64,000 nt of DNA from an uncultured Planctomycetales bacterium (GTDB lineage Bacteria > Omnitrophota > Gorgyraeia > Zapsychrales > JANLHA01): the NCBI GenBank assembly GCA_964489065.1, contig CAZAXH010000004.1, forward strand, positions 82,553 through 146,552, given 5' to 3'. The translations under genes were made by a program, and so were the position numbers. The notes below the pieces were generated by a model. That model was not told where the DNA came from and searched no databases. It saw only the letters and a list, made by a program, of their open reading frames with translations. Of this stretch, positions 1-64,000 are shown piece after piece (within the stretch, counting starts at the first letter, position 1; every line of letters begins with the position of its first letter).

Positions 1-986
1 TTGGCCACGCCTTTTTTGATCCCTTCCCGCAGGCGCTTGACATTGGTCACAAAAAGATCGTCCCCGACCAGCTGAATGCTGTTGCCGAGTTTTTCCGTCA
101 GCGCCTTCCAGCCTGTCCAATCATTCTCATACAGGCCGTCTTCAATCGAAATGATGGGATACTGCCTGATCATGTCGTTATAAACCTCAATCATCTCCTC
201 CGGGGAATTCTTCTTGCCGTTATAATCATACATCCCGTCTTTATAAAATGAAGACGCCGCGCAATCCAAGGCGATAAAGATGTCCTGCTCCGGCTTGTAC
301 CCCGCTTTTTTCACGGCCTCCATGATCAAGAGCAGGGCCTCCTCGTTGCGCGAAAGGCTCGGTGCGAACCCGCCTTCGTCCCCCACCGCGGTGTTCAGTC
401 CCTTGGCTTTCAGGATGCTCTTTAAGTTATGAAAAACTTCCGTCGCCATGCGCATAGCCTCGGTAAAAGACGGCGCGCCGATCGGCGCAATCATGAATTC
501 CTGAATATCCAGGTTGTTGTCGGCGTGCACCCCGCCGTTGAGGATATTCATCAGCGGCACCGGAAGAATTTTAGCATCATCCCCGCCTATGAATTTATAT
601 AACGGCTGTTGGGCTTCCACAGCCGCGGCCCGGGCGACTGCCAGGGAAACGCCCAAAATGGCGTTGGCCCCGAGCTTGGATTTGTTATCTGTCCCATCCA
701 GGTCAAGCATGATTTTATCAATCACCTTGAAATCGGCCTCCTGGCCCACCACATGCCCGGCGATGGTCTTGTTCACGTGCTCCACCGCCTTGCTCACTCC
801 TTTACCCATGTAGCGCTCTTTGTTCTTGTCCCTCAATTCGATCGCTTCGTGCTCGCCGGTAGACGCCCCGGAAGGGACCGCGGCCCGGGCAAACGCCCCG
901 GACTCCAAAAGCACGTCCACTTCAACGGTCGGATTCCCGCGGGAATCAAAAATTTGCCGGCCTTTTACGGATTGGATACTTGACAT
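1..986 (-). CDS. eno: enolase (phosphopyruvate hydratase), N-terminal ~328 aa; the gene runs off the left edge
   Basis: Minus-strand translation from the ATG at 986 gives [25 protein letters not shown]... and continues to ...[30 protein letters not shown] at position 1. These are canonical enolase N-terminal motifs. The ORF is absent from the track because it has no stop within the window. Confidence 0.9.
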
Positions 987-1406
987 GTCATTTCCTTTCT
1001 TAAGATTAAAAACTTCGCACGGGATGGCCAGCCCGCTGCCGGCGCTGACCGGAATATTATTCTTGTCCCTGAAAAATTTAAATATCAGTATGCGGATTTA
1101 TCCCGGGTTTCCCGGAAAAAACAATGCCTGGCCGGGAAAAAGGAAGCGTAAGCCGTATGTCGAATTATGATTACTCGGGCGTTAACCGCCTTCGCGTGAA
1201 GAAATTATCACAGTTTCAATTCAAAGTCAAGCCTAAAACACCCCGCGTCCGCACGCCATCTCCAGATTTTACGCCCCCGCGCCCTTCTCCATGCCCTTTC
1301 TGCCAAGATTAATGCATAAAACCATATTTTATAGTATACTTAAAAAGACTTTTATGTTAATTTGAGGTATCTTTATCAGTAAAATTCTTATTGAAACGGG
1401 ATCTCC

Positions 1407-3089
1407 ATGAAAAAGTTCATCCTCTGGTTTAAGCTGAACTGGGTTAAAACCTCGATCATTACATTCTTCACCCTTGTATTCCTAGTAGGCGCCGTGTTTC
1501 TGTATTTCGGCATCACGAACTTCATACAACTGGAGGCCTTCAGCCGCCGCATGATCGCCGCCCAACTGGGCCTGACCATGATCATGTTCCTGTTCGTTCA
1601 CCTTTTCACGATTCCCTTTTATTTCGGAATGCATATGTACCTCATGCAGGGCGGCGGCTTAGGCAGCCTAGGCAAGGATAAAATCTCCACCGCTTTGGCC
1701 AACGTGAAGTGGGACGAGGTAATCGGCATGGAATCCGCCAAACGGGAGGCGTGGGAACTCGTCAAGCTCCTCAAAGACCGCGCCATGGTCAAAGCCATCG
1801 GCGGCAAAATCATCAAAGGAACCATCATGATCGGCCCGCCGGGCTGCGGCAAAACCTATCTGGCTAAGGCCATCGCCACCGAATGCGGTCTGCCCATGCT
1901 TTCGGCGGTGGGAAGCGAATTTGTGGGCATCTTTATCGGCCAGGGCGCCGCCCAAATGAAAACCCTCTTTAAGCAGGCTCGCGCGCTGGCCGCCATGCAC
2001 GGCGGGTGCATTGTTTTCATCGATGAAATCGACTCGTTCGCCCGGCCGCGCCAGGCGGAACGGGGTTTCGGGGGTGCCACCAGCCATAACGCCACCATCA
2101 ACCAGTTCCTCACGGAGATGGACGGGCTGCGCCAGGCGGAAAACAACCTGGTTGTGATCGCCGCCACGAACGTGCCGGCCGAGGAGTTGGACTCTGCCCT
2201 TATGCGGGCCGGCCGCTTCGACCGGAAAATCACGATCAGCAAACCCAACCTTGATGAACGCCGTCAGCTGTTCGAGTTTTATCTCAAACGGATTCAAACC
2301 GACCCCGGGATCAATGCGGACCTCCTCGCCCGCAAAGCCCTGTGGTTCTCCCCTTCCGATATCGACGCCATGGTGCGGGAAGCGGGACTGATCGCGCTCA
2401 GGGATTCACGGCATATAATTTCCATGAAAGACCTCTCGGAAGCCTACGACCGCGTCACGTTCGGGTTAAAAGCCAACATCACTTTGACGAAAAAAGAGAA
2501 AACCTGGACCGCTTATCATGAAGCCGGGCACGCGGTGGTGGCGTACCTGACCCACCCCACCAACGACGTCATCAAAGCCAGCATCATCCCGCACAAAGGG
2601 AACCTGGGCTTTATCTTTCAGCGGCCCACCGAAGAATTGCACTCGTCCAACCGGGAGCATCTCGTGGCCAACATCAAAGTGAGTTTGGCCAGCTACGCGG
2701 CGGAACGCATGAAATTCGGCTCCACGTCCAGCGGGGTCGGCGGCGGCTCCGGCTCCGACTTTGACAACGCCATGCGCATCGCCCATGTCATGGTGTGGCA
2801 GTATGGCATGGGAAAATCCGGCCTGATCGGGGACTTCCATGCCCTCACCGGATACAATCAGGATTACATCTCCGAGAAGACCAAGGAAATCCTCGACCAG
2901 GACGTGCAAGATATTTTAAAAACCTGCATGAAAGAGGTCGAAGACATCCTTGTGAAGAATAAAGACCTGTTTGAATGTTTCGCGGAACAGCTACTATCTA
3001 AAGAAGAACTTGAATATGATGAAATTGAAGGCATCTTCAATAAATTCGGCGTCCAACCTGCCTGGAAAAAGGCCGAAACGGCCCCATAA
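1407..3089 (+). CDS. FtsH-family AAA+ zinc metalloprotease (divergent, short N-terminal membrane region)
   Basis: Walker A GPPGCGKT, Walker B IVFIDEID, SRH with Arg finger (ATNVPAEELDSALMRAGRFDRKI) and the HEAGH zinc motif are all present. The N-terminus carries 2-3 hydrophobic helices. At 560 aa it is shorter than canonical FtsH. Confidence 0.8.
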   Translation: MKKFILWFKLNWVKTSIITFFTLVFLVGAVFLYFGITNFIQLEAFSRRMIAAQLGLTMIMFLFVHLFTIPFYFGMHMYLMQGGGLGSLGKDKISTALANVKWDEVIGMESAKREAWELVKLLKDRAMVKAIGGKIIKGTIMIGPPGCGKTYLAKAIATECGLPMLSAVGSEFVGIFIGQGAAQMKTLFKQARALAAMHGGCIVFIDEIDSFARPRQAERGFGGATSHNATINQFLTEMDGLRQAENNLVVIAATNVPAEELDSALMRAGRFDRKITISKPNLDERRQLFEFYLKRIQTDPGINADLLARKALWFSPSDIDAMVREAGLIALRDSRHIISMKDLSEAYDRVTFGLKANITLTKKEKTWTAYHEAGHAVVAYLTHPTNDVIKASIIPHKGNLGFIFQRPTEELHSSNREHLVANIKVSLASYAAERMKFGSTSSGVGGGSGSDFDNAMRIAHVMVWQYGMGKSGLIGDFHALTGYNQDYISEKTKEILDQDVQDILKTCMKEVEDILVKNKDLFECFAEQLLSKEELEYDEIEGIFNKFGVQPAWKKAETAP

Positions 3090-3096
3090 AAACCTC

Positions 3097-4119
3097 ATGT
3101 ATTTACATTTCAAGCATAAACCGCTCCTGACCGCCGGATTCTTCCTCCTGTGTTGTTGCGCCGGCTGCTTCCACCGGCCGGTCGACGAGAGCCTGCTGGA
3201 ACCTTTAAGCGAGCCCGAAAAAAAACTCGTGGAGACGTGCAAAAAAGACTACGGAGTCGACATCGTGCTCCGGCGCATGGCCAACACCCTGTGGGTCTAT
3301 GTGCCGACGGAAGACCAGTTCCTGCACCTGAAAGTCAGCGAAGACGGCCCCAAACCGGCCCAGCCGCCGGACGAGGCCCTAGCCATCCACTTTATTGACG
3401 CCGATTATCAAAACGCCGACGGCATGTTCACCGTCCGCTACGATATCGGGAAAACAAAAAAATCAACGGAAGATTATGGATATTCCCTGCAATACGTGGA
3501 ATCGTTTTCCAACCTCCGCCGCCAGATACCCACCGCGATCGGCCGGGCGTTCGCGGACGTGGAAGAAAACGAAAAAACCGGGCAAATGCAGGAACGCGTG
3601 GAAGGCGACGTGGATTACGGCGACTCCCAAAAACAATCCTCCCACAAAACCCTGGTGCAGTCCTATGTTAAAACCAACCCCGTGCCGGACTTTTTCGTGA
3701 TTGTGATCGCCGACATCAAAAACGGCCTGGAATCAAGGATGATATTTTATTTTAAAGATCTCCGCCGCGGCATGACCGACCCGTCGTTCACCGAAGAATA
3801 CACCCGCCGGATCATCGCGGAAAACATCACCGGCAACGCCGCGATCATCGGCGACCGTCTGGGGCGGCACGTCAAGTTCGACAACATCAGCTGGCCGAAA
3901 TTCCTAAGCAAACTGATCGCTTACCGCGTCCGTTATAAATTCGCCATGAGTTCAAACACGCCGTCTGAAGAGATCGACAAAGAAGTGCTGACGGTCACCG
4001 CCACGACCCTGGACATTTATCCATTCAGCCGGTATCAGGGGGTTTTAATGAAAAACCTCGACACGGGGCAGGATTTTTCCTACCGCAAAGAAGACCTCAA
4101 GCCCTACGTTTCCCATTAA
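3097..4119 (+). CDS. hypothetical secreted protein or lipoprotein
   Basis: Track ORF 2971..4119 overlaps the FtsH 3' end. The internal ATG at 3097 gives MYLHFKHKPLLTAGFFLLCCCAGC, a hydrophobic signal with a Cys cluster. No recognisable domain. Confidence 0.45.
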   Translation: MYLHFKHKPLLTAGFFLLCCCAGCFHRPVDESLLEPLSEPEKKLVETCKKDYGVDIVLRRMANTLWVYVPTEDQFLHLKVSEDGPKPAQPPDEALAIHFIDADYQNADGMFTVRYDIGKTKKSTEDYGYSLQYVESFSNLRRQIPTAIGRAFADVEENEKTGQMQERVEGDVDYGDSQKQSSHKTLVQSYVKTNPVPDFFVIVIADIKNGLESRMIFYFKDLRRGMTDPSFTEEYTRRIIAENITGNAAIIGDRLGRHVKFDNISWPKFLSKLIAYRVRYKFAMSSNTPSEEIDKEVLTVTATTLDIYPFSRYQGVLMKNLDTGQDFSYRKEDLKPYVSH

Positions 4120-4305
4120 CACCTCCTGAAACAAGGTTCTCTCCCGGGCCGCGCTTCCGGCTCCGCCTCCGGCACCCACATCCCGGGGAAAAAGTTACGG
4201 CAGAAAAAAAGCCGCTTCCCTGTCGGGAAACGGCTTCCTGAACACCCTTCTTGCGTAAGGGCTATCAAGAGACAAATATTTTCACGCAGCGAAGGAAGCG
4301 ACCTT

Positions 4306-4929
4306 TTAACGCTCCTCGGGTTGATCCAGGGTCACAAACACTTTGCGGCCTTTCACTTTCAAACGGCCCTCTTCAAACCAGGCGATCGCCTCCGGATAAA
4401 TTCTATGCTCCACCCGGTGTATTCTCTCCTCCAGGGTCTCCAACGTGTCCTCATCCTTAACCGGAACCGCCTGCTGAGCAATAATCGCCCCGTTATCAAT
4501 TTTTTCGTTCACAAAATGCACGGTCACGCCTGTCACCTTCACCCCGTACGTGAAGGCGTCTTTCAGCCCGGCGCTGCCCTTAAACGCGGGCAACAGGGCC
4601 GGATGGATATTCAGGATTTTCAGCGGGTATTGTTTGACAAAGAAAGGCGTTAAAAACCGCATATACCCGGCCAGAACGACAAAATCAATCCTTTCCTGTT
4701 TCAAATGAATGACGATGTCCCGGTCAACGCTCTGTTTGTTCGTATAATCCCGGACGTTAAACACCAGGCTGGGAATCCCGGCTTTTTCCGCCCTTTCCAG
4801 CGCGTAGGCTTTTTCCGTGCTGGAAACGACTAATGCCAAATGTGATTTGATCTGCCCTTTTTGACAGGCATCAATAATCGCCTGCAGGTTAGAACCGTTA
4901 CCGGACACAAACACCGCAAATCTTTTCAT
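4306..4929 (-). CDS. purN: phosphoribosylglycinamide formyltransferase
   Basis: The N-terminus MKRFAVFVSGNGSNLQAII and the core ...NIHPALLPAFKGSAGLKDAF... match the PurN formyltransferase fold. Length is 207 aa. Confidence 0.9.
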   Translation of the reverse strand: MKRFAVFVSGNGSNLQAIIDACQKGQIKSHLALVVSSTEKAYALERAEKAGIPSLVFNVRDYTNKQSVDRDIVIHLKQERIDFVVLAGYMRFLTPFFVKQYPLKILNIHPALLPAFKGSAGLKDAFTYGVKVTGVTVHFVNEKIDNGAIIAQQAVPVKDEDTLETLEERIHRVEHRIYPEAIAWFEEGRLKVKGRKVFVTLDQPEER

Positions 4930-5076
4930 ATCACCCCTGTTGATCTTTCTTGACCAGCCCCCTAAAAGCGCTAATCGTGATGTTTTTCCCTCATTTATAA
5001 CATTCTCTGACCGGAAGGGTTATTATACAATAAAACCGCCCAAAAGACAAATATCGCCTCTGTTTCACGCCAAGGG

Positions 5077-6342
5077 CTAAAACAAGGAAATTCCAAGTCC
5101 TTTTTTGTATTTGAACAAGCCCAATAGCCCTAGCAGAGTGAAGGTCCCTCCCACGCCCACCAAAATCCAGGTTCGGTCCACATATTCCGACAACAACGAG
5201 CTGGACAGCATCGCCACCAGAAACGCGAAATGGATGATAATCTCCAGCGAGCTGAACACCTTCCCCAGCATATTTTCGTCTGAAACAAGCAACGCAATCG
5301 TGTTGGCCGCGATGAAAACCGGGCCGATTACAAGCCCCAGAAAGAACGCCAGCGCCGCTGCCACAAGCAGTTGCGGATAAACCCTCACCATCAAGACAAA
5401 CAGGATCATCATCATGCCGCCCGCGAACAGGCAACAAAAAATCGTCTTGTGCCAGGGGATTTTCTTGCCCCAGCGGCCGTAAGCCAACGCGCCGACAAAA
5501 AGCCCCGCCCCGAGAAAGACGGCGAGGACGCCGAGGTCCCGGGTCACGCTTTTAAAACACTCCTGGATAAAAACAATAATGACCACGTACACCGCCCCGG
5601 CCGCGGCCATCAGGGTGAACAAAAGGTTGATCACAAACCGGATGCCGGGGTTGCGGGTGAGATATCGCACCCCTTCCTTAAGCTCCCGGACCACAGAACG
5701 TTCCAGGGCCAGGACTTCCTGCCCGGCCTGGATAAATTCTTTCCGGTCAAAATGCAAACGAAGATCATGAGGGATAGAAATCACAAGAAGACCCGACACA
5801 AAAAAAGTGACCGCGTTCACCACGAACCCGCCCCGTGCGCCGGTCCAGAAAACCAGGAACCCCCCAAACGCGCACCCGAAGACAAACGCCAGCATGCCGG
5901 TTGTGGTCATAAGGGAATTCGCCATGACCAGGTGTTCTTTTTCGACCAGTTCCGGAATGATCGACATCTTCGCCGGCACATAAAACCGGCTGAAGCAAAA
6001 AACCAAAAAGACAATAATATAAATAGGGATCAACGATTTCCAGACGATAAAAATCATCGGAATCAGCATCACCAGGACGCCCCGAGCGATGTCACAGAGG
6101 AACAGTGTTTTACGGTTTTCCCAGCGGTCTACATAAACGCCGGCGATGGGGCCCACGATAAAAACCGGGATGATCGTGAATGACAGGAGTTTGGCCAAAT
6201 CCATTGTTGAACCGGGGCTGCGCTCAGCAATAAGCCCTATCAAAGCCATCTGATTAATGCGGTCGCCGAACTGGGAAATCAGCTGCGCCAGCCATAACCG
6301 CATAAAAGGATAATTTTTCCGGTCAAAAATAAATTTTAACAT
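5077..6342 (-). CDS. MFS transporter
   Basis: About 12 TM helices and an MFS-type N-terminus (NYPFMRLWLAQLISQFGD). The track start at 6402 lies inside repeat copy A, so the start is moved to the internal Met (MLKF) at 6342. Confidence 0.75.
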   Translation of the reverse strand: MLKFIFDRKNYPFMRLWLAQLISQFGDRINQMALIGLIAERSPGSTMDLAKLLSFTIIPVFIVGPIAGVYVDRWENRKTLFLCDIARGVLVMLIPMIFIVWKSLIPIYIIVFLVFCFSRFYVPAKMSIIPELVEKEHLVMANSLMTTTGMLAFVFGCAFGGFLVFWTGARGGFVVNAVTFFVSGLLVISIPHDLRLHFDRKEFIQAGQEVLALERSVVRELKEGVRYLTRNPGIRFVINLLFTLMAAAGAVYVVIIVFIQECFKSVTRDLGVLAVFLGAGLFVGALAYGRWGKKIPWHKTIFCCLFAGGMMMILFVLMVRVYPQLLVAAALAFFLGLVIGPVFIAANTIALLVSDENMLGKVFSSLEIIIHFAFLVAMLSSSLLSEYVDRTWILVGVGGTFTLLGLLGLFKYKKGLGISLF

Positions 6343-6344
6343 GA

Positions 6345-6496
6345 TATGAAGCACTACGTTCCTATTAACAATTTGCCTCGAGGAATGGGCTGACTTCTTC
6401 ATATGCGTGCAGACATCCCCGAAGCAGAAGACCTTGTTATCCTCCCGCAGTCACCCCCGGGACTACCCGGGGTCTTCTGCGAAGGCGGATAAACAC
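6345..6496 (+). repeat. intergenic element family, copy A (5' box, hairpin GCAGAAGACC...GGTCTTCTGC, 3' tail GAAGGCGGATAAAC)
   Basis: The copy contains tatgaagcactacg, then aacaatttgcctcgaggaatgggctgacttcttcatatgcgtgcagacatccccgaagcagaagacc, a nested CCCCGGG/CCCGGGG hairpin, and ggtcttctgcgaaggcggataaac. It aligns to copies B-F. Confidence 0.7.
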
Positions 6497-6589
6497 TATC
6501 TAACCGGCCAAGCCGGGCACAACAGAAAAACCCTCTACAAGGCCGCCGGGACCGGGAGTATTATACATTTTTCTCCCCATGCCGGCCGT

Positions 6590-8383
6590 CTATTTTTCTA
6601 AAATATTTTTGTAAAGCGCATGCGCATGACTATAAATCACATCCCCGGTCTTTAAAAGCGGCAGCAGGCGCCCCAAGGCTTCTTTCGCCTCCAAAGGTTT
6701 GCCCTGCGCCACCAGGCTCGAGGCCCAGTTAAACAAAAAGTCGGGGTTCTCCGGTTCCAGCATGACCGCCCGCTCAAAATGAGCTACGGCCGTATCCAGG
6801 TCCGCGGTCTTGGAACAAATAATCCCAAGCGCGGCATGCGCCTGGGCGTCATTAAAGTCTTCCGTCAGCCGTTTTTCATACTGGTACCGCAGGGCTGTAT
6901 AGGTGGCCTGAACGTTCTTTTCCCACACGTGCCGCAAGCCGCCGGGATCGGTAATGCTCTCATATTGCCGCAGCCCCTCCCACAACCTGCCCTGGTCACA
7001 CAGGGCCTTACCAAGGGCGATACGCGCGTTGACCACATCAGGGGTTAATTCCAAAATCTGGCGGAACTCCCGTTCCGCGTCCGTCGGCTGCCCGTTGCGT
7101 GCGTAGACGTACGCAAGATTATACCGGACCCGCTGATTCCGGGGGTTCAGTTCCAGCGTGCGGCGGAACATTGCGATCTCGTTGCCGGAATAAATGTTCT
7201 GCTGAACTGTCATTAACATAAAATACCCCAGAAGGCCGATCAGCATGATCCTGAAAACCCGGTCCGAAACAAAACGCTTCCGCGCGCCCCAGCCGTAAAA
7301 ACCTTCCACCGCCAAGGCCGTCACCGCGAAAAACCCAATCGAGGCGGAGTACACAAAATGCTCGGCGAGAGAGATATAGCCGGCCTGCACGCCGATAGAA
7401 ACCAAAACCTGGGACACCGGCATCAGCTCGATCACAAACCAGGATATAAAAAACGCCCCCTCCGCCCGGATCCGCCGCCGGAACACGAAGAGGACAAGCA
7501 AGATCAGGCCATATACGCCCAGGGTCAGGCGGACCTCGGGGTCAGTAAACGCGACAAAAAGCCGCTGGGCCCGGTCGAACTGAAGATCAACCGGATGAAT
7601 AAAAATCCGGAAATAGGTCAACACGCCCCGCAAAAAACTTATAAACCCCAAGGCGGCTTCCTGCTGGCTCGGCCAGTAAAAAAGATGCGTAATGCCGAGG
7701 TGCTTACGTAAAAGCAGGTACAAGGCGTCAATCAGGAAAAACGGCAGCACCGGCTTTAAAACGCTGCGCCGGCCCTGCACCGGCATGCGTAAAAACCACC
7801 GGTACGCCAGCATCAAAAGAGGCGTGACGCCGGCCGACTCTTTGCTGAGCAGCCCCAACACCAGACACACGGCCGAAACAATATACGCGCTTTTGCGGAA
7901 TTCCCCCATGCAGAAAAAATGAAACGCGTTAATCGAAAAAAACGCGCTCAAAAGGATCGCCCGGCCCGGCACGTTTGAAACCGCCTCCCACTGCACAGGA
8001 TGAACCGCGAACAACATGGCCACCGCGAACGCGAAAAATTTACGACGGGTCATAAACATGATGGTTCCGAACACAGAGAGAGCGGTCAGGATATGCAAAA
8101 TAATATTGTCCAAGTAATAATAATAAGCGTTTAAGGCGTAAACATAATATTCCACCATAAAGCTGAACGTCACCAACGGCCTGTAATAAGAATTGCTCCC
8201 AAAGAAGGACGAAGAAAACACCTCCCTCAAATGGCTGAAACTGCGCAGGTTCATATTATTGACAATGCAATATTCGTCATCCATGGTTTTAAACTGCCCC
8301 TGTAGGGCAAAAGAATACACCACGAAGGTCATCAGGGCGATCACGCACTGCAACACGATGGTTTTTGACAAAAACGCTCTCAT
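6590..8383 (-). CDS. PMT/TMTC-like polytopic membrane protein with C-terminal TPR repeats (putative GT-C glycosyltransferase), paralog 1
   Basis: The N-terminal ~400 aa has about 10 TM helices and a DD/DE-type loop motif (MDDEYCIVNN) followed by YYRPL. The C-terminal ~200 aa are TPR repeats. The architecture matches DUF1736/PMT_2 + TPR (TMTC-like). Confidence 0.65.
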   Translation of the reverse strand: MRAFLSKTIVLQCVIALMTFVVYSFALQGQFKTMDDEYCIVNNMNLRSFSHLREVFSSSFFGSNSYYRPLVTFSFMVEYYVYALNAYYYYLDNIILHILTALSVFGTIMFMTRRKFFAFAVAMLFAVHPVQWEAVSNVPGRAILLSAFFSINAFHFFCMGEFRKSAYIVSAVCLVLGLLSKESAGVTPLLMLAYRWFLRMPVQGRRSVLKPVLPFFLIDALYLLLRKHLGITHLFYWPSQQEAALGFISFLRGVLTYFRIFIHPVDLQFDRAQRLFVAFTDPEVRLTLGVYGLILLVLFVFRRRIRAEGAFFISWFVIELMPVSQVLVSIGVQAGYISLAEHFVYSASIGFFAVTALAVEGFYGWGARKRFVSDRVFRIMLIGLLGYFMLMTVQQNIYSGNEIAMFRRTLELNPRNQRVRYNLAYVYARNGQPTDAEREFRQILELTPDVVNARIALGKALCDQGRLWEGLRQYESITDPGGLRHVWEKNVQATYTALRYQYEKRLTEDFNDAQAHAALGIICSKTADLDTAVAHFERAVMLEPENPDFLFNWASSLVAQGKPLEAKEALGRLLPLLKTGDVIYSHAHALYKNILEK

Positions 8384-10155
8384 GGATTTTCGCTCCTCTG
8401 TTGCACGAGACGGGACACATAGCGGACGTTGGTGTCGTCCCCGGCAAACCCTTCTACGGCCGTAAGCAGCCGCCGCGCTGCCGGGATATCTCCCAGTTCG
8501 AGATAGGCGTGAATCGCGTACACATAGGACAAAGACACAGTCGCGTCCAGTTGAATCGCGTTCAGAGCGGCGGACACCGCGCGAGGGTAATCGTTCTGCA
8601 AAATATACGCTTTGGCCAAATCGATATGCGCCGGCAGGAAATCCGGCCTTAGGCGGATGGTTTTCTCAAAATACCGGACCGCCTGGCCGGGGTCGCGCGC
8701 ACAACAGCGGCCCAGGTTATGCCAAAGCAGGAAGTTGTCATCCATCGCCGGGACGAACGGGTTGCGCGGGTCTTTCCGGGCGTATTCTTCAAAATAATAT
8801 TTCGCTTTATCGAATTGGGCCTGCTCGAAATAATTCAACCCCAGCACCCAGGCTGGCCGGGAACTGTCAGGATAGTTCCGGAGCATCTCCAGGCAGGCGG
8901 AAAAATTGTTCTTAAAAAAACTATTATTCCCGAATGTCGCCGCCATGCAAACTCCGATAAGCGCGGCCCTGAACATCAGCGCGGCGCGGGACGCGGGCCA
9001 ACGGGCCGCCAAAAACCGGGAAGCGCGTTCAACCCCCATGGCCAAAAGAAGAAACATGCCGACGGCCGGGAGATACATAAAGCGGAACGCAATCGGATTG
9101 GGCAGCCAGACGATATTGGAAACCGGCAAATACGCGATCACAAACCAGGCCACGGCAAAAAAGACCAGCGGCCGGCGCTTCTGGCCGCGCCATGCGGCCA
9201 CGACGCCAACGACGGCCAACACGGCCATCACCGCCAGCCCAAAACCGTCCCCAGGAGCCCAGCCCGGCGTATACAGGGGCGGCAGCACGGTCACAGCCAC
9301 GGGGAAAAGAAATACCTTTAAATATTCAAAAAAAATTTTTCCCGCGATCAGGCCGGAGGAAGCCAACCCCGTGCGGAAAAAAAGATATTTCGGATAATGC
9401 TGGCTGGGGCAAAGGACAAAATAAACAATCAGGTAGGCCAGTAAAATTAAAAAATACATCCGGTATTTTTTCTCCCTGGCCCGGACAAAGGCCCCCCATA
9501 ATTGGTTCTGCGGTTTAAAAATATATCCGTCATATAAAACCAAAAGCGGGATTAAAACCAGGGCGGTTTCTTTGGCGAAAAGCGCCAGCCCAAACGCCGT
9601 CAGAGATATTCCCAAAAATCTCCCGGAAGAAGGACAGGCGCATTCGGCGCGATAGTACGTTAAGAGGGCCGCCAGGATCAAAAGGGTCGACAGCAAATCG
9701 GACCGGTACCCGATGCAGCTCACGGCTTCCGACTGGATCGGATGGACACCGAACAGTAAAGCCGCCATAAACGCGAACGCCGGGTTGGGGCAAAGCGACC
9801 AGGCCAGCATAAAAACAAGCCCCACCACAACCAGATGAAACACAATATTGGTTAAATGATGCCCCGCGGGGTTGTCCCGGTAAAGCGCGTAATCTGCGAA
9901 AAACGTCAACGCCGTCACTGGGCGGTACGATATCAGCCCGGAATAAAAAGTCTCCTCCCCTTTCCAGTGGGGCTGGTATTGTTCCGGCGCCATCACCAGC
10001 TTCCTGCTGAATAAATACCTTAAATGGGCAGGATGTTTATAAAAAGAATTATTCCGGAAAATAGACAACGAATCCCCGATAAAACCATTATTCAAACAAT
10101 TCGAGAATGAGAGGAACGTCAGAGTGAAAAGAAGAATAATCGTGCGTTTTGTCAT
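8380..10155 (-). CDS. PMT/TMTC-like membrane protein with C-terminal TPR repeats, paralog 2 (tandem, 4-bp overlap with paralog 1)
   Basis: Architecture is the same as paralog 1: polytopic N-terminal domain (FIGDSLSIFRNN loop) and C-terminal TPR repeats. Its stop overlaps the start of the downstream paralog (ATGA-type overlap at 8380-8383). Confidence 0.65.
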   Translation of the reverse strand: MTKRTIILLFTLTFLSFSNCLNNGFIGDSLSIFRNNSFYKHPAHLRYLFSRKLVMAPEQYQPHWKGEETFYSGLISYRPVTALTFFADYALYRDNPAGHHLTNIVFHLVVVGLVFMLAWSLCPNPAFAFMAALLFGVHPIQSEAVSCIGYRSDLLSTLLILAALLTYYRAECACPSSGRFLGISLTAFGLALFAKETALVLIPLLVLYDGYIFKPQNQLWGAFVRAREKKYRMYFLILLAYLIVYFVLCPSQHYPKYLFFRTGLASSGLIAGKIFFEYLKVFLFPVAVTVLPPLYTPGWAPGDGFGLAVMAVLAVVGVVAAWRGQKRRPLVFFAVAWFVIAYLPVSNIVWLPNPIAFRFMYLPAVGMFLLLAMGVERASRFLAARWPASRAALMFRAALIGVCMAATFGNNSFFKNNFSACLEMLRNYPDSSRPAWVLGLNYFEQAQFDKAKYYFEEYARKDPRNPFVPAMDDNFLLWHNLGRCCARDPGQAVRYFEKTIRLRPDFLPAHIDLAKAYILQNDYPRAVSAALNAIQLDATVSLSYVYAIHAYLELGDIPAARRLLTAVEGFAGDDTNVRYVSRLVQQRSENP

Positions 10156-10184
10156 GCCCTTAAGGGACTTCCATACCGCTGGTT

Positions 10185-10349
10185 ATTGTGGAACCCACAC
10201 CGATGGGCGTGGGTACTGCTAACAATTCGCTTCGCGGAATGATCTGACTTTTTAACACATGTGAACATCCCCAGAGCAGAAGACCGTGTAACCCATTCGC
10301 CTTCATTCCGCGGGCGTGCCTATGGTCTTCCGCAAAGACGGATAAAACC
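10185..10349 (+). repeat. intergenic element family, copy B
   Basis: The copy reads tgtggaacccacaccgatgggcgtggg, then aacaattcgcttcgcggaatgatctgactttttaacacatgtgaacatccccagagcagaagacc, a loop, and ggtcttccgcaaagacggataaaacc. Confidence 0.7.
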
Positions 10350-10374
10350 ACGCAGGACACCGGGCAGGAAGAAC

Positions 10375-10662
10375 TCATCGCGGGACGTACGTGTTCTGCA
10401 GTTTCTTTTTATTATATGCGCTCGAGGCGCCCTGGACGCACCCAACGACCACCCCAAGCAATATCCACACAGCTGTTATCCCGATGCAAATTTTACCCCA
10501 GAGGATAAATTTTTTACCGATCGGGCTTAAAACCCCGAATTCATCCTTATTATTTTTTCCGGCAAAAATGAAAATGACACCGCATATCAACAGGACAACT
10601 TCCATAAAATCGGCTCCCGGATTTCTTCCCCCGCCCCCCTCATGGGTCGGACATCCTGCCAA
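10375..10662 (-). CDS. small hypothetical membrane protein (95 aa)
   Basis: Two predicted TM helices; no similarity recognised; weak support. Confidence 0.3.
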   Translation of the reverse strand: MAGCPTHEGGGGRNPGADFMEVVLLICGVIFIFAGKNNKDEFGVLSPIGKKFILWGKICIGITAVWILLGVVVGCVQGASSAYNKKKLQNTYVPR

Positions 10663-10691
10663 GACTGCAACGCCCGCTGTTAAAAAAAATA

Positions 10692-10765
10692 AGCCGACGA
10701 GAGGAGTTGAACCTCCGACCCACGGTTTACGAAACCGTTGCTCTACCGGGCTGAGCTACGTCGGC
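10692..10765 (-). tRNA. tRNA-Thr (anticodon CGU)
   Basis: The minus-strand sequence GCCGACGTAGCTCAGCCCGGTAGAGCAACGGTTTCGTAAACCGTGGGTCGGAGGTTCAACTCCTCTCGTCGGCT folds as a cloverleaf. Acceptor 7 bp, D stem GCTC/GAGC, anticodon stem ACGGT/ACCGT with loop TTCGTAA, T-loop TTCAACT. CCA is not encoded. Confidence 0.85.
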
Positions 10766-10989
10766 GTAAAAAACAATTGCGGATGCGTTTAAAAAATAGC
10801 ACCCAAGAAATATTGTGATATTTTACCGAAAAAATCCCATATTGGCAATAACTTTACCACAAAGCTCTCCCGACCGCCTTAAACAGTACAAAGACAGCCC
10901 CTTCAATATAAAAGGAACTGTCTTTGTGTTATCTCTGCCTCCCAGTATGAAACAAAAACCATAAGCCGGACAGTGTTAGCGGGGCCGCC

Positions 10990-11553
10990 TTATTCCAAAC
11001 CAGGGTCACCACCCATAGGGCCTTGCCTAAGGCCCCGCATGGAACCATGTCCCCCGGATTTCCATTCGGATTTCTCCTTATACAGCCCTGGAACCGTCTT
11101 TTTTTGCTCATCCGTCAAGATATTCTTTAAATCAGCCAGGGCCTTCACCAGCAGCTTGGCCTTCGCCTTTTTAATATCATATTTCTGCTCAATAAGCGCA
11201 TTCGCCTGCTCCACATCAATCACATCTTCCCGGAGCAAGGCCTTGACATCAAGACCGATAACCTCAATCTGGGCGTCCTTCATAATAATATCTTTCTTCA
11301 CGTCATGTTTTAACGCTCTGATTTTTCTGACCTGCTCATCGGAAAGATTCAGTTCACCCCAGTGCTTAAGCAACATTTGGGCTTTTTTCAGGAATTTGTC
11401 CTCCAGGCCTTTTTTCTCATCAGGCCCCCCAAGGCCGCCATCCTCCATAAAACCGCCGCAGACCGGCGGTTTCGCCCCTGCCGGCGCGACAGAAACCGCC
11501 ATCAGGGATATCCCCGCCACAACAATCATCCAGAATGTCTTTCCTCTCATCAT
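10990..11553 (-). CDS. periplasmic Spy/CpxP-family (LTXXQ motif) protein
   Basis: Signal peptide MMRGKTFWMIVVAGISLMAVSVAPAGA. LTXXQ-type motifs LSDEQVRKIRALK and LTDEQKK are present. The composition is K/E-rich and helical. The start is trimmed from the track ORF (11610) to the MM at 11553. Confidence 0.55.
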   Translation of the reverse strand: MMRGKTFWMIVVAGISLMAVSVAPAGAKPPVCGGFMEDGGLGGPDEKKGLEDKFLKKAQMLLKHWGELNLSDEQVRKIRALKHDVKKDIIMKDAQIEVIGLDVKALLREDVIDVEQANALIEQKYDIKKAKAKLLVKALADLKNILTDEQKKTVPGLYKEKSEWKSGGHGSMRGLRQGPMGGDPGLE

Positions 11554-11643
11554 GCCCTCCTTTTTTAACAGATTCCCGCCGTACACCCCGCTCACTCTCG
11601 TTGTCAGCAAGCCATAAAGACGAAACTGAATCTGCGCCTCATC

Positions 11644-12666
11644 TTATCGGACTAGTCTGTCCGCTGTCGCGATAATCTCCAGATCAAACTCCACGCCTAA
11701 CTCCGCGGCTTTTTTAAGATTAAGTTCAATCAAATAATCAATAGGTTCGATGGGAGGAATATTTCCTGCATACTCACCGTTAATGATTTGATCCAGAATT
11801 TTTGCCTGCAGGGCACCCAAAGAAAAATGATTTGTTAAAACTCCGCCGATAGCACCTTCATCAGTAAATTTGCTGGTAATACCAAGAATAGGCTTTTTAT
11901 ATAAATTCTGCAGTTTTCTAAACTGTTCTTCATCGGAACTTAACTGATCAAGGCTGAACCAACCGAATATAAGATCCGGTTCACCCTGCTTCAAGTTCTC
12001 CAGCAAAAGATCACAGCTGGCCTGTCCTTGCTCAGGATCATAAAAATCTATATATATAATATCCCACCCTTTCGTATCCGTAAGTTCTTTAAGATGTTTT
12101 ACATAGATCGTTTCCTGCAGCACGTTACTATCGTACACAAAGGCTATTCTCTTAAATCTGCTTCTATCAGAAAACATCTTGCGGAAAAGCTCCAGTCTCG
12201 CCAAGGGGCTTACCCCATAACTTATGCCTGTTATATTTTCACCCGTAGGTTTATTAAATTCTTTTATCAATCCCCCCTCTATGGGAAAGGTTACGCCACA
12301 AAAAATCATCGGAATTCCGGCCTTCTTTATTTCCGGCCATACCGGCACACTCGCCTGCGTCCCGATCGTAATAAGGACATCGGCGCCTTGTTCAATCAAT
12401 TCCTGCGCCATAGCAACGTTTTCACCAAAATATTTTGACTCACTATACGCTATTTTCGTCGCTAAAAACTGGACGTCGCGCCCTTCTTGGCGACTCAAAG
12501 ATTTAAAAGCGTCCTGAAAGCCCTGTTCGATCTCGACTCCAAACGGAGGAGATACCCTTATGACTCCAATAACGATCTGTTTTTTATCAGCTGCTTTACA
12601 AATTGTGGTGTTCACAAAACAGAAAATGGCACAAATACCGATAATTTTTAATAGCTTCCGACTCAT
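11644..12666 (-). CDS. ABC-transporter-type periplasmic substrate-binding protein (PF04392-like)
   Basis: Signal peptide, then IVIGVIRVSPPFGVEIEQGFQDAF...ADVLITIGTQAS...GISYG. This layout is typical of the 'ABC transporter substrate binding protein' family. Confidence 0.65.
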   Translation of the reverse strand: MSRKLLKIIGICAIFCFVNTTICKAADKKQIVIGVIRVSPPFGVEIEQGFQDAFKSLSRQEGRDVQFLATKIAYSESKYFGENVAMAQELIEQGADVLITIGTQASVPVWPEIKKAGIPMIFCGVTFPIEGGLIKEFNKPTGENITGISYGVSPLARLELFRKMFSDRSRFKRIAFVYDSNVLQETIYVKHLKELTDTKGWDIIYIDFYDPEQGQASCDLLLENLKQGEPDLIFGWFSLDQLSSDEEQFRKLQNLYKKPILGITSKFTDEGAIGGVLTNHFSLGALQAKILDQIINGEYAGNIPPIEPIDYLIELNLKKAAELGVEFDLEIIATADRLVR

Positions 12667-12849
12667 ACTGTTACTCCTTGTTTAGGCTACAGACAATTAT
12701 AAAATCTTAATTTCCCCTATCCTGCGGCCCCGGAATGGATCGGCCGGCTGTTCAAATAATAAACACAAATGTCATCCCGTTTTTTAAACTATCCGGGTTT
12801 CATTTCTTAGGCAACGGCATTGCATAAAAGCTCGGCATGCGTGAAATCA

Positions 12850-12960
12850 AAGGTATAACCCCAAAAGCAAACGCTGGACTTTCTTGCCCCGCGAATGCTC
12901 TTTGCCATTAAAAATTATACGTTAATTCCGGACGCCAATCAAAACAATTATACAAATTAC
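12850..12960 (+). repeat. degenerate remnant (copy H) of the intergenic element's promoter-proximal module
   Basis: ggtataaccccaaaagcaaacgctggac...gccccgcgaatgc...caatcaaaacaattatac aligns to the 62803-62860 part of copy E and to 22130-22180. The core hairpin is missing. Confidence 0.35.
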
Positions 12961-13011
12961 CATTAATCCTTGCTCTTTTAAAATATAGATCCGGGAAAAG
13001 CGGCTTGCCTG

Positions 13012-13072
13012 TATATTAAAACGCCCATCTCCAAGCGGATCTCAAATATTTAAGACTACCGGGAGATGGGCG
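13012..13072 (-). terminator. rho-independent terminator downstream of the porin-like gene
   Basis: An 11-bp stem CGCCCATCTCC/GGAGATGGGCG is followed on the minus strand by TTTTAAT. Confidence 0.45.
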
Positions 13073-13114
13073 TGATTCAACTTTTTATTTAAATACTCGT
13101 GCCAGAAACAGCAA

Positions 13115-14476
13115 TTAAAAACGCACTTCCGTATAAAGAGAAACCTGGTTCGTGGGCTTCCCTGATTTAAAGGCTTTTTCCAAATAACCTCTTGGCCAAA
13201 ACCGGGCACCGACCAGCTGAAACGAAACATTTTTATTTAATTCATATTTTATATACGCATTGGCCTCTGTTGCTTTTCCTTTTTCCCCGGATATGGCCGT
13301 AACACAATCAAGCAGCGCATACCGCGTCCCGACCGTTATTTTGTCTTCCGTTGTTATGCCATACTCTTTATAAATCTTATTCTCCATCTGTTCGCCTTTT
13401 CCGCCAAAGCCATACTCCACGCCGACAAAAGGAATCTTGACGTTGACGACATCTTCGGCGTACGAATCATTTAAAACCTCGTAGGTAATATAGGCCATGG
13501 AGTAAAAACAGTCCCGGCCGATACGCCGGAAATTCTCATCCTTCCCAGGGCTGGCTAGCTTATCTCCGGAAACATAAACGTAACCCGCATTCAAATCAAT
13601 GGCCTTGTCCTCCTCTAATTTAATGGAGTAGTCGCCCTTTAACCTGGCCAGCCAACCCGTGTAATCTTTATTGGCGATATCGTCTTCCCCGGCATTAACT
13701 CCCAGGAGAAAAGCATACGCCAGGTTATCGATAAACGTTTTTCCATCACCTTTTAATGTCCAAAGGACAAGGTTAGACTTTTCGCCCAGGGTGTCATCCA
13801 AGCGCTTGCGGTAATAAGTTCCCATCCTAAAATTATGGCCTTCAAAAATCTCGTCGGTCTGGGCCTCAAGACCATAAATAAGTTCGTCATAATTTCCTTC
13901 CATGGCGATCCCGGTCCCCATCTTAGCCCGCTGCCCAAAAAAAGTGCTCCAGTTAATCTTAGCCCAATTCTTGTCCACCTTTACGGCATCAATGGCCGTC
14001 AATTCCAGAAAACGTCCGGAATGAGGTCCGTAATAGAAGAAGGCGTCCTCACTTTCCCCCATATATTGCCTTCCAAGAGTGACGCTAAAACCCTGCCAAA
14101 AATCTGTAAGCTGTAGATAGAGATTCGCCACAACCGGATCAGCCGACTCGGGGGCGTCTTCTAATTCGCTTGTATGATAAGTTTTCCGGTAATGCTGCCA
14201 ATTCTGCCAGTAGCCAAGCTCGCTCCTTAAAAGCAGGTTTTCCGTTATCTTGGAGTCCAAAGCAACCAAGGCCCTTGTTATAATGGCCCCGTCGTCGCCC
14301 CCCTTCCCGCGGTAATTAGTCATATACGTTGCCATCGTCATGATGTCACCGCTCACTTCAATCCTTTCTTCCAAATCTTGCAAAAAGTCTGCGTTGGCGA
14401 CTCCTGCCGTGGACACCATAAATCCAACAAATGTCAACACGCAAAAAAATTTTCCCGGGCTTTTCTCCATAACCAT
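13115..14476 (-). CDS. outer-membrane beta-barrel (porin-like) protein
   Basis: Signal peptide ...FMVSTAGVANA; alternating amphipathic beta-strand pattern; C-terminal ...YTEVRF with terminal Phe typical of OMP beta-barrels. Confidence 0.5.
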   Translation of the reverse strand: MVMEKSPGKFFCVLTFVGFMVSTAGVANADFLQDLEERIEVSGDIMTMATYMTNYRGKGGDDGAIITRALVALDSKITENLLLRSELGYWQNWQHYRKTYHTSELEDAPESADPVVANLYLQLTDFWQGFSVTLGRQYMGESEDAFFYYGPHSGRFLELTAIDAVKVDKNWAKINWSTFFGQRAKMGTGIAMEGNYDELIYGLEAQTDEIFEGHNFRMGTYYRKRLDDTLGEKSNLVLWTLKGDGKTFIDNLAYAFLLGVNAGEDDIANKDYTGWLARLKGDYSIKLEEDKAIDLNAGYVYVSGDKLASPGKDENFRRIGRDCFYSMAYITYEVLNDSYAEDVVNVKIPFVGVEYGFGGKGEQMENKIYKEYGITTEDKITVGTRYALLDCVTAISGEKGKATEANAYIKYELNKNVSFQLVGARFWPRGYLEKAFKSGKPTNQVSLYTEVRF

Positions 14477-14599
14477 TCTCCTTCCTAAATTTAAGGTAAA
14501 TTTTTTAATATTATAACTCGTGTTTGATCATGGATTTAACAAAATTCTGCTTTTTTTATATTCTAAAAATCAACAAAACTCGTGAGCCCCCGGGTTGTC

Positions 14600-14807
14600 A
14601 TGGCCGTGGGTTTCCCGCGATAATAAAAAAATCTTGTCTGGGCCCTTGATTCATCACGTTACGCCTTCCCCCCGGGACATGGCAACAGATGACTCCACCG
14701 GGTTCGGCTGCGTCATTAGAAATGCAAACATCCCCGGGGCAAAAAACTTTGTGGACCCCTCGCATCCAGGGGCATGCCCGTGGCCTTCTGCTCATGGGGA
14801 TAAAACC
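14600..14807 (+). repeat. intergenic element family, copy F (divergent porin/MCP region)
   Basis: The copy reads ...ttagaaatgcaaacatccccggggcaaaaaac...ggggcatgcccgtggccttctgctcatggggataaaaccc. The 5' part is partly degenerate. Confidence 0.55.
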
Positions 14808-15063
14808 CAGCTTAATATCCGCATCTGTTTTCCCGGCCCCCGTCCTGAACCGCCCATATTTCTATAATCAATGAATGGTTCTGTTGTTAAAAAAGTTAAA
14901 ATTTTACATGCAAGTCTTTAAGAGGAGCGATATATTGAGTATGATGTTTTGAAAAGTGCGGACACAAAATTTCCCAAATAGTTTTGAAATTATAAATAGA
15001 GAATAATTATTGTGCCGTCTATTTCTTTGTTTCTTGATTTCAAAAACAGAAAAGAGAAGTGTT

Positions 15064-16938
15064 ATGTTTTTTCTAAAAAAGACACGAATGTTATTTAAGC
15101 TGCTCCTTTCCTATTTAATCCTCATCTCCCTTCCGCTGTGTGCTTTGGGATATATCTCTTACGCCAGCGCTTCCAAAGCAATCGTCTCCCTGTTTTCCCA
15201 GTCCTTAAGTAGCGTCGTTGAAAAATCCGTAAAACAAATAGATGCTTTTCTGGAAGTTTGTATTCGCGACATGGAAGAATTATCGGGGAAACCGACTACA
15301 CAGATAGCGTTTTACTTAAATGACTATATGCGTAACCGTCTTTCCGATGTCGTCAAGGAATACCAAGATTACATAAACAAACGGCCACACATATCCCGAA
15401 TCCGCTTAATATCTCTTGACGGCAAACAGATACTCTGCACTTCCGATAATGCGGAAAACATCAATAGAGATGAATCCCAAGCCGAATGGTTTCTTGGCGC
15501 GCTGGACAGGAAGGGGAAAGAAGTATATATCTCCGATATGTATCTTGATCAAACAACAGACTCGGCGATATTAACGATGTCAAAAGTGATAACCTCCAAA
15601 GAGGACAAAAAGGTCGGCGTTCTTGCTCTGGACATAAAAGGAAAAGCCATAACTTCGTTTATTGATGAACTGAAGGCGGGCGAAACAGGCTATGGATTTT
15701 TAATAAACAAGGCCGGTTTTTATCTGGCTTCCCCAAAAAAAGACCGTATTTTGCGTTTTAATCTACTCAAGACGCCGGATGAAAAATTAAAAGACATAAT
15801 AAATCAGATGATAAAAATGAAGCAGGGGCAGGGCGACTATGAGTTCGAAGGCGTCTTAAAACACGTGTTTTATGCTCCTTATCAGCGTTTAAATTGGGCC
15901 GCCGCAATAACTATTCCCGACAATGAATTATTAAAAGAGGCCTTAAAATTAAAGGGCGTTATTGTTGCCGTCGGAATTATTAGTATTATCGTGGCGATCA
16001 TTTTGAGTTTCTTTATATCGCTTTCAATTACAAATCCCATAGAAAAGTTAAAAGAAGGGATGAAAAATATCGGGGCGAAGAATTTAACGAGGGCGGTGCG
16101 TGTCAAGAGCCGTGACGAAATTGAGGACCTGGCGGTTGCTTATAACAAGGTTGTTGAAACCTTAAGAGACGTCATTTTTCATATCCAGGACGCCGGATTC
16201 AAGATCAACCAATTTGCTTCCACTATTAACAGCGGCGCGAGCAAACAAGCCGAAGACGCCGAAGCCCAGGCGGCCACGGTGGAAGAGGCCAGTTCCACGA
16301 TCGAGGAACTGGCCAACACATCCTCCCATATCTCCGAAAGGGCAACAGGCGTTGCTAAAACTGCTGAACGCACGCTTTTAAGTATGCAGGAGGTGAATGA
16401 AAAGGTGATTCAAACGGATACGCGTATCGCCAATCTGGAGAAAAAGTTGAGATATATCGGAGGGATCACCGAACTGATTGACAACGTTGTTGACCAGACA
16501 AACCTTTTAGCGATCAATGCCAGTATTGAAGCGGCGAGAGCGGGAGAGCTGGGGAAAGGGTTTAGCATTGTGGCCAGAGAAGTCAAAAAACTGGCCTCAA
16601 AGTCTTCTTCCTCTACCAATGAGATAAGAGCCATCATTGATGAAATTCAGGAAGAAACGAAATTAGCAGTCGACGACATGAGTAATTCTGTTAAGCAAGT
16701 GGCGCAAGTTTTAGAATTAGTGCAGGAAACCAGCACATCCGCACAAGAAATTTCGCGCACCATCCAGGAGCAGCAAGTCGCTTCCAATGATACCGTAAGT
16801 TGCATATTGAATATTTCCGAGGTTACTCAAAAATTTTTGGCTTCCACACAACAATTTGTGGACTCTGCCCAAAAACTTTCCCGCTTATCGGAAGAATTAA
16901 AAAAATCCGTTGGAGAATTTATCTTAGGCAAATCCTAA
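15064..16938 (+). CDS. methyl-accepting chemotaxis protein with periplasmic Cache-like sensor and HAMP domain
   Basis: N-terminal TM helix, ~280-aa periplasmic region, second TM helix, HAMP domain, then the MCP signalling domain (...[31 protein letters not shown]...). The start is set at the ATG at 15064 (MFFLKK). Confidence 0.85.
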
Positions 16939-16971
16939 CACAGGCACCCCGTTGAGGGCGAAAGGCCCGTT

Positions 16972-19128
16972 TCACTCAGCCCAGTCTTTCCGCTGGAATT
17001 TTAAGACCGGCAGAAAATTGGAATATTGGTCCGTCCAGGGGCGCACCGGATCGCCAGACTGAAAAGACACGGGCTCCCATCGCAACACTTCCGTCAATTT
17101 ACGGAAACACGCCTCATCCCAAGTCACCGCCGCCCATTTAGAGAAAAACGTACCCTTCCCTTCCCCCTGGCCCTCCTGAAACGCAACCCGCGCCCCCAAA
17201 TTCACGGCTTCGACCGCCACAATCCTCCGGATATCAGCAAAATGATTCGAGAGGTGAAACAATAACACCCCTTCCGGTTTAAGGTGCGCCCGGTATTCCT
17301 GAAGGGCTTCCAGAGTCATAAGATGAACCGGCACGGAATCGCCGCTGAAGGTGTCGACGATCATGCAATCATACTGTTTGCCCCCGCTGTTCCGAAGTTC
17401 AATCCGGGCGTCCCCAACGACATGACGGATCTCCGCCCCGGAGCCAGACAGGAAGGAAAAATATGTTCGGGCAAGCCGGATGATCTCCGGATCCAACTCA
17501 TAAGAATCCACGCGCTGCCCTGCGCGGAAATAACTCATCACCGACCCCACTCCCAGCCCCAGGCTCGCGATATCATCGAAATGAAATTCCGGGGACTGTA
17601 GCACCCGGCCGACCGGCGAGTTCAGAGCATAATACGCCAGCGGGATATGGGCGCGGTTATCCAGATAGCGGACACCGTGAATGGTCGAGCCGTGCATAAA
17701 AAACCGAAACCCGGACGGCTTGTCATAAATACGGCTGATCCCGTAATAATTGCGCCCTTTGTACACATATTGTCCGCCGGCTAAAGGTTCCAACAACGCG
17801 AAAAAACTTAAAAACACCACCCCTGCTACCTTATAAACTTTCAATGAATGAAAGGCCTCATCCAGCAAAACCTGAAACAACCCTGCGACCACCAGCCATT
17901 CCACCCAGCCGCCCTGAGGAAAAAGAATATAAAGAACGATCGCGGTTAAAACAGCCAGCGCCGCGTGGGAAATCCGAAACAGGTTCTTTTCCCTGGTCAC
18001 CTGCCAAGCCAAAAGACTCACATAAATACCCATAAGGTATTCGACAAAAGAAACCGAGACAACCGGAATCATCCACGTGACCACCATGCCGCCGCAAAAG
18101 CCACCCAGGGAAAAAATAAAATAATAATACGACAGCTGCCGGGAGCCCGGCGGCCGGATATCATACACCTGCCCCTGAATAAACATGCACAGATAAAACA
18201 AGACAGCCAAAAACGCCCCCAGCCCAAACAAAACCGGTAAGACCGTCAGGTTGTAAGTGAAATATAACAAAACACTCACGCCTATCATGCCGAACGGCCG
18301 ATGGGTGATCCATGCCGGACGCCAGGGCCGCTTTTTAAAAACCAAAGCAAAAGAAAGCAGATACAACGCTAACGGAAGAATCCACAAAAGCGGGATCGGC
18401 AGAATTTCCGACGTCAGGATATTCGTGACGGATAAAAGAAGCATGACCCCAGCGGCGCCATAAAGGAACCAACCCCACGCACGGCGGGGGCCGGCCCAAG
18501 AATCCCCCTCCTTCAAACCCTGTTCATAAACCGCCGTGACCGGCACCTGCCGGGCGGCCACCAGCAGCAACCCCAGAAACAATAAATAAAATCCCCGCCA
18601 CCAGGCCTGCTGCTGCGGCAAGGTAAAGAAATATTCAAAGAAAACCGGATACGTCAGCAAACCCGAAAAAGAGCCCCAATTGGACGTCGCAAACAGCTGA
18701 TAAGGGTCGTCCCGCTCCGCCAGGCTGCTTTGCGACAGCCAGGCCTGAAAAAAAACGCTGGACGTGGACAACAAAAAAAACACCAGGCCGATTGACCAGA
18801 ACAACTGCCAAAAAATACCCAAGACCAGCGGCCAAGATGTAAGTCCGGCGGACAGGCCGATGTCTCTTCCCGGGAAAAAAAACAGCGGCAGCACAAACAG
18901 GGCCAGGTGGACATAAAGGTATCTTTTGAGATCAACGGCCCGCAGGATAATATGCATGTAAGAGTATCCGGCCAGAAGCACGACCTGAAAAAAAACCACG
19001 CATGCGCCCCAGACAAGGTATCCGCCGCCGTAATAAGGCATGATCATCTTGCCGATAATAAGTTCAATTTGAAACAACAGGAAGGAAGCAAGAAACAAAG
19101 CCGCTTTCAGCAGATAAATTTTTTTCAT
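16972..19128 (-). CDS. fused MFS-like membrane domain / spermidine-synthase-like (PABS) protein
   Basis: The N-terminal ~450 aa are polytopic. The C-terminal ~250 aa form an aminopropyltransferase-like fold (GLGVGS, YDCMIVDTFSGDSVP, LKPEGVLL). The architecture is that of the 'fused MFS/spermidine synthase' proteins. Confidence 0.7.
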   Translation of the reverse strand: MKKIYLLKAALFLASFLLFQIELIIGKMIMPYYGGGYLVWGACVVFFQVVLLAGYSYMHIILRAVDLKRYLYVHLALFVLPLFFFPGRDIGLSAGLTSWPLVLGIFWQLFWSIGLVFFLLSTSSVFFQAWLSQSSLAERDDPYQLFATSNWGSFSGLLTYPVFFEYFFTLPQQQAWWRGFYLLFLGLLLVAARQVPVTAVYEQGLKEGDSWAGPRRAWGWFLYGAAGVMLLLSVTNILTSEILPIPLLWILPLALYLLSFALVFKKRPWRPAWITHRPFGMIGVSVLLYFTYNLTVLPVLFGLGAFLAVLFYLCMFIQGQVYDIRPPGSRQLSYYYFIFSLGGFCGGMVVTWMIPVVSVSFVEYLMGIYVSLLAWQVTREKNLFRISHAALAVLTAIVLYILFPQGGWVEWLVVAGLFQVLLDEAFHSLKVYKVAGVVFLSFFALLEPLAGGQYVYKGRNYYGISRIYDKPSGFRFFMHGSTIHGVRYLDNRAHIPLAYYALNSPVGRVLQSPEFHFDDIASLGLGVGSVMSYFRAGQRVDSYELDPEIIRLARTYFSFLSGSGAEIRHVVGDARIELRNSGGKQYDCMIVDTFSGDSVPVHLMTLEALQEYRAHLKPEGVLLFHLSNHFADIRRIVAVEAVNLGARVAFQEGQGEGKGTFFSKWAAVTWDEACFRKLTEVLRWEPVSFQSGDPVRPWTDQYSNFLPVLKFQRKDWAE

Positions 19129-19187
19129 CGCTCTTTCTCGAATGAGGGTATCAGGAAGCCTTAAAACACGGAAAGAATCATCGCCGC

Positions 19188-19550
19188 TTAACCGATCAAT
19201 TCTTTGATTTTCTGAAGCAAAAGTTCCGGAGCTCCGGATTTCGGAAAATACGCATCCGCACCGGCGTCATAACCGCGTTGGGCATCGTCATCCCGGCCCC
19301 GGACCGAACACATCAAGACAGGGATTTTCTGCAATGCCGGGTCCGCTTTGAGAAGCCGGCAGACCCGGCATCCATCGATATCCGGCAAAATGACATCCAG
19401 CAAAACAAGATCAGGGCGTTCCAGGCGGGTCTTGTTCACCGCCTCCTGGCCGTCCTTGGCGGTCACGACGGCAAACCCTTCTTTTTGGAAATAAGAATGA
19501 AAAACATTACGAAAAAACGAGGAGTCTTCACACACCAAAATCTTTTTCAC
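19188..19550 (-). CDS. single-domain response regulator (REC only)
   Basis: MKKILVCEDSSFFRNV...PDLVLLDVILPDIDG...CSVRGRDDDA..YDAGADAYFPK. Asp and Lys signature positions are present; 120 aa. Confidence 0.85.
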   Translation of the reverse strand: MKKILVCEDSSFFRNVFHSYFQKEGFAVVTAKDGQEAVNKTRLERPDLVLLDVILPDIDGCRVCRLLKADPALQKIPVLMCSVRGRDDDAQRGYDAGADAYFPKSGAPELLLQKIKELIG

Positions 19551-19609
19551 CGCACCCCCCTCCCGGTCCCTGCGGTCCGGACCTGCACAGACGCCGGATC
19601 CGGACGGGC

Positions 19610-19981
19610 TCAGGGCTTCCCTGCAAGAAATTCCTTGAGTTTTTCCAACAGCTTCTCCGGCCCGATCGTTTTGGGGATATACGCGTCCGCCCCCACCTGA
19701 AACCCCAAGGCCTGGTCGCTCTCTTCCGCCTTGGCTGTAAATATGATGATCGGTATTTTTTTGTACTTCTCGTCAAATTTCAGCATCCGGCAGATTTTCA
19801 GCCCGTCAATTTTCGGCAGCATCAGATCCAGAAGAATCAGGTCGGGATGATCATTGCGCGCCTTAGCCAAAGCATCATACCCATTGTCAGCGGTCAGGAC
19901 TTCATACCCGTTCGCTTTTAATGTTTCATATAAAAGATCACATAAGGCCTTGGAGTCTTCACATAATAATATTGTTTTCAT
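19610..19981 (-). CDS. single-domain response regulator (REC only)
   Basis: MKTILLCEDSKALCDLL...PDLILLDLMLPKIDG...IIIFTAKAEESD..GADAYIPK. The start is trimmed to MKTIL. Confidence 0.85.
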   Translation of the reverse strand: MKTILLCEDSKALCDLLYETLKANGYEVLTADNGYDALAKARNDHPDLILLDLMLPKIDGLKICRMLKFDEKYKKIPIIIFTAKAEESDQALGFQVGADAYIPKTIGPEKLLEKLKEFLAGKP

Positions 19982-20071
19982 ACATCGCCTCAACTGGTAA
20001 AAGCTGTTTGTCTATTATAACGAAATGCCTCGGATTTAACAATAAGCTTCTGCCCGCACCCTCTTTTGTTC

Positions 20072-22102
20072 TTACGGTTTTAACGCCTCCGCCTGCGTGA
20101 TCAGGTCCTTAAAGCGCGGATCGTCCGGAGCCCGGTGTTGCCCCTCCTGCCAGGTTGCGATGGCGCGGGTGAAGTCATCCCTGTTGCCATAAAATTTTCC
20201 AAGCTCCACATAAGCGGCCGGATAATCCGGGTCCTTTTCCAGGGCTTTCTGGAAAAAAGACAACGCGGCCGGAGCCGCCCCAGCGGCCGCGAAGCGGCTG
20301 CCCAGAGCGGTCAACCTCCCCGCATCCGTACCCTCCGCCAGTACCCGCTGCGCCGCTTCCAGCGCCGACGGCTGCAATCCCGCCTCCAGATACAACTCCG
20401 TTAAATTATACAGGCTTTCTTCCTCATGCGGATCATATTTAAGAATATTCTGATATATTTCAATCGCGCGAAGATGCTCGCCCTGTTGCTGATACACCAA
20501 CGCCAGATTGCGGCGGGCTTCCAGCAACGCCGGATTCAGGGATTGGACTTTCAGAAAAACCTCCTGCGCCTGCTGCAGCTGCCCCGTCCGTAGATATAAC
20601 ACGCCCAGGTTGCTCCAGGTTTCGGCATATTCAGGATTCACGCCCAGGGCCTTTTCAAAATAATCCCGGGCCTCAAGGACGTTCCCCTCTTCCAGGAAAA
20701 TAAGGCCGAGATTATTCAATGTTTTATAACTCCGGGGATCCAGCCGGATAGCGTGATACAACATCTGTTTGGCGGCCCGGTAGTTCCCCACCCCCATATA
20801 CGCCGCGGCCAGATTATCATAAGGCCGCACTTTACGGGGAGATTTGCGGAGCACGTCCGTCCAGAGCGTCACCGGATTCTTCCACACGGCATTTCTCTGA
20901 TAAGTCAAAATGCCAAGCCCCGCCAGCCAAACCCCTATCACCACATAAAAAAACACACGGTTTTTAAACAGGGCCTGGAATCCTGACACGGCGAAAAGCG
21001 CAAAGCCGGTCAAAGCCAGATAAAGCCAATGCTCAAAAATCATATCCTTCCCCAGCAAAGCGCTTGACAGGAATTCCATCATCAGGCTGACAAGGAACCA
21101 AATAACGCAAAAGCTGAAAACCCGCCGCCGGTTAAACTGCCGGCACGCCCAGGCCGCCAGCCCCACGATCAGGATGATGGACAGAAGCGTCTGCCCTTCC
21201 CACACGCTTTGCGCCCGGGGGAAATCGTAATCCAAATTCTGCCGCACAGGCGCCAGGCATAACCAAAAATACGTTCTCAAAGCGTTCAAAGCCGTCAACC
21301 CGTTATTGACATGGAACCGGCCTGTGGCAAGCTGTTCCCGCAGGTCAACGATAGAAGATGACCGCTCCGCCAGCAGGCTAAAAGGGATAATAAACCAGGT
21401 CAAAAAAAACGGGGACAGCCGTTTCAGGCCCCCCAGGAGGCTCTCGTAGGAGCGGCGGATAAAAAACACGTGGATAATAAAAAGCATCAACGGCAGCGTA
21501 AAGGCGAGCTCTTTGGAAAACATCGCCAGAACCGCCGCGGCCAGGGAGGCGATATAATAATCCCGGTGGGCGGCACCGGCCCATTTGAGATAAAAAACAA
21601 TAGAAAGCAAATAAAAAAACACGGCTAAAAGCACGGCCCTTTGGGAAATATAATTGACCGCCTGGGTCTGCAAAGGATGTGCCAGGAAAACCAAAGCGGT
21701 CAACACGGCGGTGACCGCCGGCGCGCCGGCGTCAGCGGCGGAACGGCTTTCAAAAAACGGTGTCTGTAAAAGCTTCCTCACAAACACGAAGACCAAAAAC
21801 GCGTTCATAAAATGAAGCAGCAGATTGACCACATGATACCCGAAAACATCAAGTCCGCCGAACCGGTAGTTAAGCGCAAAGCTTAAACCCGTTACAAACC
21901 GGGTGTTGAAACTCGCCCATAGCGCCGGCCAATTCCAGAGAGAACGAACGGCGGGATTATGAATAATAAAGATATCGTCATCCAGGTGAAAAGTATTGTG
22001 GAGTGAGTTAGCATAAATCGTCCCGCCCAAAAGGACGATCAGGACAAAGGCGGCAACCCGGGCCCGGTCGGTAAATAACGACATTTTCTCTTGATTTTGC
22101 AT
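20072..22102 (-). CDS. PMT/TMTC-like membrane protein with C-terminal TPR repeats, paralog 3
   Basis: Polytopic N-terminal domain with HLDDDIFIIHNPAV loop motif; C-terminal ~250 aa TPR repeats. The start is trimmed to MQNQEK (GGAG 9 nt upstream) because 22125-22222 is a repeat remnant. Confidence 0.65.
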   Translation of the reverse strand: MQNQEKMSLFTDRARVAAFVLIVLLGGTIYANSLHNTFHLDDDIFIIHNPAVRSLWNWPALWASFNTRFVTGLSFALNYRFGGLDVFGYHVVNLLLHFMNAFLVFVFVRKLLQTPFFESRSAADAGAPAVTAVLTALVFLAHPLQTQAVNYISQRAVLLAVFFYLLSIVFYLKWAGAAHRDYYIASLAAAVLAMFSKELAFTLPLMLFIIHVFFIRRSYESLLGGLKRLSPFFLTWFIIPFSLLAERSSSIVDLREQLATGRFHVNNGLTALNALRTYFWLCLAPVRQNLDYDFPRAQSVWEGQTLLSIILIVGLAAWACRQFNRRRVFSFCVIWFLVSLMMEFLSSALLGKDMIFEHWLYLALTGFALFAVSGFQALFKNRVFFYVVIGVWLAGLGILTYQRNAVWKNPVTLWTDVLRKSPRKVRPYDNLAAAYMGVGNYRAAKQMLYHAIRLDPRSYKTLNNLGLIFLEEGNVLEARDYFEKALGVNPEYAETWSNLGVLYLRTGQLQQAQEVFLKVQSLNPALLEARRNLALVYQQQGEHLRAIEIYQNILKYDPHEEESLYNLTELYLEAGLQPSALEAAQRVLAEGTDAGRLTALGSRFAAAGAAPAALSFFQKALEKDPDYPAAYVELGKFYGNRDDFTRAIATWQEGQHRAPDDPRFKDLITQAEALKP

Positions 22103-22124
22103 CAGCGGGAATTCTCCGGTCAAC

Positions 22125-22262
22125 AAAAAAGCATGAACCCCAAAGCAAGCCCTAGACCCAATGAACCGCAGCAACCTGCGGGGTATTACACACACATCCT
22201 TCGACCCGTTCGCCTGGCTCACTAATATTTTTCTCAGAGCCGGCGGCCTCTTCCCCCGGTCT
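22125..22262 (+). repeat. degenerate copy (G) of the intergenic element (promoter-proximal module plus decayed core)
   Basis: tgaaccccaaagcaagccctagacccaatgaaccgcagcaacctgcgggg is followed by catccttcgacc...ggtcttgggtgtattctaatggataagacggc. The first part aligns to copy E at 62803-62860. Confidence 0.4.
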
Positions 22263-22470
22263 TGGGTGTATTCTAATGGATAAGACGGCAGGAAACAATC
22301 ATTAACCCGAATTTTTCATTTGCACAAAACGTACAGATGAAAAATGTCGACTTCCATAGTGTCCATTGCCGGGAAAGCCACGGATTATCCCGCATTCCTC
22401 AATTTCTATTTTAAAAAGAAGGAATCAATCTCTGCCCCCTGCCTTTTCCGGCATCCGGACGAGAGAAAAC

Positions 22471-22520
22471 AAAAAAGCCGTCCTGTCAACGCGCTTATTG
22501 TTCCCGCATAACAAGACGGC
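22471..22520 (-). terminator. rho-independent terminator downstream of tRNA-Phe
   Basis: A 10-bp stem GCCGTCTTGT/ACAGGACGGC is followed by UUUUUU on the minus strand. Confidence 0.5.
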
Positions 22521-22531
22521 TTATAAATAGA

Positions 22532-22607
22532 TGGTGCCGAGACCCAGAATTGAACTGGGGACGCAAGGCTTTTCAGGCCTTCGCTCTACCAACTGAGCTA
22601 TCTCGGC
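22532..22607 (-). tRNA. tRNA-Phe (anticodon GAA), CCA encoded
   Basis: The minus-strand sequence GCCGAGATAGCTCAGTTGGTAGAGCGAAGGCCTGAAAAGCCTTGCGTCCCCAGTTCAATTCTGGGTCTCGGCACCA folds as a clean cloverleaf. The anticodon loop is CTGAAAA. Confidence 0.9.
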
Positions 22608-22673
22608 ACACAAGTTTCAACATTTTAAATAAGAGTGGCGCAATTGTCAACAACTCTTATCAAAGACCGGCCA

Positions 22674-23081
22674 CTATTCATACAAAGCTTTCTCTATCTT
22701 CACATAAACATCCTGGGCCACCCGGATACGCGGTAAAAAGGCTTTCCGGGCCTTCACAGACAGCTTAACCATGGAATTGGAAATGCTGTAAAGAGTTAGG
22801 GTAACCCGGTTCCCCTGAATATTCACAATAATAATTCCCCCGGGTTCATTCTGTTCCTGAATAACGCCCATCACAGAAACAACTTCCAGCGCCCGGTCCC
22901 AGACTTCCGTGAAATCCCCGCTCATCACGCCCTCTACGGTATCCGGGCTCACCACATACCCGCCCAGGGCCCCGACGCCGCCTACGACCAGGTAAATGCA
23001 ACCGTACAGCGAAACGCTGAACAAACATAATAAAATTCCAGGAAGAGTCTTTTTTTGTCCCCACCCCCAAAACATTATCAC
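22674..23081 (-). CDS. hypothetical small lipoprotein
   Basis: Signal with LYGC lipobox (...CLFSVSLYGCIYL); 135 aa; no domain recognised. Confidence 0.45.
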   Translation of the reverse strand: MIMFWGWGQKKTLPGILLCLFSVSLYGCIYLVVGGVGALGGYVVSPDTVEGVMSGDFTEVWDRALEVVSVMGVIQEQNEPGGIIIVNIQGNRVTLTLYSISNSMVKLSVKARKAFLPRIRVAQDVYVKIEKALYE

Positions 23082-23204
23082 CGTCCTTCCTGATAAAATT
23101 TTACAGGACCATTAAGAACTCAAATCTATTCTTAAAAATTACTTGAGTATAAATTTATAAGTAATTCCCGGGAATGTCCTCATCTTTATGGAACAAGGCC
23201 GCCA

Positions 23205-23285
23205 TTATCCCTTATTGGGTTTGGTGCCGTGGTTCGCTTTTTTGGAACGCCAATTCAGCTTGCCTCTTCGTTTCTTCTTGCTCAT
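23205..23285 (-). CDS. 26-aa highly basic micro-protein, possible ribosomal protein bTHX-like
   Basis: Hand-translated from ATG at 23285 as MSKKKRRGKLNWRSKKANHGTKPNKG followed by TAA. GGAGG lies 10 nt upstream. The composition and an RRGK-L/I-W-R core resemble Thermus THX ([24 protein letters not shown]). Not in the ORF track because it is under 60 aa. Confidence 0.35.
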   Translation of the reverse strand: MSKKKRRGKLNWRSKKANHGTKPNKG

Positions 23286-23416
23286 CTAAAAAACACCTCC
23301 TCTATCGTGCCAGCCACAGAATTTTGCTCTTAACCTGAATAGTTATTTAAAGTTACATTTATAGCAGGAATACAAAAAAAAGCAACAAAAAATTCGCGCT
23401 CCTGGCATTTAAAGCT

Positions 23417-24070
23417 TCAGCCGGTCCCGTTGATATCCTCCAGGATTTTGACAAAGTCCCGGATATCCTTAATAAGCGCATAGGGTTTTAATTCCTGCAA
23501 CTCGTCCTTTGTGGAAGATCCCGTAACCACAGCAACGGTTTTGATCCCCGCTCTTTGGCCTGTCTGAATGTCAATCGTCATATCCCCTACGTACAGGCAC
23601 TGGGCCGGACAAAGGTCAAATTTCAGCATGATTGTTTTTAAAATATCCGGATAGGGCTTGGGCCGGTGAACCCGGTCCCCGCACAGGACATAATCAAAAT
23701 AATCTTTAAGGCCCAGATGCCGGATCAGGAGATCACTGAACAGTGTCGGCCGGTTGCTCGCCACCGCGATTTTGTATCCCCGCTGCTTGAGATAGTTTAA
23801 AACCCGTTTGGCGCCCGGCAGGGTTTTAGACCCCGTCTTCAGCGATGTCTGATGATGCTTCCGGTAGACGGTGAGGATTGGGTCGAGATCTTTCTCCCCG
23901 ACAAAACTTTGCAAAAGATGGCGGTCCCCCCAGCCGACGGTCTTTTTAATCGTTTCGGCGCTCACCGGAGGGAACCCGAACTTTTTCATCGTATAATTAA
24001 TGCTGCGCTCCACGGGCCTGTAGGCGTCGACAAGCGTACCATCCAGATCAAAGATGACCAATTGAATCAT
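23417..24070 (-). CDS. HAD-superfamily hydrolase (phosphoglycolate-phosphatase-like)
   Basis: MIQLVIFDLDGTLVDAY is HAD motif I (DxDGT), with S/T motif II and K...DD motifs downstream. The start is trimmed to MIQLV. Confidence 0.8.
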   Translation of the reverse strand: MIQLVIFDLDGTLVDAYRPVERSINYTMKKFGFPPVSAETIKKTVGWGDRHLLQSFVGEKDLDPILTVYRKHHQTSLKTGSKTLPGAKRVLNYLKQRGYKIAVASNRPTLFSDLLIRHLGLKDYFDYVLCGDRVHRPKPYPDILKTIMLKFDLCPAQCLYVGDMTIDIQTGQRAGIKTVAVVTGSSTKDELQELKPYALIKDIRDFVKILEDINGTG

Positions 24071-24141
24071 TATGATATTCTTCCTCCTCAACGGACTTTC
24101 GGCCCGCCGGGCAAAAGACCGCACGGCCACGCATGCGGTCT

Positions 24142-24327
24142 TTATTCCTTCACCATATACAACAGAAGCAGCCCCCCCAAGGCGACCCCCATGCCGATGG
24201 CCCCTTTAAATAAACTCACCACATCCTGCCACCAAACCAGGATCATAACGATGCCTGCAATCAAAACCGCAAAACCGCATGCGAGCAAAGCCGACCGGCT
24301 TGATTTAATCTTTTTATCCAAAGACAT
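24142..24327 (-). CDS. small membrane protein (61 aa), hypothetical
   Basis: Two TM helices, on the same strand between the LpxL-like and HAD genes; weak support. Confidence 0.3.
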   Translation of the reverse strand: MSLDKKIKSSRSALLACGFAVLIAGIVMILVWWQDVVSLFKGAIGMGVALGGLLLLYMVKE

Positions 24328-24351
24328 CCTTCCTCCTCGGAAGCGCCCTCC

Positions 24352-25323
24352 TCAGGATATGGGGGAAGCCGCTTCTCCTGATGAAACCAGAGCCGACACG
24401 CCAGCCGGCTCTTCTTGAATTTTCTTCCAACGCTTATGCATCCATCCCCATTCATGGGGATACCGGCGGATATACTGTTCAATAATTTTCGTCAAGGCCG
24501 CGACATTCCTCCGGATCGTTTCTTCGTCTGATCCGCATTTTTTCAGAGGCATCTCCGGCTCGATAAAAATCTTCTGCTGACTCCCTTCCTGCCGGACGTT
24601 AAAAACCGGCAGGATCGGGGCCCCGGTACGGTTAGCAATCACAACGGCGCCGGGAGCGGTTGCCGCCTGCTGCCCAAAAAATTCTACAAAGACTCCGCCT
24701 TCGCTGCCAAAATGCTGATCCATAAGAATAAACAGCAGCTCATTATTCCTCAAAACTTTCAGGGACTCCAGCACGCATTGCCGGCGGGGCTGCGTGTAAA
24801 TCGTATGCACCTTCTCCCGGTCCATAATCTTTAGAATCACATCCGCGATCTTCTCATCCCGGGCGCGCCGCATAATCACGTTCACTTTATACCCCATCTG
24901 CGCCATCTGCAGCATCATCAGGGGGAAATTCCCATAATGAGCCGTGACCAGAATAACGCCTTTCCCTTTCTTGAGCGCGTCATCCAGACGCTCTTTCCCT
25001 TCAAAAGAAAAAAGGTTGACCACTTCTTTCGGATAACGGGAAAAATACAAAAGCTCAATAATCCCCTTGCGGATCGTTTTAAAACAGTCCTGGACAATTT
25101 GTTCGATCTGCTCTTGTGTTTTTTCCTGCCCGAAAGCGATCCGCAGGCTCTCCCGGGCTATCCGCTTAAGGCGGAACGTCACCCGGAATGCCGCAGACAG
25201 CAAAAAATTCAACACCCCCCTTACCATCACAAAAGGCAGATGTTCTACCAGGAAACACCCCAATAACATGCCGTAACGGGCTGCGGCCCTGGACATCTTT
25301 TTTTGAAAAGTACGAAAATCCAT
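24352..25323 (-). CDS. lipid A biosynthesis (Kdo2-lipid IVA) lauroyl/myristoyl acyltransferase family (LpxL/HtrB-like)
   Basis: N-terminal TM helix, then the LPLAT-type region ...VILVTAHYGNFPLM...ANRTGAPILPV..., consistent with PF03279-type acyltransferases. Confidence 0.75.
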   Translation of the reverse strand: MDFRTFQKKMSRAAARYGMLLGCFLVEHLPFVMVRGVLNFLLSAAFRVTFRLKRIARESLRIAFGQEKTQEQIEQIVQDCFKTIRKGIIELLYFSRYPKEVVNLFSFEGKERLDDALKKGKGVILVTAHYGNFPLMMLQMAQMGYKVNVIMRRARDEKIADVILKIMDREKVHTIYTQPRRQCVLESLKVLRNNELLFILMDQHFGSEGGVFVEFFGQQAATAPGAVVIANRTGAPILPVFNVRQEGSQQKIFIEPEMPLKKCGSDEETIRRNVAALTKIIEQYIRRYPHEWGWMHKRWKKIQEEPAGVSALVSSGEAASPIS

Positions 25324-25400
25324 TTCCCGACTCTGCTCTATATGATCAATCCCTCTCGCCAGAACTAGGGGCGGGAAGGCCGGCCCGACGCTGACAAAGC

Positions 25401-25883
25401 TTAACGTTTATATCCAATCTTCCTTAAAAAATCTTTTCTCCAAGCGACATCCTTCTCGTCCTCAATCCCGGCCGACTTTATCCCGTCGATCACGCCCAGC
25501 ACCCCCCGGCCGGTTCCATTATCCGCCACAATCACCTCCAAAGGATTCGCGGTGGCGGCGAACACAGAACAAACTTCGCACACGCTTTTAACAGCGTTTA
25601 AGATATTAATCGGAAACCCGTTCTGCATGCAGATGATAAACATGTGCCCCGCTCCGATCCTGACCGCGTTGTCCGCAGCCAAAGCCTTCATCCCCTCATC
25701 GTTGCCTTCCACCCTCACTTTGCACGCACCGGAAGCCTCACAAAACGCAACGCCGAATTTCAGGCCAGGCGAAGAGGACACAACAACTTCATACAAATCC
25801 TCCACCGTCTTGATAAAATGAGTCTGCCCCAAGACCACGTTCACGTCATCTGGCTTCCGGACAGGCACGTTGATAATGTCCAT
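25401..25883 (-). CDS. COG1839-like protein (adenosine-specific kinase family), tentative
   Basis: 160 aa; GQTHFIKTVEDLYEVV...GLKFGVAFCEASG...VRVEGND. The assignment is by recollection of the family and is weak. Confidence 0.3.
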   Translation of the reverse strand: MDIINVPVRKPDDVNVVLGQTHFIKTVEDLYEVVVSSSPGLKFGVAFCEASGACKVRVEGNDEGMKALAADNAVRIGAGHMFIICMQNGFPINILNAVKSVCEVCSVFAATANPLEVIVADNGTGRGVLGVIDGIKSAGIEDEKDVAWRKDFLRKIGYKR

Positions 25884-25985
25884 AGGCCCTCTCCTTCAAA
25901 CGGCTCGTCTGATTAACGGCCTGTTTTATATTTTATCACCTGACACTTTCCCGAAGCACGCCGTATCCCAGCGGCGGAAACCGTG

Positions 25986-26735
25986 TCACTTGGATTGCTG
26001 TTCAAAAATACGCCGCACTTCCGCCAACAGGGTTTTGGCGTGGACGGGTTTGGTCAAATGAGAAACTGCTCCGGCGGCCATTTCCGCGTGAATATCATAC
26101 AAGGAATCTTTGGCCGTTAAAAAAAGCACCGGGATGTCCTTGGTGGCTTCGTCCTGTTTGAGGGTGGCGCAAACCTCCCGGCCCTTAATGCCCGGCAGAA
26201 TCACATCCAGAATAATTAAATCCGGCTTCTGCAGTTTGGCGATCTGTATCCCCTTCTCTCCGGAAGTCGCCGTCAGAACGCTGAGCCCGTTGGGGAGAAG
26301 AATCCCTTTAACCGCTTTAACAAGACCCTCATCATCATCAACAACTAAAACGCTCTTGCGGGCGTATTTCCACTTGCGGTCAAAAACCAGTTTAATCTTG
26401 TCCTGGATAAAAAACAAAAGCATCAGGATGTTAAACAAAATAAACGGCACGGCCTCTCCCGGGGCCAAAGCCAACCCGCCTGCCGCCAGGTAAATACACA
26501 ACAATGCGTTGCCCCCCAGAAAAATTTTCCTGCTCCATTCTTTAAACAGCAGCATCACCAGCGAAACCAGGGACAGGGTGAAAAATAAAAAGACCACCAC
26601 CTGGCGGTGCAGGGGAAAAGGGACATCCCCAAACATGTCCGGATTAGCCAGGAAGGACAACAGGGCTGTCCCATACATAACAACGCACAAACTAATAATG
26701 ACAGCTGCGGATCTCTTATCCCTTGTCATGGGCAC
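25986..26735 (-). CDS. membrane-anchored response regulator (4 TM helices + REC domain)
   Basis: The N-terminal ~120 aa are hydrophobic. The REC domain reads SVLVVDDDEGLVKAV...PDLIILDVILPGIKG...VLFLTAKD...HLTKP. Confidence 0.7.
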   Translation of the reverse strand: MPMTRDKRSAAVIISLCVVMYGTALLSFLANPDMFGDVPFPLHRQVVVFLFFTLSLVSLVMLLFKEWSRKIFLGGNALLCIYLAAGGLALAPGEAVPFILFNILMLLFFIQDKIKLVFDRKWKYARKSVLVVDDDEGLVKAVKGILLPNGLSVLTATSGEKGIQIAKLQKPDLIILDVILPGIKGREVCATLKQDEATKDIPVLFLTAKDSLYDIHAEMAAGAVSHLTKPVHAKTLLAEVRRIFEQQSK

Positions 26736-26766
26736 CTCCCGGGTTTCTCTTGCCTTGACGAATTAC

Positions 26767-27156
26767 TCACTCAACCATTGTCTCTTTTTTTATTTTCAAC
26801 AAATAACCGGAAACCAGCGCCGCAACCGCCATAGGGATGAGATAGTACCCCTGAAACGGGCTCTGGGTCCGGAACACCATTATCAAAAGCGCCACGTTCA
26901 TAACCGCGGTCATTCCCGCCACGACACCATGCAAAAATCTCCACAGCGTATTCCCCATCAACGTGAAGACCGCCACAGCAAAAAAAAACACCGACGTAAT
27001 AAAACAAGATAATAAAAACCAGTCCCTGACCGGTACTGCGGCTACCGGAGCCATCCCTGTGCGCACAAGAACCGGCAAACTATAAAACAAAATAACGGCC
27101 GAAATCACGATTTCGGCCCAAACCATGCCGGAATAAAACTTCGGGTCCTGTTTCAT
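26767..27156 (-). CDS. hypothetical membrane protein
   Basis: Four predicted TM helices. The start is set at the internal MKQDPKF rather than the track start at 27255. Confidence 0.35.
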   Translation of the reverse strand: MKQDPKFYSGMVWAEIVISAVILFYSLPVLVRTGMAPVAAVPVRDWFLLSCFITSVFFFAVAVFTLMGNTLWRFLHGVVAGMTAVMNVALLIMVFRTQSPFQGYYLIPMAVAALVSGYLLKIKKETMVE

Positions 27157-27241
27157 GGCAACAGTTTCCCTGGATGAAACAAAATGATTATGAATTTTTA
27201 AACAGGTATTCCCGCGATTGTTTTTTATTATACAAGAACAA

Positions 27242-28909
27242 CTACGGCCGTACACTCCTTTTTAATATTATTCCCCAAGCGGCCAAAGCCAGGCAAAGAT
27301 ACGCGAAGACGTCTCCGTAAACGGTGTAAAAAGACCGCTGATTCAAAAGCCGCACGCCCGCCACCGCAACCCCCTCCACAAAAACTTTCTTATGCTTTTG
27401 ATCCTGCACATACTTCATGACCTCTCCGGAGGAGGAAACAACGCATGTAACCCCGGTATTCGCCGCCCGCACAAGAAAACGCCGATGCGCAACCGCCTGA
27501 AACACCGCGGCCTGGAGATGCAGCCAAGGGGCTTTCCTGGCCAGGAACCAGGCGTCATTGGTGATATTCACCAAAAGATTCGCGCCGTTCAAGACCAGCC
27601 TCCTGGACACAGAACCCACCGTGTCTTCAAAGCAGATCAGGACCGAATAATGCGCGGGCACTATTTCAAACCTCTCTCCGGCCCTGCCGGCAGCCTCCTC
27701 CTTAACCCGGCGCATCACCGGGAAGAGCGTCGGCACCTGGCCCCGCTGAAAGTCCAGAATAGGGATCAACGCCGCCAGAATGGGGAACTGCGCCCGGAGA
27801 GGGACATATTCTCCAAAAGGAACCAGATGCAGCTTGTCATGTTTTTTGCGCACCTGCCCTTCAGCGGTCATCAGTAATGCGGAATTGTAATAATTCTCCC
27901 CCTGCTGATGCACCGCGCCGAACAAAATCGGGGTGCGGATCCAATACCGCACCGCCTCCTGCATGTCGGTAAACATATCCATAGATTCCCATAAATACCC
28001 CGGGAAAGACGTTTCCGGCCAGATAATCAGATCCGGCTTGGCCTTCAGCACCGACTTGGACAAAGACAAATATTTTTCCATGATCCCAGGCCAGTGGAGA
28101 GGAATCCACTTCATTCGCTGAGGGATATTGCCCTGCACGACGGCCACCGTCATGTCTGCCTTGTCCCCAGAGGCGGCCGCGGTGCGGCAACGCCAGCCCC
28201 CGTATCCAAAAACAAGAACAGATATCAAGACGGCTCCGGCGAGCGGCCCCCAGATAGCCCGGTCTCTAAAAGACTTGTCTTCGACAAAAAAATTCCTCAA
28301 TGTGTCCAATAAAACAAGGTTGATCAACACAATAAAAAACGAAACACCGAACACACCGGTTATATCGGCAATCTGGATAACCGGCAAGAATTTAAACTGG
28401 GAATGCCCCAGCCCCGCCCACCCGAACCCGGTGAACAACCTGTCCCGGATAAACTCCAGTCCCGTCCAAAGAGAAGGGACAAAAAAATACCGGAAGACCG
28501 GCATCCTTCTTTGTATGAGCGCGTAACCGTATCCAAAGAATCCGAAATAAAGCGACAAGTACCCCACCAGCGCCCCCACGGCAAGGACCGCGAGAAACAC
28601 CGGGATCCCGGCCGTGACATGCATGGAAATAAACCAATAAAACATACCGAAGAAAAAAACAACCCCTGCGTAATAAGCCAGCCGGAACGCCTCCGCCGGG
28701 AGTTGGTCTTCAAAGGCCCACATCATGGGAATAAGGGCGATCCAAACCAGCGGCCAGAAATCAAAACACGGATAGGATAAAATCAGCAAAACAGCGGACA
28801 GTAAACAGAGGAGGAAGGGGAAGCTGAAAATAAAATCAAAAGAATTCGTTTCCTTATTCTCCGCAGCAAGCTGCAGGAGTTTTTCCAAAGTATGTTCTTC
28901 CTGGCTCAT
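27242..28909 (-). CDS. lnt: apolipoprotein N-acyltransferase
   Basis: N-terminal polytopic domain plus CN-hydrolase domain (VVQGNIPQRMKW, LIIWPETSFP, YNSALLM, LVPFGEYVP). The start is trimmed to MSQEEH at 28909 (AGGTGA RBS). The long track ORF to 29122 would overlap secA. Confidence 0.85.
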   Translation of the reverse strand: MSQEEHTLEKLLQLAAENKETNSFDFIFSFPFLLCLLSAVLLILSYPCFDFWPLVWIALIPMMWAFEDQLPAEAFRLAYYAGVVFFFGMFYWFISMHVTAGIPVFLAVLAVGALVGYLSLYFGFFGYGYALIQRRMPVFRYFFVPSLWTGLEFIRDRLFTGFGWAGLGHSQFKFLPVIQIADITGVFGVSFFIVLINLVLLDTLRNFFVEDKSFRDRAIWGPLAGAVLISVLVFGYGGWRCRTAAASGDKADMTVAVVQGNIPQRMKWIPLHWPGIMEKYLSLSKSVLKAKPDLIIWPETSFPGYLWESMDMFTDMQEAVRYWIRTPILFGAVHQQGENYYNSALLMTAEGQVRKKHDKLHLVPFGEYVPLRAQFPILAALIPILDFQRGQVPTLFPVMRRVKEEAAGRAGERFEIVPAHYSVLICFEDTVGSVSRRLVLNGANLLVNITNDAWFLARKAPWLHLQAAVFQAVAHRRFLVRAANTGVTCVVSSSGEVMKYVQDQKHKKVFVEGVAVAGVRLLNQRSFYTVYGDVFAYLCLALAAWGIILKRSVRP

Positions 28910-28928
28910 CTCATTCACCTTTTGCCAG

Positions 28929-31907
<2,979 letters not shown>

Positions 31908-31980
31908 GAGAACCGCGTCCTCCCTAACATTTTATTGTCCCCTACAGAATTTTCCTTATAAAGACCCGTCCCCGCCGGTT

Positions 31981-33081
31981 TCAGGCCGAAACGTCCGGTT
32001 TCCAGCGTAAAAACGCGTCTATAAACAAACTCAGGTCGCCGTCCATCACCCGGGACACATTCCCCGTTTCCGCATCAGTGCGGTGATCTTTCACCATACT
32101 GTACGGGTGCATCACATAAGAGCGAATCTGGCTGCCCCATTCAATTTTCTGCTTCTGCCCGTATTCCTTGGCCATGCGCTCTTCCTGTTCTTTACGTTTT
32201 TTCTCATACAGTCGGGCTTTAAGGATACGCATCGCCATCTGTTTATTCTGAAGCTGAGAGCGCTCATTCTGGCACTGAACGACAATACCGGAAGGGACAT
32301 GGGTCATCCGCACCGCCGAGTCAGTTGTGTTAACGCTTTGCCCCCCCGGACCGGACGAACGGAAAATATCGATCCGCAGCTCATCGGGGTTAATCTCCAC
32401 TTCAATATCGTCCTCAATCTCCGGAATCACATCCACAGACGCAAAAGACGTGTGCCGCCGTTTATTGGCGTCAAACGGAGATATCCGGACCAGCCGGTGC
32501 ACCCCCTTTTCACCCTTCAGATACCCATACGCCATCGGGCCTTCGATGCGCAGGGTCACGTTCTTTATCCCGGCTTCCTCACCGGGAAGGATGTCCGTAG
32601 TGGACAGCTTATATTTCATATTTTCAACCCAGCGCATATACATCCTCAAAAGCATGTTGGACCAGTCGCACGATTCGGTTCCGCCCGCGCCAGCATTGAT
32701 ACTGAGGATCGCGTTGTTGCGGTCGAACGGGCCGGACAAAAGCGACTTGGTCTCCAAATCCGTTATGTCGTTCTGCAGGACCGCCAGGTCCTTTTCAATT
32801 TCCTGCAAAGCCGCTTCTTCGCCTTCCGACAACTCAGCCAGTTCCTCCAAATCGTTAAGCTTATTTGTGATCTCCTCAAAAGGCTCAACGCAGGATTTCA
32901 GGAATTTCAGGTTCTGCATGACTTTATTGGCCGCATCATTATCGTCCCAAAAATTCGGCTGTGACATGTTCTGCTGAATCGCCACTATTTCTTTCTGCTT
33001 TTTGGAAAGGGCCAAAAACCCAGTCAGTTGGCAGACTTTTTCCCTAAGTATATTAATTTGTGTGGTGATACTGTTAGACAT
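31981..33081 (-). CDS. prfB: peptide chain release factor 2 (single uninterrupted ORF, no programmed frameshift)
   Basis: SPF motif (VRISPFDANKRRHTSFASV) and GGQ motif (SGPGGQSVNTTDSAVRMTHVP). The full-length 366 aa, including the RF2 N-terminal domain, lie in one frame. Confidence 0.9.
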   Translation of the reverse strand: MSNSITTQINILREKVCQLTGFLALSKKQKEIVAIQQNMSQPNFWDDNDAANKVMQNLKFLKSCVEPFEEITNKLNDLEELAELSEGEEAALQEIEKDLAVLQNDITDLETKSLLSGPFDRNNAILSINAGAGGTESCDWSNMLLRMYMRWVENMKYKLSTTDILPGEEAGIKNVTLRIEGPMAYGYLKGEKGVHRLVRISPFDANKRRHTSFASVDVIPEIEDDIEVEINPDELRIDIFRSSGPGGQSVNTTDSAVRMTHVPSGIVVQCQNERSQLQNKQMAMRILKARLYEKKRKEQEERMAKEYGQKQKIEWGSQIRSYVMHPYSMVKDHRTDAETGNVSRVMDGDLSLFIDAFLRWKPDVSA

Positions 33082-33208
33082 ATAAATATTTATAATATTT
33101 GAAGTTAAGGATTGGAGGATATTATAACATAACGATTCCTAAAAACAACGAAGAAATACGCAGGATATACCCCACACAACCAGCGGACAAAACGGGAGAA
33201 CAGTTTTT

Positions 33209-33499
33209 TTAAGGGACAACAGGAGGCATAAAAAAGCTGAGCAGAAGAAATATGATCACCACTAAAAGTATTAATATAAAAAAGGCGGGCACAAAAAAAC
33301 CGACACGGACAACCCGCAATTTCCTTCGGGCCCGTTCGGCGTTATAAATCAGCACCGCCAATTCATTTTCGCTGTATTCCCCTCCGGTCCTCTCTGCGTG
33401 AAGGAAATTCACTTTCAATATCTTGGCGTATTCCACCAGAGCTTGCCTGCGTTCCTGCCCGTCTTTGATTTTAGAAATCACCTCAAGTTTCGTTCCCAC
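33209..33499 (-). CDS. hypothetical tail-anchored membrane protein (96 aa)
   Basis: Soluble N-terminal ~60 aa and a single C-terminal TM helix; no similarity recognised. Confidence 0.3.
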   Translation of the reverse strand: MGTKLEVISKIKDGQERRQALVEYAKILKVNFLHAERTGGEYSENELAVLIYNAERARRKLRVVRVGFFVPAFFILILLVVIIFLLLSFFMPPVVP

Positions 33500-33791
33500 C
33501 GGTCTGCCCTTCTCAACATTGAGTGATACTTTTCGTAAAGGCGCCCTCGTTCAAGCGCCCCGGATATTCCGTCCCATAAGCCCAGGACAAAATCCCCCCT
33601 CTCCCGCGGCGTCTGCGTTCAGCGTCTTTTGTGGCACGTCTTCGCGGGCACAATCCGACACCCTGTAAAAATAGTATCCGAACCTAAGGATATTTTCAGA
33701 ATCGAACATCCGGCGCACCCCATCGAGAATAATACGCAAAAGACACCGGTGACAATTCTATCAGGCCTCATATCCCGGATTAAAGACCCCG

Positions 33792-34871
33792 TTATTTATG
33801 GTAACGTTTCAGCCCCTTCAGTTCCAGGTTAAATTCGTCTTTGCTGTCCGCGAACCGGCGGGCGTCCTCTTCATCCACGTATTCTTCTTTGACCAGGTGC
33901 ACCAGGGACTTTTTAAACGACTGCATCCCATACAGGTCGCCGTCATCGATAAATTTCTGAATTTCATTAATCTTCCCTTCCCGGATCAAACGGGATATCG
34001 TCGGGGTAACGACCATGGTTTCATACGCCGGCACACGGCCCGACCCGTCTTTTAAAGGAATGAGCCGCAGGGAAATCACACCCTTAAGAATAATGGCCAG
34101 CTGCATACGCACTTCTTCGTGCAGGTACGGGGGGAAAAAGTTGACGATACGGGTGATGGCCTGAACCGCGTTAACCGTGTGGAAGGTCGTAAGAACAAAG
34201 CTTCCCAGTTCAGTTGCGGTAATCGCCGCGCGCATGGTGTCAACATCGCGGATCGTGCCGATATAAATGATGTCCGCGCTCTGCTGGGTGACATGCTTCA
34301 GGGCCGCCGGGTAAGAAAGGACGTCCGTCCCGAGTTCCCGCTGGTTAATCGTGCTCTTTTTATCCGCGAAAATAAACTCGATCGGGTCCTCGATCGTGAC
34401 AATATGTTTCTCGCTGTTGTTGTTTATATAATCAATCATGCTGGCAATCGTCGTGGATTTCCCGCTTCCCGCCGGGCCGGAAAGAATCACCAGCCCCGAA
34501 GACTCCTCGCAAAACGTCTTCAGCAGCTCAACGGGCAGTTTGAGGTATTCAAAATCTTCCACGCTTGTTTTAATGTGACGGGCCACGAGCGCCGGATGTC
34601 CTCTTTCGACAGAAAGGTTAATCCGGAACCGCCCCACCTCTGGTTCGTTGTAAATAAAATCAATATCTTTGTTAAAATGGAACAGTTTTTTCCGCTCTTC
34701 ATTATTCAGCACCACAGAAGCGATCTGATCCATCTGCTCCTCGCTGATCATGTCCTCCGAGATAACCTTAACAACCCCATTGATTCTGGCCCGCGGCAGG
34801 GACTTCGCGCTCACGAATAAATCCGACGCCTTTTTATCGATCATGATCCGGAACAACTGTTTGATATCCAT
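33792..34871 (-). CDS. pilT: type IV pilus retraction ATPase PilT family
   Basis: Walker A GPAGSGKSTT, plus Asp and His boxes typical of PilT/PilU (..IVTIEDPIEF.., ..TFHTVNAVQAI..). Length is 359 aa. Confidence 0.8.
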   Translation of the reverse strand: MDIKQLFRIMIDKKASDLFVSAKSLPRARINGVVKVISEDMISEEQMDQIASVVLNNEERKKLFHFNKDIDFIYNEPEVGRFRINLSVERGHPALVARHIKTSVEDFEYLKLPVELLKTFCEESSGLVILSGPAGSGKSTTIASMIDYINNNSEKHIVTIEDPIEFIFADKKSTINQRELGTDVLSYPAALKHVTQQSADIIYIGTIRDVDTMRAAITATELGSFVLTTFHTVNAVQAITRIVNFFPPYLHEEVRMQLAIILKGVISLRLIPLKDGSGRVPAYETMVVTPTISRLIREGKINEIQKFIDDGDLYGMQSFKKSLVHLVKEEYVDEEDARRFADSKDEFNLELKGLKRYHK

Positions 34872-34984
34872 GCTCTAACCTCTTTCTTTTAAATGATCCC
34901 CAAAACGGATTTTTCCCTTTATGAAGTAATATTGTACATCCCCGGAAGCGTCCTGAAAACAATTAAACATCCTTTGCGCCGCCC

Positions 34985-35347
34985 TTAAGACGCCGGGCCA
35001 CCCTGCTCTGCGCCGGGGAGAGCCCGTATCCGGGCGGCAATCTCCAGCTCCTGCGCCAACAAACGCGCTTTCCGAGGGTCCTGCCTGCCGCCGTACCCCC
35101 CCATGTCCCCGTTTGACCGGATGACCCGGTGGCACGGGATAATCAGCGGATAAGGATTCTTTCGTAACGCCTGCCCTACCGCCCTCACCGCCCGCGGCCG
35201 GCCAATCCTCTCCGCCACCCATTGATATGACCGGGTTTCTCCCAAAGGGATCTCCAGCGTCGCCTTGAGAACCGCCCATTCAAAATCAGTGAGGCGTCGT
35301 GAAATTTTTCCGTTCACCTTTGCCTCCCCGTTTTCATCCGTTCCCAA
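34985..35347 (-). CDS. ogt: methylated-DNA-protein-cysteine methyltransferase (Ogt/MGMT), catalytic/DNA-binding domain only
   Basis: PCHRV active-site motif (IIPCHRVIRSNG) and HTH region (TRSYQWVAERIGRPRAVRAVGQA). At 120 aa it lacks the N-terminal domain. Confidence 0.75.
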   Translation of the reverse strand: MGTDENGEAKVNGKISRRLTDFEWAVLKATLEIPLGETRSYQWVAERIGRPRAVRAVGQALRKNPYPLIIPCHRVIRSNGDMGGYGGRQDPRKARLLAQELEIAARIRALPGAEQGGPAS

Positions 35348-35386
35348 ACCCCTTTGCCTGAAAGAACCGGACGCCCTGAAAATCTT

Positions 35387-36628
35387 CTAAACATTCTTTG
35401 AAAACACCTTTTTGCCTCGCAGCGTCCGGTGATACGCGACCGCGAACCGGTGCGCCTCATCGCGGATCCTCTGCAACAGCATCAACCCTAACGAATCCCT
35501 GGGAAGGATAACAGCTTTTCGTTTCCCCGGCAAGAATATTTCTTCTTCCCTTTTAGCCAAAGACACCAGCGGGATTTCCAGATCCAAAGCGGCCAGTTCC
35601 GCCCGGGCCGCGGAAAGTTGGCCTTTTCCGCCGTCAATCAAGATCAAATCCGGAAACCGCCGCTGTTCCGCTTTAAGCCGGGTGTAACGGCGGCGGACAA
35701 CCTCGGCCATCATCTTAAAATCATCGATCCCCTCCACGTCTTTGATACGGAACCTCCGGTAATTGCTTTTGTCCGGTTTCCCGTTCAAAAAAGAAACCAT
35801 CGACCCCACGCTGTGCTGGCCCATGATATTGGAAATATCAAACGCCTCAATCCGGTCCGGCCGTTTCGGCAGCCCCAAAACGCGCTGCAGCTGCTCCGCC
35901 TCCTTATAAAAATTCAGGTCCTTGGTGCCGGAATACAGGGCTCCCAATGCGTAAACCTGGTCCCTCACTTTCGCCGCCTGCTCAAACCGACGGGATTGGG
36001 ACAGGAGCTCCATCTCCTTCTCCAGATCGCGGAACAGATCGTTCTTTTCCCCTTCTAAAATCTGACAGACATGCCGGATAATAGCCGCATAATCCCGGCG
36101 GCCGATCTTCCCGCAGCAAGGGGCGTCGCACAGGCCGATATGATGATCCAGACAGGGCTTGTCCGGAAACGGGTCGCACGTCCGGAAATGAAAAATCCGG
36201 CGGATAAAAGTCAGCGCTTCACGGATCAGGCGGGGATTGACGTACGGGCCATAATAGCGTGAGGCCGGGTTCTTCATCCTCGGCCTCACCACAAAAATTC
36301 CCGGAAACGGGTCCCCGGTCACTTCAATAAACGGATACGTCTTATCGTCCCGCAAATCCACATTAAACTTGGGCTGAAAATTCTTGATCAGGCTGGCTTC
36401 CAAAATAAGCGCTTCCGCCTCCGATTGTGTGGAGATCCAGTCAAGATCGGCGATTTCCGCCACCAAGTAATCCACCTTGGAAATCACAGGATTTTTGCGA
36501 AAATACGACTGCACCCGCCTTTTAAGGCTCACAGCCTTGCCCACATAAATCACTTTCCCAGCGCTGTTCTTCATCAAATAAACACCGCTGGTGAGGGGCA
36601 AACTTTTTATTTTTTCTTTTAAATCCAT
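35387..36628 (-). CDS. uvrC: excinuclease ABC subunit C homolog lacking the C-terminal (HhH)2 domain
   Basis: GIY-YIG motif (GVYLMKNSAGKVIYVGKAVSLKRRVQSYF), UvrBC-interaction region, and RNase H-like endonuclease domain ending ...RDEAHRFAVAYHRTLRGKK. There is no HhH tail. The start is trimmed to MDLKEK. Confidence 0.7.
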   Translation of the reverse strand: MDLKEKIKSLPLTSGVYLMKNSAGKVIYVGKAVSLKRRVQSYFRKNPVISKVDYLVAEIADLDWISTQSEAEALILEASLIKNFQPKFNVDLRDDKTYPFIEVTGDPFPGIFVVRPRMKNPASRYYGPYVNPRLIREALTFIRRIFHFRTCDPFPDKPCLDHHIGLCDAPCCGKIGRRDYAAIIRHVCQILEGEKNDLFRDLEKEMELLSQSRRFEQAAKVRDQVYALGALYSGTKDLNFYKEAEQLQRVLGLPKRPDRIEAFDISNIMGQHSVGSMVSFLNGKPDKSNYRRFRIKDVEGIDDFKMMAEVVRRRYTRLKAEQRRFPDLILIDGGKGQLSAARAELAALDLEIPLVSLAKREEEIFLPGKRKAVILPRDSLGLMLLQRIRDEAHRFAVAYHRTLRGKKVFSKNV

Positions 36629-36690
36629 AACACAACCGGACACCCCCAAAAAGGGCACAGGGCCTTCTGCCGCCGTAAAAGCCAAACTTT

Positions 36691-38274
36691 TCAGCCGATT
36701 TTTGTCCCGAAATTCTGTAACCACCGGTAAAGAGCCCGTGCCTGTTCGATCTTTAGCATAAAACATACACACCCGTAAACCAGGGCCCCCAGGATAACCG
36801 CTAACAGGAGCCGTATCATTTCATTCGGGACGCACGCCGTGTTCCATATCCGGCTGACCACCATCCCGGCCACGACCCCGGCCACGACAATCTTGGCGAC
36901 AAAAATTTTAAACCCGCCATCGATCCCCCCCAGCCGTTTGTCTAAACAATAAAAAAGCCAGATAAAATCAACCGATGCCGCGATGGAGCTGGCCAAAGCG
37001 ATGCCCCCCACCTTGAGCGGGATCATCAGCCCGAAATTTAAGACCGTGTTGATCACCAGACAGACCGCGGCAATCTTAACGGGGGTCTTGGTGTCCTGCA
37101 ACGCGTAAAAAGCGGTGACCAGAATCTTGATCCCCCCAAAACTGAACAGCCCGATCGAATAAAATAACAGCGCCCAAGAGCTGATCGTCGTGGAATAAGC
37201 CGTAAACTCGCCGCGCTCAAATAAAATCCGGATAATCGGATGAGCCAACAACATCAGCATAATACTAAAAGGAATCATAACAAAAAATATGCTCTCCAGG
37301 GTAAAGACAAGGGTTTTTTTGAGATGCGACAGGTCGTTCTGGGCGGCCAGGCCTGAAAGCGTGGGCAATGTGGCGGAAGCAAGCGCAAACCCGAAAACCC
37401 CCATGGGGAACTGGATAATCCGGTTGGCATAATAGATCGCCGATATCCCGCCCGCGCCCACGATGGAAGAAAGGGACGCGCAAAACGTATCAATAAAAAT
37501 ATTCAGCTGATACACGCCGGCTCCCACCACGCGCGGCAACAACAACCGCCCTACCCTGACCGCGGCGGGATGGTTCAACGGCAACGGGTTGTATATTTTG
37601 ACGCCGAGTTTCAACATCGGGCCAAGCTGCACCAACAGCTGCAAAAATCCCCCGGTTAAAACTCCAATGGCCAGACCGTACACCGGTTCCTTGAGAAAAC
37701 GGGATGACACAAGAGCGCTGATAATCATCGCGATATTAAGCAAACAGGGGCTGAACGCCGGAACTGTAAACAAGCGAAAAGAGTAAAGGAGGGCCATGGA
37801 ATAGGCGGTCAACCCGATTAAAAGAAGATACGGGAACATAATCCTGGTCAGACGAATCGTCAGGACCAATTTTTCCGTATGGGCCATAAACCCGGGGGCC
37901 ATCAGCCGCACGATATACGGCGACAGGAGTATCCCGAGGAAAGTCAATAAGGTCAAACACATCAGGGCCAGGGCCAGAATAACACTCACGAAACGCCAGA
38001 ACTCCCGGCGGTCTTTCTGGACAAGATACTCTGAAAACACGGGAACCACCGCGGAATTGGCCGCCCCTTCCCCCACAAAATCGCGGAAGAGATTAGGAAT
38101 TTTAAAAGCGACGAAAAACGCGTCGGCCTGAAATCCGGTGCCGAAAAATTTGGCCAAAATCACGTCCCGGACAAACCCCAGCACCCGGGACGCTAGGGTT
38201 CCGATAGAAATAATGGACGTGGATCTAAGCAAGGCCCCGTGGGAATCAGGCTGTCCGGAATTATTATTTGACAT
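36691..38274 (-). CDS. murJ: lipid II flippase MurJ
   Basis: The N-terminus LLRSTSIISIGTLASRVLGFVRDVILAKFFGTGFQADAFFVAFKIPNLFRDFVGEGAANSAVVPVFSEY is a canonical MurJ/MviN signature. 14 TM helices. Confidence 0.9.
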   Translation of the reverse strand: MSNNNSGQPDSHGALLRSTSIISIGTLASRVLGFVRDVILAKFFGTGFQADAFFVAFKIPNLFRDFVGEGAANSAVVPVFSEYLVQKDRREFWRFVSVILALALMCLTLLTFLGILLSPYIVRLMAPGFMAHTEKLVLTIRLTRIMFPYLLLIGLTAYSMALLYSFRLFTVPAFSPCLLNIAMIISALVSSRFLKEPVYGLAIGVLTGGFLQLLVQLGPMLKLGVKIYNPLPLNHPAAVRVGRLLLPRVVGAGVYQLNIFIDTFCASLSSIVGAGGISAIYYANRIIQFPMGVFGFALASATLPTLSGLAAQNDLSHLKKTLVFTLESIFFVMIPFSIMLMLLAHPIIRILFERGEFTAYSTTISSWALLFYSIGLFSFGGIKILVTAFYALQDTKTPVKIAAVCLVINTVLNFGLMIPLKVGGIALASSIAASVDFIWLFYCLDKRLGGIDGGFKIFVAKIVVAGVVAGMVVSRIWNTACVPNEMIRLLLAVILGALVYGCVCFMLKIEQARALYRWLQNFGTKIG

Positions 38275-38316
38275 TCAAAAGCCTCTCTGCTATAGTATGA
38301 AATTCAAAAGAAAGGA

Positions 38317-38592
38317 GTGAGTGAGTTGCCACAAAGAAGATCTGCTATTAAAGAGCTGCGAAAAAGCCATAAAAACCGGCTGCGTAACCTGGATGTGAAG
38401 ACGGAACTGAAAAAAACGATCAAGAAATTTCTTGGTTCGGTCGCCAGCAACAACAAATCGGAAGCGACAACCCAGTTAAAATCAGTTTACAAAAAACTGG
38501 ATAAGGCGGCAAAACGCAACCTCATCCATAAAAACACCGTCGCGCGGCGCAAGTCCCGTTTCAGTATCATGGCCAACAAAATAGCCTCGTAA
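38317..38592 (+). CDS. rpsT: 30S ribosomal protein S20
   Basis: ...AIKELRKSHKNRLRN...LIHKNTVARRKSRFSIMANKIA matches bS20. The start codon (GTG/TTG at 38317-38326) is uncertain. AAGGAG lies upstream. Confidence 0.8.
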   Translation: MSELPQRRSAIKELRKSHKNRLRNLDVKTELKKTIKKFLGSVASNNKSEATTQLKSVYKKLDKAAKRNLIHKNTVARRKSRFSIMANKIAS

Positions 38593-38621
38593 AGCTCCGC
38601 TGCCGCAATACTCTTCCCGCT

Positions 38622-39287
38622 TTATCCATGTGCCAACAGGCTTGTCAGCTGCACGACGACCAGTTCCAACGCATAATCCGGATATAAACGGCTACGTTTA
38701 ATATTTAAATCCGCGGCCTGCAGGAACTGTAGCCCCTCCCTATAACGGGCCGGGGATAACCTGTCCTTGATTTCACGCCAAAACCATACCAGCGCCCCCA
38801 TAATCTGCAGAGGCTGATCCCCTTCAATCAATAATTCCGCAAGAATCCTCAGGGCCTCGGCCGTCTGCCTAGCTGATATCGCCTTAGTCATATCAAAAAC
38901 ATTGGGTTTGCCTTTGCTGGAGAAATCAAAAATGTCCGCTTTTTTATGGAATTTTTTAATGAAGAGGTCTGAAGAGGTCAACCGGGCGGCCTCCAAAACC
39001 AAAAACACATGTTCAAAAGGGGCGGCGGCGTAGGCGACCAAGACATCTTTCACCGGCTTGGACAACTGCTGGCAATTCCTGACCATGACCAGCCGCCGGT
39101 CCGCCACAGCCGGCAAAGCCAAAAGGGTTTCTTGCAAAATCCTGGGGGACAACTTGTGGGCGTCTAAACTGTCGTAATCCAACTTCAATGCATCCGATGA
39201 TGTCAGCCATTGCTCCTTTAAAGAAGCCAGCTTCTTTTCCTTAGGATGTGGGTCATCCCCTATAATAATGCTGATCGCTTGGCTCAT
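38622..39287 (-). CDS. holA: DNA polymerase III delta subunit (HolA-like), short form
   Basis: Collinear with E. coli HolA segments (IIIGDDP ~ LLLGNDP; LVMVRNCQQLSK ~ LLIVRGNKLSK; ILAELLIEGDQPLQIMGAL ~ ILQQLRLEGSEPVILLRTL). It lies downstream of lptE, as in the E. coli leuS-lptE-holA arrangement. Confidence 0.5.
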   Translation of the reverse strand: MSQAISIIIGDDPHPKEKKLASLKEQWLTSSDALKLDYDSLDAHKLSPRILQETLLALPAVADRRLVMVRNCQQLSKPVKDVLVAYAAAPFEHVFLVLEAARLTSSDLFIKKFHKKADIFDFSSKGKPNVFDMTKAISARQTAEALRILAELLIEGDQPLQIMGALVWFWREIKDRLSPARYREGLQFLQAADLNIKRSRLYPDYALELVVVQLTSLLAHG

Positions 39288-39331
39288 GGTTCTACCTGAA
39301 GCCGGCCCCGCGCGCAAGGCACGGGCCAGCT

Positions 39332-39868
39332 TCACCAGTTCTCTATCGTCCGCTCAACAACCCGCCGGGCTAAATCAACCGTGGCCTCTTCCAGGGCCGA
39401 GCTTTCCGTCGTGGCCATGGCCCCGGAAACGAAATACGTTGCTTCGCCGGCGAATCCGGACTCTTCCCAGAACACTTCATTCTGCCGGCAGTCTTTCATA
39501 ACCAGATTAACAATCACATGGACCCGGTATTCCTGAACATCATCGTTGTCCGTATACCGAAGGGCGTAACGCTCATAACGGATCAGCTCCCCGCTCAAAA
39601 CCAAATCCGCCTGATCCTTTTCCGCCACCCGGAGATTGCCGTCAAACAAAAAACGGTCAATAATAGCATTACGGACCTTCACTTCCAACAAGGGAAAATA
39701 AATCTGCCGGTCGTCAGAGGCCGTGTAATCGATGTTATTCACGAACGGCTCGACGCAAATTGTTTTTAACCGGGCCGGCAAAGCAGACTGCGTCGTATAG
39801 CCGCATCCGCCCATTCCGGAAAAAACCGCTGCGATAAGCCAGAAACGGAAAAAGAGGGACGCTTTCAT
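39332..39868 (-). CDS. lptE: LPS-assembly lipoprotein LptE-like
   Basis: Lipoprotein signal with GCGY lipobox; ~160-aa mature domain with LptE-like pattern (...DLVLSGELIRYERY...). Its stop overlaps the holA start by 4 bp. Confidence 0.55.
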   Translation of the reverse strand: MKASLFFRFWLIAAVFSGMGGCGYTTQSALPARLKTICVEPFVNNIDYTASDDRQIYFPLLEVKVRNAIIDRFLFDGNLRVAEKDQADLVLSGELIRYERYALRYTDNDDVQEYRVHVIVNLVMKDCRQNEVFWEESGFAGEATYFVSGAMATTESSALEEATVDLARRVVERTIENW

Positions 39869-40836
39869 GGCTGGCCGAGCTCATTAAGAGCCCTGATTTT
39901 ATTCAGGGCCTGGGAAGCCCACGGGGTATCCTTATAACTCTCGACAATTTTACTATAATAAATTTCCGCGGCCCGGTATTCTTTTCTCTTTTCGTAAAAT
40001 TCCGCAATCAGGAAATTTTGCTGGGCCTCTTTATTCTTTAAATCCTTAATCTGCTGTTGGGCTTCCTCGGAAAATGCCGTGTCAGGGGTCTCTTTTAAAA
40101 CCTCCTCCAACTCCTGAATGGCGACCTGGGTGACCTTCTGCTCATAAGGCGCAGCTGAAGACCGTCTCGCGTCCGCTAAAGCGATCTGATACCTGGCTTT
40201 TTTCGCCCACTCACTTTCCGGATAATCATTGAGGGTCTTCTCAAATTCATCTCTGGCCTCCGGCAAAAGGCCTTCTTCCTGCAAATACAGGGCGATATTA
40301 TACTGAGACGGAGCGGCATAGGGTCCGTAAGGAGAATTCTTGATGACAGTCCGGAAAATTTCCACCACCAAAGCTTCCGTTCCCATGCCTCCGCCTTGGA
40401 AAAAACGTTTTCTTCCTTTTCCTTCCAGCAATTTCATGCCCAGATCATACTGGCGCTGAATAATTTCGCCGAAACGTTCGGAAAAAGGGTATTGGTCCAC
40501 CACCGTTTGATAATTTTTAAAGGCTTTTGAATAATTACCCTCTTCTTCCTCTATAACCCCCAAATAAAACTGCGCCTCCGCCGCTTCCCGGGCACGGGGA
40601 TAATATTTTATAACTTTCTTGAATTCGGTCACAGCTTTCTCAAGTTCCTTCGCCCGGTACAGTTCAAGAGAAAACGCAAGCTGTTCAGCCGGTGTTCCCT
40701 TCACCGCCAATTTAGGATTTTCCCATTTGTTCGTCTGCGGGGTCCACACCCACAAGGCTTCGGAAGGAACCGGGAAAGACAGTCCGGTTAAAATGATAAG
40801 CGCGTAAAAAAGAAATTTTTTTGTCATGGTTTTCAT
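39865..40836 (-). CDS. TPR-repeat outer-membrane lipoprotein, BamD/YbgF-like
   Basis: Signal peptide followed by several TPR-like helices (KYYPRAREAAEAQFYLGVIE..., ...DYPESEWAKKARYQIA...). Its stop overlaps the lptE start by 4 bp. Confidence 0.45.
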   Translation of the reverse strand: MKTMTKKFLFYALIILTGLSFPVPSEALWVWTPQTNKWENPKLAVKGTPAEQLAFSLELYRAKELEKAVTEFKKVIKYYPRAREAAEAQFYLGVIEEEEGNYSKAFKNYQTVVDQYPFSERFGEIIQRQYDLGMKLLEGKGRKRFFQGGGMGTEALVVEIFRTVIKNSPYGPYAAPSQYNIALYLQEEGLLPEARDEFEKTLNDYPESEWAKKARYQIALADARRSSAAPYEQKVTQVAIQELEEVLKETPDTAFSEEAQQQIKDLKNKEAQQNFLIAEFYEKRKEYRAAEIYYSKIVESYKDTPWASQALNKIRALNELGQP

Positions 40837-41187
40837 AGTATAAATTTAAATACTGCGCCAATTTATCACAGGATACTATTTTTGTCAATCGTCCCCGCCC
40901 TCTAAATCAGGCCCTAATTTTTTTATTTTAATATTGTTAGTATAAATCGTCTATCTTTAATACCCCAAAAACTCATCAACGGGACACGGCCCCTGGCCTG
41001 GGACTCCGGGAAAAATTAAATGGCGGTTAGGAAATAAGACGCTGGGCAGTCTTGCGGCAGGGCAAGAACCCAGCTCGCATAAATTAGTCAAGCCCGGAGT
41101 CCTTCCGAAAAACACAAAGGAAGCAAAACCCGGCAAGCATCAAAATCCCAGCCCAGGATAATATCAGGGAAAACCAGCCGCCGAGAG

Positions 41188-42759
41188 TCATGGCGCTCCC
41201 TCCGTTATTTGTCTTTTCCTTCGCCAGGCGACCCGCACCATGACGGCAATCATGGAAAAAATCAAAAACAACCCCACCCGGGTCGCCAAAATATAACCTT
41301 TATTCTCTGGAGCCACCTCTTCCATAAAAATAACCGGAAGCCATTTCTGGAAAAACCACGTCCCGAGAATAATCAGTAAAAAAACCGGGGTCACATATTT
41401 GATAATAAATTTATAAACCCGGGGGATCCGCATCTCCGCCCCCATATGGATCTCGTCCCAGGCGGCCTCCATACCCAAGACCCAGCTAAATAATATGGCT
41501 TCAATCGTCGCGAAAAGAACCAGAAAAAACGTGCCGCCCCAGAAATCCAACTCGTCCACAACTCCTCTCCCTAAGAACAGCACCGCTGGCTGGCATAATA
41601 TAAACGTCGCGGCAGCAAAGATGGCCACGGCTTTCTTCTTGGAAAGGTTAAATTCATCCTCCATAAAAGCGATAACCGGCTGCGCCAACGAAACCGAAGA
41701 GGTGATCCCCGCGATAAACAGCAGCAAAAACCAAAGAAAACTCAAGAAATCCGCTAACGGCAGGCGCTGCAAAATAAGCGGCATGGTGACATAGCTTAAG
41801 TTAAAAACTCCGGAGTCCGCTACAGCGCGAATCTCCATGGGCCCGAAAAAGACAAAGGCGGCAGGCACGACAATGCTGCCGCCTATAATGATCTCCGCGA
41901 TCTCGTTCATGCTGGCCGCCGTAAGGCCGGATAAAACAACGTCATCCGTCTTGGACAAATAACTCGCGTAGGTCAGGATAACCCCGATGCCGACACTCAA
42001 AGTAAACAAAATCTGCCCGGCCGCTTCCAACCAGACCTGGGCGGATTTAAGCGCGCTTAAATCCGGATTCCACAGAAACCCGAAGCCGTTTAAGACATTC
42101 CAGTCCGGCCGGCCGGGATCAGGGGCCCCCAAAGTCATCACCCGGATCATAAGCGCAAAGCCGCATAAAAATAGCGCAGGCATGGCCAACTTGCAGAGCC
42201 GTTCAATCCCGCCTTTAATTCCGTGATAAATAACAAAAATGTTCAAAATAAACGTAATGAAAAAAAACGTGTACGCCGGGGCAAGGCTTGAAAAAAACTG
42301 GTTTGTCGTCAATCCCTGGAAGGCATGGAGGAATCCCCTCATCTGGGTCTGATCGGTGACTTGGCTTAGCTTACCCGTCAGAGAAAAAAAACTGTACGCC
42401 AGAGACCACGACTCGATATAAAGATAATACATAAAAATAACGAGCGGGCCGAAAATGCCGATCACTCCGAAATACTTTATGAAGCGGTTTTTCCTGGCAA
42501 TGCTATGAAAGATACCCGGAGCCGTCCCATGCCCAAACCCGCCTCCAAACCGGCCTAATGTCCATTCGATCCACATCAGAGGAATCCCGATCAGAAGCAG
42601 AGAAACAAAATAGGGAATCATGAAAGCCCCACCGCCGTTCGCCACGGCTTTGGCCGGGAAACGCAGAAAATTCCCCAAGCCAACCGCCGAACCGGCGACC
42701 GCCAGAATAATGCCTATTTTAGAAGACCAGGTTTCTCTCTGTGGTTTTGGACCAGGCAT
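41188..42759 (-). CDS. sodium-dependent transporter, NSS (SNF) family
   Basis: AVAGSAVGLGNFLRFPAKA is the GxGNxWRFP NSS signature; 12 TM helices. The start is trimmed to MPGPKP (42759) because a consensus promoter (TTGACT-17-TATAAT, 42839-42867) lies inside the longer track ORF. Confidence 0.8.
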   Translation of the reverse strand: MPGPKPQRETWSSKIGIILAVAGSAVGLGNFLRFPAKAVANGGGAFMIPYFVSLLLIGIPLMWIEWTLGRFGGGFGHGTAPGIFHSIARKNRFIKYFGVIGIFGPLVIFMYYLYIESWSLAYSFFSLTGKLSQVTDQTQMRGFLHAFQGLTTNQFFSSLAPAYTFFFITFILNIFVIYHGIKGGIERLCKLAMPALFLCGFALMIRVMTLGAPDPGRPDWNVLNGFGFLWNPDLSALKSAQVWLEAAGQILFTLSVGIGVILTYASYLSKTDDVVLSGLTAASMNEIAEIIIGGSIVVPAAFVFFGPMEIRAVADSGVFNLSYVTMPLILQRLPLADFLSFLWFLLLFIAGITSSVSLAQPVIAFMEDEFNLSKKKAVAIFAAATFILCQPAVLFLGRGVVDELDFWGGTFFLVLFATIEAILFSWVLGMEAAWDEIHMGAEMRIPRVYKFIIKYVTPVFLLIILGTWFFQKWLPVIFMEEVAPENKGYILATRVGLFLIFSMIAVMVRVAWRRKRQITEGAP

Positions 42760-42838
42760 ACAGGAAATCCACAATCCTTGTTGGACCCCATTCAGAGGGC
42801 GGTTTTCAAAAGACGGAAACAGTAGTACAACTGGGAAG

Positions 42839-42867
42839 ATTATAAAACAACCCTTCCCTCCAGTCAA
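42839..42867 (-). promoter_or_regulatory. consensus sigma70-type promoter for the NSS transporter (TTGACT-17 nt-TATAAT)
   Basis: The minus strand reads ggcTTGACTggagggaagggttgtttTATAATcttccc. It lies about 70 nt upstream of the ATG at 42759 and is part of the promoter-proximal module of repeat copy D. Confidence 0.5.
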
Positions 42868-42914
42868 GCCAAACACCGGCCATTTGGCAGCGAAATTTTC
42901 TCAACCGCCGCTTC

Positions 42915-43052
42915 CTATAGGAGACCCCGCGCCCATAGGCATGGTTCCGAGGAACCATTCGCTTTGCGAGATGATCTATCTTTCTTAACATCCATGCAAA
43001 CATCCCCAACGCAGAAGACCACGGGCACGCCCGTGGTCTTCTGCGAAAACAG
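42915..43052 (+). repeat. intergenic element family, copy D (perfect 17-bp inverted repeat)
   Basis: ctataggagaccccgcgcccataggcatggttccgaggaacc is followed by attcgctttgcgagatgatctatctttcttaacatccatgcaaacatcccc. The hairpin is aacgcagaagaccacgggc-ac-gcccgtggtcttctgcg and the tail is aaaacagataagcagg. Confidence 0.7.
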
Positions 43053-43088
43053 ATAAGCAGGTCTTCCCGTCCTATCAGCTGCCCCGTG

Positions 43089-45188
43089 TTAAAACAACGA
43101 GACATTCATGACGAATGACGCGAAAACAATTGCAACAATCGACATGAGCTTAATAAGGACATTTAAACTCGGGCCTGAAGTATCCTTGAACGGATCGCCC
43201 ACCGTGTCTCCCACAACAGCGGCTTTATGCGCCTGAGACCCCTTGCCTCCATGATTGCCTTCTTCAATATATTTCTTGGCGTTATCCCAGGAGCCCCCGG
43301 CATTCGCCATCATAACCGCAAGCACAAAACCAGTCACCGTGGCGCCGGCCAACAACCCCATTTCCGCTTCCATCCCGATAAGAACGCCGGTTAAAACAGG
43401 CGCGACAATGGCCAGCAGCGAAGGAAGAATCATTTCTTTTTGCGCGGCGGCCGTGGCAATCGTGACACAGCGGGCATAATCGGGTTTGGCCTTCCCGTCC
43501 ATCAGACCGACGATTTCCTTAAATTGACGGCGCACTTCAACGACAATCATGCCGGCGGCCCGGCCCACGGCGCGCATCGTCATGGCACAGAACAAAAACG
43601 GCAGCATGCCTCCTATAAACAAACCGACGAGAAGATTGGGATTCAGCAGGCTGAGATTCATCGTTTTTCCCAATAAAACAACCTGGCTGTTAAAGGCCGC
43701 AATCAAGCCCAAGGCGGTTAACGCCGCGGACCCGATGGCAAAACCTTTTCCGGTGGCCGCGGTCGTGTTGCCGAGAGAATCCAGAGCATCGGTTCTTTTC
43801 CTGACTTCCGGCGGCAGGCCGGCCATTTCAGCGTTTCCTCCGGCATTGTCCGCCACCGGCCCATAAGCGTCCGTCGCCAGCGTGATCCCTAACGTGGACA
43901 GCATCCCGACGCCGGCAATAGCGATACCGTAAAGACCGGAATTAAAATTCGTGGCCCCGCCGGACAGAAAATAGCTGGCCAGGATCGCGACCCCGACAAC
44001 GAGAACCGGGAGCGCCGTGGACATCATCCCCACGGACAGGCCCGCGATGATGACCGTGGCCGGGCCGGTGAGAGATTGTTCTGCGATATATTTCGTCGGC
44101 TTAAAGTTACTGGACGTGTAATATTCCGTCACGACGCCGATGATGACCCCGGCCAGAAGGCCCGCCAAAACCGACCAATATACGCCCATATGCTCCACGC
44201 CTAAAATCCAACGGACAAGAAAATAAGAGACAAAGGCCATAAGGATCGAACTGCTCCATACGCCTTTTCTCAAGGCAGCCAATAACGCCTGCTGCGTCGC
44301 ATTCTCTTTTGTGCTCACGAAAAACGTGCCGATCACCGAGGCGATGATGCCCACGGCCGCCATGATCATGGGGACCATGACCCCGGCCACGCCTAACCCG
44401 GCCGCAACACCCAGCGCGCTCGTCGCGACAATAGACCCGACATAAGATTCAAAAAGATCCGCCCCCATCCCGGCGACGTCCCCGACGTTGTCTCCGACAT
44501 TGTCGGCAATAACCGCAGGATTGCGGGGGTCGTCTTCCGGAATCCCGGCCTCGACTTTACCGACCAGGTCAGCGCCGACATCCGCAGCCTTGGTAAAAAT
44601 TCCTCCGCCGACCCGGGCGAACAGGGCCAGGGAACTGGCGCCCATGCTAAAAGTCAGCATCGCCGAAGTGATGGCGGTAATCTTATCCATATTCACCGGA
44701 AGAGGATGGCCGGCATAATACCAATCCAGAAAATAATACCACGCCGTCAGGTGCAGCAGTCCCAGCCCTACCACGGTCAATCCCATGACCGCCCCGCTGG
44801 AAAAAGCCACCCGCAAACCCGAATTCAGGCTCTGCATAGCCGCCGCCGCGGTCCGGTTGGAGGATTGCGTGGCCACCGTCATGCCGATGAACCCTGAAAG
44901 GCCGGAAAAAAATCCGCCGGTTAAAAACGCGAACGGGACAAATATAACGACATATCCCTTAGAAGCCATCCACAACAAGACAACGAACATCACGGCAAAG
45001 AACAGCGACACGCCTAAATACTGGCGCTTGAGATAGGCCCGCGCCCCCAGCCGCACGGCCAAAGCGATCTCTTTCATCTTGTCGTTTCCCTCGTTCTCGC
45101 GCATGATGGAAAAGGCAAGATACAGCGCAAACAGCAACGCCCCGATTGAACAGACGGGTGCCAGAATAAAAAACCCGGAACCACTCAT
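43089..45188 (-). CDS. hppA: membrane-bound proton/sodium-translocating pyrophosphatase
   Basis: 699 aa; motifs [19 protein letters not shown] and [20 protein letters not shown]; about 16 TM helices. Confidence 0.9.
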
Positions 45189-45258
45189 TTTTTCCTACCT
45201 CCTTTTTTTATACCCAAACGCATTGTTAAAAAATTTTCAATAACTCCGACGGATTTTT

Positions 45259-46530
45259 TTATCTCCAAATAATCCAGACAAACATATACGCGGCGGTCAC
45301 AGCCGCGACAGTAAAAGGAAACCCTATTTTAAAAAATTCCTTAAAACTGACGATATGGCCTTCTTTTTTAAGCAGTCCGCAGGCCACGATATTGGCCGAA
45401 GCTCCGATAGGCGTAATGTTGCCGCCCAGACTGGCCCCGATCAGAAGCCCGAAGAGGAACAGCTCCGGGGGTCTATGAAGCTTATCGGCCACAGAAAGGG
45501 CGACGGGCAGCATAGCGGCCAGGAAAGGCACATTATCGATAAAAGCCGACAAAACCACCGATAAAAATACAATGAGCGTGTAACCTAAAAATATCCGGTC
45601 CCCTATCAAATGAGACAAGGAATCAGAAAAAATTTCAATCCACCCCGTTAAGGTCAGGCTGCCGACCAAGATAAAAATTCCCATAAGAAAAAATGTGGTT
45701 TCCCAATCCAGGGACTTTAAGCCCTGGAGGAGCAGGCTCTTATTCACAAATTTTTCCCACGCCAGCGAAACCGCGCCCGCGACCATACAGATCACGCCAG
45801 CGCTGTAAGAAAACCCCCGGTCCAAAAAAGAAGTGCCTGCCAGAATGACAATGGATGCGACTAAAATAAACGTCGGCACCAGGGACTGTATTTTTTCCGG
45901 ATCGATATCAGCCGCTTTTTCCTTATGGCTCTTAAAAAAGAAATACAACACAAAAAAAGACGCGACCGCCCCCAGCTCCACCGCGAAGAAAATGCCTGGT
46001 TTTCCTTTATAAAAGAAGAAATCCGCAAAAGACATTTTGGCAAAACCGCCTAAAAGCATGCTGGGCGGGTCTCCGATCAGCGTCGCTGCCCCCTGAAGAT
46101 TGCTCGACACGGCGATAGCGATCATCATGTTCATAGGATTTATTTTTAGTTTTTTCGCCAAGGCCAGGGCGACCGGTGCCACGATCAAGACCGTGGCCAC
46201 ATTCTCAACGAAAGCGGATATAAAACTCGTCATAAAGCAAATCGACAAAATAGCCCAGGCCGTGTTTTTTGATTTATCAACAATAACTTCCGCCAGATAA
46301 GCCGGGACGCGGCTCTTCATAAAAACGTCCGCCACGGCAAGCATACCGACAAAAATGCCCATCACATTCCAATTAATGGACAAGAAGGCTTCCCAAGGAG
46401 AAATCGTCCGCAATAAGACCAGCAGGCCGGATCCGATGACCGCGACGGCCGCTCTCCTGTGGCTCAAGAAAGCGAACAGGACATAAGAAACAATAAATAT
46501 AATTAAAGCGGTGGCCTGGGGGTTAAACAT
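45259..46530 (-). CDS. ArsB/NhaD-superfamily permease (ion transporter)
   Basis: 423 aa, about 12 TM helices, repeated halves, IDNVPFLAAMLPV-type motif typical of the ArsB/NhaD/CitMHS fold; subfamily not resolved. Confidence 0.5.
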   Translation of the reverse strand: MFNPQATALIIFIVSYVLFAFLSHRRAAVAVIGSGLLVLLRTISPWEAFLSINWNVMGIFVGMLAVADVFMKSRVPAYLAEVIVDKSKNTAWAILSICFMTSFISAFVENVATVLIVAPVALALAKKLKINPMNMMIAIAVSSNLQGAATLIGDPPSMLLGGFAKMSFADFFFYKGKPGIFFAVELGAVASFFVLYFFFKSHKEKAADIDPEKIQSLVPTFILVASIVILAGTSFLDRGFSYSAGVICMVAGAVSLAWEKFVNKSLLLQGLKSLDWETTFFLMGIFILVGSLTLTGWIEIFSDSLSHLIGDRIFLGYTLIVFLSVVLSAFIDNVPFLAAMLPVALSVADKLHRPPELFLFGLLIGASLGGNITPIGASANIVACGLLKKEGHIVSFKEFFKIGFPFTVAAVTAAYMFVWIIWR

Positions 46531-46649
46531 GACATAACCTTTTTATGGGTGTATTATCCTAAATAAGCCTTTCGGGGAGTTCCGCGAAGGGATGAAATCT
46601 GCGGCTTAGAAAAATTCACACAATGGGTCCTTCGCAAAAATTTTTTTTT

Positions 46650-46677
46650 ATTGTATACTAATTCCGCTAAAATACAA
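46650..46677 (-). promoter_or_regulatory. putative sigma70 promoter upstream of the ArsB/NhaD gene (TTGTAT-16-TACAAT)
   Basis: The minus strand reads cccTTGTATtttagcggaattagtaTACAATaaaa, about 110 nt upstream of the ATG at 46530 and immediately downstream (in gene sense) of repeat copy C. Confidence 0.35.
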
Positions 46678-46699
46678 GGGGAATCTGTAATGACAGAAA

Positions 46700-46876
46700 A
46701 TTTATTCGCTTTCTATGGAGCCCCCCGCTTACGGGCATGTCCCTATCAACAATTCGCTTCGCGGAATGACCTGACTTCTTAACATACACGCGAACATCCC
46801 CGAAGCAAGTCGTTGTTAATCTCTTGCCTTCATCCGCGGGCATGCCCGTGGTCTTCTGCGAAGGCGTATAAAATAC
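46700..46876 (+). repeat. intergenic element family, copy C
   Basis: tatggagccccccgcttacgggcatgtccc is followed by tatcaacaattcgcttcgcggaatgacctgacttcttaacatacacgcgaacatccccgaagc. Then come a degenerate arm, gcgggcatgcccgtggtcttctgcgaaggcgtataaaatacc. Confidence 0.7.
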
Positions 46877-48453
46877 CGGCACACAAAGCCCAGCAACAGA
46901 AGCAGATAATATAAAACGACCCCCCAAAACGGAACCCGGCTCAATTCAATATAGGCCCCGGGAATCCCGGCAAAGAAATCTACGCTCGCCACCATAAAAT
47001 TCAACAAAAGCACAAGGCAATTCGCGAAAGAAAACGCCAAGAACGGGCAAAGGCCCCCCACCAGCAAAAGTCCCAGACCCAAATAGATCATAATGGAAGC
47101 TACCGGAACGATCACGATATTTGCAATCATAACAACCGGTGTTACTAAACGAAAGTAATACGCGATCAACGGCCCCACAAAAACGTAAACCGCCCCAGAA
47201 AGGGCTATGGGCTGCAAAAGATATCTCATCCCAAACGTCTGGAAACAACCCCAACCTCCTGCCACGCCCGGTTTCGCGCCCCGGGCCGTTCCGGACGCGA
47301 TCCCAAACCCCGAAAACGGCTTACGCACGAAATTCAGGACCTCCGGATACAACACATAAATCGCAAGGACACTGATGAAAGACAGCTGGAACCCGACATC
47401 ATAAAGACTCCAAGGGTTGATCAATAAAATAATGAAGGCGGCCAAAGCCAGGCTGTTTAACGGGTCCGGCTCCCGTTCAACAAGCAATCCTATCAGAAAG
47501 ACGACCGCCATAATGGTGGCCCGGACCACCGACGGCTGCCCTCCGGTCAGGACGGCATAAAAAATCAACAGCGCAACGGTGAGCAGATACTGCCCCCGCC
47601 GCGGGATAGGGAACATTTTCAAAAAAAACAATATCCCATATGCGACAATGCCGATATTAAACCCGGATATCGCGATAATATGCGCCACTCCGGAAAATTG
47701 AAAATGGACATACACCTCTTTGGGAATCTCGCTGCGGTCCCCTAACAGAAACGCCTGCATAATGCCGGCCGCTTCTTCCGGCAAACTTCCCTTTAAAATT
47801 CTTCTTAATTGATGTTTGAGGCGAAAGACTCCCTCCAGAAGGACGTGGCCACGGCCTTGTTTCAATTTTTCCAGGCGTCCGGTTTTCTTAACGCTCAGGA
47901 TAAACAAAATGCCTTTGCGGGCGAGATACTCCCGGTAGGAAAAACGTCCACCTCTTGAAAAATTGAAAGGCCGGTGCAATGTCCCTTCCAGGATCAGATA
48001 ATCCCCGTACTGAACAGCTTCCTGCCGAAAAAGGTTCACCAGGACCCGGCCCCTGTTCCCTTCCCAGCCCTGCTTTGATTGAACCCGCTCAAGTTCCAAC
48101 ACAAACACTGTTTTTTCCCGGCCGAAAAAATCACGGTTCTCCGCGTCGGACACCACCACGCCTTCCGCCAGGACGCTGTCCTGGCGGGCCCAGGACGGCA
48201 TACGGCCCACATGGCCGGCGGGAAGTCTCTGACAATTCCTGAAATAAACCGTCCCCCAACACATCACGGCCGACAAAAGCAAAACAGTGGACAGCGTTGC
48301 CGCCCGGGCCCACAGGCTCATGAGCAACAAAAATACAGTAAGAACAAATAAAATCGCTCCCGAAACCTTAAAGCATTGGTCAAAGACAATGCCCAGAATA
48401 AAGCACAGGCAAACCCCTAACAAAGGACGGCGGGAAAAAACGGGGTCCATCAT
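46816..48453 (-). CDS. comEC: DNA internalization-related competence protein ComEC/Rec2 (no C-terminal beta-lactamase-fold domain)
   Basis: DUF4131-like N-terminus plus Competence domain (LLGDRSEIPKEVYVHFQFSGVAHIIAISGFNIGIV...). The last ~16 codons (..RLRRRPRACPRMKARD) are encoded by repeat copy C. Confidence 0.75.
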   Translation of the reverse strand: MMDPVFSRRPLLGVCLCFILGIVFDQCFKVSGAILFVLTVFLLLMSLWARAATLSTVLLLSAVMCWGTVYFRNCQRLPAGHVGRMPSWARQDSVLAEGVVVSDAENRDFFGREKTVFVLELERVQSKQGWEGNRGRVLVNLFRQEAVQYGDYLILEGTLHRPFNFSRGGRFSYREYLARKGILFILSVKKTGRLEKLKQGRGHVLLEGVFRLKHQLRRILKGSLPEEAAGIMQAFLLGDRSEIPKEVYVHFQFSGVAHIIAISGFNIGIVAYGILFFLKMFPIPRRGQYLLTVALLIFYAVLTGGQPSVVRATIMAVVFLIGLLVEREPDPLNSLALAAFIILLINPWSLYDVGFQLSFISVLAIYVLYPEVLNFVRKPFSGFGIASGTARGAKPGVAGGWGCFQTFGMRYLLQPIALSGAVYVFVGPLIAYYFRLVTPVVMIANIVIVPVASIMIYLGLGLLLVGGLCPFLAFSFANCLVLLLNFMVASVDFFAGIPGAYIELSRVPFWGVVLYYLLLLLGFVCRYFIRLRRRPRACPRMKARD

Positions 48454-48803
48454 GGCCCGGGATCCCGAATTTCAATATGCGCGCGCAGATTAAGGTACTT
48501 AGCCGGGCCGATTCCCTTAATCTCTTTTAACTGCGCAAGATCACGAAACGGCCCGTATTTCTGCCGGTAGTCCATGATCCGCTGGGCCGTGACCGGCCCG
48601 ACACAAGGCAAGGCCAAGAGCTCTTCTTGAGACGCGCTGTTGATATCCAGTTTCCCGCCGGACAGTCTGCGCGGTTGGACGTACGACTGTGGCCGCGTGT
48701 CGGGGATCCGCTTGATCACACCCTGTATTCCGGTTCCCGTCACCAAAACCCCGACAAAAAAACATAAAACCAGACGCTCCTGCTTTGTCAGAAAAACAGG
48801 CAT
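48450..48803 (-). CDS. comEA: competence protein ComEA (helix-hairpin-helix DNA-binding)
   Basis: Signal/TM, then KLDINSASQEELLALPCVGPVTAQRIMDYRQKYGPFRDLAQLKEIKGIGPAKYLNL, which is a tandem HhH. Its stop overlaps the comEC start by 4 bp. Confidence 0.85.
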   Translation of the reverse strand: MPVFLTKQERLVLCFFVGVLVTGTGIQGVIKRIPDTRPQSYVQPRRLSGGKLDINSASQEELLALPCVGPVTAQRIMDYRQKYGPFRDLAQLKEIKGIGPAKYLNLRAHIEIRDPGP

Positions 48804-49180
48804 AAGGATTTCACCTTTCCATAAGTTAATAGGAGAACTAGCGGGGGTATTAATAAAAGAATAGGGAAGGCTTGCAGGAAAGTTTATTTAATCTTACCAA
48901 AAAAGTTGTGCGTGTCAAAAAATTTTTCACGCCGGCGAAAATATCCTGTGACCTCATTGACACAAAAACGAAATCCCTGGCCGAGGGGGGTATGGGGCCG
49001 CGCCTATATTTGCCGAAAGGCGGCCTTCCGGCGTTAAAAACTCTTGCTTAAGTCCAGGCCTTCCCTTATCATAAAATTTATTCTATGAATTTCAGAAGAA
49101 TCAGGACCAGCCCCTGACTCCGCGAGGCAAAGATTCCGTCCGGGGGCCACAAATCTTTGGGATGAAAAACAACAACAGCC

Positions 49181-51130
49181 ATGGATTTATTGAAAGGAAT
49201 GCACATGAAGCCCCCGATAAGGACAACAATCCGGCAGGCGCTGCTATCAGGGAAAGGGACAGGGCTTTTACTCGCCGCCATAACTTTCCTGATTTATTTC
49301 CATGCCTTTCCCAACGGATTCTTACTGGATGATTACAATTTTGTGGAACAAGAATATCAGGAAATATTTAAAACTCCGCAGGATTTCTTCGTGCACATTC
49401 CGCCCCGAACGCATCATTACGCCCCCCTTTATTACTGGACAAACACCGTCCTCTTTCGTCACTTTCAAGCTTATCCATATAGGATGCGCTTTATCCTGTG
49501 GATGGCGTTTCTCGCGAACGTGCTTTTTTTCTTTCAATCCATCCATCTCCTCCTGAAGGACCAAAAAACGGCTTTTCTCTGCGCGGCCTTGTTCGCTATC
49601 CATCCCATTCACGCATTCTATATTCATATGCCCAGCGGCGGTTTTGTGTTCTTCTACACGCTATGCCTGCAAGCGAGTCTGTTCTGGATGTGGAAATATC
49701 TGTCCGGCGCCGCAAGAAATACGGGCCTCTATCTCGCAAGCCTCTTATGCTTCCTGGCCGGGCTTCTCTTCTTTGAGGCCGCCGCCCTCTACCCCCTGTA
49801 TCTTTTGATTTTCATGAGATTTATCAGCACAGAGCGTTGGGGGGTTCACCTCAAACGCGCCCTGCCGTTTTTTACTCTTTCTCTAATCGACGTGTTTCTC
49901 TGGAGCTGGATATGCCGGGGAGAATCCGGTTTTCCGCAAAGAATCCTCCTGCTCGGCCTTTCTGTCCCCCGCTATACAGCGTCTGTAACGCGCCTGATAT
50001 TCTGGTATATGTCGCGGCTGCTCTATCCGGAAGGGCTCGTATTTATTTATAATATGCCCCCGGCACAACAAGAAATCTGGCTCTGGAACGGGCTCGCCGG
50101 ACTTCTATTGTTCTTATTCGTTCTTCTCATGAAACGGCGGCCTAAAGATATAAAAACCCTGGCGCTGGCCTGGTTTCTTACCGGCTGTCTCTTTGTCTTT
50201 CCCGCCAGTTTGACGCATGCTTATATGGGCATGGTGATCGAAACCCATTGGATATATTTCTCAAGCATAGGCCTGTTTCTTCTTTTAACTCTGGGCCTTA
50301 TCCGGGTTCTGAAAAAAATTCGGCCTGGTTTTCAATACGCTTGTTTAGGATTGACCGCGATCTATTTCATGGCCTGGACGCAGACCTATCATGTCATGGC
50401 GCGGTCAGAAAAAACTTACTGTGAATACTGGCTGAAAGTTTGCCCGGCGAACCTTATCCCCTTGATCAATTTATCCAAAATCTACGCCGAAGAAGGCCAG
50501 TTGACCCGGGCCACGGATTACGCCCGGCGCGCATTCCTGCTCGGCCGCGATTGTGTCCCCGCGACCTATGAAAACCTGGCTATGGTCTTAACTTTCAAAG
50601 GGGATGACGCGCAAGCGGAGGACGTCATCACCCGGGCCGCCGGCAAAGGATTCACGTCGCCTTGTTTACTCAACACCCTCGGCGTTATTCACCGCCGTCA
50701 AGGGAACAGCCTCACCGCGGAGCAGGATTTTCTCACCGCCATTAAGCAGGCACCGCGGTACGTTTTGCCCAGGTTAAATTTGGCCAAACTCTATAGTTCC
50801 TCCGGGCGGGAAAAGGAAGCCGTCCGCTGTTATGAAACCGCCCTGTCGCTCCAGCCTGATAAAAAACAAATCTTTCATATTCAACGCCATCTCATGGTGC
50901 TGTATTTAAAACAGAATGCCCCCGACCGATATCACGGGCTTGTCCAGAAGGCGCTGACCCAAAATCCTGTCCAGCGGACATACCTCCGATTAAGCCGTAC
51001 TCTTGAAACATATCATTACTGGCGTGAAGCCCAAGCCTTGTTAAACCAGGCCCAGGAACATTACCCGGAAGATGCTTCCTTACAACAATATTACCGGGAT
51101 TTTATGAAAAGATATGACGCCGCCCGGTGA
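49181..51130 (+). CDS. PMT/TMTC-like membrane protein with C-terminal TPR repeats, paralog 4
   Basis: Polytopic N-terminal domain with FLLDDYNFVEQEY loop motif; C-terminal TPR repeats. Only + strand member of the family here. The exact start is uncertain (Met at 49181 or 49193). Confidence 0.65.
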   Translation: MDLLKGMHMKPPIRTTIRQALLSGKGTGLLLAAITFLIYFHAFPNGFLLDDYNFVEQEYQEIFKTPQDFFVHIPPRTHHYAPLYYWTNTVLFRHFQAYPYRMRFILWMAFLANVLFFFQSIHLLLKDQKTAFLCAALFAIHPIHAFYIHMPSGGFVFFYTLCLQASLFWMWKYLSGAARNTGLYLASLLCFLAGLLFFEAAALYPLYLLIFMRFISTERWGVHLKRALPFFTLSLIDVFLWSWICRGESGFPQRILLLGLSVPRYTASVTRLIFWYMSRLLYPEGLVFIYNMPPAQQEIWLWNGLAGLLLFLFVLLMKRRPKDIKTLALAWFLTGCLFVFPASLTHAYMGMVIETHWIYFSSIGLFLLLTLGLIRVLKKIRPGFQYACLGLTAIYFMAWTQTYHVMARSEKTYCEYWLKVCPANLIPLINLSKIYAEEGQLTRATDYARRAFLLGRDCVPATYENLAMVLTFKGDDAQAEDVITRAAGKGFTSPCLLNTLGVIHRRQGNSLTAEQDFLTAIKQAPRYVLPRLNLAKLYSSSGREKEAVRCYETALSLQPDKKQIFHIQRHLMVLYLKQNAPDRYHGLVQKALTQNPVQRTYLRLSRTLETYHYWREAQALLNQAQEHYPEDASLQQYYRDFMKRYDAAR

Positions 51131-51173
51131 AATTCCCGGGGCTCACGGCAGGGATTTTCAAAAAAAAATAACG

Positions 51174-51221
51174 GGCTGGGGGCCCCGGGGAACAACAACC
51201 CCCCATTCACACCCCCAGCCC
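51174..51221 (-). terminator. putative terminator hairpin between convergent genes
   Basis: A 10-bp stem GGGCTGGGGG/CCCCCAGCCC with a long GC-rich loop and a T-run on the minus strand (ttttcaaaaaaaaataac on +). Confidence 0.3.
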
Positions 51222-51236
51222 ATCATGTTCCAGAGC

Positions 51237-51698
51237 TTATCCTTCCAGCACCAATAACTGATCTTTCGCCGCCTTAGCCGGAGCCCAGAACCACGGCCCG
51301 TTCGGGTCCCAACACTGGCCATACGTGAATTCCTCGACCAACATCTTAAACGCCGCCTTGGCGTCCTCTTCCCGGCCCAGCTCAAGCAAGGCTTTGCCTT
51401 TGATAAACAAACTTGTCGCCACATCATTCAGCGCCCAATAATTCGTGTGAATCTCTTCCGTGGCTCCGGCGGGATAGTCCTTCAGAGTCGCCTGCATCTG
51501 CCGCGCCTGGTCCGCATAAAGTTCGATACATTTATCTGTATAGACAACCGCTCCCTCGTAATCCTTACCGTTGAGGGCGCCCCAGGCTTTCACCGTGAGG
51601 GTGGATGATTTGTAGTCCCCGAAATCCAGCGCCCGCGCGACCGTCGAGGCGGCAAGCAGGCTCCCCGCAACCGTCAAAATAATTAAATACCGTTTCAT
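51237..51698 (-). CDS. hypothetical secreted protein
   Basis: Signal peptide MKRYLIILTVAGSLLAASTVARA; ~130-aa helical/TPR-like soluble domain; no family recognised. The start is trimmed to MKRYL. Confidence 0.4.
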   Translation of the reverse strand: MKRYLIILTVAGSLLAASTVARALDFGDYKSSTLTVKAWGALNGKDYEGAVVYTDKCIELYADQARQMQATLKDYPAGATEEIHTNYWALNDVATSLFIKGKALLELGREEDAKAAFKMLVEEFTYGQCWDPNGPWFWAPAKAAKDQLLVLEG

Positions 51699-51763
51699 GA
51701 TACGCCCCTTTCCTTTCATGGTTTTTTGTTGTTTCTGCCCTTCCCAAACAGGGCCCATCGCCT

Positions 51764-53005
51764 CTAAAGCTCTCCGGCGAATTTTTCCTTGATCACCTCA
51801 TAAGCCGCCCGGGGTCGCAGGATGTCCAACTGGCCTGGAACCGGATTGGGCTCCAAAGCCATCACCCCGTACCACTCTTGATTCATATAACCGTCCGGCC
51901 CCGCGTGAGCTCCCGGCGTATACCCGCAGTCATGCGTGACGGCCGACGGAGCCCACTCCCCCTCATCTTTCCACCATCCGTCGGCGTACTGGAACACCAC
52001 CCCGCCTATATTCGGGCCGCCATGAGCCGCGTTATAACCCAAAATCGTGTCCCAACAACCGGCGATATACCTGGCCTGCATGTCCGGACGCTCTTTACCA
52101 TTCTCCGGATGATCCGCTCCAAGAACAAACCACGCGTCCGTGCCGAATTCCGTTATCAAGACCGGCTTAGCGGACCGCTTCTGGTACTGCAGAAAAAAAT
52201 TGTTTGTCTTAGATCCGAAATCTTCCCCACGATACACGTTGCATCCATGGATATCCACGTCGGGTAAGACGTCATCCGTCGCATGGATCCCAATGTCACC
52301 CAAGTCCGCGGAAACCATCATCACCGGGTGAAAAGAATCTCCTTCCACTGCCTTAATTTTCCTAGCCAGCGTATTTATAAATTTATAAAAAGCGGCCGCC
52401 TGATCCTCCCTCCGGCAGGATTCGTCCGCGCCTTTGTAAGTACAGAAAGCCATTTCGTTCTCGTTGGCGATGCCCCACATTAAGATCGCCGGGTCATCCT
52501 TGAATTCCGCGACATAGTCCAGGATGTCCTTTTCCAAGGAAGACAGATCGCCGTTCACATAATCCGACTGATGCGGAATCCAGTAACCGGCAATGACCTT
52601 TAACCCCTGTTCGTTAGCTTTCTTAAGAAGAGCCGGGGTAACCTTTCCCCATGTCCGGATCGTGTTGGCATTCATGCCTTTGATCAAAGGCAGGTCCTGG
52701 TCTAAGAGAAGAGGATTCTCATACTCCTGCTCCCCCGGGCAATCAAATTGCGGCTGCCCGTCCGTGGTGCCGCGGTACCAGCATAAGCCGTACTGGGAGG
52801 GGAACGACCCGATCGGCGTGTTAGAATACCCCATCCCTTTCACCAGAAACGGCTCATACCGGCCGTCCCGGTCAAAATCCGTCAATAACTGCCGCCCTTC
52901 GACTTTGACATAAGGATACGCCCAACAGGAAGAAACCTCTGATAAGAAAAAACCCACAATCGCCCCAACCACTATTCCGTATTGAATCCCTGTCCTTTTC
53001 ATCAT
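51764..53005 (-). CDS. secreted clan GH-A TIM-barrel glycoside hydrolase/transglycosylase, GH72-like (short paralog)
   Basis: Signal peptide; FLVKGMGYS...QDLPLIKGMNANTIRTWGKV...GLKVIAGY...AILMWGIANENE (acid/base NE)...KPVLITEFGTDAW (nucleophile TExG). Order and spacing parallel fungal Gas1/Gel (FYIRGVAYQ...RDIPYLKKLNTNVIRVY...FFAGNEV...FFSEYGC). Confidence 0.55.
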   Translation of the reverse strand: MMKRTGIQYGIVVGAIVGFFLSEVSSCWAYPYVKVEGRQLLTDFDRDGRYEPFLVKGMGYSNTPIGSFPSQYGLCWYRGTTDGQPQFDCPGEQEYENPLLLDQDLPLIKGMNANTIRTWGKVTPALLKKANEQGLKVIAGYWIPHQSDYVNGDLSSLEKDILDYVAEFKDDPAILMWGIANENEMAFCTYKGADESCRREDQAAAFYKFINTLARKIKAVEGDSFHPVMMVSADLGDIGIHATDDVLPDVDIHGCNVYRGEDFGSKTNNFFLQYQKRSAKPVLITEFGTDAWFVLGADHPENGKERPDMQARYIAGCWDTILGYNAAHGGPNIGGVVFQYADGWWKDEGEWAPSAVTHDCGYTPGAHAGPDGYMNQEWYGVMALEPNPVPGQLDILRPRAAYEVIKEKFAGEL

Positions 53006-53239
53006 AATATCCTCCTTTCAAGTTCAAGATCTGCTCTCCGACAAAGCTCCCTTGCGGCCATAAAAAAGCACCACCTCCTTTAAGATGAAGATTGCAAAGG
53101 AGACGGTGCCTTGCTATACTAATAATCGCAAAACAGTCCTGAGGACCGGCTCCCATGCTATCCTCGGGTTACTTACGGTGTGCGGGTGGCCGCCCGTACG
53201 CCGTTTTTTTTCCCCAAGATCAAACCTGCCGCTTCCCAT

Positions 53240-54283
53240 TTAGAAATTATACTCAATCCTCGATTGCGGTATCCAAGTGTGCCATTCCGCCTCCAACTGC
53301 CGGAGCCCACCCGGATAATAACGCTCGATTGCCCGGTGTCCAGGAAAATTTTTATGATGAAATCGCCTGAGTTCGTGGATCAGCCCGGCAAACGCGGCCC
53401 GGCCTTTTTCCGTCGACAATAAAAACGTTACCAAAGACCAGGATATAATGCTCATCGGGCCATTCGCCTGTTCGTTACGTTGCCGCCACTGCTCGTCCGT
53501 CAAACGGAGGAAATCTTCGAGGGGCATAAGCACTCCGGCCTGCAGCCATTTTTTCATCCGTTGGTCCTTATGCGTCTGCGGCCGCACAACCACAGAATCC
53601 GCCTCCAGAGTGCCGTACGCAAAAAACTCCGCCAGCCCCTCCTCGATCCAGGGTGGGCATCGGGAAATTTGCCGGCGCAAAATAGCGCGGCTGGCTTCGT
53701 GATAAAGGATACGCAGCATGTTGCGTTCATTTTCGTTTTTCCAAAGGACCATTTCTTTCTTTTCCAAGGAATAAAAGCCGGCGTCCGACCGGGAGGCCGA
53801 GTCCTGCCCCAGATAGGATTGATACGCACCGAAATCCCCGAAGATACGGGTTTTAAACATGCGTTCCCGGTTAAAGTCCAGGCCAAACACATCTTCAAAA
53901 ACAATGAACATTTTGGAAATCACACACACGATTTCCTCCCGCACCTCGGGCGAAAGAGTGTGCCCTTCGGAAAGGATCTCCACATCAACCGGCGTAAACG
54001 GCCTGCCTGGGCTTCCCGGCTGGGGAACACGCGGTGGATAGGGGGCCCGCGTCCCGACTTTCGTGACTACAGGGGTCTCCGTTTCGATCTTCTGAATAAG
54101 GCGTTTCTGCAGGGAAAAAATCCTCCGGTCGGTTTTGATCTTCAAGGCGTCATCCGTTTCTTCCACAATCGTTCCTTCCACAATTTTTCCGGACCGCAAG
54201 TAAAACGTGTCTCCGACCGCCAGGGCCGGCTGCCCCAGGAGCGCCGTCCACACAATGCCCGCTATAAGGCAATGTCTTTTCAT
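53240..54283 (-). CDS. secreted DUF1570-like protein (possible peptidase-like fold, HEXXH not intact)
   Basis: Signal peptide; N-terminal beta-rich segment (FYLRSGKIVEGTIVEE); central ...LRILYHEASRAILRRQ..; C-terminal helical region. The family assignment is tentative. Confidence 0.4.
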   Translation of the reverse strand: MKRHCLIAGIVWTALLGQPALAVGDTFYLRSGKIVEGTIVEETDDALKIKTDRRIFSLQKRLIQKIETETPVVTKVGTRAPYPPRVPQPGSPGRPFTPVDVEILSEGHTLSPEVREEIVCVISKMFIVFEDVFGLDFNRERMFKTRIFGDFGAYQSYLGQDSASRSDAGFYSLEKKEMVLWKNENERNMLRILYHEASRAILRRQISRCPPWIEEGLAEFFAYGTLEADSVVVRPQTHKDQRMKKWLQAGVLMPLEDFLRLTDEQWRQRNEQANGPMSIISWSLVTFLLSTEKGRAAFAGLIHELRRFHHKNFPGHRAIERYYPGGLRQLEAEWHTWIPQSRIEYNF

Positions 54284-56262
54284 GGTTTCCTCCCCGGCTC
54301 CGGGACCGTTTGATCATAAACGGGAAAAACATCGAAAAGGACGTTCCCATACACAAGCCCTCCCCGCCCGTCACTGACGAGACTGATCACATTGACCATT
54401 GTTTGCTCCGATACGTCCGGAGGGATATACGTCACTTCCGGCCCGTCGCCCTGAACGCTTCCCAAGCTGGGAAGCCACCGGTAAACCAAAGTGTCCCCGT
54501 CTTCATCCCGGGCCTGCACTTTCAACATCCCGTTCTTGTTCTCCTGAACAGATCGCGGCGTGATCACCGGCGAAGAAATAATAACGGGCGCACGGTTATT
54601 CCCCTGCCGCTGGGGAACAAAGTTAATATCGGCCTGTCCATACATCTGCGCCGATACCGTTGAAACCGGGCGGGCATTCCCATAAGCGAATGTCGAACTT
54701 TCAATCCGGATATCCCCGCAGGTCAACGGCAAGGGGGAGATGTCATAAGAATGGCTGCCGCCGCTCCCCTCCAGAGTCACCGCCACGGTGTAGGTGTAGC
54801 TCGGGATAACGTCTACCGGAGAAATGTCGCTGTACGACCATGTGCCGGCTGACGTCACCTTCGTCTGCGCCAGCAACACCCCCGTCATCTTATTCCACAA
54901 GGAGACCACTTTGGTCCCGTTAAACAAACCGCCCAGTTGAGTGATCTGTCCCGGCTGCAGAGGCGTGAAATGATACCCGGCCGTGTAATTCCAGGCAACG
55001 TCCTTTCTTAGGGTTCCTTTGCCGAAACTCTGCCAGGGCCGCTCCGGAGGGCGATCCGTGAATTTCTGCTGCATGACGGTATAAGCGAGCCGCGGTTTAA
55101 CCCAATCGTATTTTTGCCCTTCCTCCGGCGGCCTCAAAGCCATAAGACCGAACCACTCCGGGTTGGTAAACCCGTCAGGGCCGGAATAAAAACCAACGAT
55201 ATAATTCTGATCGTGCGTCGCGCAGGTGGGGGACCACTCGCCCTTATACTGCCACCAACTGTCGGCGAAAGGAGAGACAACCCCGCCCAGGACAAAACCA
55301 CCGCGCCCGCCGGAATATTTCAATAACGTGTCCCACTCTTCGGCGAGAAAAGAAGCCTGGAGGTCCTCCCGTTCAACCCCGCGCTCCGGCCGTTTTCCGT
55401 CCAGGACAAACCAGGCGTCCACACCGAATTCGGAGATTAAAAGCGGTTTGGCCGAACGGTTGGCGTACAGTTCAAAGAAATTGCTGAAATCCTGGCCCCG
55501 GTAAACATTACATCCGTGCAGATCCACTTCCTTTAACCGTTCATCACTGGCCGCCTGGCCGATATCCCCCAGATCCGCGGAGATCATCATCACGGGATGA
55601 AAGGAATCGCCCTCTATTGTCTTAATCTGGCGGGCTAAATAATTAACAAAACCATAATAAGCCTTGGCCTGCTCCGCCCGGCTGCAGTCGCTTTGGGCCC
55701 CCTGAAAATTACAGAGATCCGTTTCATTCTGGTACCCCACGACCCACATCAGCAACGCTGGATGATCCTTAAAGGCCTGAACATAACGCAGGAAATCCCG
55801 CTCCACCCCGGAGAGATCGCCGTTCACAAAGTCCAGGTTATGATCAAGCCAGTAGCCGGCGATCACCTTTAACCCCAGTTCCCGGGCTTTATCCATCAAT
55901 GGCGACGTCACCTTGCCCCATGTCCGGATTGTGTTGGCGTTCATGGCTTTTATAATAGACAAATCCCTCTCGATCATCACCGGGTCCTCATATTCTTTAA
56001 CCCCGGGGCAGTCAAATTGGGGTTTCCCGCTGACAAGGCCTTTATACCAACACAGTCCATATTCGCTGGGGAACGCCCCCGTGGGGATAGCGTTATACCC
56101 GACGCCCTTGACAAAGAAAGGTGTATACGTCCCGTCCTGATCATAATCAGCGACCAACTGACATCCTTCCACCCGGACATGCTGATAGGCCCACACCGAA
56201 GATGTCCAAAACAGAACGCTCCCTAATACAGCCGCCGATACCCGCCCGGCCCTCTTCTTCAT
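54280..56262 (-). CDS. secreted clan GH-A TIM-barrel glycoside hydrolase/transglycosylase, GH72-like (long paralog with ~300-aa C-terminal beta-rich extension)
   Basis: Paralogous to 51764..53005 (FFVKGVGYN...ANTIRTWGKVT...LMWVVGYQNE...KPLLISEFGVDAW), plus a C-terminal Ig-/CBM-like region. Its stop overlaps the start of 53240..54283 by 4 bp. Confidence 0.55.
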   Translation of the reverse strand: MKKRAGRVSAAVLGSVLFWTSSVWAYQHVRVEGCQLVADYDQDGTYTPFFVKGVGYNAIPTGAFPSEYGLCWYKGLVSGKPQFDCPGVKEYEDPVMIERDLSIIKAMNANTIRTWGKVTSPLMDKARELGLKVIAGYWLDHNLDFVNGDLSGVERDFLRYVQAFKDHPALLMWVVGYQNETDLCNFQGAQSDCSRAEQAKAYYGFVNYLARQIKTIEGDSFHPVMMISADLGDIGQAASDERLKEVDLHGCNVYRGQDFSNFFELYANRSAKPLLISEFGVDAWFVLDGKRPERGVEREDLQASFLAEEWDTLLKYSGGRGGFVLGGVVSPFADSWWQYKGEWSPTCATHDQNYIVGFYSGPDGFTNPEWFGLMALRPPEEGQKYDWVKPRLAYTVMQQKFTDRPPERPWQSFGKGTLRKDVAWNYTAGYHFTPLQPGQITQLGGLFNGTKVVSLWNKMTGVLLAQTKVTSAGTWSYSDISPVDVIPSYTYTVAVTLEGSGGSHSYDISPLPLTCGDIRIESSTFAYGNARPVSTVSAQMYGQADINFVPQRQGNNRAPVIISSPVITPRSVQENKNGMLKVQARDEDGDTLVYRWLPSLGSVQGDGPEVTYIPPDVSEQTMVNVISLVSDGRGGLVYGNVLFDVFPVYDQTVPEPGRKP

Positions 56263-56331
56263 AATGATCTCCTTGTCTTTTTAAAAATACCCTCTTGCTT
56301 TCCTCGGCGGACCGGGGCAACGGCCCGACGA

Positions 56332-58029
56332 TCATTTTTTAAAGTCACTGGTTTCCGGGAGGACAAAACCGGATAAGCGCAACCGCCTGTTCAAAGAACC
56401 CCGATCCAACGCATCCAGACGGATCAAGACCGCCTCTTTCAACCAAGACTGCTGCCCCCCGGGTAAAGAGTCCCCGGGGTTGAGGGAAGAAAAATCATAC
56501 CGTTTAACCTTAAAATCCAGCCGCCCTGCCCCCGCCGGCCAAGCCAGGTCAATTCTGGTTACCGGCTGAGCAAGGGTGTCCACCAAAAACGCTTCCTTGC
56601 GGACAGGATGAACCAAAACGTACGTCCGGGTAAAATCCAAGGACGTGTCTTCTCCATAAGGGACAGCCCCTGGCCTGAAACCCGATGACACGCTCAAGGA
56701 CTTTTCTCCGACAATAACCGTAACCCCAGAGGGTTTTTCGACGATATCAAGAATAACGCTTTCCGTGCCTCCCGCCAGGCTTTTCGCCCCCCGGATCAGA
56801 GGCATTTTCACGCCGATGCGATATTCATAGACATCAAACGTCCCCACGCCTTCATAGGTCCCGCTCTGTTTCTGATACCGGTCATAAACCGGTTCCGGCA
56901 GCCGCAAAACAGCATACCGGGGCTCCTCCCCGTCGTAAGGATTCATCACGACGAAATCTTGTAGGGCATGCTGAATCGAGTCCTGCAACCGGCGGCTTGA
57001 AAGCAAAACGACAGGAGAACTCAAAGCCCCGGAAGAAAACACCTTAACACCGGGACCATACGAAACAAACGGGGTGGGCCCCACCCGACGCAATATGGCA
57101 AACAGGCCGGGGTGAAGGCCCAGCACCTGAACAGGCATCGATACGACGCGATCCCTGGTTAAACGGTTCCCGGAAACCATGTTGCCCGCAACCGTCATCT
57201 GGCCTGTCCGGATAACTGTTTGCGGCGGGTTAATCTGGACGGGCCTTCGCTCCAGCGCGCCCTGCGGCAGGGCAACAAAGGCCACAGGGATCAACACAAT
57301 CCCGGCAATCATCCCCAGAACCGTCCGTGAGGTCCGGCGGGTCTTGTATTGATACGCTATTAAAAACGCGCATACAAAAATCATAAGCGCTTGATGTGAC
57401 AGCGACACGGCGGTCATCCCGGGGATGAGAAAACCGTCCTCTCCTCCTCGCTCGGCCATAGCCCCGCCGAGAAACAGCCCCCTAGCCAAGACAGAAAACA
57501 AAGCCCCCGCGGTCAGCCCCGCTAAAGCCGCGGCCATTCCGGTCAAAACAAATTTATGAAATTTTTCCGTAACGCCGGCCATTAAAAATACCGGAGCAAC
57601 ACAAGCGCTTTTTTCAATCGCGATCAGCACGGCCGCAGGCAGAATGTCCTTCCAGCCAAGCCCATTAACCGCCAGCACCACGATCTCCAGCAGCAAGGGG
57701 AGGCCGACAAAAAGACTTCCCACCAATACAACTTTGGCCCGGAGTAAAGAAAAGCGGGAAACCGGCCTGGTCATCCAAAATGCTGTTGTGCCAACCGTCG
57801 GATCGGCCTGAATAATCAAAGGGACAAAGATGATCATTAAAACCGCCTGCAAGACCGACAGGCTCTGCAAGACCAAGGGCTGGATGATTCTAAACATCAA
57901 TTGAGTGCTCAACAGCGTCCCTCCAAGCAAGGCGATCCCCTGGGTTACGCCGACTACGCCTAACCACGACAAAAGGATAAAACGGAACCGTTTGAGATCT
58001 TTTTCCAAGACTAAAACAGCATGGGGCAT
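56332..58029 (-). CDS. ABC-2-type transporter permease with large C-terminal extracytoplasmic domain
   Basis: Six TM helices in the first ~260 aa, then a ~300-aa soluble domain. Paired with the upstream ATPase gene. Confidence 0.55.
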   Translation of the reverse strand: MPHAVLVLEKDLKRFRFILLSWLGVVGVTQGIALLGGTLLSTQLMFRIIQPLVLQSLSVLQAVLMIIFVPLIIQADPTVGTTAFWMTRPVSRFSLLRAKVVLVGSLFVGLPLLLEIVVLAVNGLGWKDILPAAVLIAIEKSACVAPVFLMAGVTEKFHKFVLTGMAAALAGLTAGALFSVLARGLFLGGAMAERGGEDGFLIPGMTAVSLSHQALMIFVCAFLIAYQYKTRRTSRTVLGMIAGIVLIPVAFVALPQGALERRPVQINPPQTVIRTGQMTVAGNMVSGNRLTRDRVVSMPVQVLGLHPGLFAILRRVGPTPFVSYGPGVKVFSSGALSSPVVLLSSRRLQDSIQHALQDFVVMNPYDGEEPRYAVLRLPEPVYDRYQKQSGTYEGVGTFDVYEYRIGVKMPLIRGAKSLAGGTESVILDIVEKPSGVTVIVGEKSLSVSSGFRPGAVPYGEDTSLDFTRTYVLVHPVRKEAFLVDTLAQPVTRIDLAWPAGAGRLDFKVKRYDFSSLNPGDSLPGGQQSWLKEAVLIRLDALDRGSLNRRLRLSGFVLPETSDFKK

Positions 58030-58040
58030 AGGTTCTTCTC

Positions 58041-58949
58041 CTATATATTCAACATCTTTAACTGCCTGGCCTGGATTAAAAATATTTCTTTCAGGGACAT
58101 CCCCTGGACATCAATGGCGGAAACTGACGGCAAACCCTTCCGGTATTCCTTTTCACTCTCTCCTAGCCGGTAGGCATCGTCCACAAAACAGACAAACCGC
58201 CCTTCCTGTTGAGGCAACAGCCAATTCACCGGGAAAGGGATATCCGATTCCGGAGATTTCTGCAAAGTCACATTGATTCTCTTAAACCGGGCCTGCAGGG
58301 ATCCCGTGGTTTCACTCAGCCGCAATTGCCCTTTATGAAGAAACCCGACCCAGTCCGCCAGATGCTCCACTTCCTCTATATCGTGTGACGATATAAAAAT
58401 CGTCCATTCCTCTGTTTCGGTCAACGCCATAATTCCATCCATCAAATCCTTGCGGGCCACCGGATCCAGGCCGCTGAAGGGTTCATCTAAAATCAGCAGC
58501 TTCGGGCGATAGGCCAAAGAAGCGATAAGCGCTGCCTTCATTTTCATTCCCCGGGATAACTGTTCCATAGGTTCATCCACGGGAAGATCAAACTGCCTGG
58601 TCAGCGACTGGCAAAAGCCCTCATCCCACTGGGGATACATGGGCCGGCAATAATCAAAAAGCTCATCTGCCGTCATCCCCTCCGGCAACACCTGGTTCTC
58701 CGACACATACCCGATCTGCTGGAACGCCTTCGCGTCCAAATCCGTGGAAGCCACGCCCCAGATCTTCACCGTACCACTGGTAGGCCGCAGAATGTTAACA
58801 ATAGTTTTTATCGTGGTTGTTTTCCCGGCTCCGTTAGGCCCCAGATACGCGTAAATGCTGCCCGCCGGGACATCCAAGTCCACTCTCGCCAAAACGGTCC
58901 TAGCTCCAAATTTCTTCGTTAAGCCTCTGCTTTCTATAACGGTCTTCAT
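58041..58949 (-). CDS. ABC transporter ATP-binding protein
   Basis: Walker A GPNGAGKTT, signature LSRGMKMK, Walker B LLILDEPFSGLD, plus a ~80-aa C-terminal extension. Confidence 0.9.
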   Translation of the reverse strand: MKTVIESRGLTKKFGARTVLARVDLDVPAGSIYAYLGPNGAGKTTTIKTIVNILRPTSGTVKIWGVASTDLDAKAFQQIGYVSENQVLPEGMTADELFDYCRPMYPQWDEGFCQSLTRQFDLPVDEPMEQLSRGMKMKAALIASLAYRPKLLILDEPFSGLDPVARKDLMDGIMALTETEEWTIFISSHDIEEVEHLADWVGFLHKGQLRLSETTGSLQARFKRINVTLQKSPESDIPFPVNWLLPQQEGRFVCFVDDAYRLGESEKEYRKGLPSVSAIDVQGMSLKEIFLIQARQLKMLNI

Positions 58950-59338
58950 GGCGTCTCTTTTCTGTTATTAATGTCCCACTGGCGCTGAACCGCATCCAGC
59001 AGTTCCTTTTTAGCTATGGAAAGCCGTTTCGCTTCCACAACCAGTCGTTCCACTTCGTTCTGCAGGATTGCCCCCCGTTGCTCCTGGTTCCCCAGGCTTA
59101 ATTCCGATACAACGCTGCCGATCCCGGGCTTCACCTGAAGCAGCCGTTCATTCACCAGGTGAGAAACCACTTTTTGAGCCGTATTGGGATTGATGCGCAG
59201 TTCCCGGCTCATTTCCCGAACAGAAGGAAACCGGTCTCCCGGTTTTAGGTGGCCGGCAACGATGGATTTCTTCACGGCGTAAATGACCTGTTCGTAAATC
59301 GGCTCACCTGGTTTTAATGTAACATCAAAATTAATCAT
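58946..59338 (-). CDS. GntR-family transcriptional regulator (YtrA-like, short)
   Basis: The wHTH reads GDRFPSVREMSRELRINPNTAQKVVSHLVNERLL. At 130 aa it heads the ABC operon, the typical YtrA arrangement. Confidence 0.85.
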   Translation of the reverse strand: MINFDVTLKPGEPIYEQVIYAVKKSIVAGHLKPGDRFPSVREMSRELRINPNTAQKVVSHLVNERLLQVKPGIGSVVSELSLGNQEQRGAILQNEVERLVVEAKRLSIAKKELLDAVQRQWDINNRKETP

Positions 59339-59377
59339 AGGCCTATGGGATAAAGGTCGCTCTCTTGCTGACCTAAC

Positions 59378-59398
59378 TGTATTATGTTACATAGTACA
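59378..59398. promoter_or_regulatory. imperfect palindrome, candidate GntR autoregulatory operator
   Basis: TGTATTATGT-t-ACATAGTACA has 9 of 10 symmetric half-sites and lies 40-60 nt upstream of the gntR start. Confidence 0.3.
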
Positions 59399-59522
59399 CA
59401 GAAAGTCAAGAGAGATTTGCTTATTTTTTCAAAATAAGCCCCTAAAAACAAAAATGAATATTTTTTATTAAAATCAGGGGAGGACAAAAAGGAGGGGGAC
59501 ACAGATTCCGTTTGATCTCATC

Positions 59523-62006
59523 TCATACCACAATATTCACAAGTTTCTGCGGCACCACAATAATTTTCCTTACCGTTTTCCCATCCAGATGACGCTGGAC
59601 ATTCTCATCCGCCAATACCAGGGAACGCAATTCATTTTCAGCGATGTCCACCGGGACTTCCAGTTTACTGCGGAGCTTCCCGTTAATCTGAACCACCATC
59701 AGCACACTATCTTTCTCAAGCGCACGCTCTTCATAAACCGGCCAGGGGGCCCGGCTGACGCTCTCTTCTTGTCCCCCCATGACCTGCCACAGTTCCTCGC
59801 ACATATGCGGCGTCAACGGGGCCAGCAGCAAGACCACGGTGCGGACCGCCTGATTAAAAACAGCCTGTCTCACCGGATCTCCGTCCGGGCTGAATTTGTC
59901 GAGCCGGTTCATTAAAATCATAATCTGACTAATGGCCGTATTAAACTTAAAGCCGTTGGCGATGTCTTCCGTCACCTTTTTGATTGTGAAATTCCTTTCC
60001 TGCTCCAGTTCCTTCGCGTCGCCCGTCAAATTCTCATACATATATGTTTGATCCATCGGGTGGAACCTCTGTTGAATACAATTCCAGACCCGGCTTAAAA
60101 ATTTCCATGACCCGTCGATCGCATGATCATTCCATTCCAGTTGATCTTCCGGCGGAGCGGCAAAAAGGATAAACAAACGCAACGTGTCAGCCCCGTATTT
60201 GGCGATAACCGCATCCGGGTCAACTGTATTTCCTTTAGACTTAGACATGACCTCCCCGTCCTTCAGCACCATCCCCTGCGTGAGAAGCCGGTCAAACGGT
60301 TCATCAACGTTCACGAGCCCCAAATCCTTAAAAAATTTTGTAAAAAAACGGGAGTAAAGCAAATGCAGAATCGCATGCTCAATGCCTCCGATATATTGAT
60401 CCACCGGCATCCAATAAGCCGCCTGCCCGGGATCAAAGGCCCTGCGGTCATCTTCAGAAGATATATAGCGCAAGTAATACCATGACGAATCAAAGAACGT
60501 CGCCATCGTATCCGTTTCCCGCCGGGCGTCTTTCCCGCAGGCCGGGCACGCCACATGCACAAAATGTTCACTTTGGCTTAACGGGCTTCCCCCTTCCCCG
60601 GTAAACTGGACATCTTCAGGGAGCTCAACGGGCAACTCATTCTCCGGAACAGGCACGAGTCCGCAGGCCGGGCAATAAACCATCGGAATCGGCGTGCCCC
60701 AATATCGCTGCCGGGATATCAGCCAATCCCTTAACCGCCAGTAAACAGTGATCTTCCCCTTGCCCTCGGCTTCCATCCAACGGGAGATCTGTTTCTTCCC
60801 CTCTTCGTTGGCGAGGCCGTCAAATTCCCCGGAATGCACCTGCCGCCCTTCCCCCTCATACGCCTCCGTCATCTCTTCAACCGCCATCTCCGGCCGCTGG
60901 GGGTCCTGAATCACAATGCGCATAGGCAACTGATGCTCTCTGGCAAACAAAAAATCTCTCTGGTCATGCGTCGGGACAGCCATAATCGCGCCGGTCCCGT
61001 AATCCATAAGCACATAATCGGCCACCCATACCGGAATAGCCTCGCCATTCACGGGGTTGACAGCATACTGCCCAGTGAAAACACCTTCCTTCCGTTCTTC
61101 TCCGGACACCCGCATGCTTTTGCTCATCTGGCTGACCTTGGCCACAAAATCCATCACCGCCCGCTCAAAGGCGGTGCCAGCGACCAAAGTTTTCACCAAC
61201 GGGTGTTCCGGGGCCAGGACCACGTAAGTCGCCCCGAAAATCGTATCCGGACGCGTGGTAAAGACCGGCAGCCGTTCTCCCGTCTTTTGCAGGCTAAAAT
61301 AAATTTCTACCCCGTAACTTTTGCCGATCCAGTTCTCCTGCATCGCCACTACTCTCGACGGCCAGTTTTGCAGTTTTCTCAAATCCTCCAGCAGGGCTTC
61401 CGAATAATGGGTAATTTTCAAATACCACTGTTCCAAATCTTTTTGAACAACCTCATTCTTGCAACGCCAGCACTGCCCTTGAATGACCTCCTCATTCGCC
61501 AGAGTCGTTTCGCAACTCGGGCACCAGTTAACAGAGGAACTCTTTTTATAAGCCAGCCCTTTTTCAAACATCTTTAAAAAAATCCACTGGTTCCAGCGGT
61601 AATAGTCTTTATCACACGTCGCCAATTCCCGGTCCCAATCGTAAGAAAAACCCATGCGTTTTAAATTTCCCCGCATCTGGTCGATACAGGCGTACGTCCA
61701 TTTCGCAGGATGCGTTTTATGCTTAATCGCAGCGTTTTCAGCCGGTTGGCCAAACGCGTCATACCCCATAGGATGCAACACGTTAAAACCCTGCATGAGT
61801 TTAACCCTGGCGATAACGTCGGCAATCGTGTAATTCCGGACATGGCCCATGTGAATCTTCCCGGACGGATAGGGGAACATCTCCAGGCAGTAAAATTTCG
61901 GCCGGCGGCTCTCGTGTTCCGGAGTCTTAAAAACTCGCCGCTCGTCCCAAACGGCCTGCCATTTTTTTTCAATACGGGCTATTTCATTTGTGTTATATGG
62001 AATCAT
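59523..62006 (-). CDS. leuS: leucine--tRNA ligase
   Basis: [27 protein letters not shown]...[29 protein letters not shown] (HMGH) is collinear with E. coli LeuS. The start is trimmed from the track ORF to MIPYN. Confidence 0.95.
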
Positions 62007-62084
62007 GATATCAATCTCTGGTGAAAGCAAACGAGGGAACCCCCTGCCCGGCCATTCCCTCTTCAAGACGCTTCATAGAAACGT

Positions 62085-62516
62085 TTATGATTTGTAATAA
62101 TCTTTGCCCCGTCGAAGATACTGGGCATCCAGGCGTTGGGGCTTGAAGTATTCCCGGCAGAATTTTTCGGCGAAAACAGCATCAAACTCCCGGCAGCAGT
62201 AAATATCCACGCTGATAAAATTTTTTACCGATAACGTGTGAATCACAATCGAACTTTCGATTAAGGGGACCCAGCCGGATAAACCCGCCTTCTCGGGGAA
62301 ACGAACCGCGTCACTCCTGAAAAGACTGGGGGGGGACTGCTTCTCCATCCCCAGGGCCTCAACCATCTCATCCAGGAAACGGTAATTCAGCGTTAAATCA
62401 TCGCACGCACCCGGCTGACAGTTGTACAGGTCCAACAAAAGCTGATGTCCAAACGCCACGGATTCCTGACCTGTCCCGCAGGGAAAATTTTTTAAAACAG
62501 TTTGATTCATAGTCAA
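62085..62516 (-). CDS. speH: S-adenosylmethionine decarboxylase proenzyme (SpeH-type, small form)
   Basis: LLLDLYNC...ESSIVIHTLSVKNFISVDIYCC parallels Bacillus SpeH ([22 protein letters not shown]), including the self-cleavage Ser region. Confidence 0.75.
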   Translation of the reverse strand: MTMNQTVLKNFPCGTGQESVAFGHQLLLDLYNCQPGACDDLTLNYRFLDEMVEALGMEKQSPPSLFRSDAVRFPEKAGLSGWVPLIESSIVIHTLSVKNFISVDIYCCREFDAVFAEKFCREYFKPQRLDAQYLRRGKDYYKS

Positions 62517-62591
62517 TTCCTCTCAACAGTCCTAGATTATTCTATTTATACCCATCACAACCCTGTTCTTCATATAACAGCAGGCCCAGGA

Positions 62592-62795
62592 TCAGAAGCC
62601 GCAGAACTTCAAAAACACCAGCAAAAACGCCGCAATCAAAACACTTATAAGGATGGCCCGGGAAGACCATTTATATTTCATTTTGCCAAAAATACCGTCT
62701 CCGGCCCGATGCAGGCTTTCACCGCAAAAATGACACAAGAGGGCATCGTTATCATAAATCGGTTTCTTGCAATGAGGACAGATATACTCAGACAT
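62592..62795 (-). CDS. small zinc-ribbon membrane protein
   Basis: CPHC...CHFC zinc ribbon followed by one C-terminal TM helix; 67 aa. Confidence 0.4.
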   Translation of the reverse strand: MSEYICPHCKKPIYDNDALLCHFCGESLHRAGDGIFGKMKYKWSSRAILISVLIAAFLLVFLKFCGF

Positions 62796-62799
62796 AAAT

Positions 62800-63031
62800 C
62801 AAAGGTATAAACCCAAAAGCAAGCCCTGGACCCCATTAACCGCAGCAAACTGCGAGAAAGCAACAGCGGCGCCGGGTATGGAGCACCACGCCCTGCTCCC
62901 TGTTAATAATTCCCTTCGCAGGATGAACGCACCCCTTCACATACGTGCGAACATTCCCGAAGCAAAACACCTTATCAAACCCTTGCCTCCACCCACGGGC
63001 ATGCCCACACTCTTCTGCGAAAACGGATAAA
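62800..63031 (+). repeat. intergenic element family, copy E (full composite: promoter-proximal module plus core)
   Basis: ggtataaacccaaaagcaagccctggaccccattaaccgcagcaaactgcgagaaagcaacagcggcgcc, then gggtatggagcaccacgccctgctccc, then tgttaataattcccttcgcaggatgaacgcaccccttcacatacgtgcgaacattcccgaagc. Then a degenerate arm, cacgggcatgcccacactcttctgcgaaaacggataaaccc. Confidence 0.7.
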
Positions 63032-63273
63032 CCCCTGCATTTGGAAAGGTATTATCTCACTTGAGGTCCGTAAAGTCAAAAAATAATCTGTATTGTTTTC
63101 CCCTTCCTGGGGATATCCGGACGGCAAGAAAAACAGCCCCTTGCGTGCCGGAAACGCAGGACAGGGGTCCTTAGTTCACCGCCTTTATCTATTTGCAAAT
63201 TATTTAAAAATATTCTAAAATGGCTCAGTATCATACAGGAATGTCTCCTCTTAACAACAGGACTCTTTATAGC

Positions 63274-63474
63274 ATGAAGGTTTCCATCAACGGAAAAACA
63301 CATGAATTAACCGCGCCCCTGCCTTTATCAGGACTCATTCAGGATATCTGCAAGAACAACCCTTATGTTATCGCCGAGCTGAATGGGGCAATCATTCATA
63401 AAAAGCGCTGGACAGATGTTAACGTTTGCGAGGGAGACAAAATCGAACTGGTCAGTTTCGTGGGAGGAGGCTAG
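63274..63474 (+). CDS. thiS: sulfur-carrier protein ThiS
   Basis: MKVSINGKTHEL...CEGDKIELVSFVGGG has a ubiquitin-like fold and a C-terminal GG. The start is trimmed from the track ORF to MKVSING. Confidence 0.75.
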   Translation: MKVSINGKTHELTAPLPLSGLIQDICKNNPYVIAELNGAIIHKKRWTDVNVCEGDKIELVSFVGGG

Positions 63475-63531
63475 GCCGCCAACAGGCCCCCTTCCAGGAG
63501 TTGGATTCTTCCACAGACTGCGAAAAAAAAT

Positions 63532-64000
63532 ATGGACATAAAATCAGCCCAACCCCCCAGCGCCGTGCCCCGCACAAGCCAAACAGACCCCCTGGTTATC
63601 GGGGGGAAAGAATTGTCTTCCCGGTTCCTCTTGGGAACAGGGAAATTTAAAAATAAGGCCGAAGTCAGAGACTGCATCCAGGCCTCCGGGGTACAGATTG
63701 TGACCGTGGCCTTGCGGCGCATTGACCTCAACCGGCATGAAGACAATATCCTGGACTATATCCCCCCGGGCATCACATTGTTAACAAACACGTCCGGGGC
63801 AAGAAACGCGAACGAAGCGGTCCGGCTGGCCCGTTTGGCCAGGGAAGCGGGATACGGCACCTGGGTAAAAATAGAAGTGATCAACGACAGCAAATACCTG
63901 CTCCCCGACAACGCAGAGACCGTCAAGGCGACAGAAATACTGGCGAAAGAAGGATTTACCGTCCTGCCGTATATCCTGCCGGATTTAAACATCGCCCGGG
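63532..64000 (+). CDS. thiG: thiazole synthase ThiG (5' part; runs off window)
   Basis: MDIKSAQP...[46 protein letters not shown]...[25 protein letters not shown]...VKIEVI is collinear with ThiG. No stop in window. Confidence 0.85.

Follow-up and report, generated by a model that had tools for sequence, protein, structure and literature searches.

The two glycoside hydrolase (GH) proteins encoded at positions 51237-59338 of the window (the whole 64,000-nucleotide stretch of DNA analyzed here) are, as judged from sequence and profile comparisons, members of a large unnamed family of clan GH-A whose nearest characterized relatives are GH157 and GH158, with fungal GH72 being related through the clan but more distantly. 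CAZy may already include this family. The explanation that we consider reasonably probable as a whole is that, within this family near GH157/GH158, the short protein is an active endo-β-glucanase and the long one a non-hydrolytic or altered partner. In other respects, the locus is rather ordinary for one encoding secreted glycosidases, and the analysis demonstrates no new mechanism.

The locus, which is that of a Candidatus Omnitrophota bacterium, comprises seven ORFs, all co-directional on the minus strand, and the spacing between consecutive ORFs, from the gntR gene to the gene for a TPR-like protein, is -4, 11, 69, -4, 234, and 5 bp. The initial annotation had described seven co-directional genes with short gaps or 4-bp overlaps, which agrees with this layout except at the 234-bp gap before the short GH gene. 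Together, the genes would provide a YtrA-type GntR regulator, an exporter-type ABC ATPase, a membrane partner, and four secreted proteins; all four proteins encoded downstream of the membrane-protein gene have signal-peptide-like N-termini. Related Omnitrophota genomes (L001, L004/L015, L006, L013, and L014) show synteny across the entire arrangement.

The 234-bp intergenic gap (53006..53239, no strand assigned) contains a strong GC-rich hairpin of 13 bp (53175-53204) and, after it, an AGGAGG ribosome-binding site ahead of the short GH gene, and promoter-like sites on the minus strand (53342-53315 and 53275-53246) lie within the 3' end of the preceding DUF1570-like gene. Based on these promoter-like sites and the gap, the short GH and TPR genes may be transcribed from a start of their own. 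An Rfam scan of the window found two tRNAs only, with no match in the 234-bp gap.

Family placement and the relation to GH72

The family set was a 49-member alignment, and the genome scan was done with a 15-sequence alignment, the 49-sequence one being too diverse. Against the PDB, the family profile matched GH158(Pro) (1.3e-29), LaGH157 (9e-23), and BuGH158 (6e-20), followed by GH2 glucuronidases (~1e-15) and then Gas2 of GH72 (1e-12), and phmmer searches of the window GHs against PDB sequences found GH158 and GH157 and no GH72. Profile and structure searches both ranked GH157 and GH158 first, with GH72 nearest by neither. GH158 was the best sequence match (9e-11 and 2.8e-9), limited to β2-β7 at 20-27% identity. 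In phmmer searches, the short GH matched GH157 at E 8e-6 and the long GH at 0.029 (20-23% identity). Among solved structures, LaGH157 is the closest, and its alignment spans the full barrel, taking in the WWK motif and the nucleophile E224. The family profile gave LaGH157 84 bits, versus 365 bits or more for each of the top 150 representatives of the family itself.

Enzymes of both GH157 and GH158 are endo-β-1,3-glucanases (PMC10229575, PMC7157763, PMC13195107). GH157 enzymes (LaGH157 from Labilibaculum antarcticum, PDB 9FZ9/9G4N/9G5G; BcellWH2_01931), which are endo-β-1,3-glucanases, sit in Bacteroidota glucan utilization loci (PMC10229575) and, unlike the window GHs, are not encoded beside YtrA-ABC modules; LaGH157 also differs from the short GH in its length (537 aa) and its additional C-terminal domains. 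A search for literature on the structures 9FZ9/9G5G/9G4N or on a Labilibaculum antarcticum glucanase found nothing. GH158 enzymes (GH158(Pro), PDB 9ORO/9P25; BuGH158, PDB 6PAL) are endo- or processive β-1,3(4)-glucanases, in which a C-terminal Ig-like domain shapes the cleft (PMC7157763), and they lack the N-terminal hairpin and β1 motif of the window family. Substrates vary widely within clan GH-A, and GH2 exo-glycosidases and GH5 mannanases were structurally almost as close.

The only Pfam family matched by the window GHs was PF02836 (GH2_C), and weakly so (short, 22.8 bits; long, 16.8 bits). It is very improbable, in our estimation, that these proteins are GH2-like exo-glycosidases of the β-galactosidase, β-glucuronidase, or β-mannosidase type. 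PF02836 does match 47 of the 49 members, at best with 3.6e-16, and its cut-off is exceeded by the short GH (22.8 versus 21). However, the barrel region directly follows the signal peptide here, the sugar-binding and Ig-like domains located N-terminal to the barrel in GH2 being absent, and GH157/GH158 come first in the profile and structure searches. Pfam has no GH157/GH158 models; therefore, GH2_C acts as the default catch-all. Fused CBM11/CBM30 modules in the family further suggest polymeric glucans.

The initial annotation had taken both proteins to be bacterial GH72-type β-1,3-glucanosyltransferases that remodel the cell's own surface glycan by transglycosylation, which we now regard as quite improbable. 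GH72 (Gas2, 2W61/2W62; Gel4, 8PE1), a family of fungal β-1,3-glucanosyltransferases, has clan GH-A and the motif order in common with the family described here. Over the ~110 residues at its N-terminus (VKV-G-x-F...F-IKGVGY...NTIR), the family aligns specifically with residues 10-113 of Gas2, and Gas2 E176, Y244, and E275 stand opposite the family GNE, NVY, and SEFG motifs, with Q178 of the long GH at the E176 site. The GH72-like motifs align with Gas2 and across the family and are therefore real, but they are features of clan GH-A, and GH157/GH158 are closer to the family than GH72 is. Some GH72 signal is nevertheless present in the family: 24 of the 49 members match PF03198 (GH72) at E ≤ 0.1, and, when nine members were scanned one by one, six reached its gathering score of 25.9 (P0032, 35.5 bits; P0039, 31.8; P0037, 31.4; P0023 and P0031, 29.9; P0033, exactly 25.9), the match in P0032 covering profile positions 20-276. 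A homolog in one locus (L007) also adjoins polysaccharide export genes. However, neither window protein was matched by PF03198 at E ≤ 1, and the acid/base Glu, on which both steps of the GH72 reaction depend, is missing from the long paralog. Catabolic contexts also predominate among the family loci, and we saw no glucan synthase in the window locus. The pattern of best matches to GH2 or GH5 with no GH72 similarity was found only in half. No report of GH72 in Omnitrophota was found in the literature searched.

A related reading, which we consider unlikely, is that this is an undescribed clan GH-A family bridging GH157/GH158 and GH72, in which the Y-Q paralog (the long GH) is an acid/base-less β-glucan lectin or a transglycosylase/ligase-type enzyme that works with the active hydrolase and TPR partner on the cell surface. 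If this were true, few prokaryotic proteins would be more closely related to the Gas/Gel cell-wall enzymes than this family. The partial GH72 signal bears on the origin of fungal cell-wall glucanosyltransferases.

Catalytic residues of the short and long GH proteins

The short GH (413 aa; 51764..53005, minus strand) combines a signal peptide, which may contain a lipobox (VSSC), with one (β/α)8 barrel in which the catalytic set of clan GH-A is intact. In its AF2 model (pLDDT 92.7), the strands leading into the barrel start at ~residue 33, right behind the signal peptide, and the C-terminal end is the end of the barrel; no Ig-like domain was detected in this protein. It has the hallmarks of clan GH-A, namely the (β/α)8 barrel, N-E after β4, and a Glu nucleophile after β7, the catalytic residues being N181-E182 (52460-52465), Y258 (52232-52234), and E286 (52148-52150). 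Across the family, E286 is invariant, and 43 of 49 members have N181-E182 (GNE). E182 and E286 align with E143 and E229 of GH158(Pro) (numbering from PMC13195107), and the catalytic residues also align with LaGH157 E224 (mutated in 9g4n) and Gas2 E176/E275. Most likely, the short GH would be an active retaining endo-β-glucanase, with E182 as the predicted acid/base and E286 as the predicted nucleophile. We infer that its substrate is an extracellular β-glucan, the best guess being β-1,3 or mixed linkage, a specificity extrapolated from relatives at 20-27% identity. CBM30 and CBM11, which adjoin the GH domain in giant family members, point to glucans of β-1,4 or mixed linkage rather than pure β-1,3. 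A CBM-like neighbor in another locus (L084) had no match in PDB, Pfam, or NCBIfam and therefore gives no substrate clue.

The long GH-like paralog (660 aa; 54280..56262, minus strand) has a signal peptide, a clan GH-A barrel, and a C-terminal Ig-like region matching Big_9 (Pfam, E 0.0046); DUF4082 is recorded in its orthologs. The two GH genes do encode a longer and a shorter paralog, as initially described (56% identity over 410 aa, E 8e-169), but the accompanying claim of an NE acid/base and a TEFG-type nucleophile in both proteins applies in full to the short GH only. In the long GH, the nucleophile E278 (55429-55431) is kept, whereas Y177-Q178 (55729-55734) replaces the N-E acid/base. The gapless alignment of the short paralog, GH158, and the family places Y177-Q178 at the canonical N-E site, with Q178 opposite the acid/base Glu of GH158(Pro). 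This Y-Q pair is kept in five of six orthologs (including P0005, P0006, P0008, and P0009), with Y-E in P0007; the orthologs are 48-85% identical, and their barrels are better conserved than their C-termini. An NE pair does occur at 179-180, two residues past the canonical site, and E180, present in five of six orthologs, could conceivably serve as a displaced acid/base, as far as the alignment goes. This is not our default reading, since most family members have Asn at the position, and P0008, the ortholog from which this NE is absent, has Ala.

Since the site has lost the acid/base Asn and Glu but is otherwise kept, nucleophile included, and extra C-terminal Ig-like domains are present, the long paralog would most likely be a non-hydrolytic glycan-binding partner or an altered-chemistry enzyme and not a second hydrolase. 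Acid/base-deficient retaining GHs include the GH18 chitinase-like lectins and GH1 myrosinase, which has Gln for the acid/base. The long paralog resembles them in keeping the fold, the nucleophile, and most site residues, with Gln replacing Glu, and differs from them in having also lost the preceding Asn (Y177); E180 might compensate. Its Gln also matches that of the E176Q variant of Gas2 engineered for crystallography (2W61). In BuGH158, each of the mutants N136A, E137A, and E220A was inactive (PMC7157763). As a conserved acid/base-less paralog, the long GH would represent a natural case of a glycosidase turned binder or of altered chemistry.

Family contexts and biological role

At E ≤ 1e-30, the family has 1,508 representatives; a scan of GTDB species genomes found 452 relatives, mainly in Omnitrophota. 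If the placement holds, more than 1,000 sequence clusters form an uncharacterized clan GH-A family, the assay of one member would give a function to all of them, and a member's activity would clarify the carbon sources or target surfaces of Omnitrophota. Family members are annotated as 'hypothetical' or weakly as GH2/GH72, and their sources are almost all uncultured (Omnitrophota, Planctomycetota, Elusimicrobiota, and DPANN and other archaea). At least eight family loci include a sugar ABC importer, and one of them (L084) also has a GH116 β-glucosidase-family gene. At the window locus, both the importer and GH116 are absent and an exporter-type ABC module is present; its biological role may therefore differ from that of the catabolic family loci.

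It is also conceivable, if improbable, that the GHs are weapons or attachment factors directed at host or prey surface glycans, which would fit the predatory or parasitic life proposed for many Omnitrophota. Giant multidomain surface proteins, the largest of 3,478 aa, contain family domains, which also co-occur with dockerin, pretoxin-HINT, F5/8-C, and PKD, and the family is enriched in Omnitrophota and present in DPANN archaeal MAGs; moreover, Omnitrophota surface proteins have been proposed to degrade prey cell walls (10.1101/2023.11.21.568195; PMC10066038). On the other hand, the genome, at ~3.3 Mb as judged from relatives, is not that of an ultra-small episymbiont, the importer and GH116 contexts fit nutrition, and no β-1,3-glucan prey glycan is known in these habitats. 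This explanation is about biological role, and the enzymology behind it could be the same.

A further explanation, to which we give a slightly lower but similarly small likelihood, is that the GHs process a polysaccharide exported by their own cell (as do PslG, BcsZ, and PelA), with the GntR-ABC module being its exporter or a stress-responsive control. A GntR-ABC-membrane module lies beside family GHs in three arrangements (the window clade, L005, and L009/L010), and the family GH of L007 adjoins Bac_transf, Poly_export, and Wzz genes. However, a GntR-ABC neighbor is missing from about 70 of the 77 species-level loci, because of which we dropped the link as a family-wide feature. In addition, the membrane protein is unlike known polysaccharide ABC-2 permeases, the operon lacks glycosyltransferase genes, and the GHs carry Sec signal peptides and would not need ABC export. 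The tie to TMTC-like glycosyltransferases suggested in the initial annotation was likewise abandoned, as the neighboring TM+TPR proteins match only TPR models in Pfam.

Two of the three module proteins bear out their first descriptions. The regulator (130 aa; 58946..59338, minus strand) matches PF00392 over residues 15-77 (E 7.8e-13), has PmtR as its top NCBIfam match (5.6e-12, under its cut-off), and shows the YtrA-subfamily features of a winged helix, a short C-terminus without an effector domain, and an adjoining ABC gene; a promoter-like site, TTGACT-17-CATAAT, lies upstream of its gene (59409-59381). The exporter-type, PmtA/DrrA/GldA-like ABC ATPase (302 aa; 58041..58949, minus strand), whose gene overlaps gntR by 4 bp, matches PF00005 (E 5.8e-24) and, under the equivalog cut-offs of both, PmtA (3.6e-46) and DrrA (1.5e-43). 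The third, a clade-specific membrane protein (565 aa; 56332..58029, minus strand), has ~7 hydrophobic helices in residues 3-253 (hydrophobic segments at 17-254) and a beta-rich C-terminal domain of ~310 aa that is probably extracytoplasmic, going by the positive-inside rule. This is consistent with the large outer domain first proposed for it. Its designation as an ABC-2 permease found no support in Pfam or NCBIfam, where it had no match at E ≤ 1; it is presumed to be the permease partner of the ATPase. Its homologs form only six clusters, every one from the same Omnitrophota clade, and the AF2 model based on the six available homologs is unreliable (pLDDT 39). The module resembles PmtR-PmtABCD of S. 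aureus and ytrABCDEF of B. subtilis in its short effector-less GntR gene (130 aa) overlapping the ABC ATPase gene, and its best NCBIfam matches for regulator and ATPase are PmtR and PmtA. It differs from both systems in scores far under the equivalog cut-offs, in the orphan membrane partner with its large C-terminal domain, and in the secreted GH-like proteins encoded downstream, to which it may be functionally coupled.

The secreted DUF1570-like protein (347 aa; 53240..54283, minus strand), whose gene overlaps the long GH gene by 4 bp, resembles PF07607 (E 4.3e-4), as first noted, while its score falls just below the model cut-off (21.0 versus 22 bits). It is of gluzincin-type metallopeptidase ancestry. 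Its orthologs in L001, L006, and L015 have HEASH within the motif HEASH...(D/E)EGLAEFF, and in the window and L014 the HExxH is degraded to HEASR (R199, 53687-53689 in the window), so that the window protein lacks an intact HExxH...E zinc site. It had no match among PDB sequences.

The last gene product, initially described as a small secreted protein, has a signal-peptide-like N-terminus and could be identified as TPR-like (TPR_6, E 9e-6; 51237..51698, minus strand). It most likely starts at M21 (51698), giving 153 aa, because a ribosome-binding site lies upstream and the ortholog gene calls are of 153 aa. The TPR protein adjoins family GHs in L007, L008, L016, and L089 and has the same position in related loci, and in L084 the TPR domain is fused to the N-terminus of the family GH (36% identity, 122 aa, E 4e-23). 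It is a conserved partner of the GH family, either adjacent or fused, and the short GH probably acts jointly with the TPR protein encoded beside it.

Organization of the seven-gene locus

The locus at 51237-59338 is real, with seven ORFs in a head-to-tail array on the minus strand. The identical gene order, beside leuS, recurs in five related genomes of Candidatus Omnitrophota (L001, L004/L015, L006, L013, and L014), and public records list identical or near-identical proteins under the name "hypothetical protein [Candidatus Omnitrophota bacterium]." Based on Pfam and NCBIfam scans, the genes encode a 130-aa GntR regulator (58946-59338; PF00392, E 7.8e-13; top NCBIfam match PmtR), a PmtA/DrrA-like ABC ATPase (58041-58949; PF00005, E 5.8e-24), a 565-aa membrane protein without a Pfam or NCBIfam match at E ≤ 1 (56332-58029), a 660-aa GH-like protein (long GH; 54280-56262; GH2_C at 16.8 bits, Big_9), a DUF1570-like protein (53240-54283; 21.0 bits versus a cut-off of 22), a 413-aa GH-like protein (short GH; 51764-53005; GH2_C at 22.8 bits versus a cut-off of 21), and a small TPR-like protein (ORF 51237-51758; TPR_6, E 9e-6). 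Signal-peptide-like N-terminal segments are present on all four downstream proteins.

From GntR to TPR, the intergene distances are -4, 11, 69, -4, 234, and 5 bp, and the short gaps or overlaps described in the initial annotation are therefore found at all junctions except the 234-bp gap ahead of the short GH (53006-53239). Promoter-like sites lie just upstream of this gap, in which an Rfam scan gave no match and which contains a 13-bp GC-rich hairpin (53175-53204). An A-run (minus strand) and a T-run (plus strand) border the hairpin and give it the appearance of an intrinsic terminator for plus-strand transcription, although no gene on that strand ends at this point. The hairpin may instead serve in attenuation or processing of the minus-strand mRNA between the DUF1570-like and short GH genes.

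In the membrane protein, residues 3-253 form about seven hydrophobic helices and lead into a beta-rich tail of ~310 residues, which our reading of the Arg/Lys distribution in the loops would place outside the cell. Its homologs form only six clusters, all from the window's clade, and its predicted structure was unusable (pLDDT 39). DUF1570-like orthologs carry a gluzincin-like zinc site, HEASH...(D/E)EGLAEFF; HEASH is kept in the orthologs of L001, L006, and L015, and the window and L014 have HEASR. In the window, residue 199 (53687-53689) is an Arg (CGC codon) that replaces the second His of HExxH, a change by which the peptidase site is degraded in the window/L014 sublineage. The likely start of the small TPR ORF is M21 (ATG 51696-51698) and not the first ATG; a AAAGGAAAGGGG ribosome-binding site precedes M21, and the TPR orthologs are called at 153 aa.

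Family placement of the two GH proteins

The long and short GH are paralogs (56% identity over 410 residues), and their placement relative to CAZy families rests on Pfam, phmmer, profile, and fold searches. The initial annotation had read both as GH72-like enzymes of the fungal Gas/Gel type; however, the GH72 model PF03198 matched neither protein, even at E ≤ 1. In phmmer searches of both proteins against all PDB sequences, the GH158 structure GH158(Pro) ranked first (9e-11 and 2.8e-9), the second match was a 537-aa protein identified by fold search as LaGH157 (GH157), and no GH72 chain was retrieved. A profile built from 49 members of the family to which both paralogs belong, searched against PDB sequences, gave GH158(Pro) (E 1.3e-29), LaGH157 (E 9e-23), BuGH158 (E 6e-20), GH2 glucuronidases (E about 1e-15), and the GH72 enzymes Gas2 (E 1e-12) and Gel4 (E 2e-12). 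Fold ranking placed LaGH157 first (31.7; 297 aligned residues, 23% identity), ahead of a GH2 galacturonidase (28.8), GH158(Pro) (28.0), BuGH158 (27.1), and a GH5 mannanase (26.1), with Gas2 and Gel4 at ranks 10-11 (25.7). The order was unchanged in Foldseek (LaGH157, 2e-15; GH158, 2e-13; Gas2 at rank 22). GH157 and GH158 are both clan GH-A endo-beta-1,3-glucanase families (PMC10229575, PMC7157763, PMC13195107); therefore, both GH proteins are barrels of clan GH-A, and among characterized enzymes their nearest relatives are bacterial laminarinases. A GH2-like exo-glycosidase is unlikely on the basis of domain architecture and fold ranking.

A GH72 signal is nevertheless present in the wider family. 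GH2_C matches 47 of the 49 members and GH72 matches 24 (Pfam, E ≤ 0.1), and the GH72 gathering score of 25.9 bits was reached by six of nine individually scanned members: P0032 (35.5, profile positions 20-276), for which GH72 is the sole model above its cut-off, then P0039, P0037, P0023, and P0031, with P0033 at exactly 25.9. The signal peaks in the first ~110 residues (VKI-G-x-F...FFIKGVGYQ...NTIRVY), aligned to Gas2 residues 10-113, and Gas2 E176, Y244, and E275 align with the family motifs GNE, NVY, and SEFG. The GH72-like motif order seen earlier is real, but clan GH-A as a whole shares it, and other families lie closer than GH72.

At E ≤ 1e-3 the profile retrieves 7,874 representatives (50% clusters), of which 1,508 remain at E ≤ 1e-30. 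Each of the top 150 reaches at least 365 bits, whereas GH157 and GH158 stay at 84-106 bits, a gap in profile scores that argues for a distinct family. Among the best 80 of 452 relatives in GTDB species genomes, all from metagenome-assembled genomes (MAGs), Candidatus Omnitrophota predominate, the remainder including Planctomycetota, Elusimicrobiota, Chloroflexia, Hydrogenedentota, Caldiserica, and several archaeal MAGs. The database names encountered were either "hypothetical protein" or unrelated labels. The archaeal relatives (L038, L045, L046, L050, L052, and L061; Woesearchaeota, Nanoarchaeota, Hadarchaeota, and Methanosarcinales) share 31-34% identity, a pattern suggestive of transfer between domains or of contaminated bins.

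Large multidomain proteins, reaching 3,478 aa, are frequent among the members, and CBM30 and CBM11, modules that bind beta-1,4 and mixed-linkage glucans, adjoin the GH domain in giant members. Fusions to pretoxin-HINT/intein-like domains, type I dockerins, F5/8-C, CARDB, BACON, and CBM30/CBM11 were observed (P0035, P0050; P0033, P0034, P0038, P0039; P0058, P0122), and an ILEI domain and a CHU_C (type IX secretion) signal occur together in one member.

Catalytic residues and the long GH

In short GH numbering, E286 and Y258 are invariant across the family, N114, T115, R117, W177, H226, N256, R259, W344, and W345 are almost invariant, and the GNE acid/base motif (N181-E182) is found in 43 of 49 members. 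This acid/base aligns with GH158(Pro) E143, the "INE" motif of LaGH157, and Gas2 E176, and E286 is aligned to LaGH157 E224, the position mutated in 9G4N (GH158(Pro) chain indices 135 and 221 are residues 143 and 229, as numbered in PMC13195107).

An acid/base NE had been assigned to both GH proteins, which is correct for the short GH but not for the long GH, where gapless alignments with the short GH and with GH158 put Y177-Q178 exactly at this position. The NE taken as acid/base is N179-E180, two residues downstream of the canonical motif; at this downstream site most family members have Asn and P0008 has Ala. Y-Q is common to the long GH orthologs P0005, P0006, P0008, and P0009, and P0007 has Y-E. 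In BuGH158, activity was lost when the Asn or the Glu of the acid/base motif was mutated (PMC7157763). The long GH orthologs are 48-85% identical, with higher conservation in the barrel than in the C-terminal half, and the long GH is not decaying. It is probably (i) a non-hydrolytic glycan-binding protein or (ii) an enzyme with altered chemistry. In the window/L014 sublineage, the long GH and DUF1570-like genes, which overlap by 4 bp, both encode proteins without canonical catalytic residues.

Genomic contexts and proposed function

The seven window proteins were compared with 89 loci by tblastn. The GntR-ABC-membrane protein module was found beside a family GH in just three settings: the close clade, L005 (GntR 65% identical, different gene order), and L009/L010 (GntR 32% identical, other genes intervening); it is missing from about 70 species-level loci. 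L009/L010 is a second, independent link between YtrA-ABC genes and a family GH. Its compact operon (1326-9539) encodes, in this order, GntR, an ABC ATPase, a 647-aa membrane protein, MORN-like, Imm_superinfect-like, and UPF0259-like proteins, and a family GH that shares 37% identity with the short GH.

A commoner arrangement groups a solute-binding protein and two sugar ABC permeases with a TPR-GH fusion, a CBM-like protein, a further family GH, and a TPR protein, as in the glycan-utilization-like locus of Omnitrophota STB_25 (L084, 1709-13926) and similarly in L076, L080, L081, L085, and L089. The importer occurs in at least eight loci and the CBM-like partner in fifteen. In L084, the fusion has 809 aa, the family GH 433 aa, and the two-repeat CBM-like protein, which had no database match, 384 aa; among loci of the importer/TPR-GH type, a GH116 enzyme (DUF608, E 2.6e-78) was observed only in L084. 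The L084 fusion starts with a region homologous to the small TPR protein of the window (36% over 122 residues, E 4e-23). This small TPR protein also adjoins family GHs in L007, L008, L016, and L089; therefore, it is the most conserved partner of the family GH.

CBM30/CBM11, the importer contexts, and the nearest families together point to extracellular depolymerization of a beta-glucan. The four secreted proteins, preceded by a YtrA-type regulator, an exporter-type ABC ATPase, and an orphan membrane partner, include one clan GH-A enzyme that is catalytically complete by sequence and one acid/base-less paralog. We propose that the short GH would act outside the cell as a retaining endo-beta-glucanase aided by its TPR partner, that the long GH barrel would bind the same glycan, with its Ig-like C-terminal domains presenting the glycan or anchoring the system, and that the ABC module may be co-regulated with the secreted proteins. 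These catabolic contexts, the family ranking, and the missing acid/base of the long GH argue against GH72-type transglycosylases acting on self-glycan, as first suggested. Processing of a self-made exopolysaccharide would fit the recurring GntR-ABC neighborhood and the L007 context, but most loci do not support it. In L007/L008/L016 (Omnitrophota SMBSF21), pseudopilin (N_methyl) genes, the gene for a 1,746-aa DUF2341 protein, and genes for polysaccharide export (Bac_transf, Poly_export, and Wzz) surround the family GH and its TPR partner. Attack on host or prey surfaces, which the taxa and the fusions (dockerin, HINT, giant proteins) would favor, does not conflict with the same enzymology. We interpret the system as a large, apparently unclassified clan GH-A family that includes a conserved pseudo-catalytic paralog and has a dedicated TPR partner; its substrate and what the long GH does are inferred.

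Elsewhere in the window, a 718-aa ORF (16972-19128, minus strand) has no Pfam family at E ≤ 1e-4. Three proteins combine C-terminal TPR repeats with a multi-TM N-terminus, read for 49181-51130 (plus strand) and presumed for 20072-22222 and 6590-8383 (both minus strand). The initial label "TMTC-like" suits this architecture, but a glycosyltransferase identity is only putative, as a Pfam scan matched TPR models only and gave no PMT or PMT_2 match. Synteny of the 49181-51130 protein is kept in L001 and L006.

Follow-up and report, generated by a model that had tools for sequence, protein, structure and literature searches.

The repeated intergenic element described here is very probably a non-autonomous, gene-less derivative of the IS200/IS605 group (a PATE, or mini-IS), with the minus strand of the window, that is, of the whole 64-kb stretch of DNA analysed, as its functional strand. 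This reading is based on the architecture of the two ends and the distances within them, the complementarity and covariation of guides and cleavage motifs, the lack of terminal inverted repeats and of a target-site duplication, the 5' motif, the unrelated flanks and the strand bias. The family is new but of a known kind, and it does not represent a new class of RNA element; IS200/IS605 ends and gene-less derivatives have been described previously (PMC3201880, PMC5934647, PMC3119063, PMC2993954). The first-pass annotation had proposed an undescribed structured element and a candidate 5'-UTR or sRNA. The sequence family does appear to be undescribed, but the ends fit IS200/IS605, and the proposal of a new kind of element is not upheld. 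The correspondence with a known IS terminal repeat, which that annotation had held to speak against its own proposal, is one of architecture and proposed mechanism and does not extend to sequence identity with a named IS.

Copies in the window

Six copies of about 150 nt each were recovered from the window by repeat search, MAFFT and nhmmer (Table 1), essentially where the first-pass annotation had located a repeated intergenic family. The alignment extends past the short hairpin, covering about 150 columns at a mean column identity of 68% (MAFFT). Copy E was matched at E=6.7e-38 by the subfamily HMM and at 6.3e-15 by the cross-phylum HMM; copies B, D and F, which were kept out of the seed of the latter, matched it at E=5.6e-12, 5.2e-9 and 1.1e-5, respectively. 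All six lie on the minus strand in a single orientation. The boxes and arms originally described are accurate, but they had been read on the plus strand, the opposite of the strand that carries the functional asymmetry. Where at least eight copies (about one per 8 kb) had been claimed, we count six, or about one per 10.7 kb, and the supposed degenerate remnants H (12850-12960), G (22125-22262) and 5010-5060 matched neither HMM. These remnants belong to module 2, a repeat of about 60 nt that is separate from the element. It had been described as a second module accompanying E, G, H and D; the repeat is real, but it is independent of the element and was not found beside copy D. The interval originally given for copy E, 62800-63031, fuses module 2 with the element proper. 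The further statements that the repeats are not a CRISPR array and that no transposase is present in the window both hold.

Table 1. Positions of the element copies and of module 2 in the window
Feature	Position	Strand	Description
Copy E	62878..63031	-	complete element plus T at position -1; order T, TTAT, CCGTTTTCGCAG, AAGA, HP1, interior, eroded HP2, ..GCTCCAT
Copy E C_L/TAM	63027..63030	-	TTAT, left cleavage/target motif
Copy E G_L	63011..63014	-	AAGA, the 4 nt 5' of the left hairpin
Copy E HP1	62994..63010	-	left subterminal hairpin (GTGTGGGCATGCCCGTG); stem covaries family-wide
Copy E right end	62878..62900	-	G_R-like GGGA (62897-62900), eroded HP2, C_R/TEM CCAT (62878-62881)
Copy C	46715..46872	-	TAM TTAT 46868-46871; G_L AAGA 46852-46855; HP1 46834-46851; overlaps ComEC ORF (46816-48453)
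Copy D	42921..43057 (approx.)	-	TAM TTAT 43053-43056; G_L AAGA 43037-43040; HP1 43019-43036; lengthened stem 43010-43045; 3' end placed within 42905-42921 (approximate)
Copy F	~14654..14806	-	TAM TTAT 14800-14803; G_L AAGG; HP1 14766-14783
Copy B	10187..10346	-	TAM TTAT 10342-10345; G_L AAGA 10326-10329
Copy A	6346..6493	-	TAM TTAT 6489-6492; G_L AAGA 6473-6476; HP1 6455-6472
Module 2	62797-62859		independent repeat
Module 2	22124-22186		independent repeat
Module 2	12845-12883		partial copy

The motif TTAT is present in all six window copies. By analogy with IS608, the TTAT of copy E is probably retained target DNA lying outside the element proper; a left target motif has precedent in IS608 and IS606 (PMC3201880, PMC2993954). 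Preservation of the remaining parts varies. Copy B has an intact HP2 (CCCACGCC..GGTGTGGG) with a short tail (TTCCAC), and copy D has a perfect HP1 whose stem is lengthened to 17 bp by the interior motif GGTCTTCTGCG. Copy A has lost HP2 and ends in ..GTGCTTCAT, 4 nt before the start codon ATG (6342) of a gene for an MFS transporter. The right end is no longer recognisable in copy F, the most diverged of the six, which has an orthologue in locus L058, and the right hairpin of copy E is degenerate both in the window and in its orthologue in L079. The final 18 codons of the ComEC ORF, together with its stop codon, come from the first 57 nt of copy C. The window copies are about 68% alike, are shared with a sister species and, in most cases, have an eroded hairpin at the right end; probably they are fossils that no longer move. 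They can be regarded as ordinary decayed insertions, now within intergenic leaders and one ComEC ORF tail, with visible effects on these alone.

End architecture and guide pairing

On the minus strand the element consists of TTAT (C_L/TAM), a 12-nt linker, the left guide AAGA (G_L), the hairpin HP1, an interior that varies, the 4-nt guide of the right end (G_R), the hairpin HP2, 4-5 nt and finally C/TCAT (C_R/TEM), or in short TTAT|CCGCCTTCGCAGAAGA-hairpin ... hairpin-N4-5-C/TCAT. HP1 and HP2 are hairpins of 7-8 bp on the same strand, near-identical in sequence within each subfamily and closed by loops of the GNRA, UNCG or CUUG types. The ends are asymmetric, with the left cleavage site farther from its hairpin than the right: the foot of HP1 is 16 nt from the TTAT on its 5' side, and the tail 3' of the HP2 foot measures 8 nt in 43 of 55 copies and 9 nt in another 8. 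The boundaries are sharp, with a T at position -1 in 110 of 125 copies (88%) and otherwise random flanks, and the termini are the most conserved parts of the family. Copies across the family range from 46 to 292 nt, and the minimal forms (46-50 nt) contain a single hairpin.

Terminal inverted repeats are absent, the consensus termini matching at just 5/15 and 6/16 positions. A target-site duplication was likewise not detected, since flank k-mer identity (k=2-8) in 93 copies was at the level of shuffled controls whether TTAT was counted as flank or as element. A TIR-type MITE was rejected on these two grounds. The element contains no conserved ORF: a reverse-strand protein (ATGGAGCC..., ATGAAGCC...) was discarded as the reading frame stops after 5 codons in one subfamily, the Desulfobacteria type, and a spurious cluster obtained by ORF clustering proved to be the element itself. 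Group I and group II intron ends, attC sites, cores of the hammerhead and other ribozymes, and sigma-54 or sigma-70 promoters were dropped since their defining motifs are absent, and a 10-nt match of the left end to 16S rRNA (GCGAAGGCGG) was attributed to chance (estimated p~0.05).

In IS608 the guide rule includes the contacts A+16:T-3 and A+17:T-4 (PMC5934647). Applied to copy E, the IS608 rule (C1:G2, C2:G1, C4:G4) pairs AAGA with TTAT, and this left-end combination is found in 111 copies. At the right end, Watson-Crick pairing by the same rule is seen at C1:G2 in 44/55 copies and in 47/55 at each of C2:G1 and C4:G4. In a formal count 92% of cells were paired, against 36-57% when the partners were slid; the G2:C1 pair was GC in 29 cases and AU in 11, and every measure exceeded 500/500 shuffles. 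The right-end subfamilies covary, GGGA or GGTA occurring with CCAT and GATA or GAAA with TCAT, to an extent reached by 0/10,000 shuffles. The first nucleotide 3' of HP2 also tracks the G2:C1 pair (C/G/G 38, T/A/A 12; Fisher p=4e-7).

The left-end subfamilies covary in the same manner, TTAT/AAGA versus TCAT/GAGA. An independent metagenome scan yielded 19 real copies with the mutated left guide GAGA, located at unrelated sites; 17 of them had TCAT or CCAT, a count curated by eye; an automated subset separately gave a Fisher p=8e-15. Between the subfamilies just 3 of about 33 conserved left-end positions differ, namely the base-triple nucleotide and the G1:C2 pair, with the second nucleotide 3' of HP1 changing from T to G as G1:C2 changes from A:T to G:C. 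The switch of target from TTAT to TCAT, with matching changes in guide and base triple, represents a natural experiment paralleling the crystal and engineering work on IS608. Compensatory pair changes were also found in the stems of both HP1 and HP2, the kind of change by which the first-pass annotation had proposed to judge them.

The covariation derives mainly from two clades per end, so that the number of evolutionary events that are independent is small. Across phyla, conservation of the 12-nt linker and of parts of the interior is higher than the biochemistry of IS608 needs. An interior motif is complementary to the TAM and the start of the left end and switches along with the TAM, and GGATGAA, 3' of HP1, may pair with the 3' terminus in a candidate helix whose support is patchy.

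Distribution, mobilisation and alternative readings

Among the matches listed, the family occupies more than 115 loci, spread over more than 10 phyla. Its many copies are in hosts that include Desulfobacterota, Omnitrophota, CPR, Planctomycetota, Binatia and Kiritimatiellae, among others, and an identical 22-nt left end recurs across these groups. Near-identical copies with unrelated flanks occur within single MAGs. The copy number and the flanks suggest that the family is mobile, although among the loci compared neither empty sites nor excision polymorphism were observed, and the orthologous sets (window/L058/L079, L035/L071 and L036/L118) all carry the copy. Neither a Y1 transposase, nor TnpB, nor a long gene-carrying version with these ends was found in about 1.1 Mb of flanks at about 150 loci, using all-vs-all ORF clustering, Pfam annotation of 150 neighbours and tblastn with approximate Y1 probes. 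Searches of IMG/VR for a parent of the element (0 hits) and of PLSDB for an autonomous parent were negative, and no LE...RE pairs 0.4-3.5 kb apart were found.

We infer the transposase itself, current activity, the role of TTAT as flanking target and, since no transposase was found nearby, mobilisation in trans. A Y1 HUH transposase (TnpA) encoded elsewhere would bind both hairpins when the strand is single-stranded at the replication fork, and each guide would base-pair with its own cleavage motif. The top strand would then leave as a circle and re-insert 3' of another TTAT, with no duplication of the target. As regards strand, the forward strand is G-rich in 74/108 loci (p=1.5e-4), judged from the GC skew of 8-kb MAG fragments and confounded with gene orientation, and the element is on the G-rich strand in 6/6 window copies. 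A replication-strand bias would be the better explanation of why all copies in the window share one strand.

The spread across phyla with no identified transposase raises the question of the mobiliser. A left end that is identical over 22 nt in more than 10 phyla, conserved blocks in the interior, the lack of a linked transposase and the TAM-complementary motif together suggest an extension of the PATE reading that we consider unlikely: that the interior is a functional module, either an omega-RNA-like scaffold for a TnpB-type nuclease acting in trans or a DNA fold that extends or gates recognition of the target and left end, and that the mobiliser is a widely conserved, possibly domesticated HUH enzyme and not a conventional parent IS. 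The narrower proposal, of a PATE that is both mobile DNA and an RNA gene, its interior being an omega-RNA scaffold used in trans by a TnpB/IscB-type nuclease, is distinctly unlikely. There is precedent, since PATEs often encode omega-RNAs that are acted on in trans (PMC10055086). Different subfamilies and phyla share the conserved interior blocks GGATGAATGCG, TGCTTCGGCGGATTTCGCC and GAAGAAAT..GGATACC, which stop at the right boundary, the place where such a scaffold would end, and the loops are RNA-type tetraloops. However, neither the Rfam omega-RNA and HEARO families nor the IS605-orfB family gave a match, TnpB and paired ends were not found nearby as noted above, and the interior is dispensable, as shown by the 46-nt forms and by forms with large insertions or deletions. 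Interior pairings beyond the hairpins are weakly or alternatively supported.

RAYTs are related to the TnpA of IS200/IS605. A REP/REPIN-like element that owes its upkeep to a domesticated HUH enzyme of RAYT type, present in single copy, and that has a host role such as stabilisation of mRNA 3' ends or as a terminator accessory, would account for the high copy number with no linked transposase, the frequent single-hairpin forms and the longevity of orthologous copies. It would also suit the location of the copies, which favour gene 3' ends and terminators, many of them directly following terminator-like hairpins with T-runs, and many lying between convergent genes. We nevertheless judge it very unlikely, since the conserved 5' GTAG of REPs is absent, the hairpins are two direct copies and not an inverted pair, and each end has its own guide and cleavage set at IS608-like asymmetric distances. 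Furthermore, a REP family is as a rule confined to one species, whereas the left end seen here is the same in different phyla, and no RAYT-like gene flanked by copies was seen in what is a thin sampling. The claim that the element is not of the BOX, RUP or Correia type is borne out, the absence of terminal inverted repeats and target duplication excluding the TIR-type families; for REP, the missing GTAG speaks against a match.

The suggestion of the first-pass annotation was a structured RNA acting in cis (a regulator of the 5'-leader or riboswitch type) or an independent sRNA, with transcription on the minus strand ahead of the downstream genes. In its favour, the six window copies are just upstream of minus-strand genes, mostly encoding membrane proteins, and point in the same direction; the loops are of types common to RNA (GNRA, UNCG or CUUG), the stems show compensatory changes, and orthologous copies are kept in a sister species. 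Genes in the window are, however, nearly all on the minus strand in any case, and the co-orientation seen there weakens family-wide, where orientation relative to the flanking genes is near random (++28, --21, +-13, -+5). The 150 neighbouring proteins comprise 169 Pfam families, none enriched, of unrelated housekeeping genes, and the preference for gene 3' ends and terminators also speaks against a leader. It is the termini and not an RNA core that are most conserved, and retention of the same sequence in HP1 and HP2 suggests recognition by a protein over an RNA fold. Copy B is about 93% identical to its L058 orthologue, the adjacent intergenic DNA being equally conserved. The statement that the element matches no Rfam family also stands: at gathering thresholds the window, like 15 loci searched with it, gave only tRNAs and noise in Rfam 15; for two clean copies nothing credible was found at E<=10, the best being Acido-Lenti-1 at 20 bits (cutoff 37) on the wrong strand. 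The riboswitch or leader idea was rejected on the unrelated neighbours and weak orientation, and a cis-acting RNA in general appears highly improbable.

For annotation this means that the label of an IS200/IS605-type PATE can be given to a very common intergenic repeat of uncultured lineages, among them Omnitrophota, Desulfobacterota, CPR and Planctomycetota. The element breaks up MAG assemblies and may be taken for a regulatory RNA. No published description quoting its sequence was found in the literature.

Comparison with known systems

TIR-type MITEs (Correia/NEMIS, ERIC, BOX, RUP) are, like the element, small, non-coding, multi-copy, intergenic, foldable and sometimes fused to ORF ends, but they carry terminal inverted repeats and usually a target duplication, and the element has neither. 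REP/REPIN sequences with their RAYTs share with it the short, high-copy intergenic hairpins, often near gene 3' ends, and would share processing by a Y1 HUH enzyme encoded elsewhere. REPs begin with a 5' GTAG, occur singly or as inverted pairs, are lineage-specific and lack separate left and right guide and cleavage sets, whereas the element has TTAT and a 16-nt arm on its 5' side and hairpins that are direct repeats with different flanks.

TTAT has been documented as the target of IS606, and mini-IS605 and mini-IS606 are present in H. pylori in multiple copies (PMC2993954). As in these, the left end of the element adjoins 5'-TTAT, and the element and the minis alike are multi-copy, gene-less two-end derivatives, with copies that differ by 10-20%. 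The H. pylori minis keep 100-150 bp per end and have full-length parents in the same species, whereas the element is about 110-230 nt (minimal forms 46-50) with no known parent.

The PATEs of Haloquadratum walsbyi and the PATE-like elements of Geobacillus stearothermophilus (PMC3119063, PMC10055086) resemble the element in being too short to encode a protein, in lacking terminal inverted repeats and target-site duplications, and in having near-identical, near-terminal palindromes with the 5' end farther from its palindrome than the 3' end. They also share a conserved 4-5-nt 5' targeting oligonucleotide, a presumed mobilisation in trans, terminal-only forms of about 50 nt produced by deletion between the palindromes, and other mini-repeats nested in the palindromes. 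The single-hairpin forms of 46-50 nt match the 52-bp terminal-only PATEs, which arise when the core is lost through repeat-mediated deletion (PMC3119063). The sequences are unrelated, and the element differs in being one family with an identical left end in more than 10 bacterial phyla, CPR included, among the matches listed. Haloquadratum PATEs are tied to ISs of Natronomonas and Haloquadratum, whereas a cognate IS605-type parent was not found here.

In IS608 of Helicobacter pylori the corresponding distances are 19 nt and 10 nt; C_L does not belong to the IS, and C_R lies within it (PMC3201880). The element has 16 and 8-9 nt instead, carries neither tnpA nor tnpB, and uses TTAT/AAGA on the left and C/TCAT with GGGA or GATA on the right, not TTAC/AAAG and TCAA/GAAT. 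At the third position of its guides it has G, T or A and not the A that inserts into TnpA. The organisation is otherwise that of IS608: hairpins in subterminal position on the top strand, a C_L that is probably external to the element and a C_R within it, 4-nt guides pairing C1:G2, C2:G1 and C4:G4, and bases 3' of the hairpin foot at the base-triple positions. Insertion of IS608 is biased to the lagging-strand template, and the G-rich-strand bias of the element, with GC skew as proxy, is in the direction that this predicts.

Copies of the repeat in the window and in other genomes

The first-pass annotation had described an intergenic repeat present in at least eight copies, and this was largely right, with corrections to the copy number, to one joined interval and to the position of a second module. 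A repeat search recovered the family where it had been placed, as a group of six copies (D1) together with groups D2, D5 and D6, and the six intergenic segments aligned over ~150 columns with a mean column identity of 68% (MAFFT). When the whole window was searched with profiles and no filtering, exactly six copies were found, all in the same orientation; the remnants proposed at G, H and 5010-5060 gave no match. A cross-phylum HMM whose seed excluded copies B, D and F matched these three with E=5.6e-12, 5.2e-9 and 1.1e-5, respectively.

Positions of the element and of module 2 in the window
Feature	Position	Strand	Basis or description
Copy A	6346-6493	minus	profile search
Copy B	10187-10346	minus	profile search
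Copy F	~14654-14806	minus	profile search
Copy D	~42921-43057	minus	profile search
Copy C	46715-46872	minus	profile search
Copy E	62878-63031	minus	profile search
Module 2	62797-62859	minus	separate ~60-nt repeat
Module 2	22124-22186	minus	separate ~60-nt repeat
Module 2	12845-12883	minus	separate ~60-nt repeat, partial

The interval 62800-63031, taken earlier for one element, joins two unrelated repeats, module 2 and copy E. Module 2, which is what G and H have in common with the region beside copy E, consists of the hairpin CGCAGnTTGCTGCG followed by GGGTCyAGGGCTTGCTTTkGGGTT; it had been assigned to E, G, H and D and was found at the first three (partially at H), and not at D. It lies directly upstream of the start codons of a small Zn-ribbon ORF (62590-62796) and a TPR protein (near 22100), and its sole further match is the orthologue in L079, a locus of a related genome. 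A 126-nt stretch of the window (12737-12862, including the partial module 2) is absent from the 90%-identical relative L058 (at ~5790) and is an indel polymorphism. Compared with window positions 10619-10721, L058 has ~190 extra nt (~3630-3820) beside a tRNA gene (window 10692-10765), which looks like a partial tandem duplication including a truncated tRNA copy.

When one genome per species was scanned for the degenerate 5' end (minus-strand sense), at least 117 loci matched, of which ~6 are estimated to be chance matches. Hosts among the matches listed, named as titled in the database records, include Desulfobacteria/Desulfobacterales, Syntrophobacteraceae, Omnitrophota, CPR (Kerfeld-, Sacchari- and Parcubacteria), Planctomycetota including Scalindua, Binatia, Kiritimatiellae, Firestonebacteria, FCPU426, Anaerolineae and others. 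Rfam has no family for the element, even at E<=10; IMG/VR and PLSDB gave no match, and no publication with its sequence was found. Three loci of one Omnitrophota MAG (L058, L079 and L102) match the window at 90-95% identity and contain orthologues of copies B, F and E, so that the window derives from a relative of this organism. Copies within single MAGs, such as JAQYVR01, are near-identical with unrelated flanks. The copies fall into length classes of 46-50 nt (one hairpin), ~110-166 nt, and 190-290 nt with nested insertions. Many contigs stop inside the element, as is typical when a high-copy repeat is assembled (L003, L018, L020, L022, L023, L046, L077, L082 and L101). Short-read assemblies of these lineages are evidently broken by it, so that its copy numbers are underestimated.

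Anatomy of the ends and guide pairing

On the forward strand of the element (the minus strand of the window) the left part reads T / TTAT / CCGCCTTCGCAG / AAGA / HP1 (CCACGGGC..GCCCGTGG) / GGATGAATGCG / variable interior, and the right part reads variable interior / 4-nt guide / HP2 / 4-5 nt / CCAT or TCAT, where HP1 and HP2 are subterminal hairpins of almost the same sequence. The boundaries are sharp, with T at position -1 in 110 of 125 copies and flanks that are random apart from this. No target duplication was found at the flanks, and the two ends are not inverted repeats of each other.

In IS608, a 4-nt guide just 5' of each hairpin foot reads the cleavage site: on the left, AAAG reads TTAC, outside the IS and 19 nt 5' of the foot; on the right, GAAT reads TCAA, within the IS and 10 nt 3' of the foot (PMC3201880, PMC5934647). 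The corresponding left site of the element is TTAT, 16 nt 5' of the HP1 foot, with the guide AAGA; the right site, ending 8 nt (43/55) or 9 nt (8/55) past the HP2 foot, is CCAT with the guides GGGA/GGTA or TCAT with GATA/GAAA. The IS608 pairs A+16:T-3 and A+17:T-4 (PMC5934647) translate into C1:G2 and C2:G1 between cleavage motif (C) and guide (G), and C4:G4 is likewise consistent with both IS608 ends. At the left end all three pairs form in 111 copies with TTAT/AAGA; at the right end they are Watson-Crick in 44, 47 and 47 of 55 copies, respectively. The right-end subfamilies covary, with none of 10,000 shuffles reaching the observed count; at each end, two clades underlie the guide-cleavage covariation. 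In a formal count, 92% of cells were paired versus 36-57% with slid partners; G2:C1 was GC in 29 and AU in 11, and every measure exceeded 500/500 shuffles. The first base 3' of HP2 tracks G2:C1 (C/G/G in 38 copies, T/A/A in 12; Fisher p=4e-7). Both ends of the element follow the IS608 guide rule.

A family-wide interior motif, GGCGGATAA, is complementary to the left cleavage motif (TAM) and to the 5 nt that open the left end (e.g. L108 ~4930-4950, and the metagenome loci L120-L151). It becomes GGCGGATGA in the TCAT subfamily, switching together with the TAM, and is not predicted by the published IS608 mechanism. The interior GGTCTTCTGC of the window subfamily would sequester the left guide.

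Some copies carry nested repeats, either a ~33-nt hairpin CCTGCGTGCCGAAAGCAGCTACGTCGTGCAGGC in the HP1 loop (L017, L024, L051 and L093) or interior blocks GCCCGTCCTCCGCAGTAGCC...GGAGGATGG (L047, L054, L057, L067, L073, L099 and L100). In nine copies the terminal ..TCAT supplies the TGA stop of a convergent ORF ending 4 nt inside the element; either insertions often occur at gene ends or ORFs run into the element until a stop.

Gene context, orientation and mobility

Window genes lie nearly all on the minus strand, the GC skew of the plus strand is negative throughout, and each copy sits between minus-strand genes, directly upstream of the next one (an MFS transporter, a TPR membrane protein, an unknown 453-aa protein, an SNF symporter, a CitMHS transporter and the small Zn-ribbon ORF). 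The end of copy A and the ATG of the MFS gene are 4 nt apart (6342-6346), which places the ribosome-binding region of this gene inside the element. At 46816-46872, copy C contributes the final 18 codons (..YFIRLRRRPRACPRMKARD*) of the ComEC ORF together with its stop codon. An Rfam search of the window returned two tRNAs and nothing else.

A regulon-specific leader or riboswitch and a cis-linked transposase are both excluded, since the 150 immediate neighbour proteins are diverse (169 Pfam families, each with at most three members), include no transposase, reverse transcriptase or nuclease by Pfam, and the element is oriented nearly at random with respect to its flanking genes (++28, --21, +-13, -+5). 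Copies lie near gene ends, often right after terminator-like hairpins. Across loci, the G-rich strand coincides with the forward strand of the element at 74/108 (p=1.5e-4) and at 6/6 in the window, GC skew serving as a proxy; insertion of IS200/IS605 elements places their active strand on the lagging-strand template (PMC5027513). The shared orientation of the window copies is best read as a strand bias of insertion, not as a role upstream of genes.

These copies are best read as old insertions and are probably immobile. TTAT is kept in 6/6 and AAGA in 5/6, the right-end hairpin is eroded or lost in A, C, D, E and F, and copy B has a shortened tail. Their mutual likeness is ~68%. The sister species also has B, E and F, the three of the six copies that its orthologous sequence covers, and copy B is conserved about as well as the adjoining intergenic DNA.

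In ~1.1 Mb of flanks, searched with approximate Y1 probe sequences, there was no Y1 transposase or TnpB and no gene-carrying relative that has these ends, which agrees with the earlier remark that no transposase accompanies the repeat. The insertion was shared in all orthologous pairs compared, leaving no empty site. Since neither a gene-carrying relative nor an empty site was found, it is from the architecture that we infer mobilisation in trans by TnpA.

Retargeting and relation to known elements

An independent metagenome scan with ATCCGCCTTCGCAGBAGACC, which retrieves only copies mutated at left-guide position 1, showed that real elements with GAGA, curated by eye, are flanked by TCAT (16), CCAT (1) or TTAT (2), with interiors and flanks of many kinds. 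In an automated subset of the mutated-guide copies, the association gave Fisher p=8e-15. Where the guide is CAGA or TAGA, TTAT is mostly retained, as expected of dead, point-mutated copies. Provided that the TAM belongs to the flanking DNA, as it does in IS608, every insertion samples a new target, and the 17 TCAT/CCAT sites would be independent events. Of ~33 conserved left-end positions, only three distinguish the two subfamilies: position 2 of C_L is changed T->C, position 1 of G_L is changed A->G, and the second base on the 3' side of the HP1 foot is changed T->G. The last corresponds to T+43 of IS608, which forms a base triple with A+16:T-3 (PMC5934647). The natural retargeting from TTAT to TCAT mirrors the structural rules of IS608.

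The element had been put forward as a new kind of structured element, a reading that gains no support here. Its layout matches IS608, the model case of single-strand transposition by IS200/IS605 elements, and it very probably represents a new PATE family (gene-less mini-transposons) of the IS200/IS605 type, a kind already known. Its left motif equals the 5'-TTAT target of IS606, and mini-IS605/606 are multi-copy in H. pylori (PMC2993954). It agrees on every point with the definition of Haloquadratum PATEs: no ITRs, similar near-terminal palindromes, no target duplication, a length too small for a transposase gene and a longer 5' arm (PMC3119063). The 52-bp terminal-only PATEs formed there by repeat-mediated core deletion have their counterpart in the 46-50-nt forms, whose sole guide is AAGA and in which C2:G1 fails in 13/13; these are probably immobile solo remnants, although terminal-only PATEs may move (PMC3119063). 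Small repeats also insert into PATE palindromes, as the ~33-nt insert does in HP1, and the nested mini-repeats are reminiscent of the SMR-A repeats that target these palindromes (PMC3119063). The present family is notable for its cross-phylum spread together with its natural TTAT-to-TCAT retargeting.
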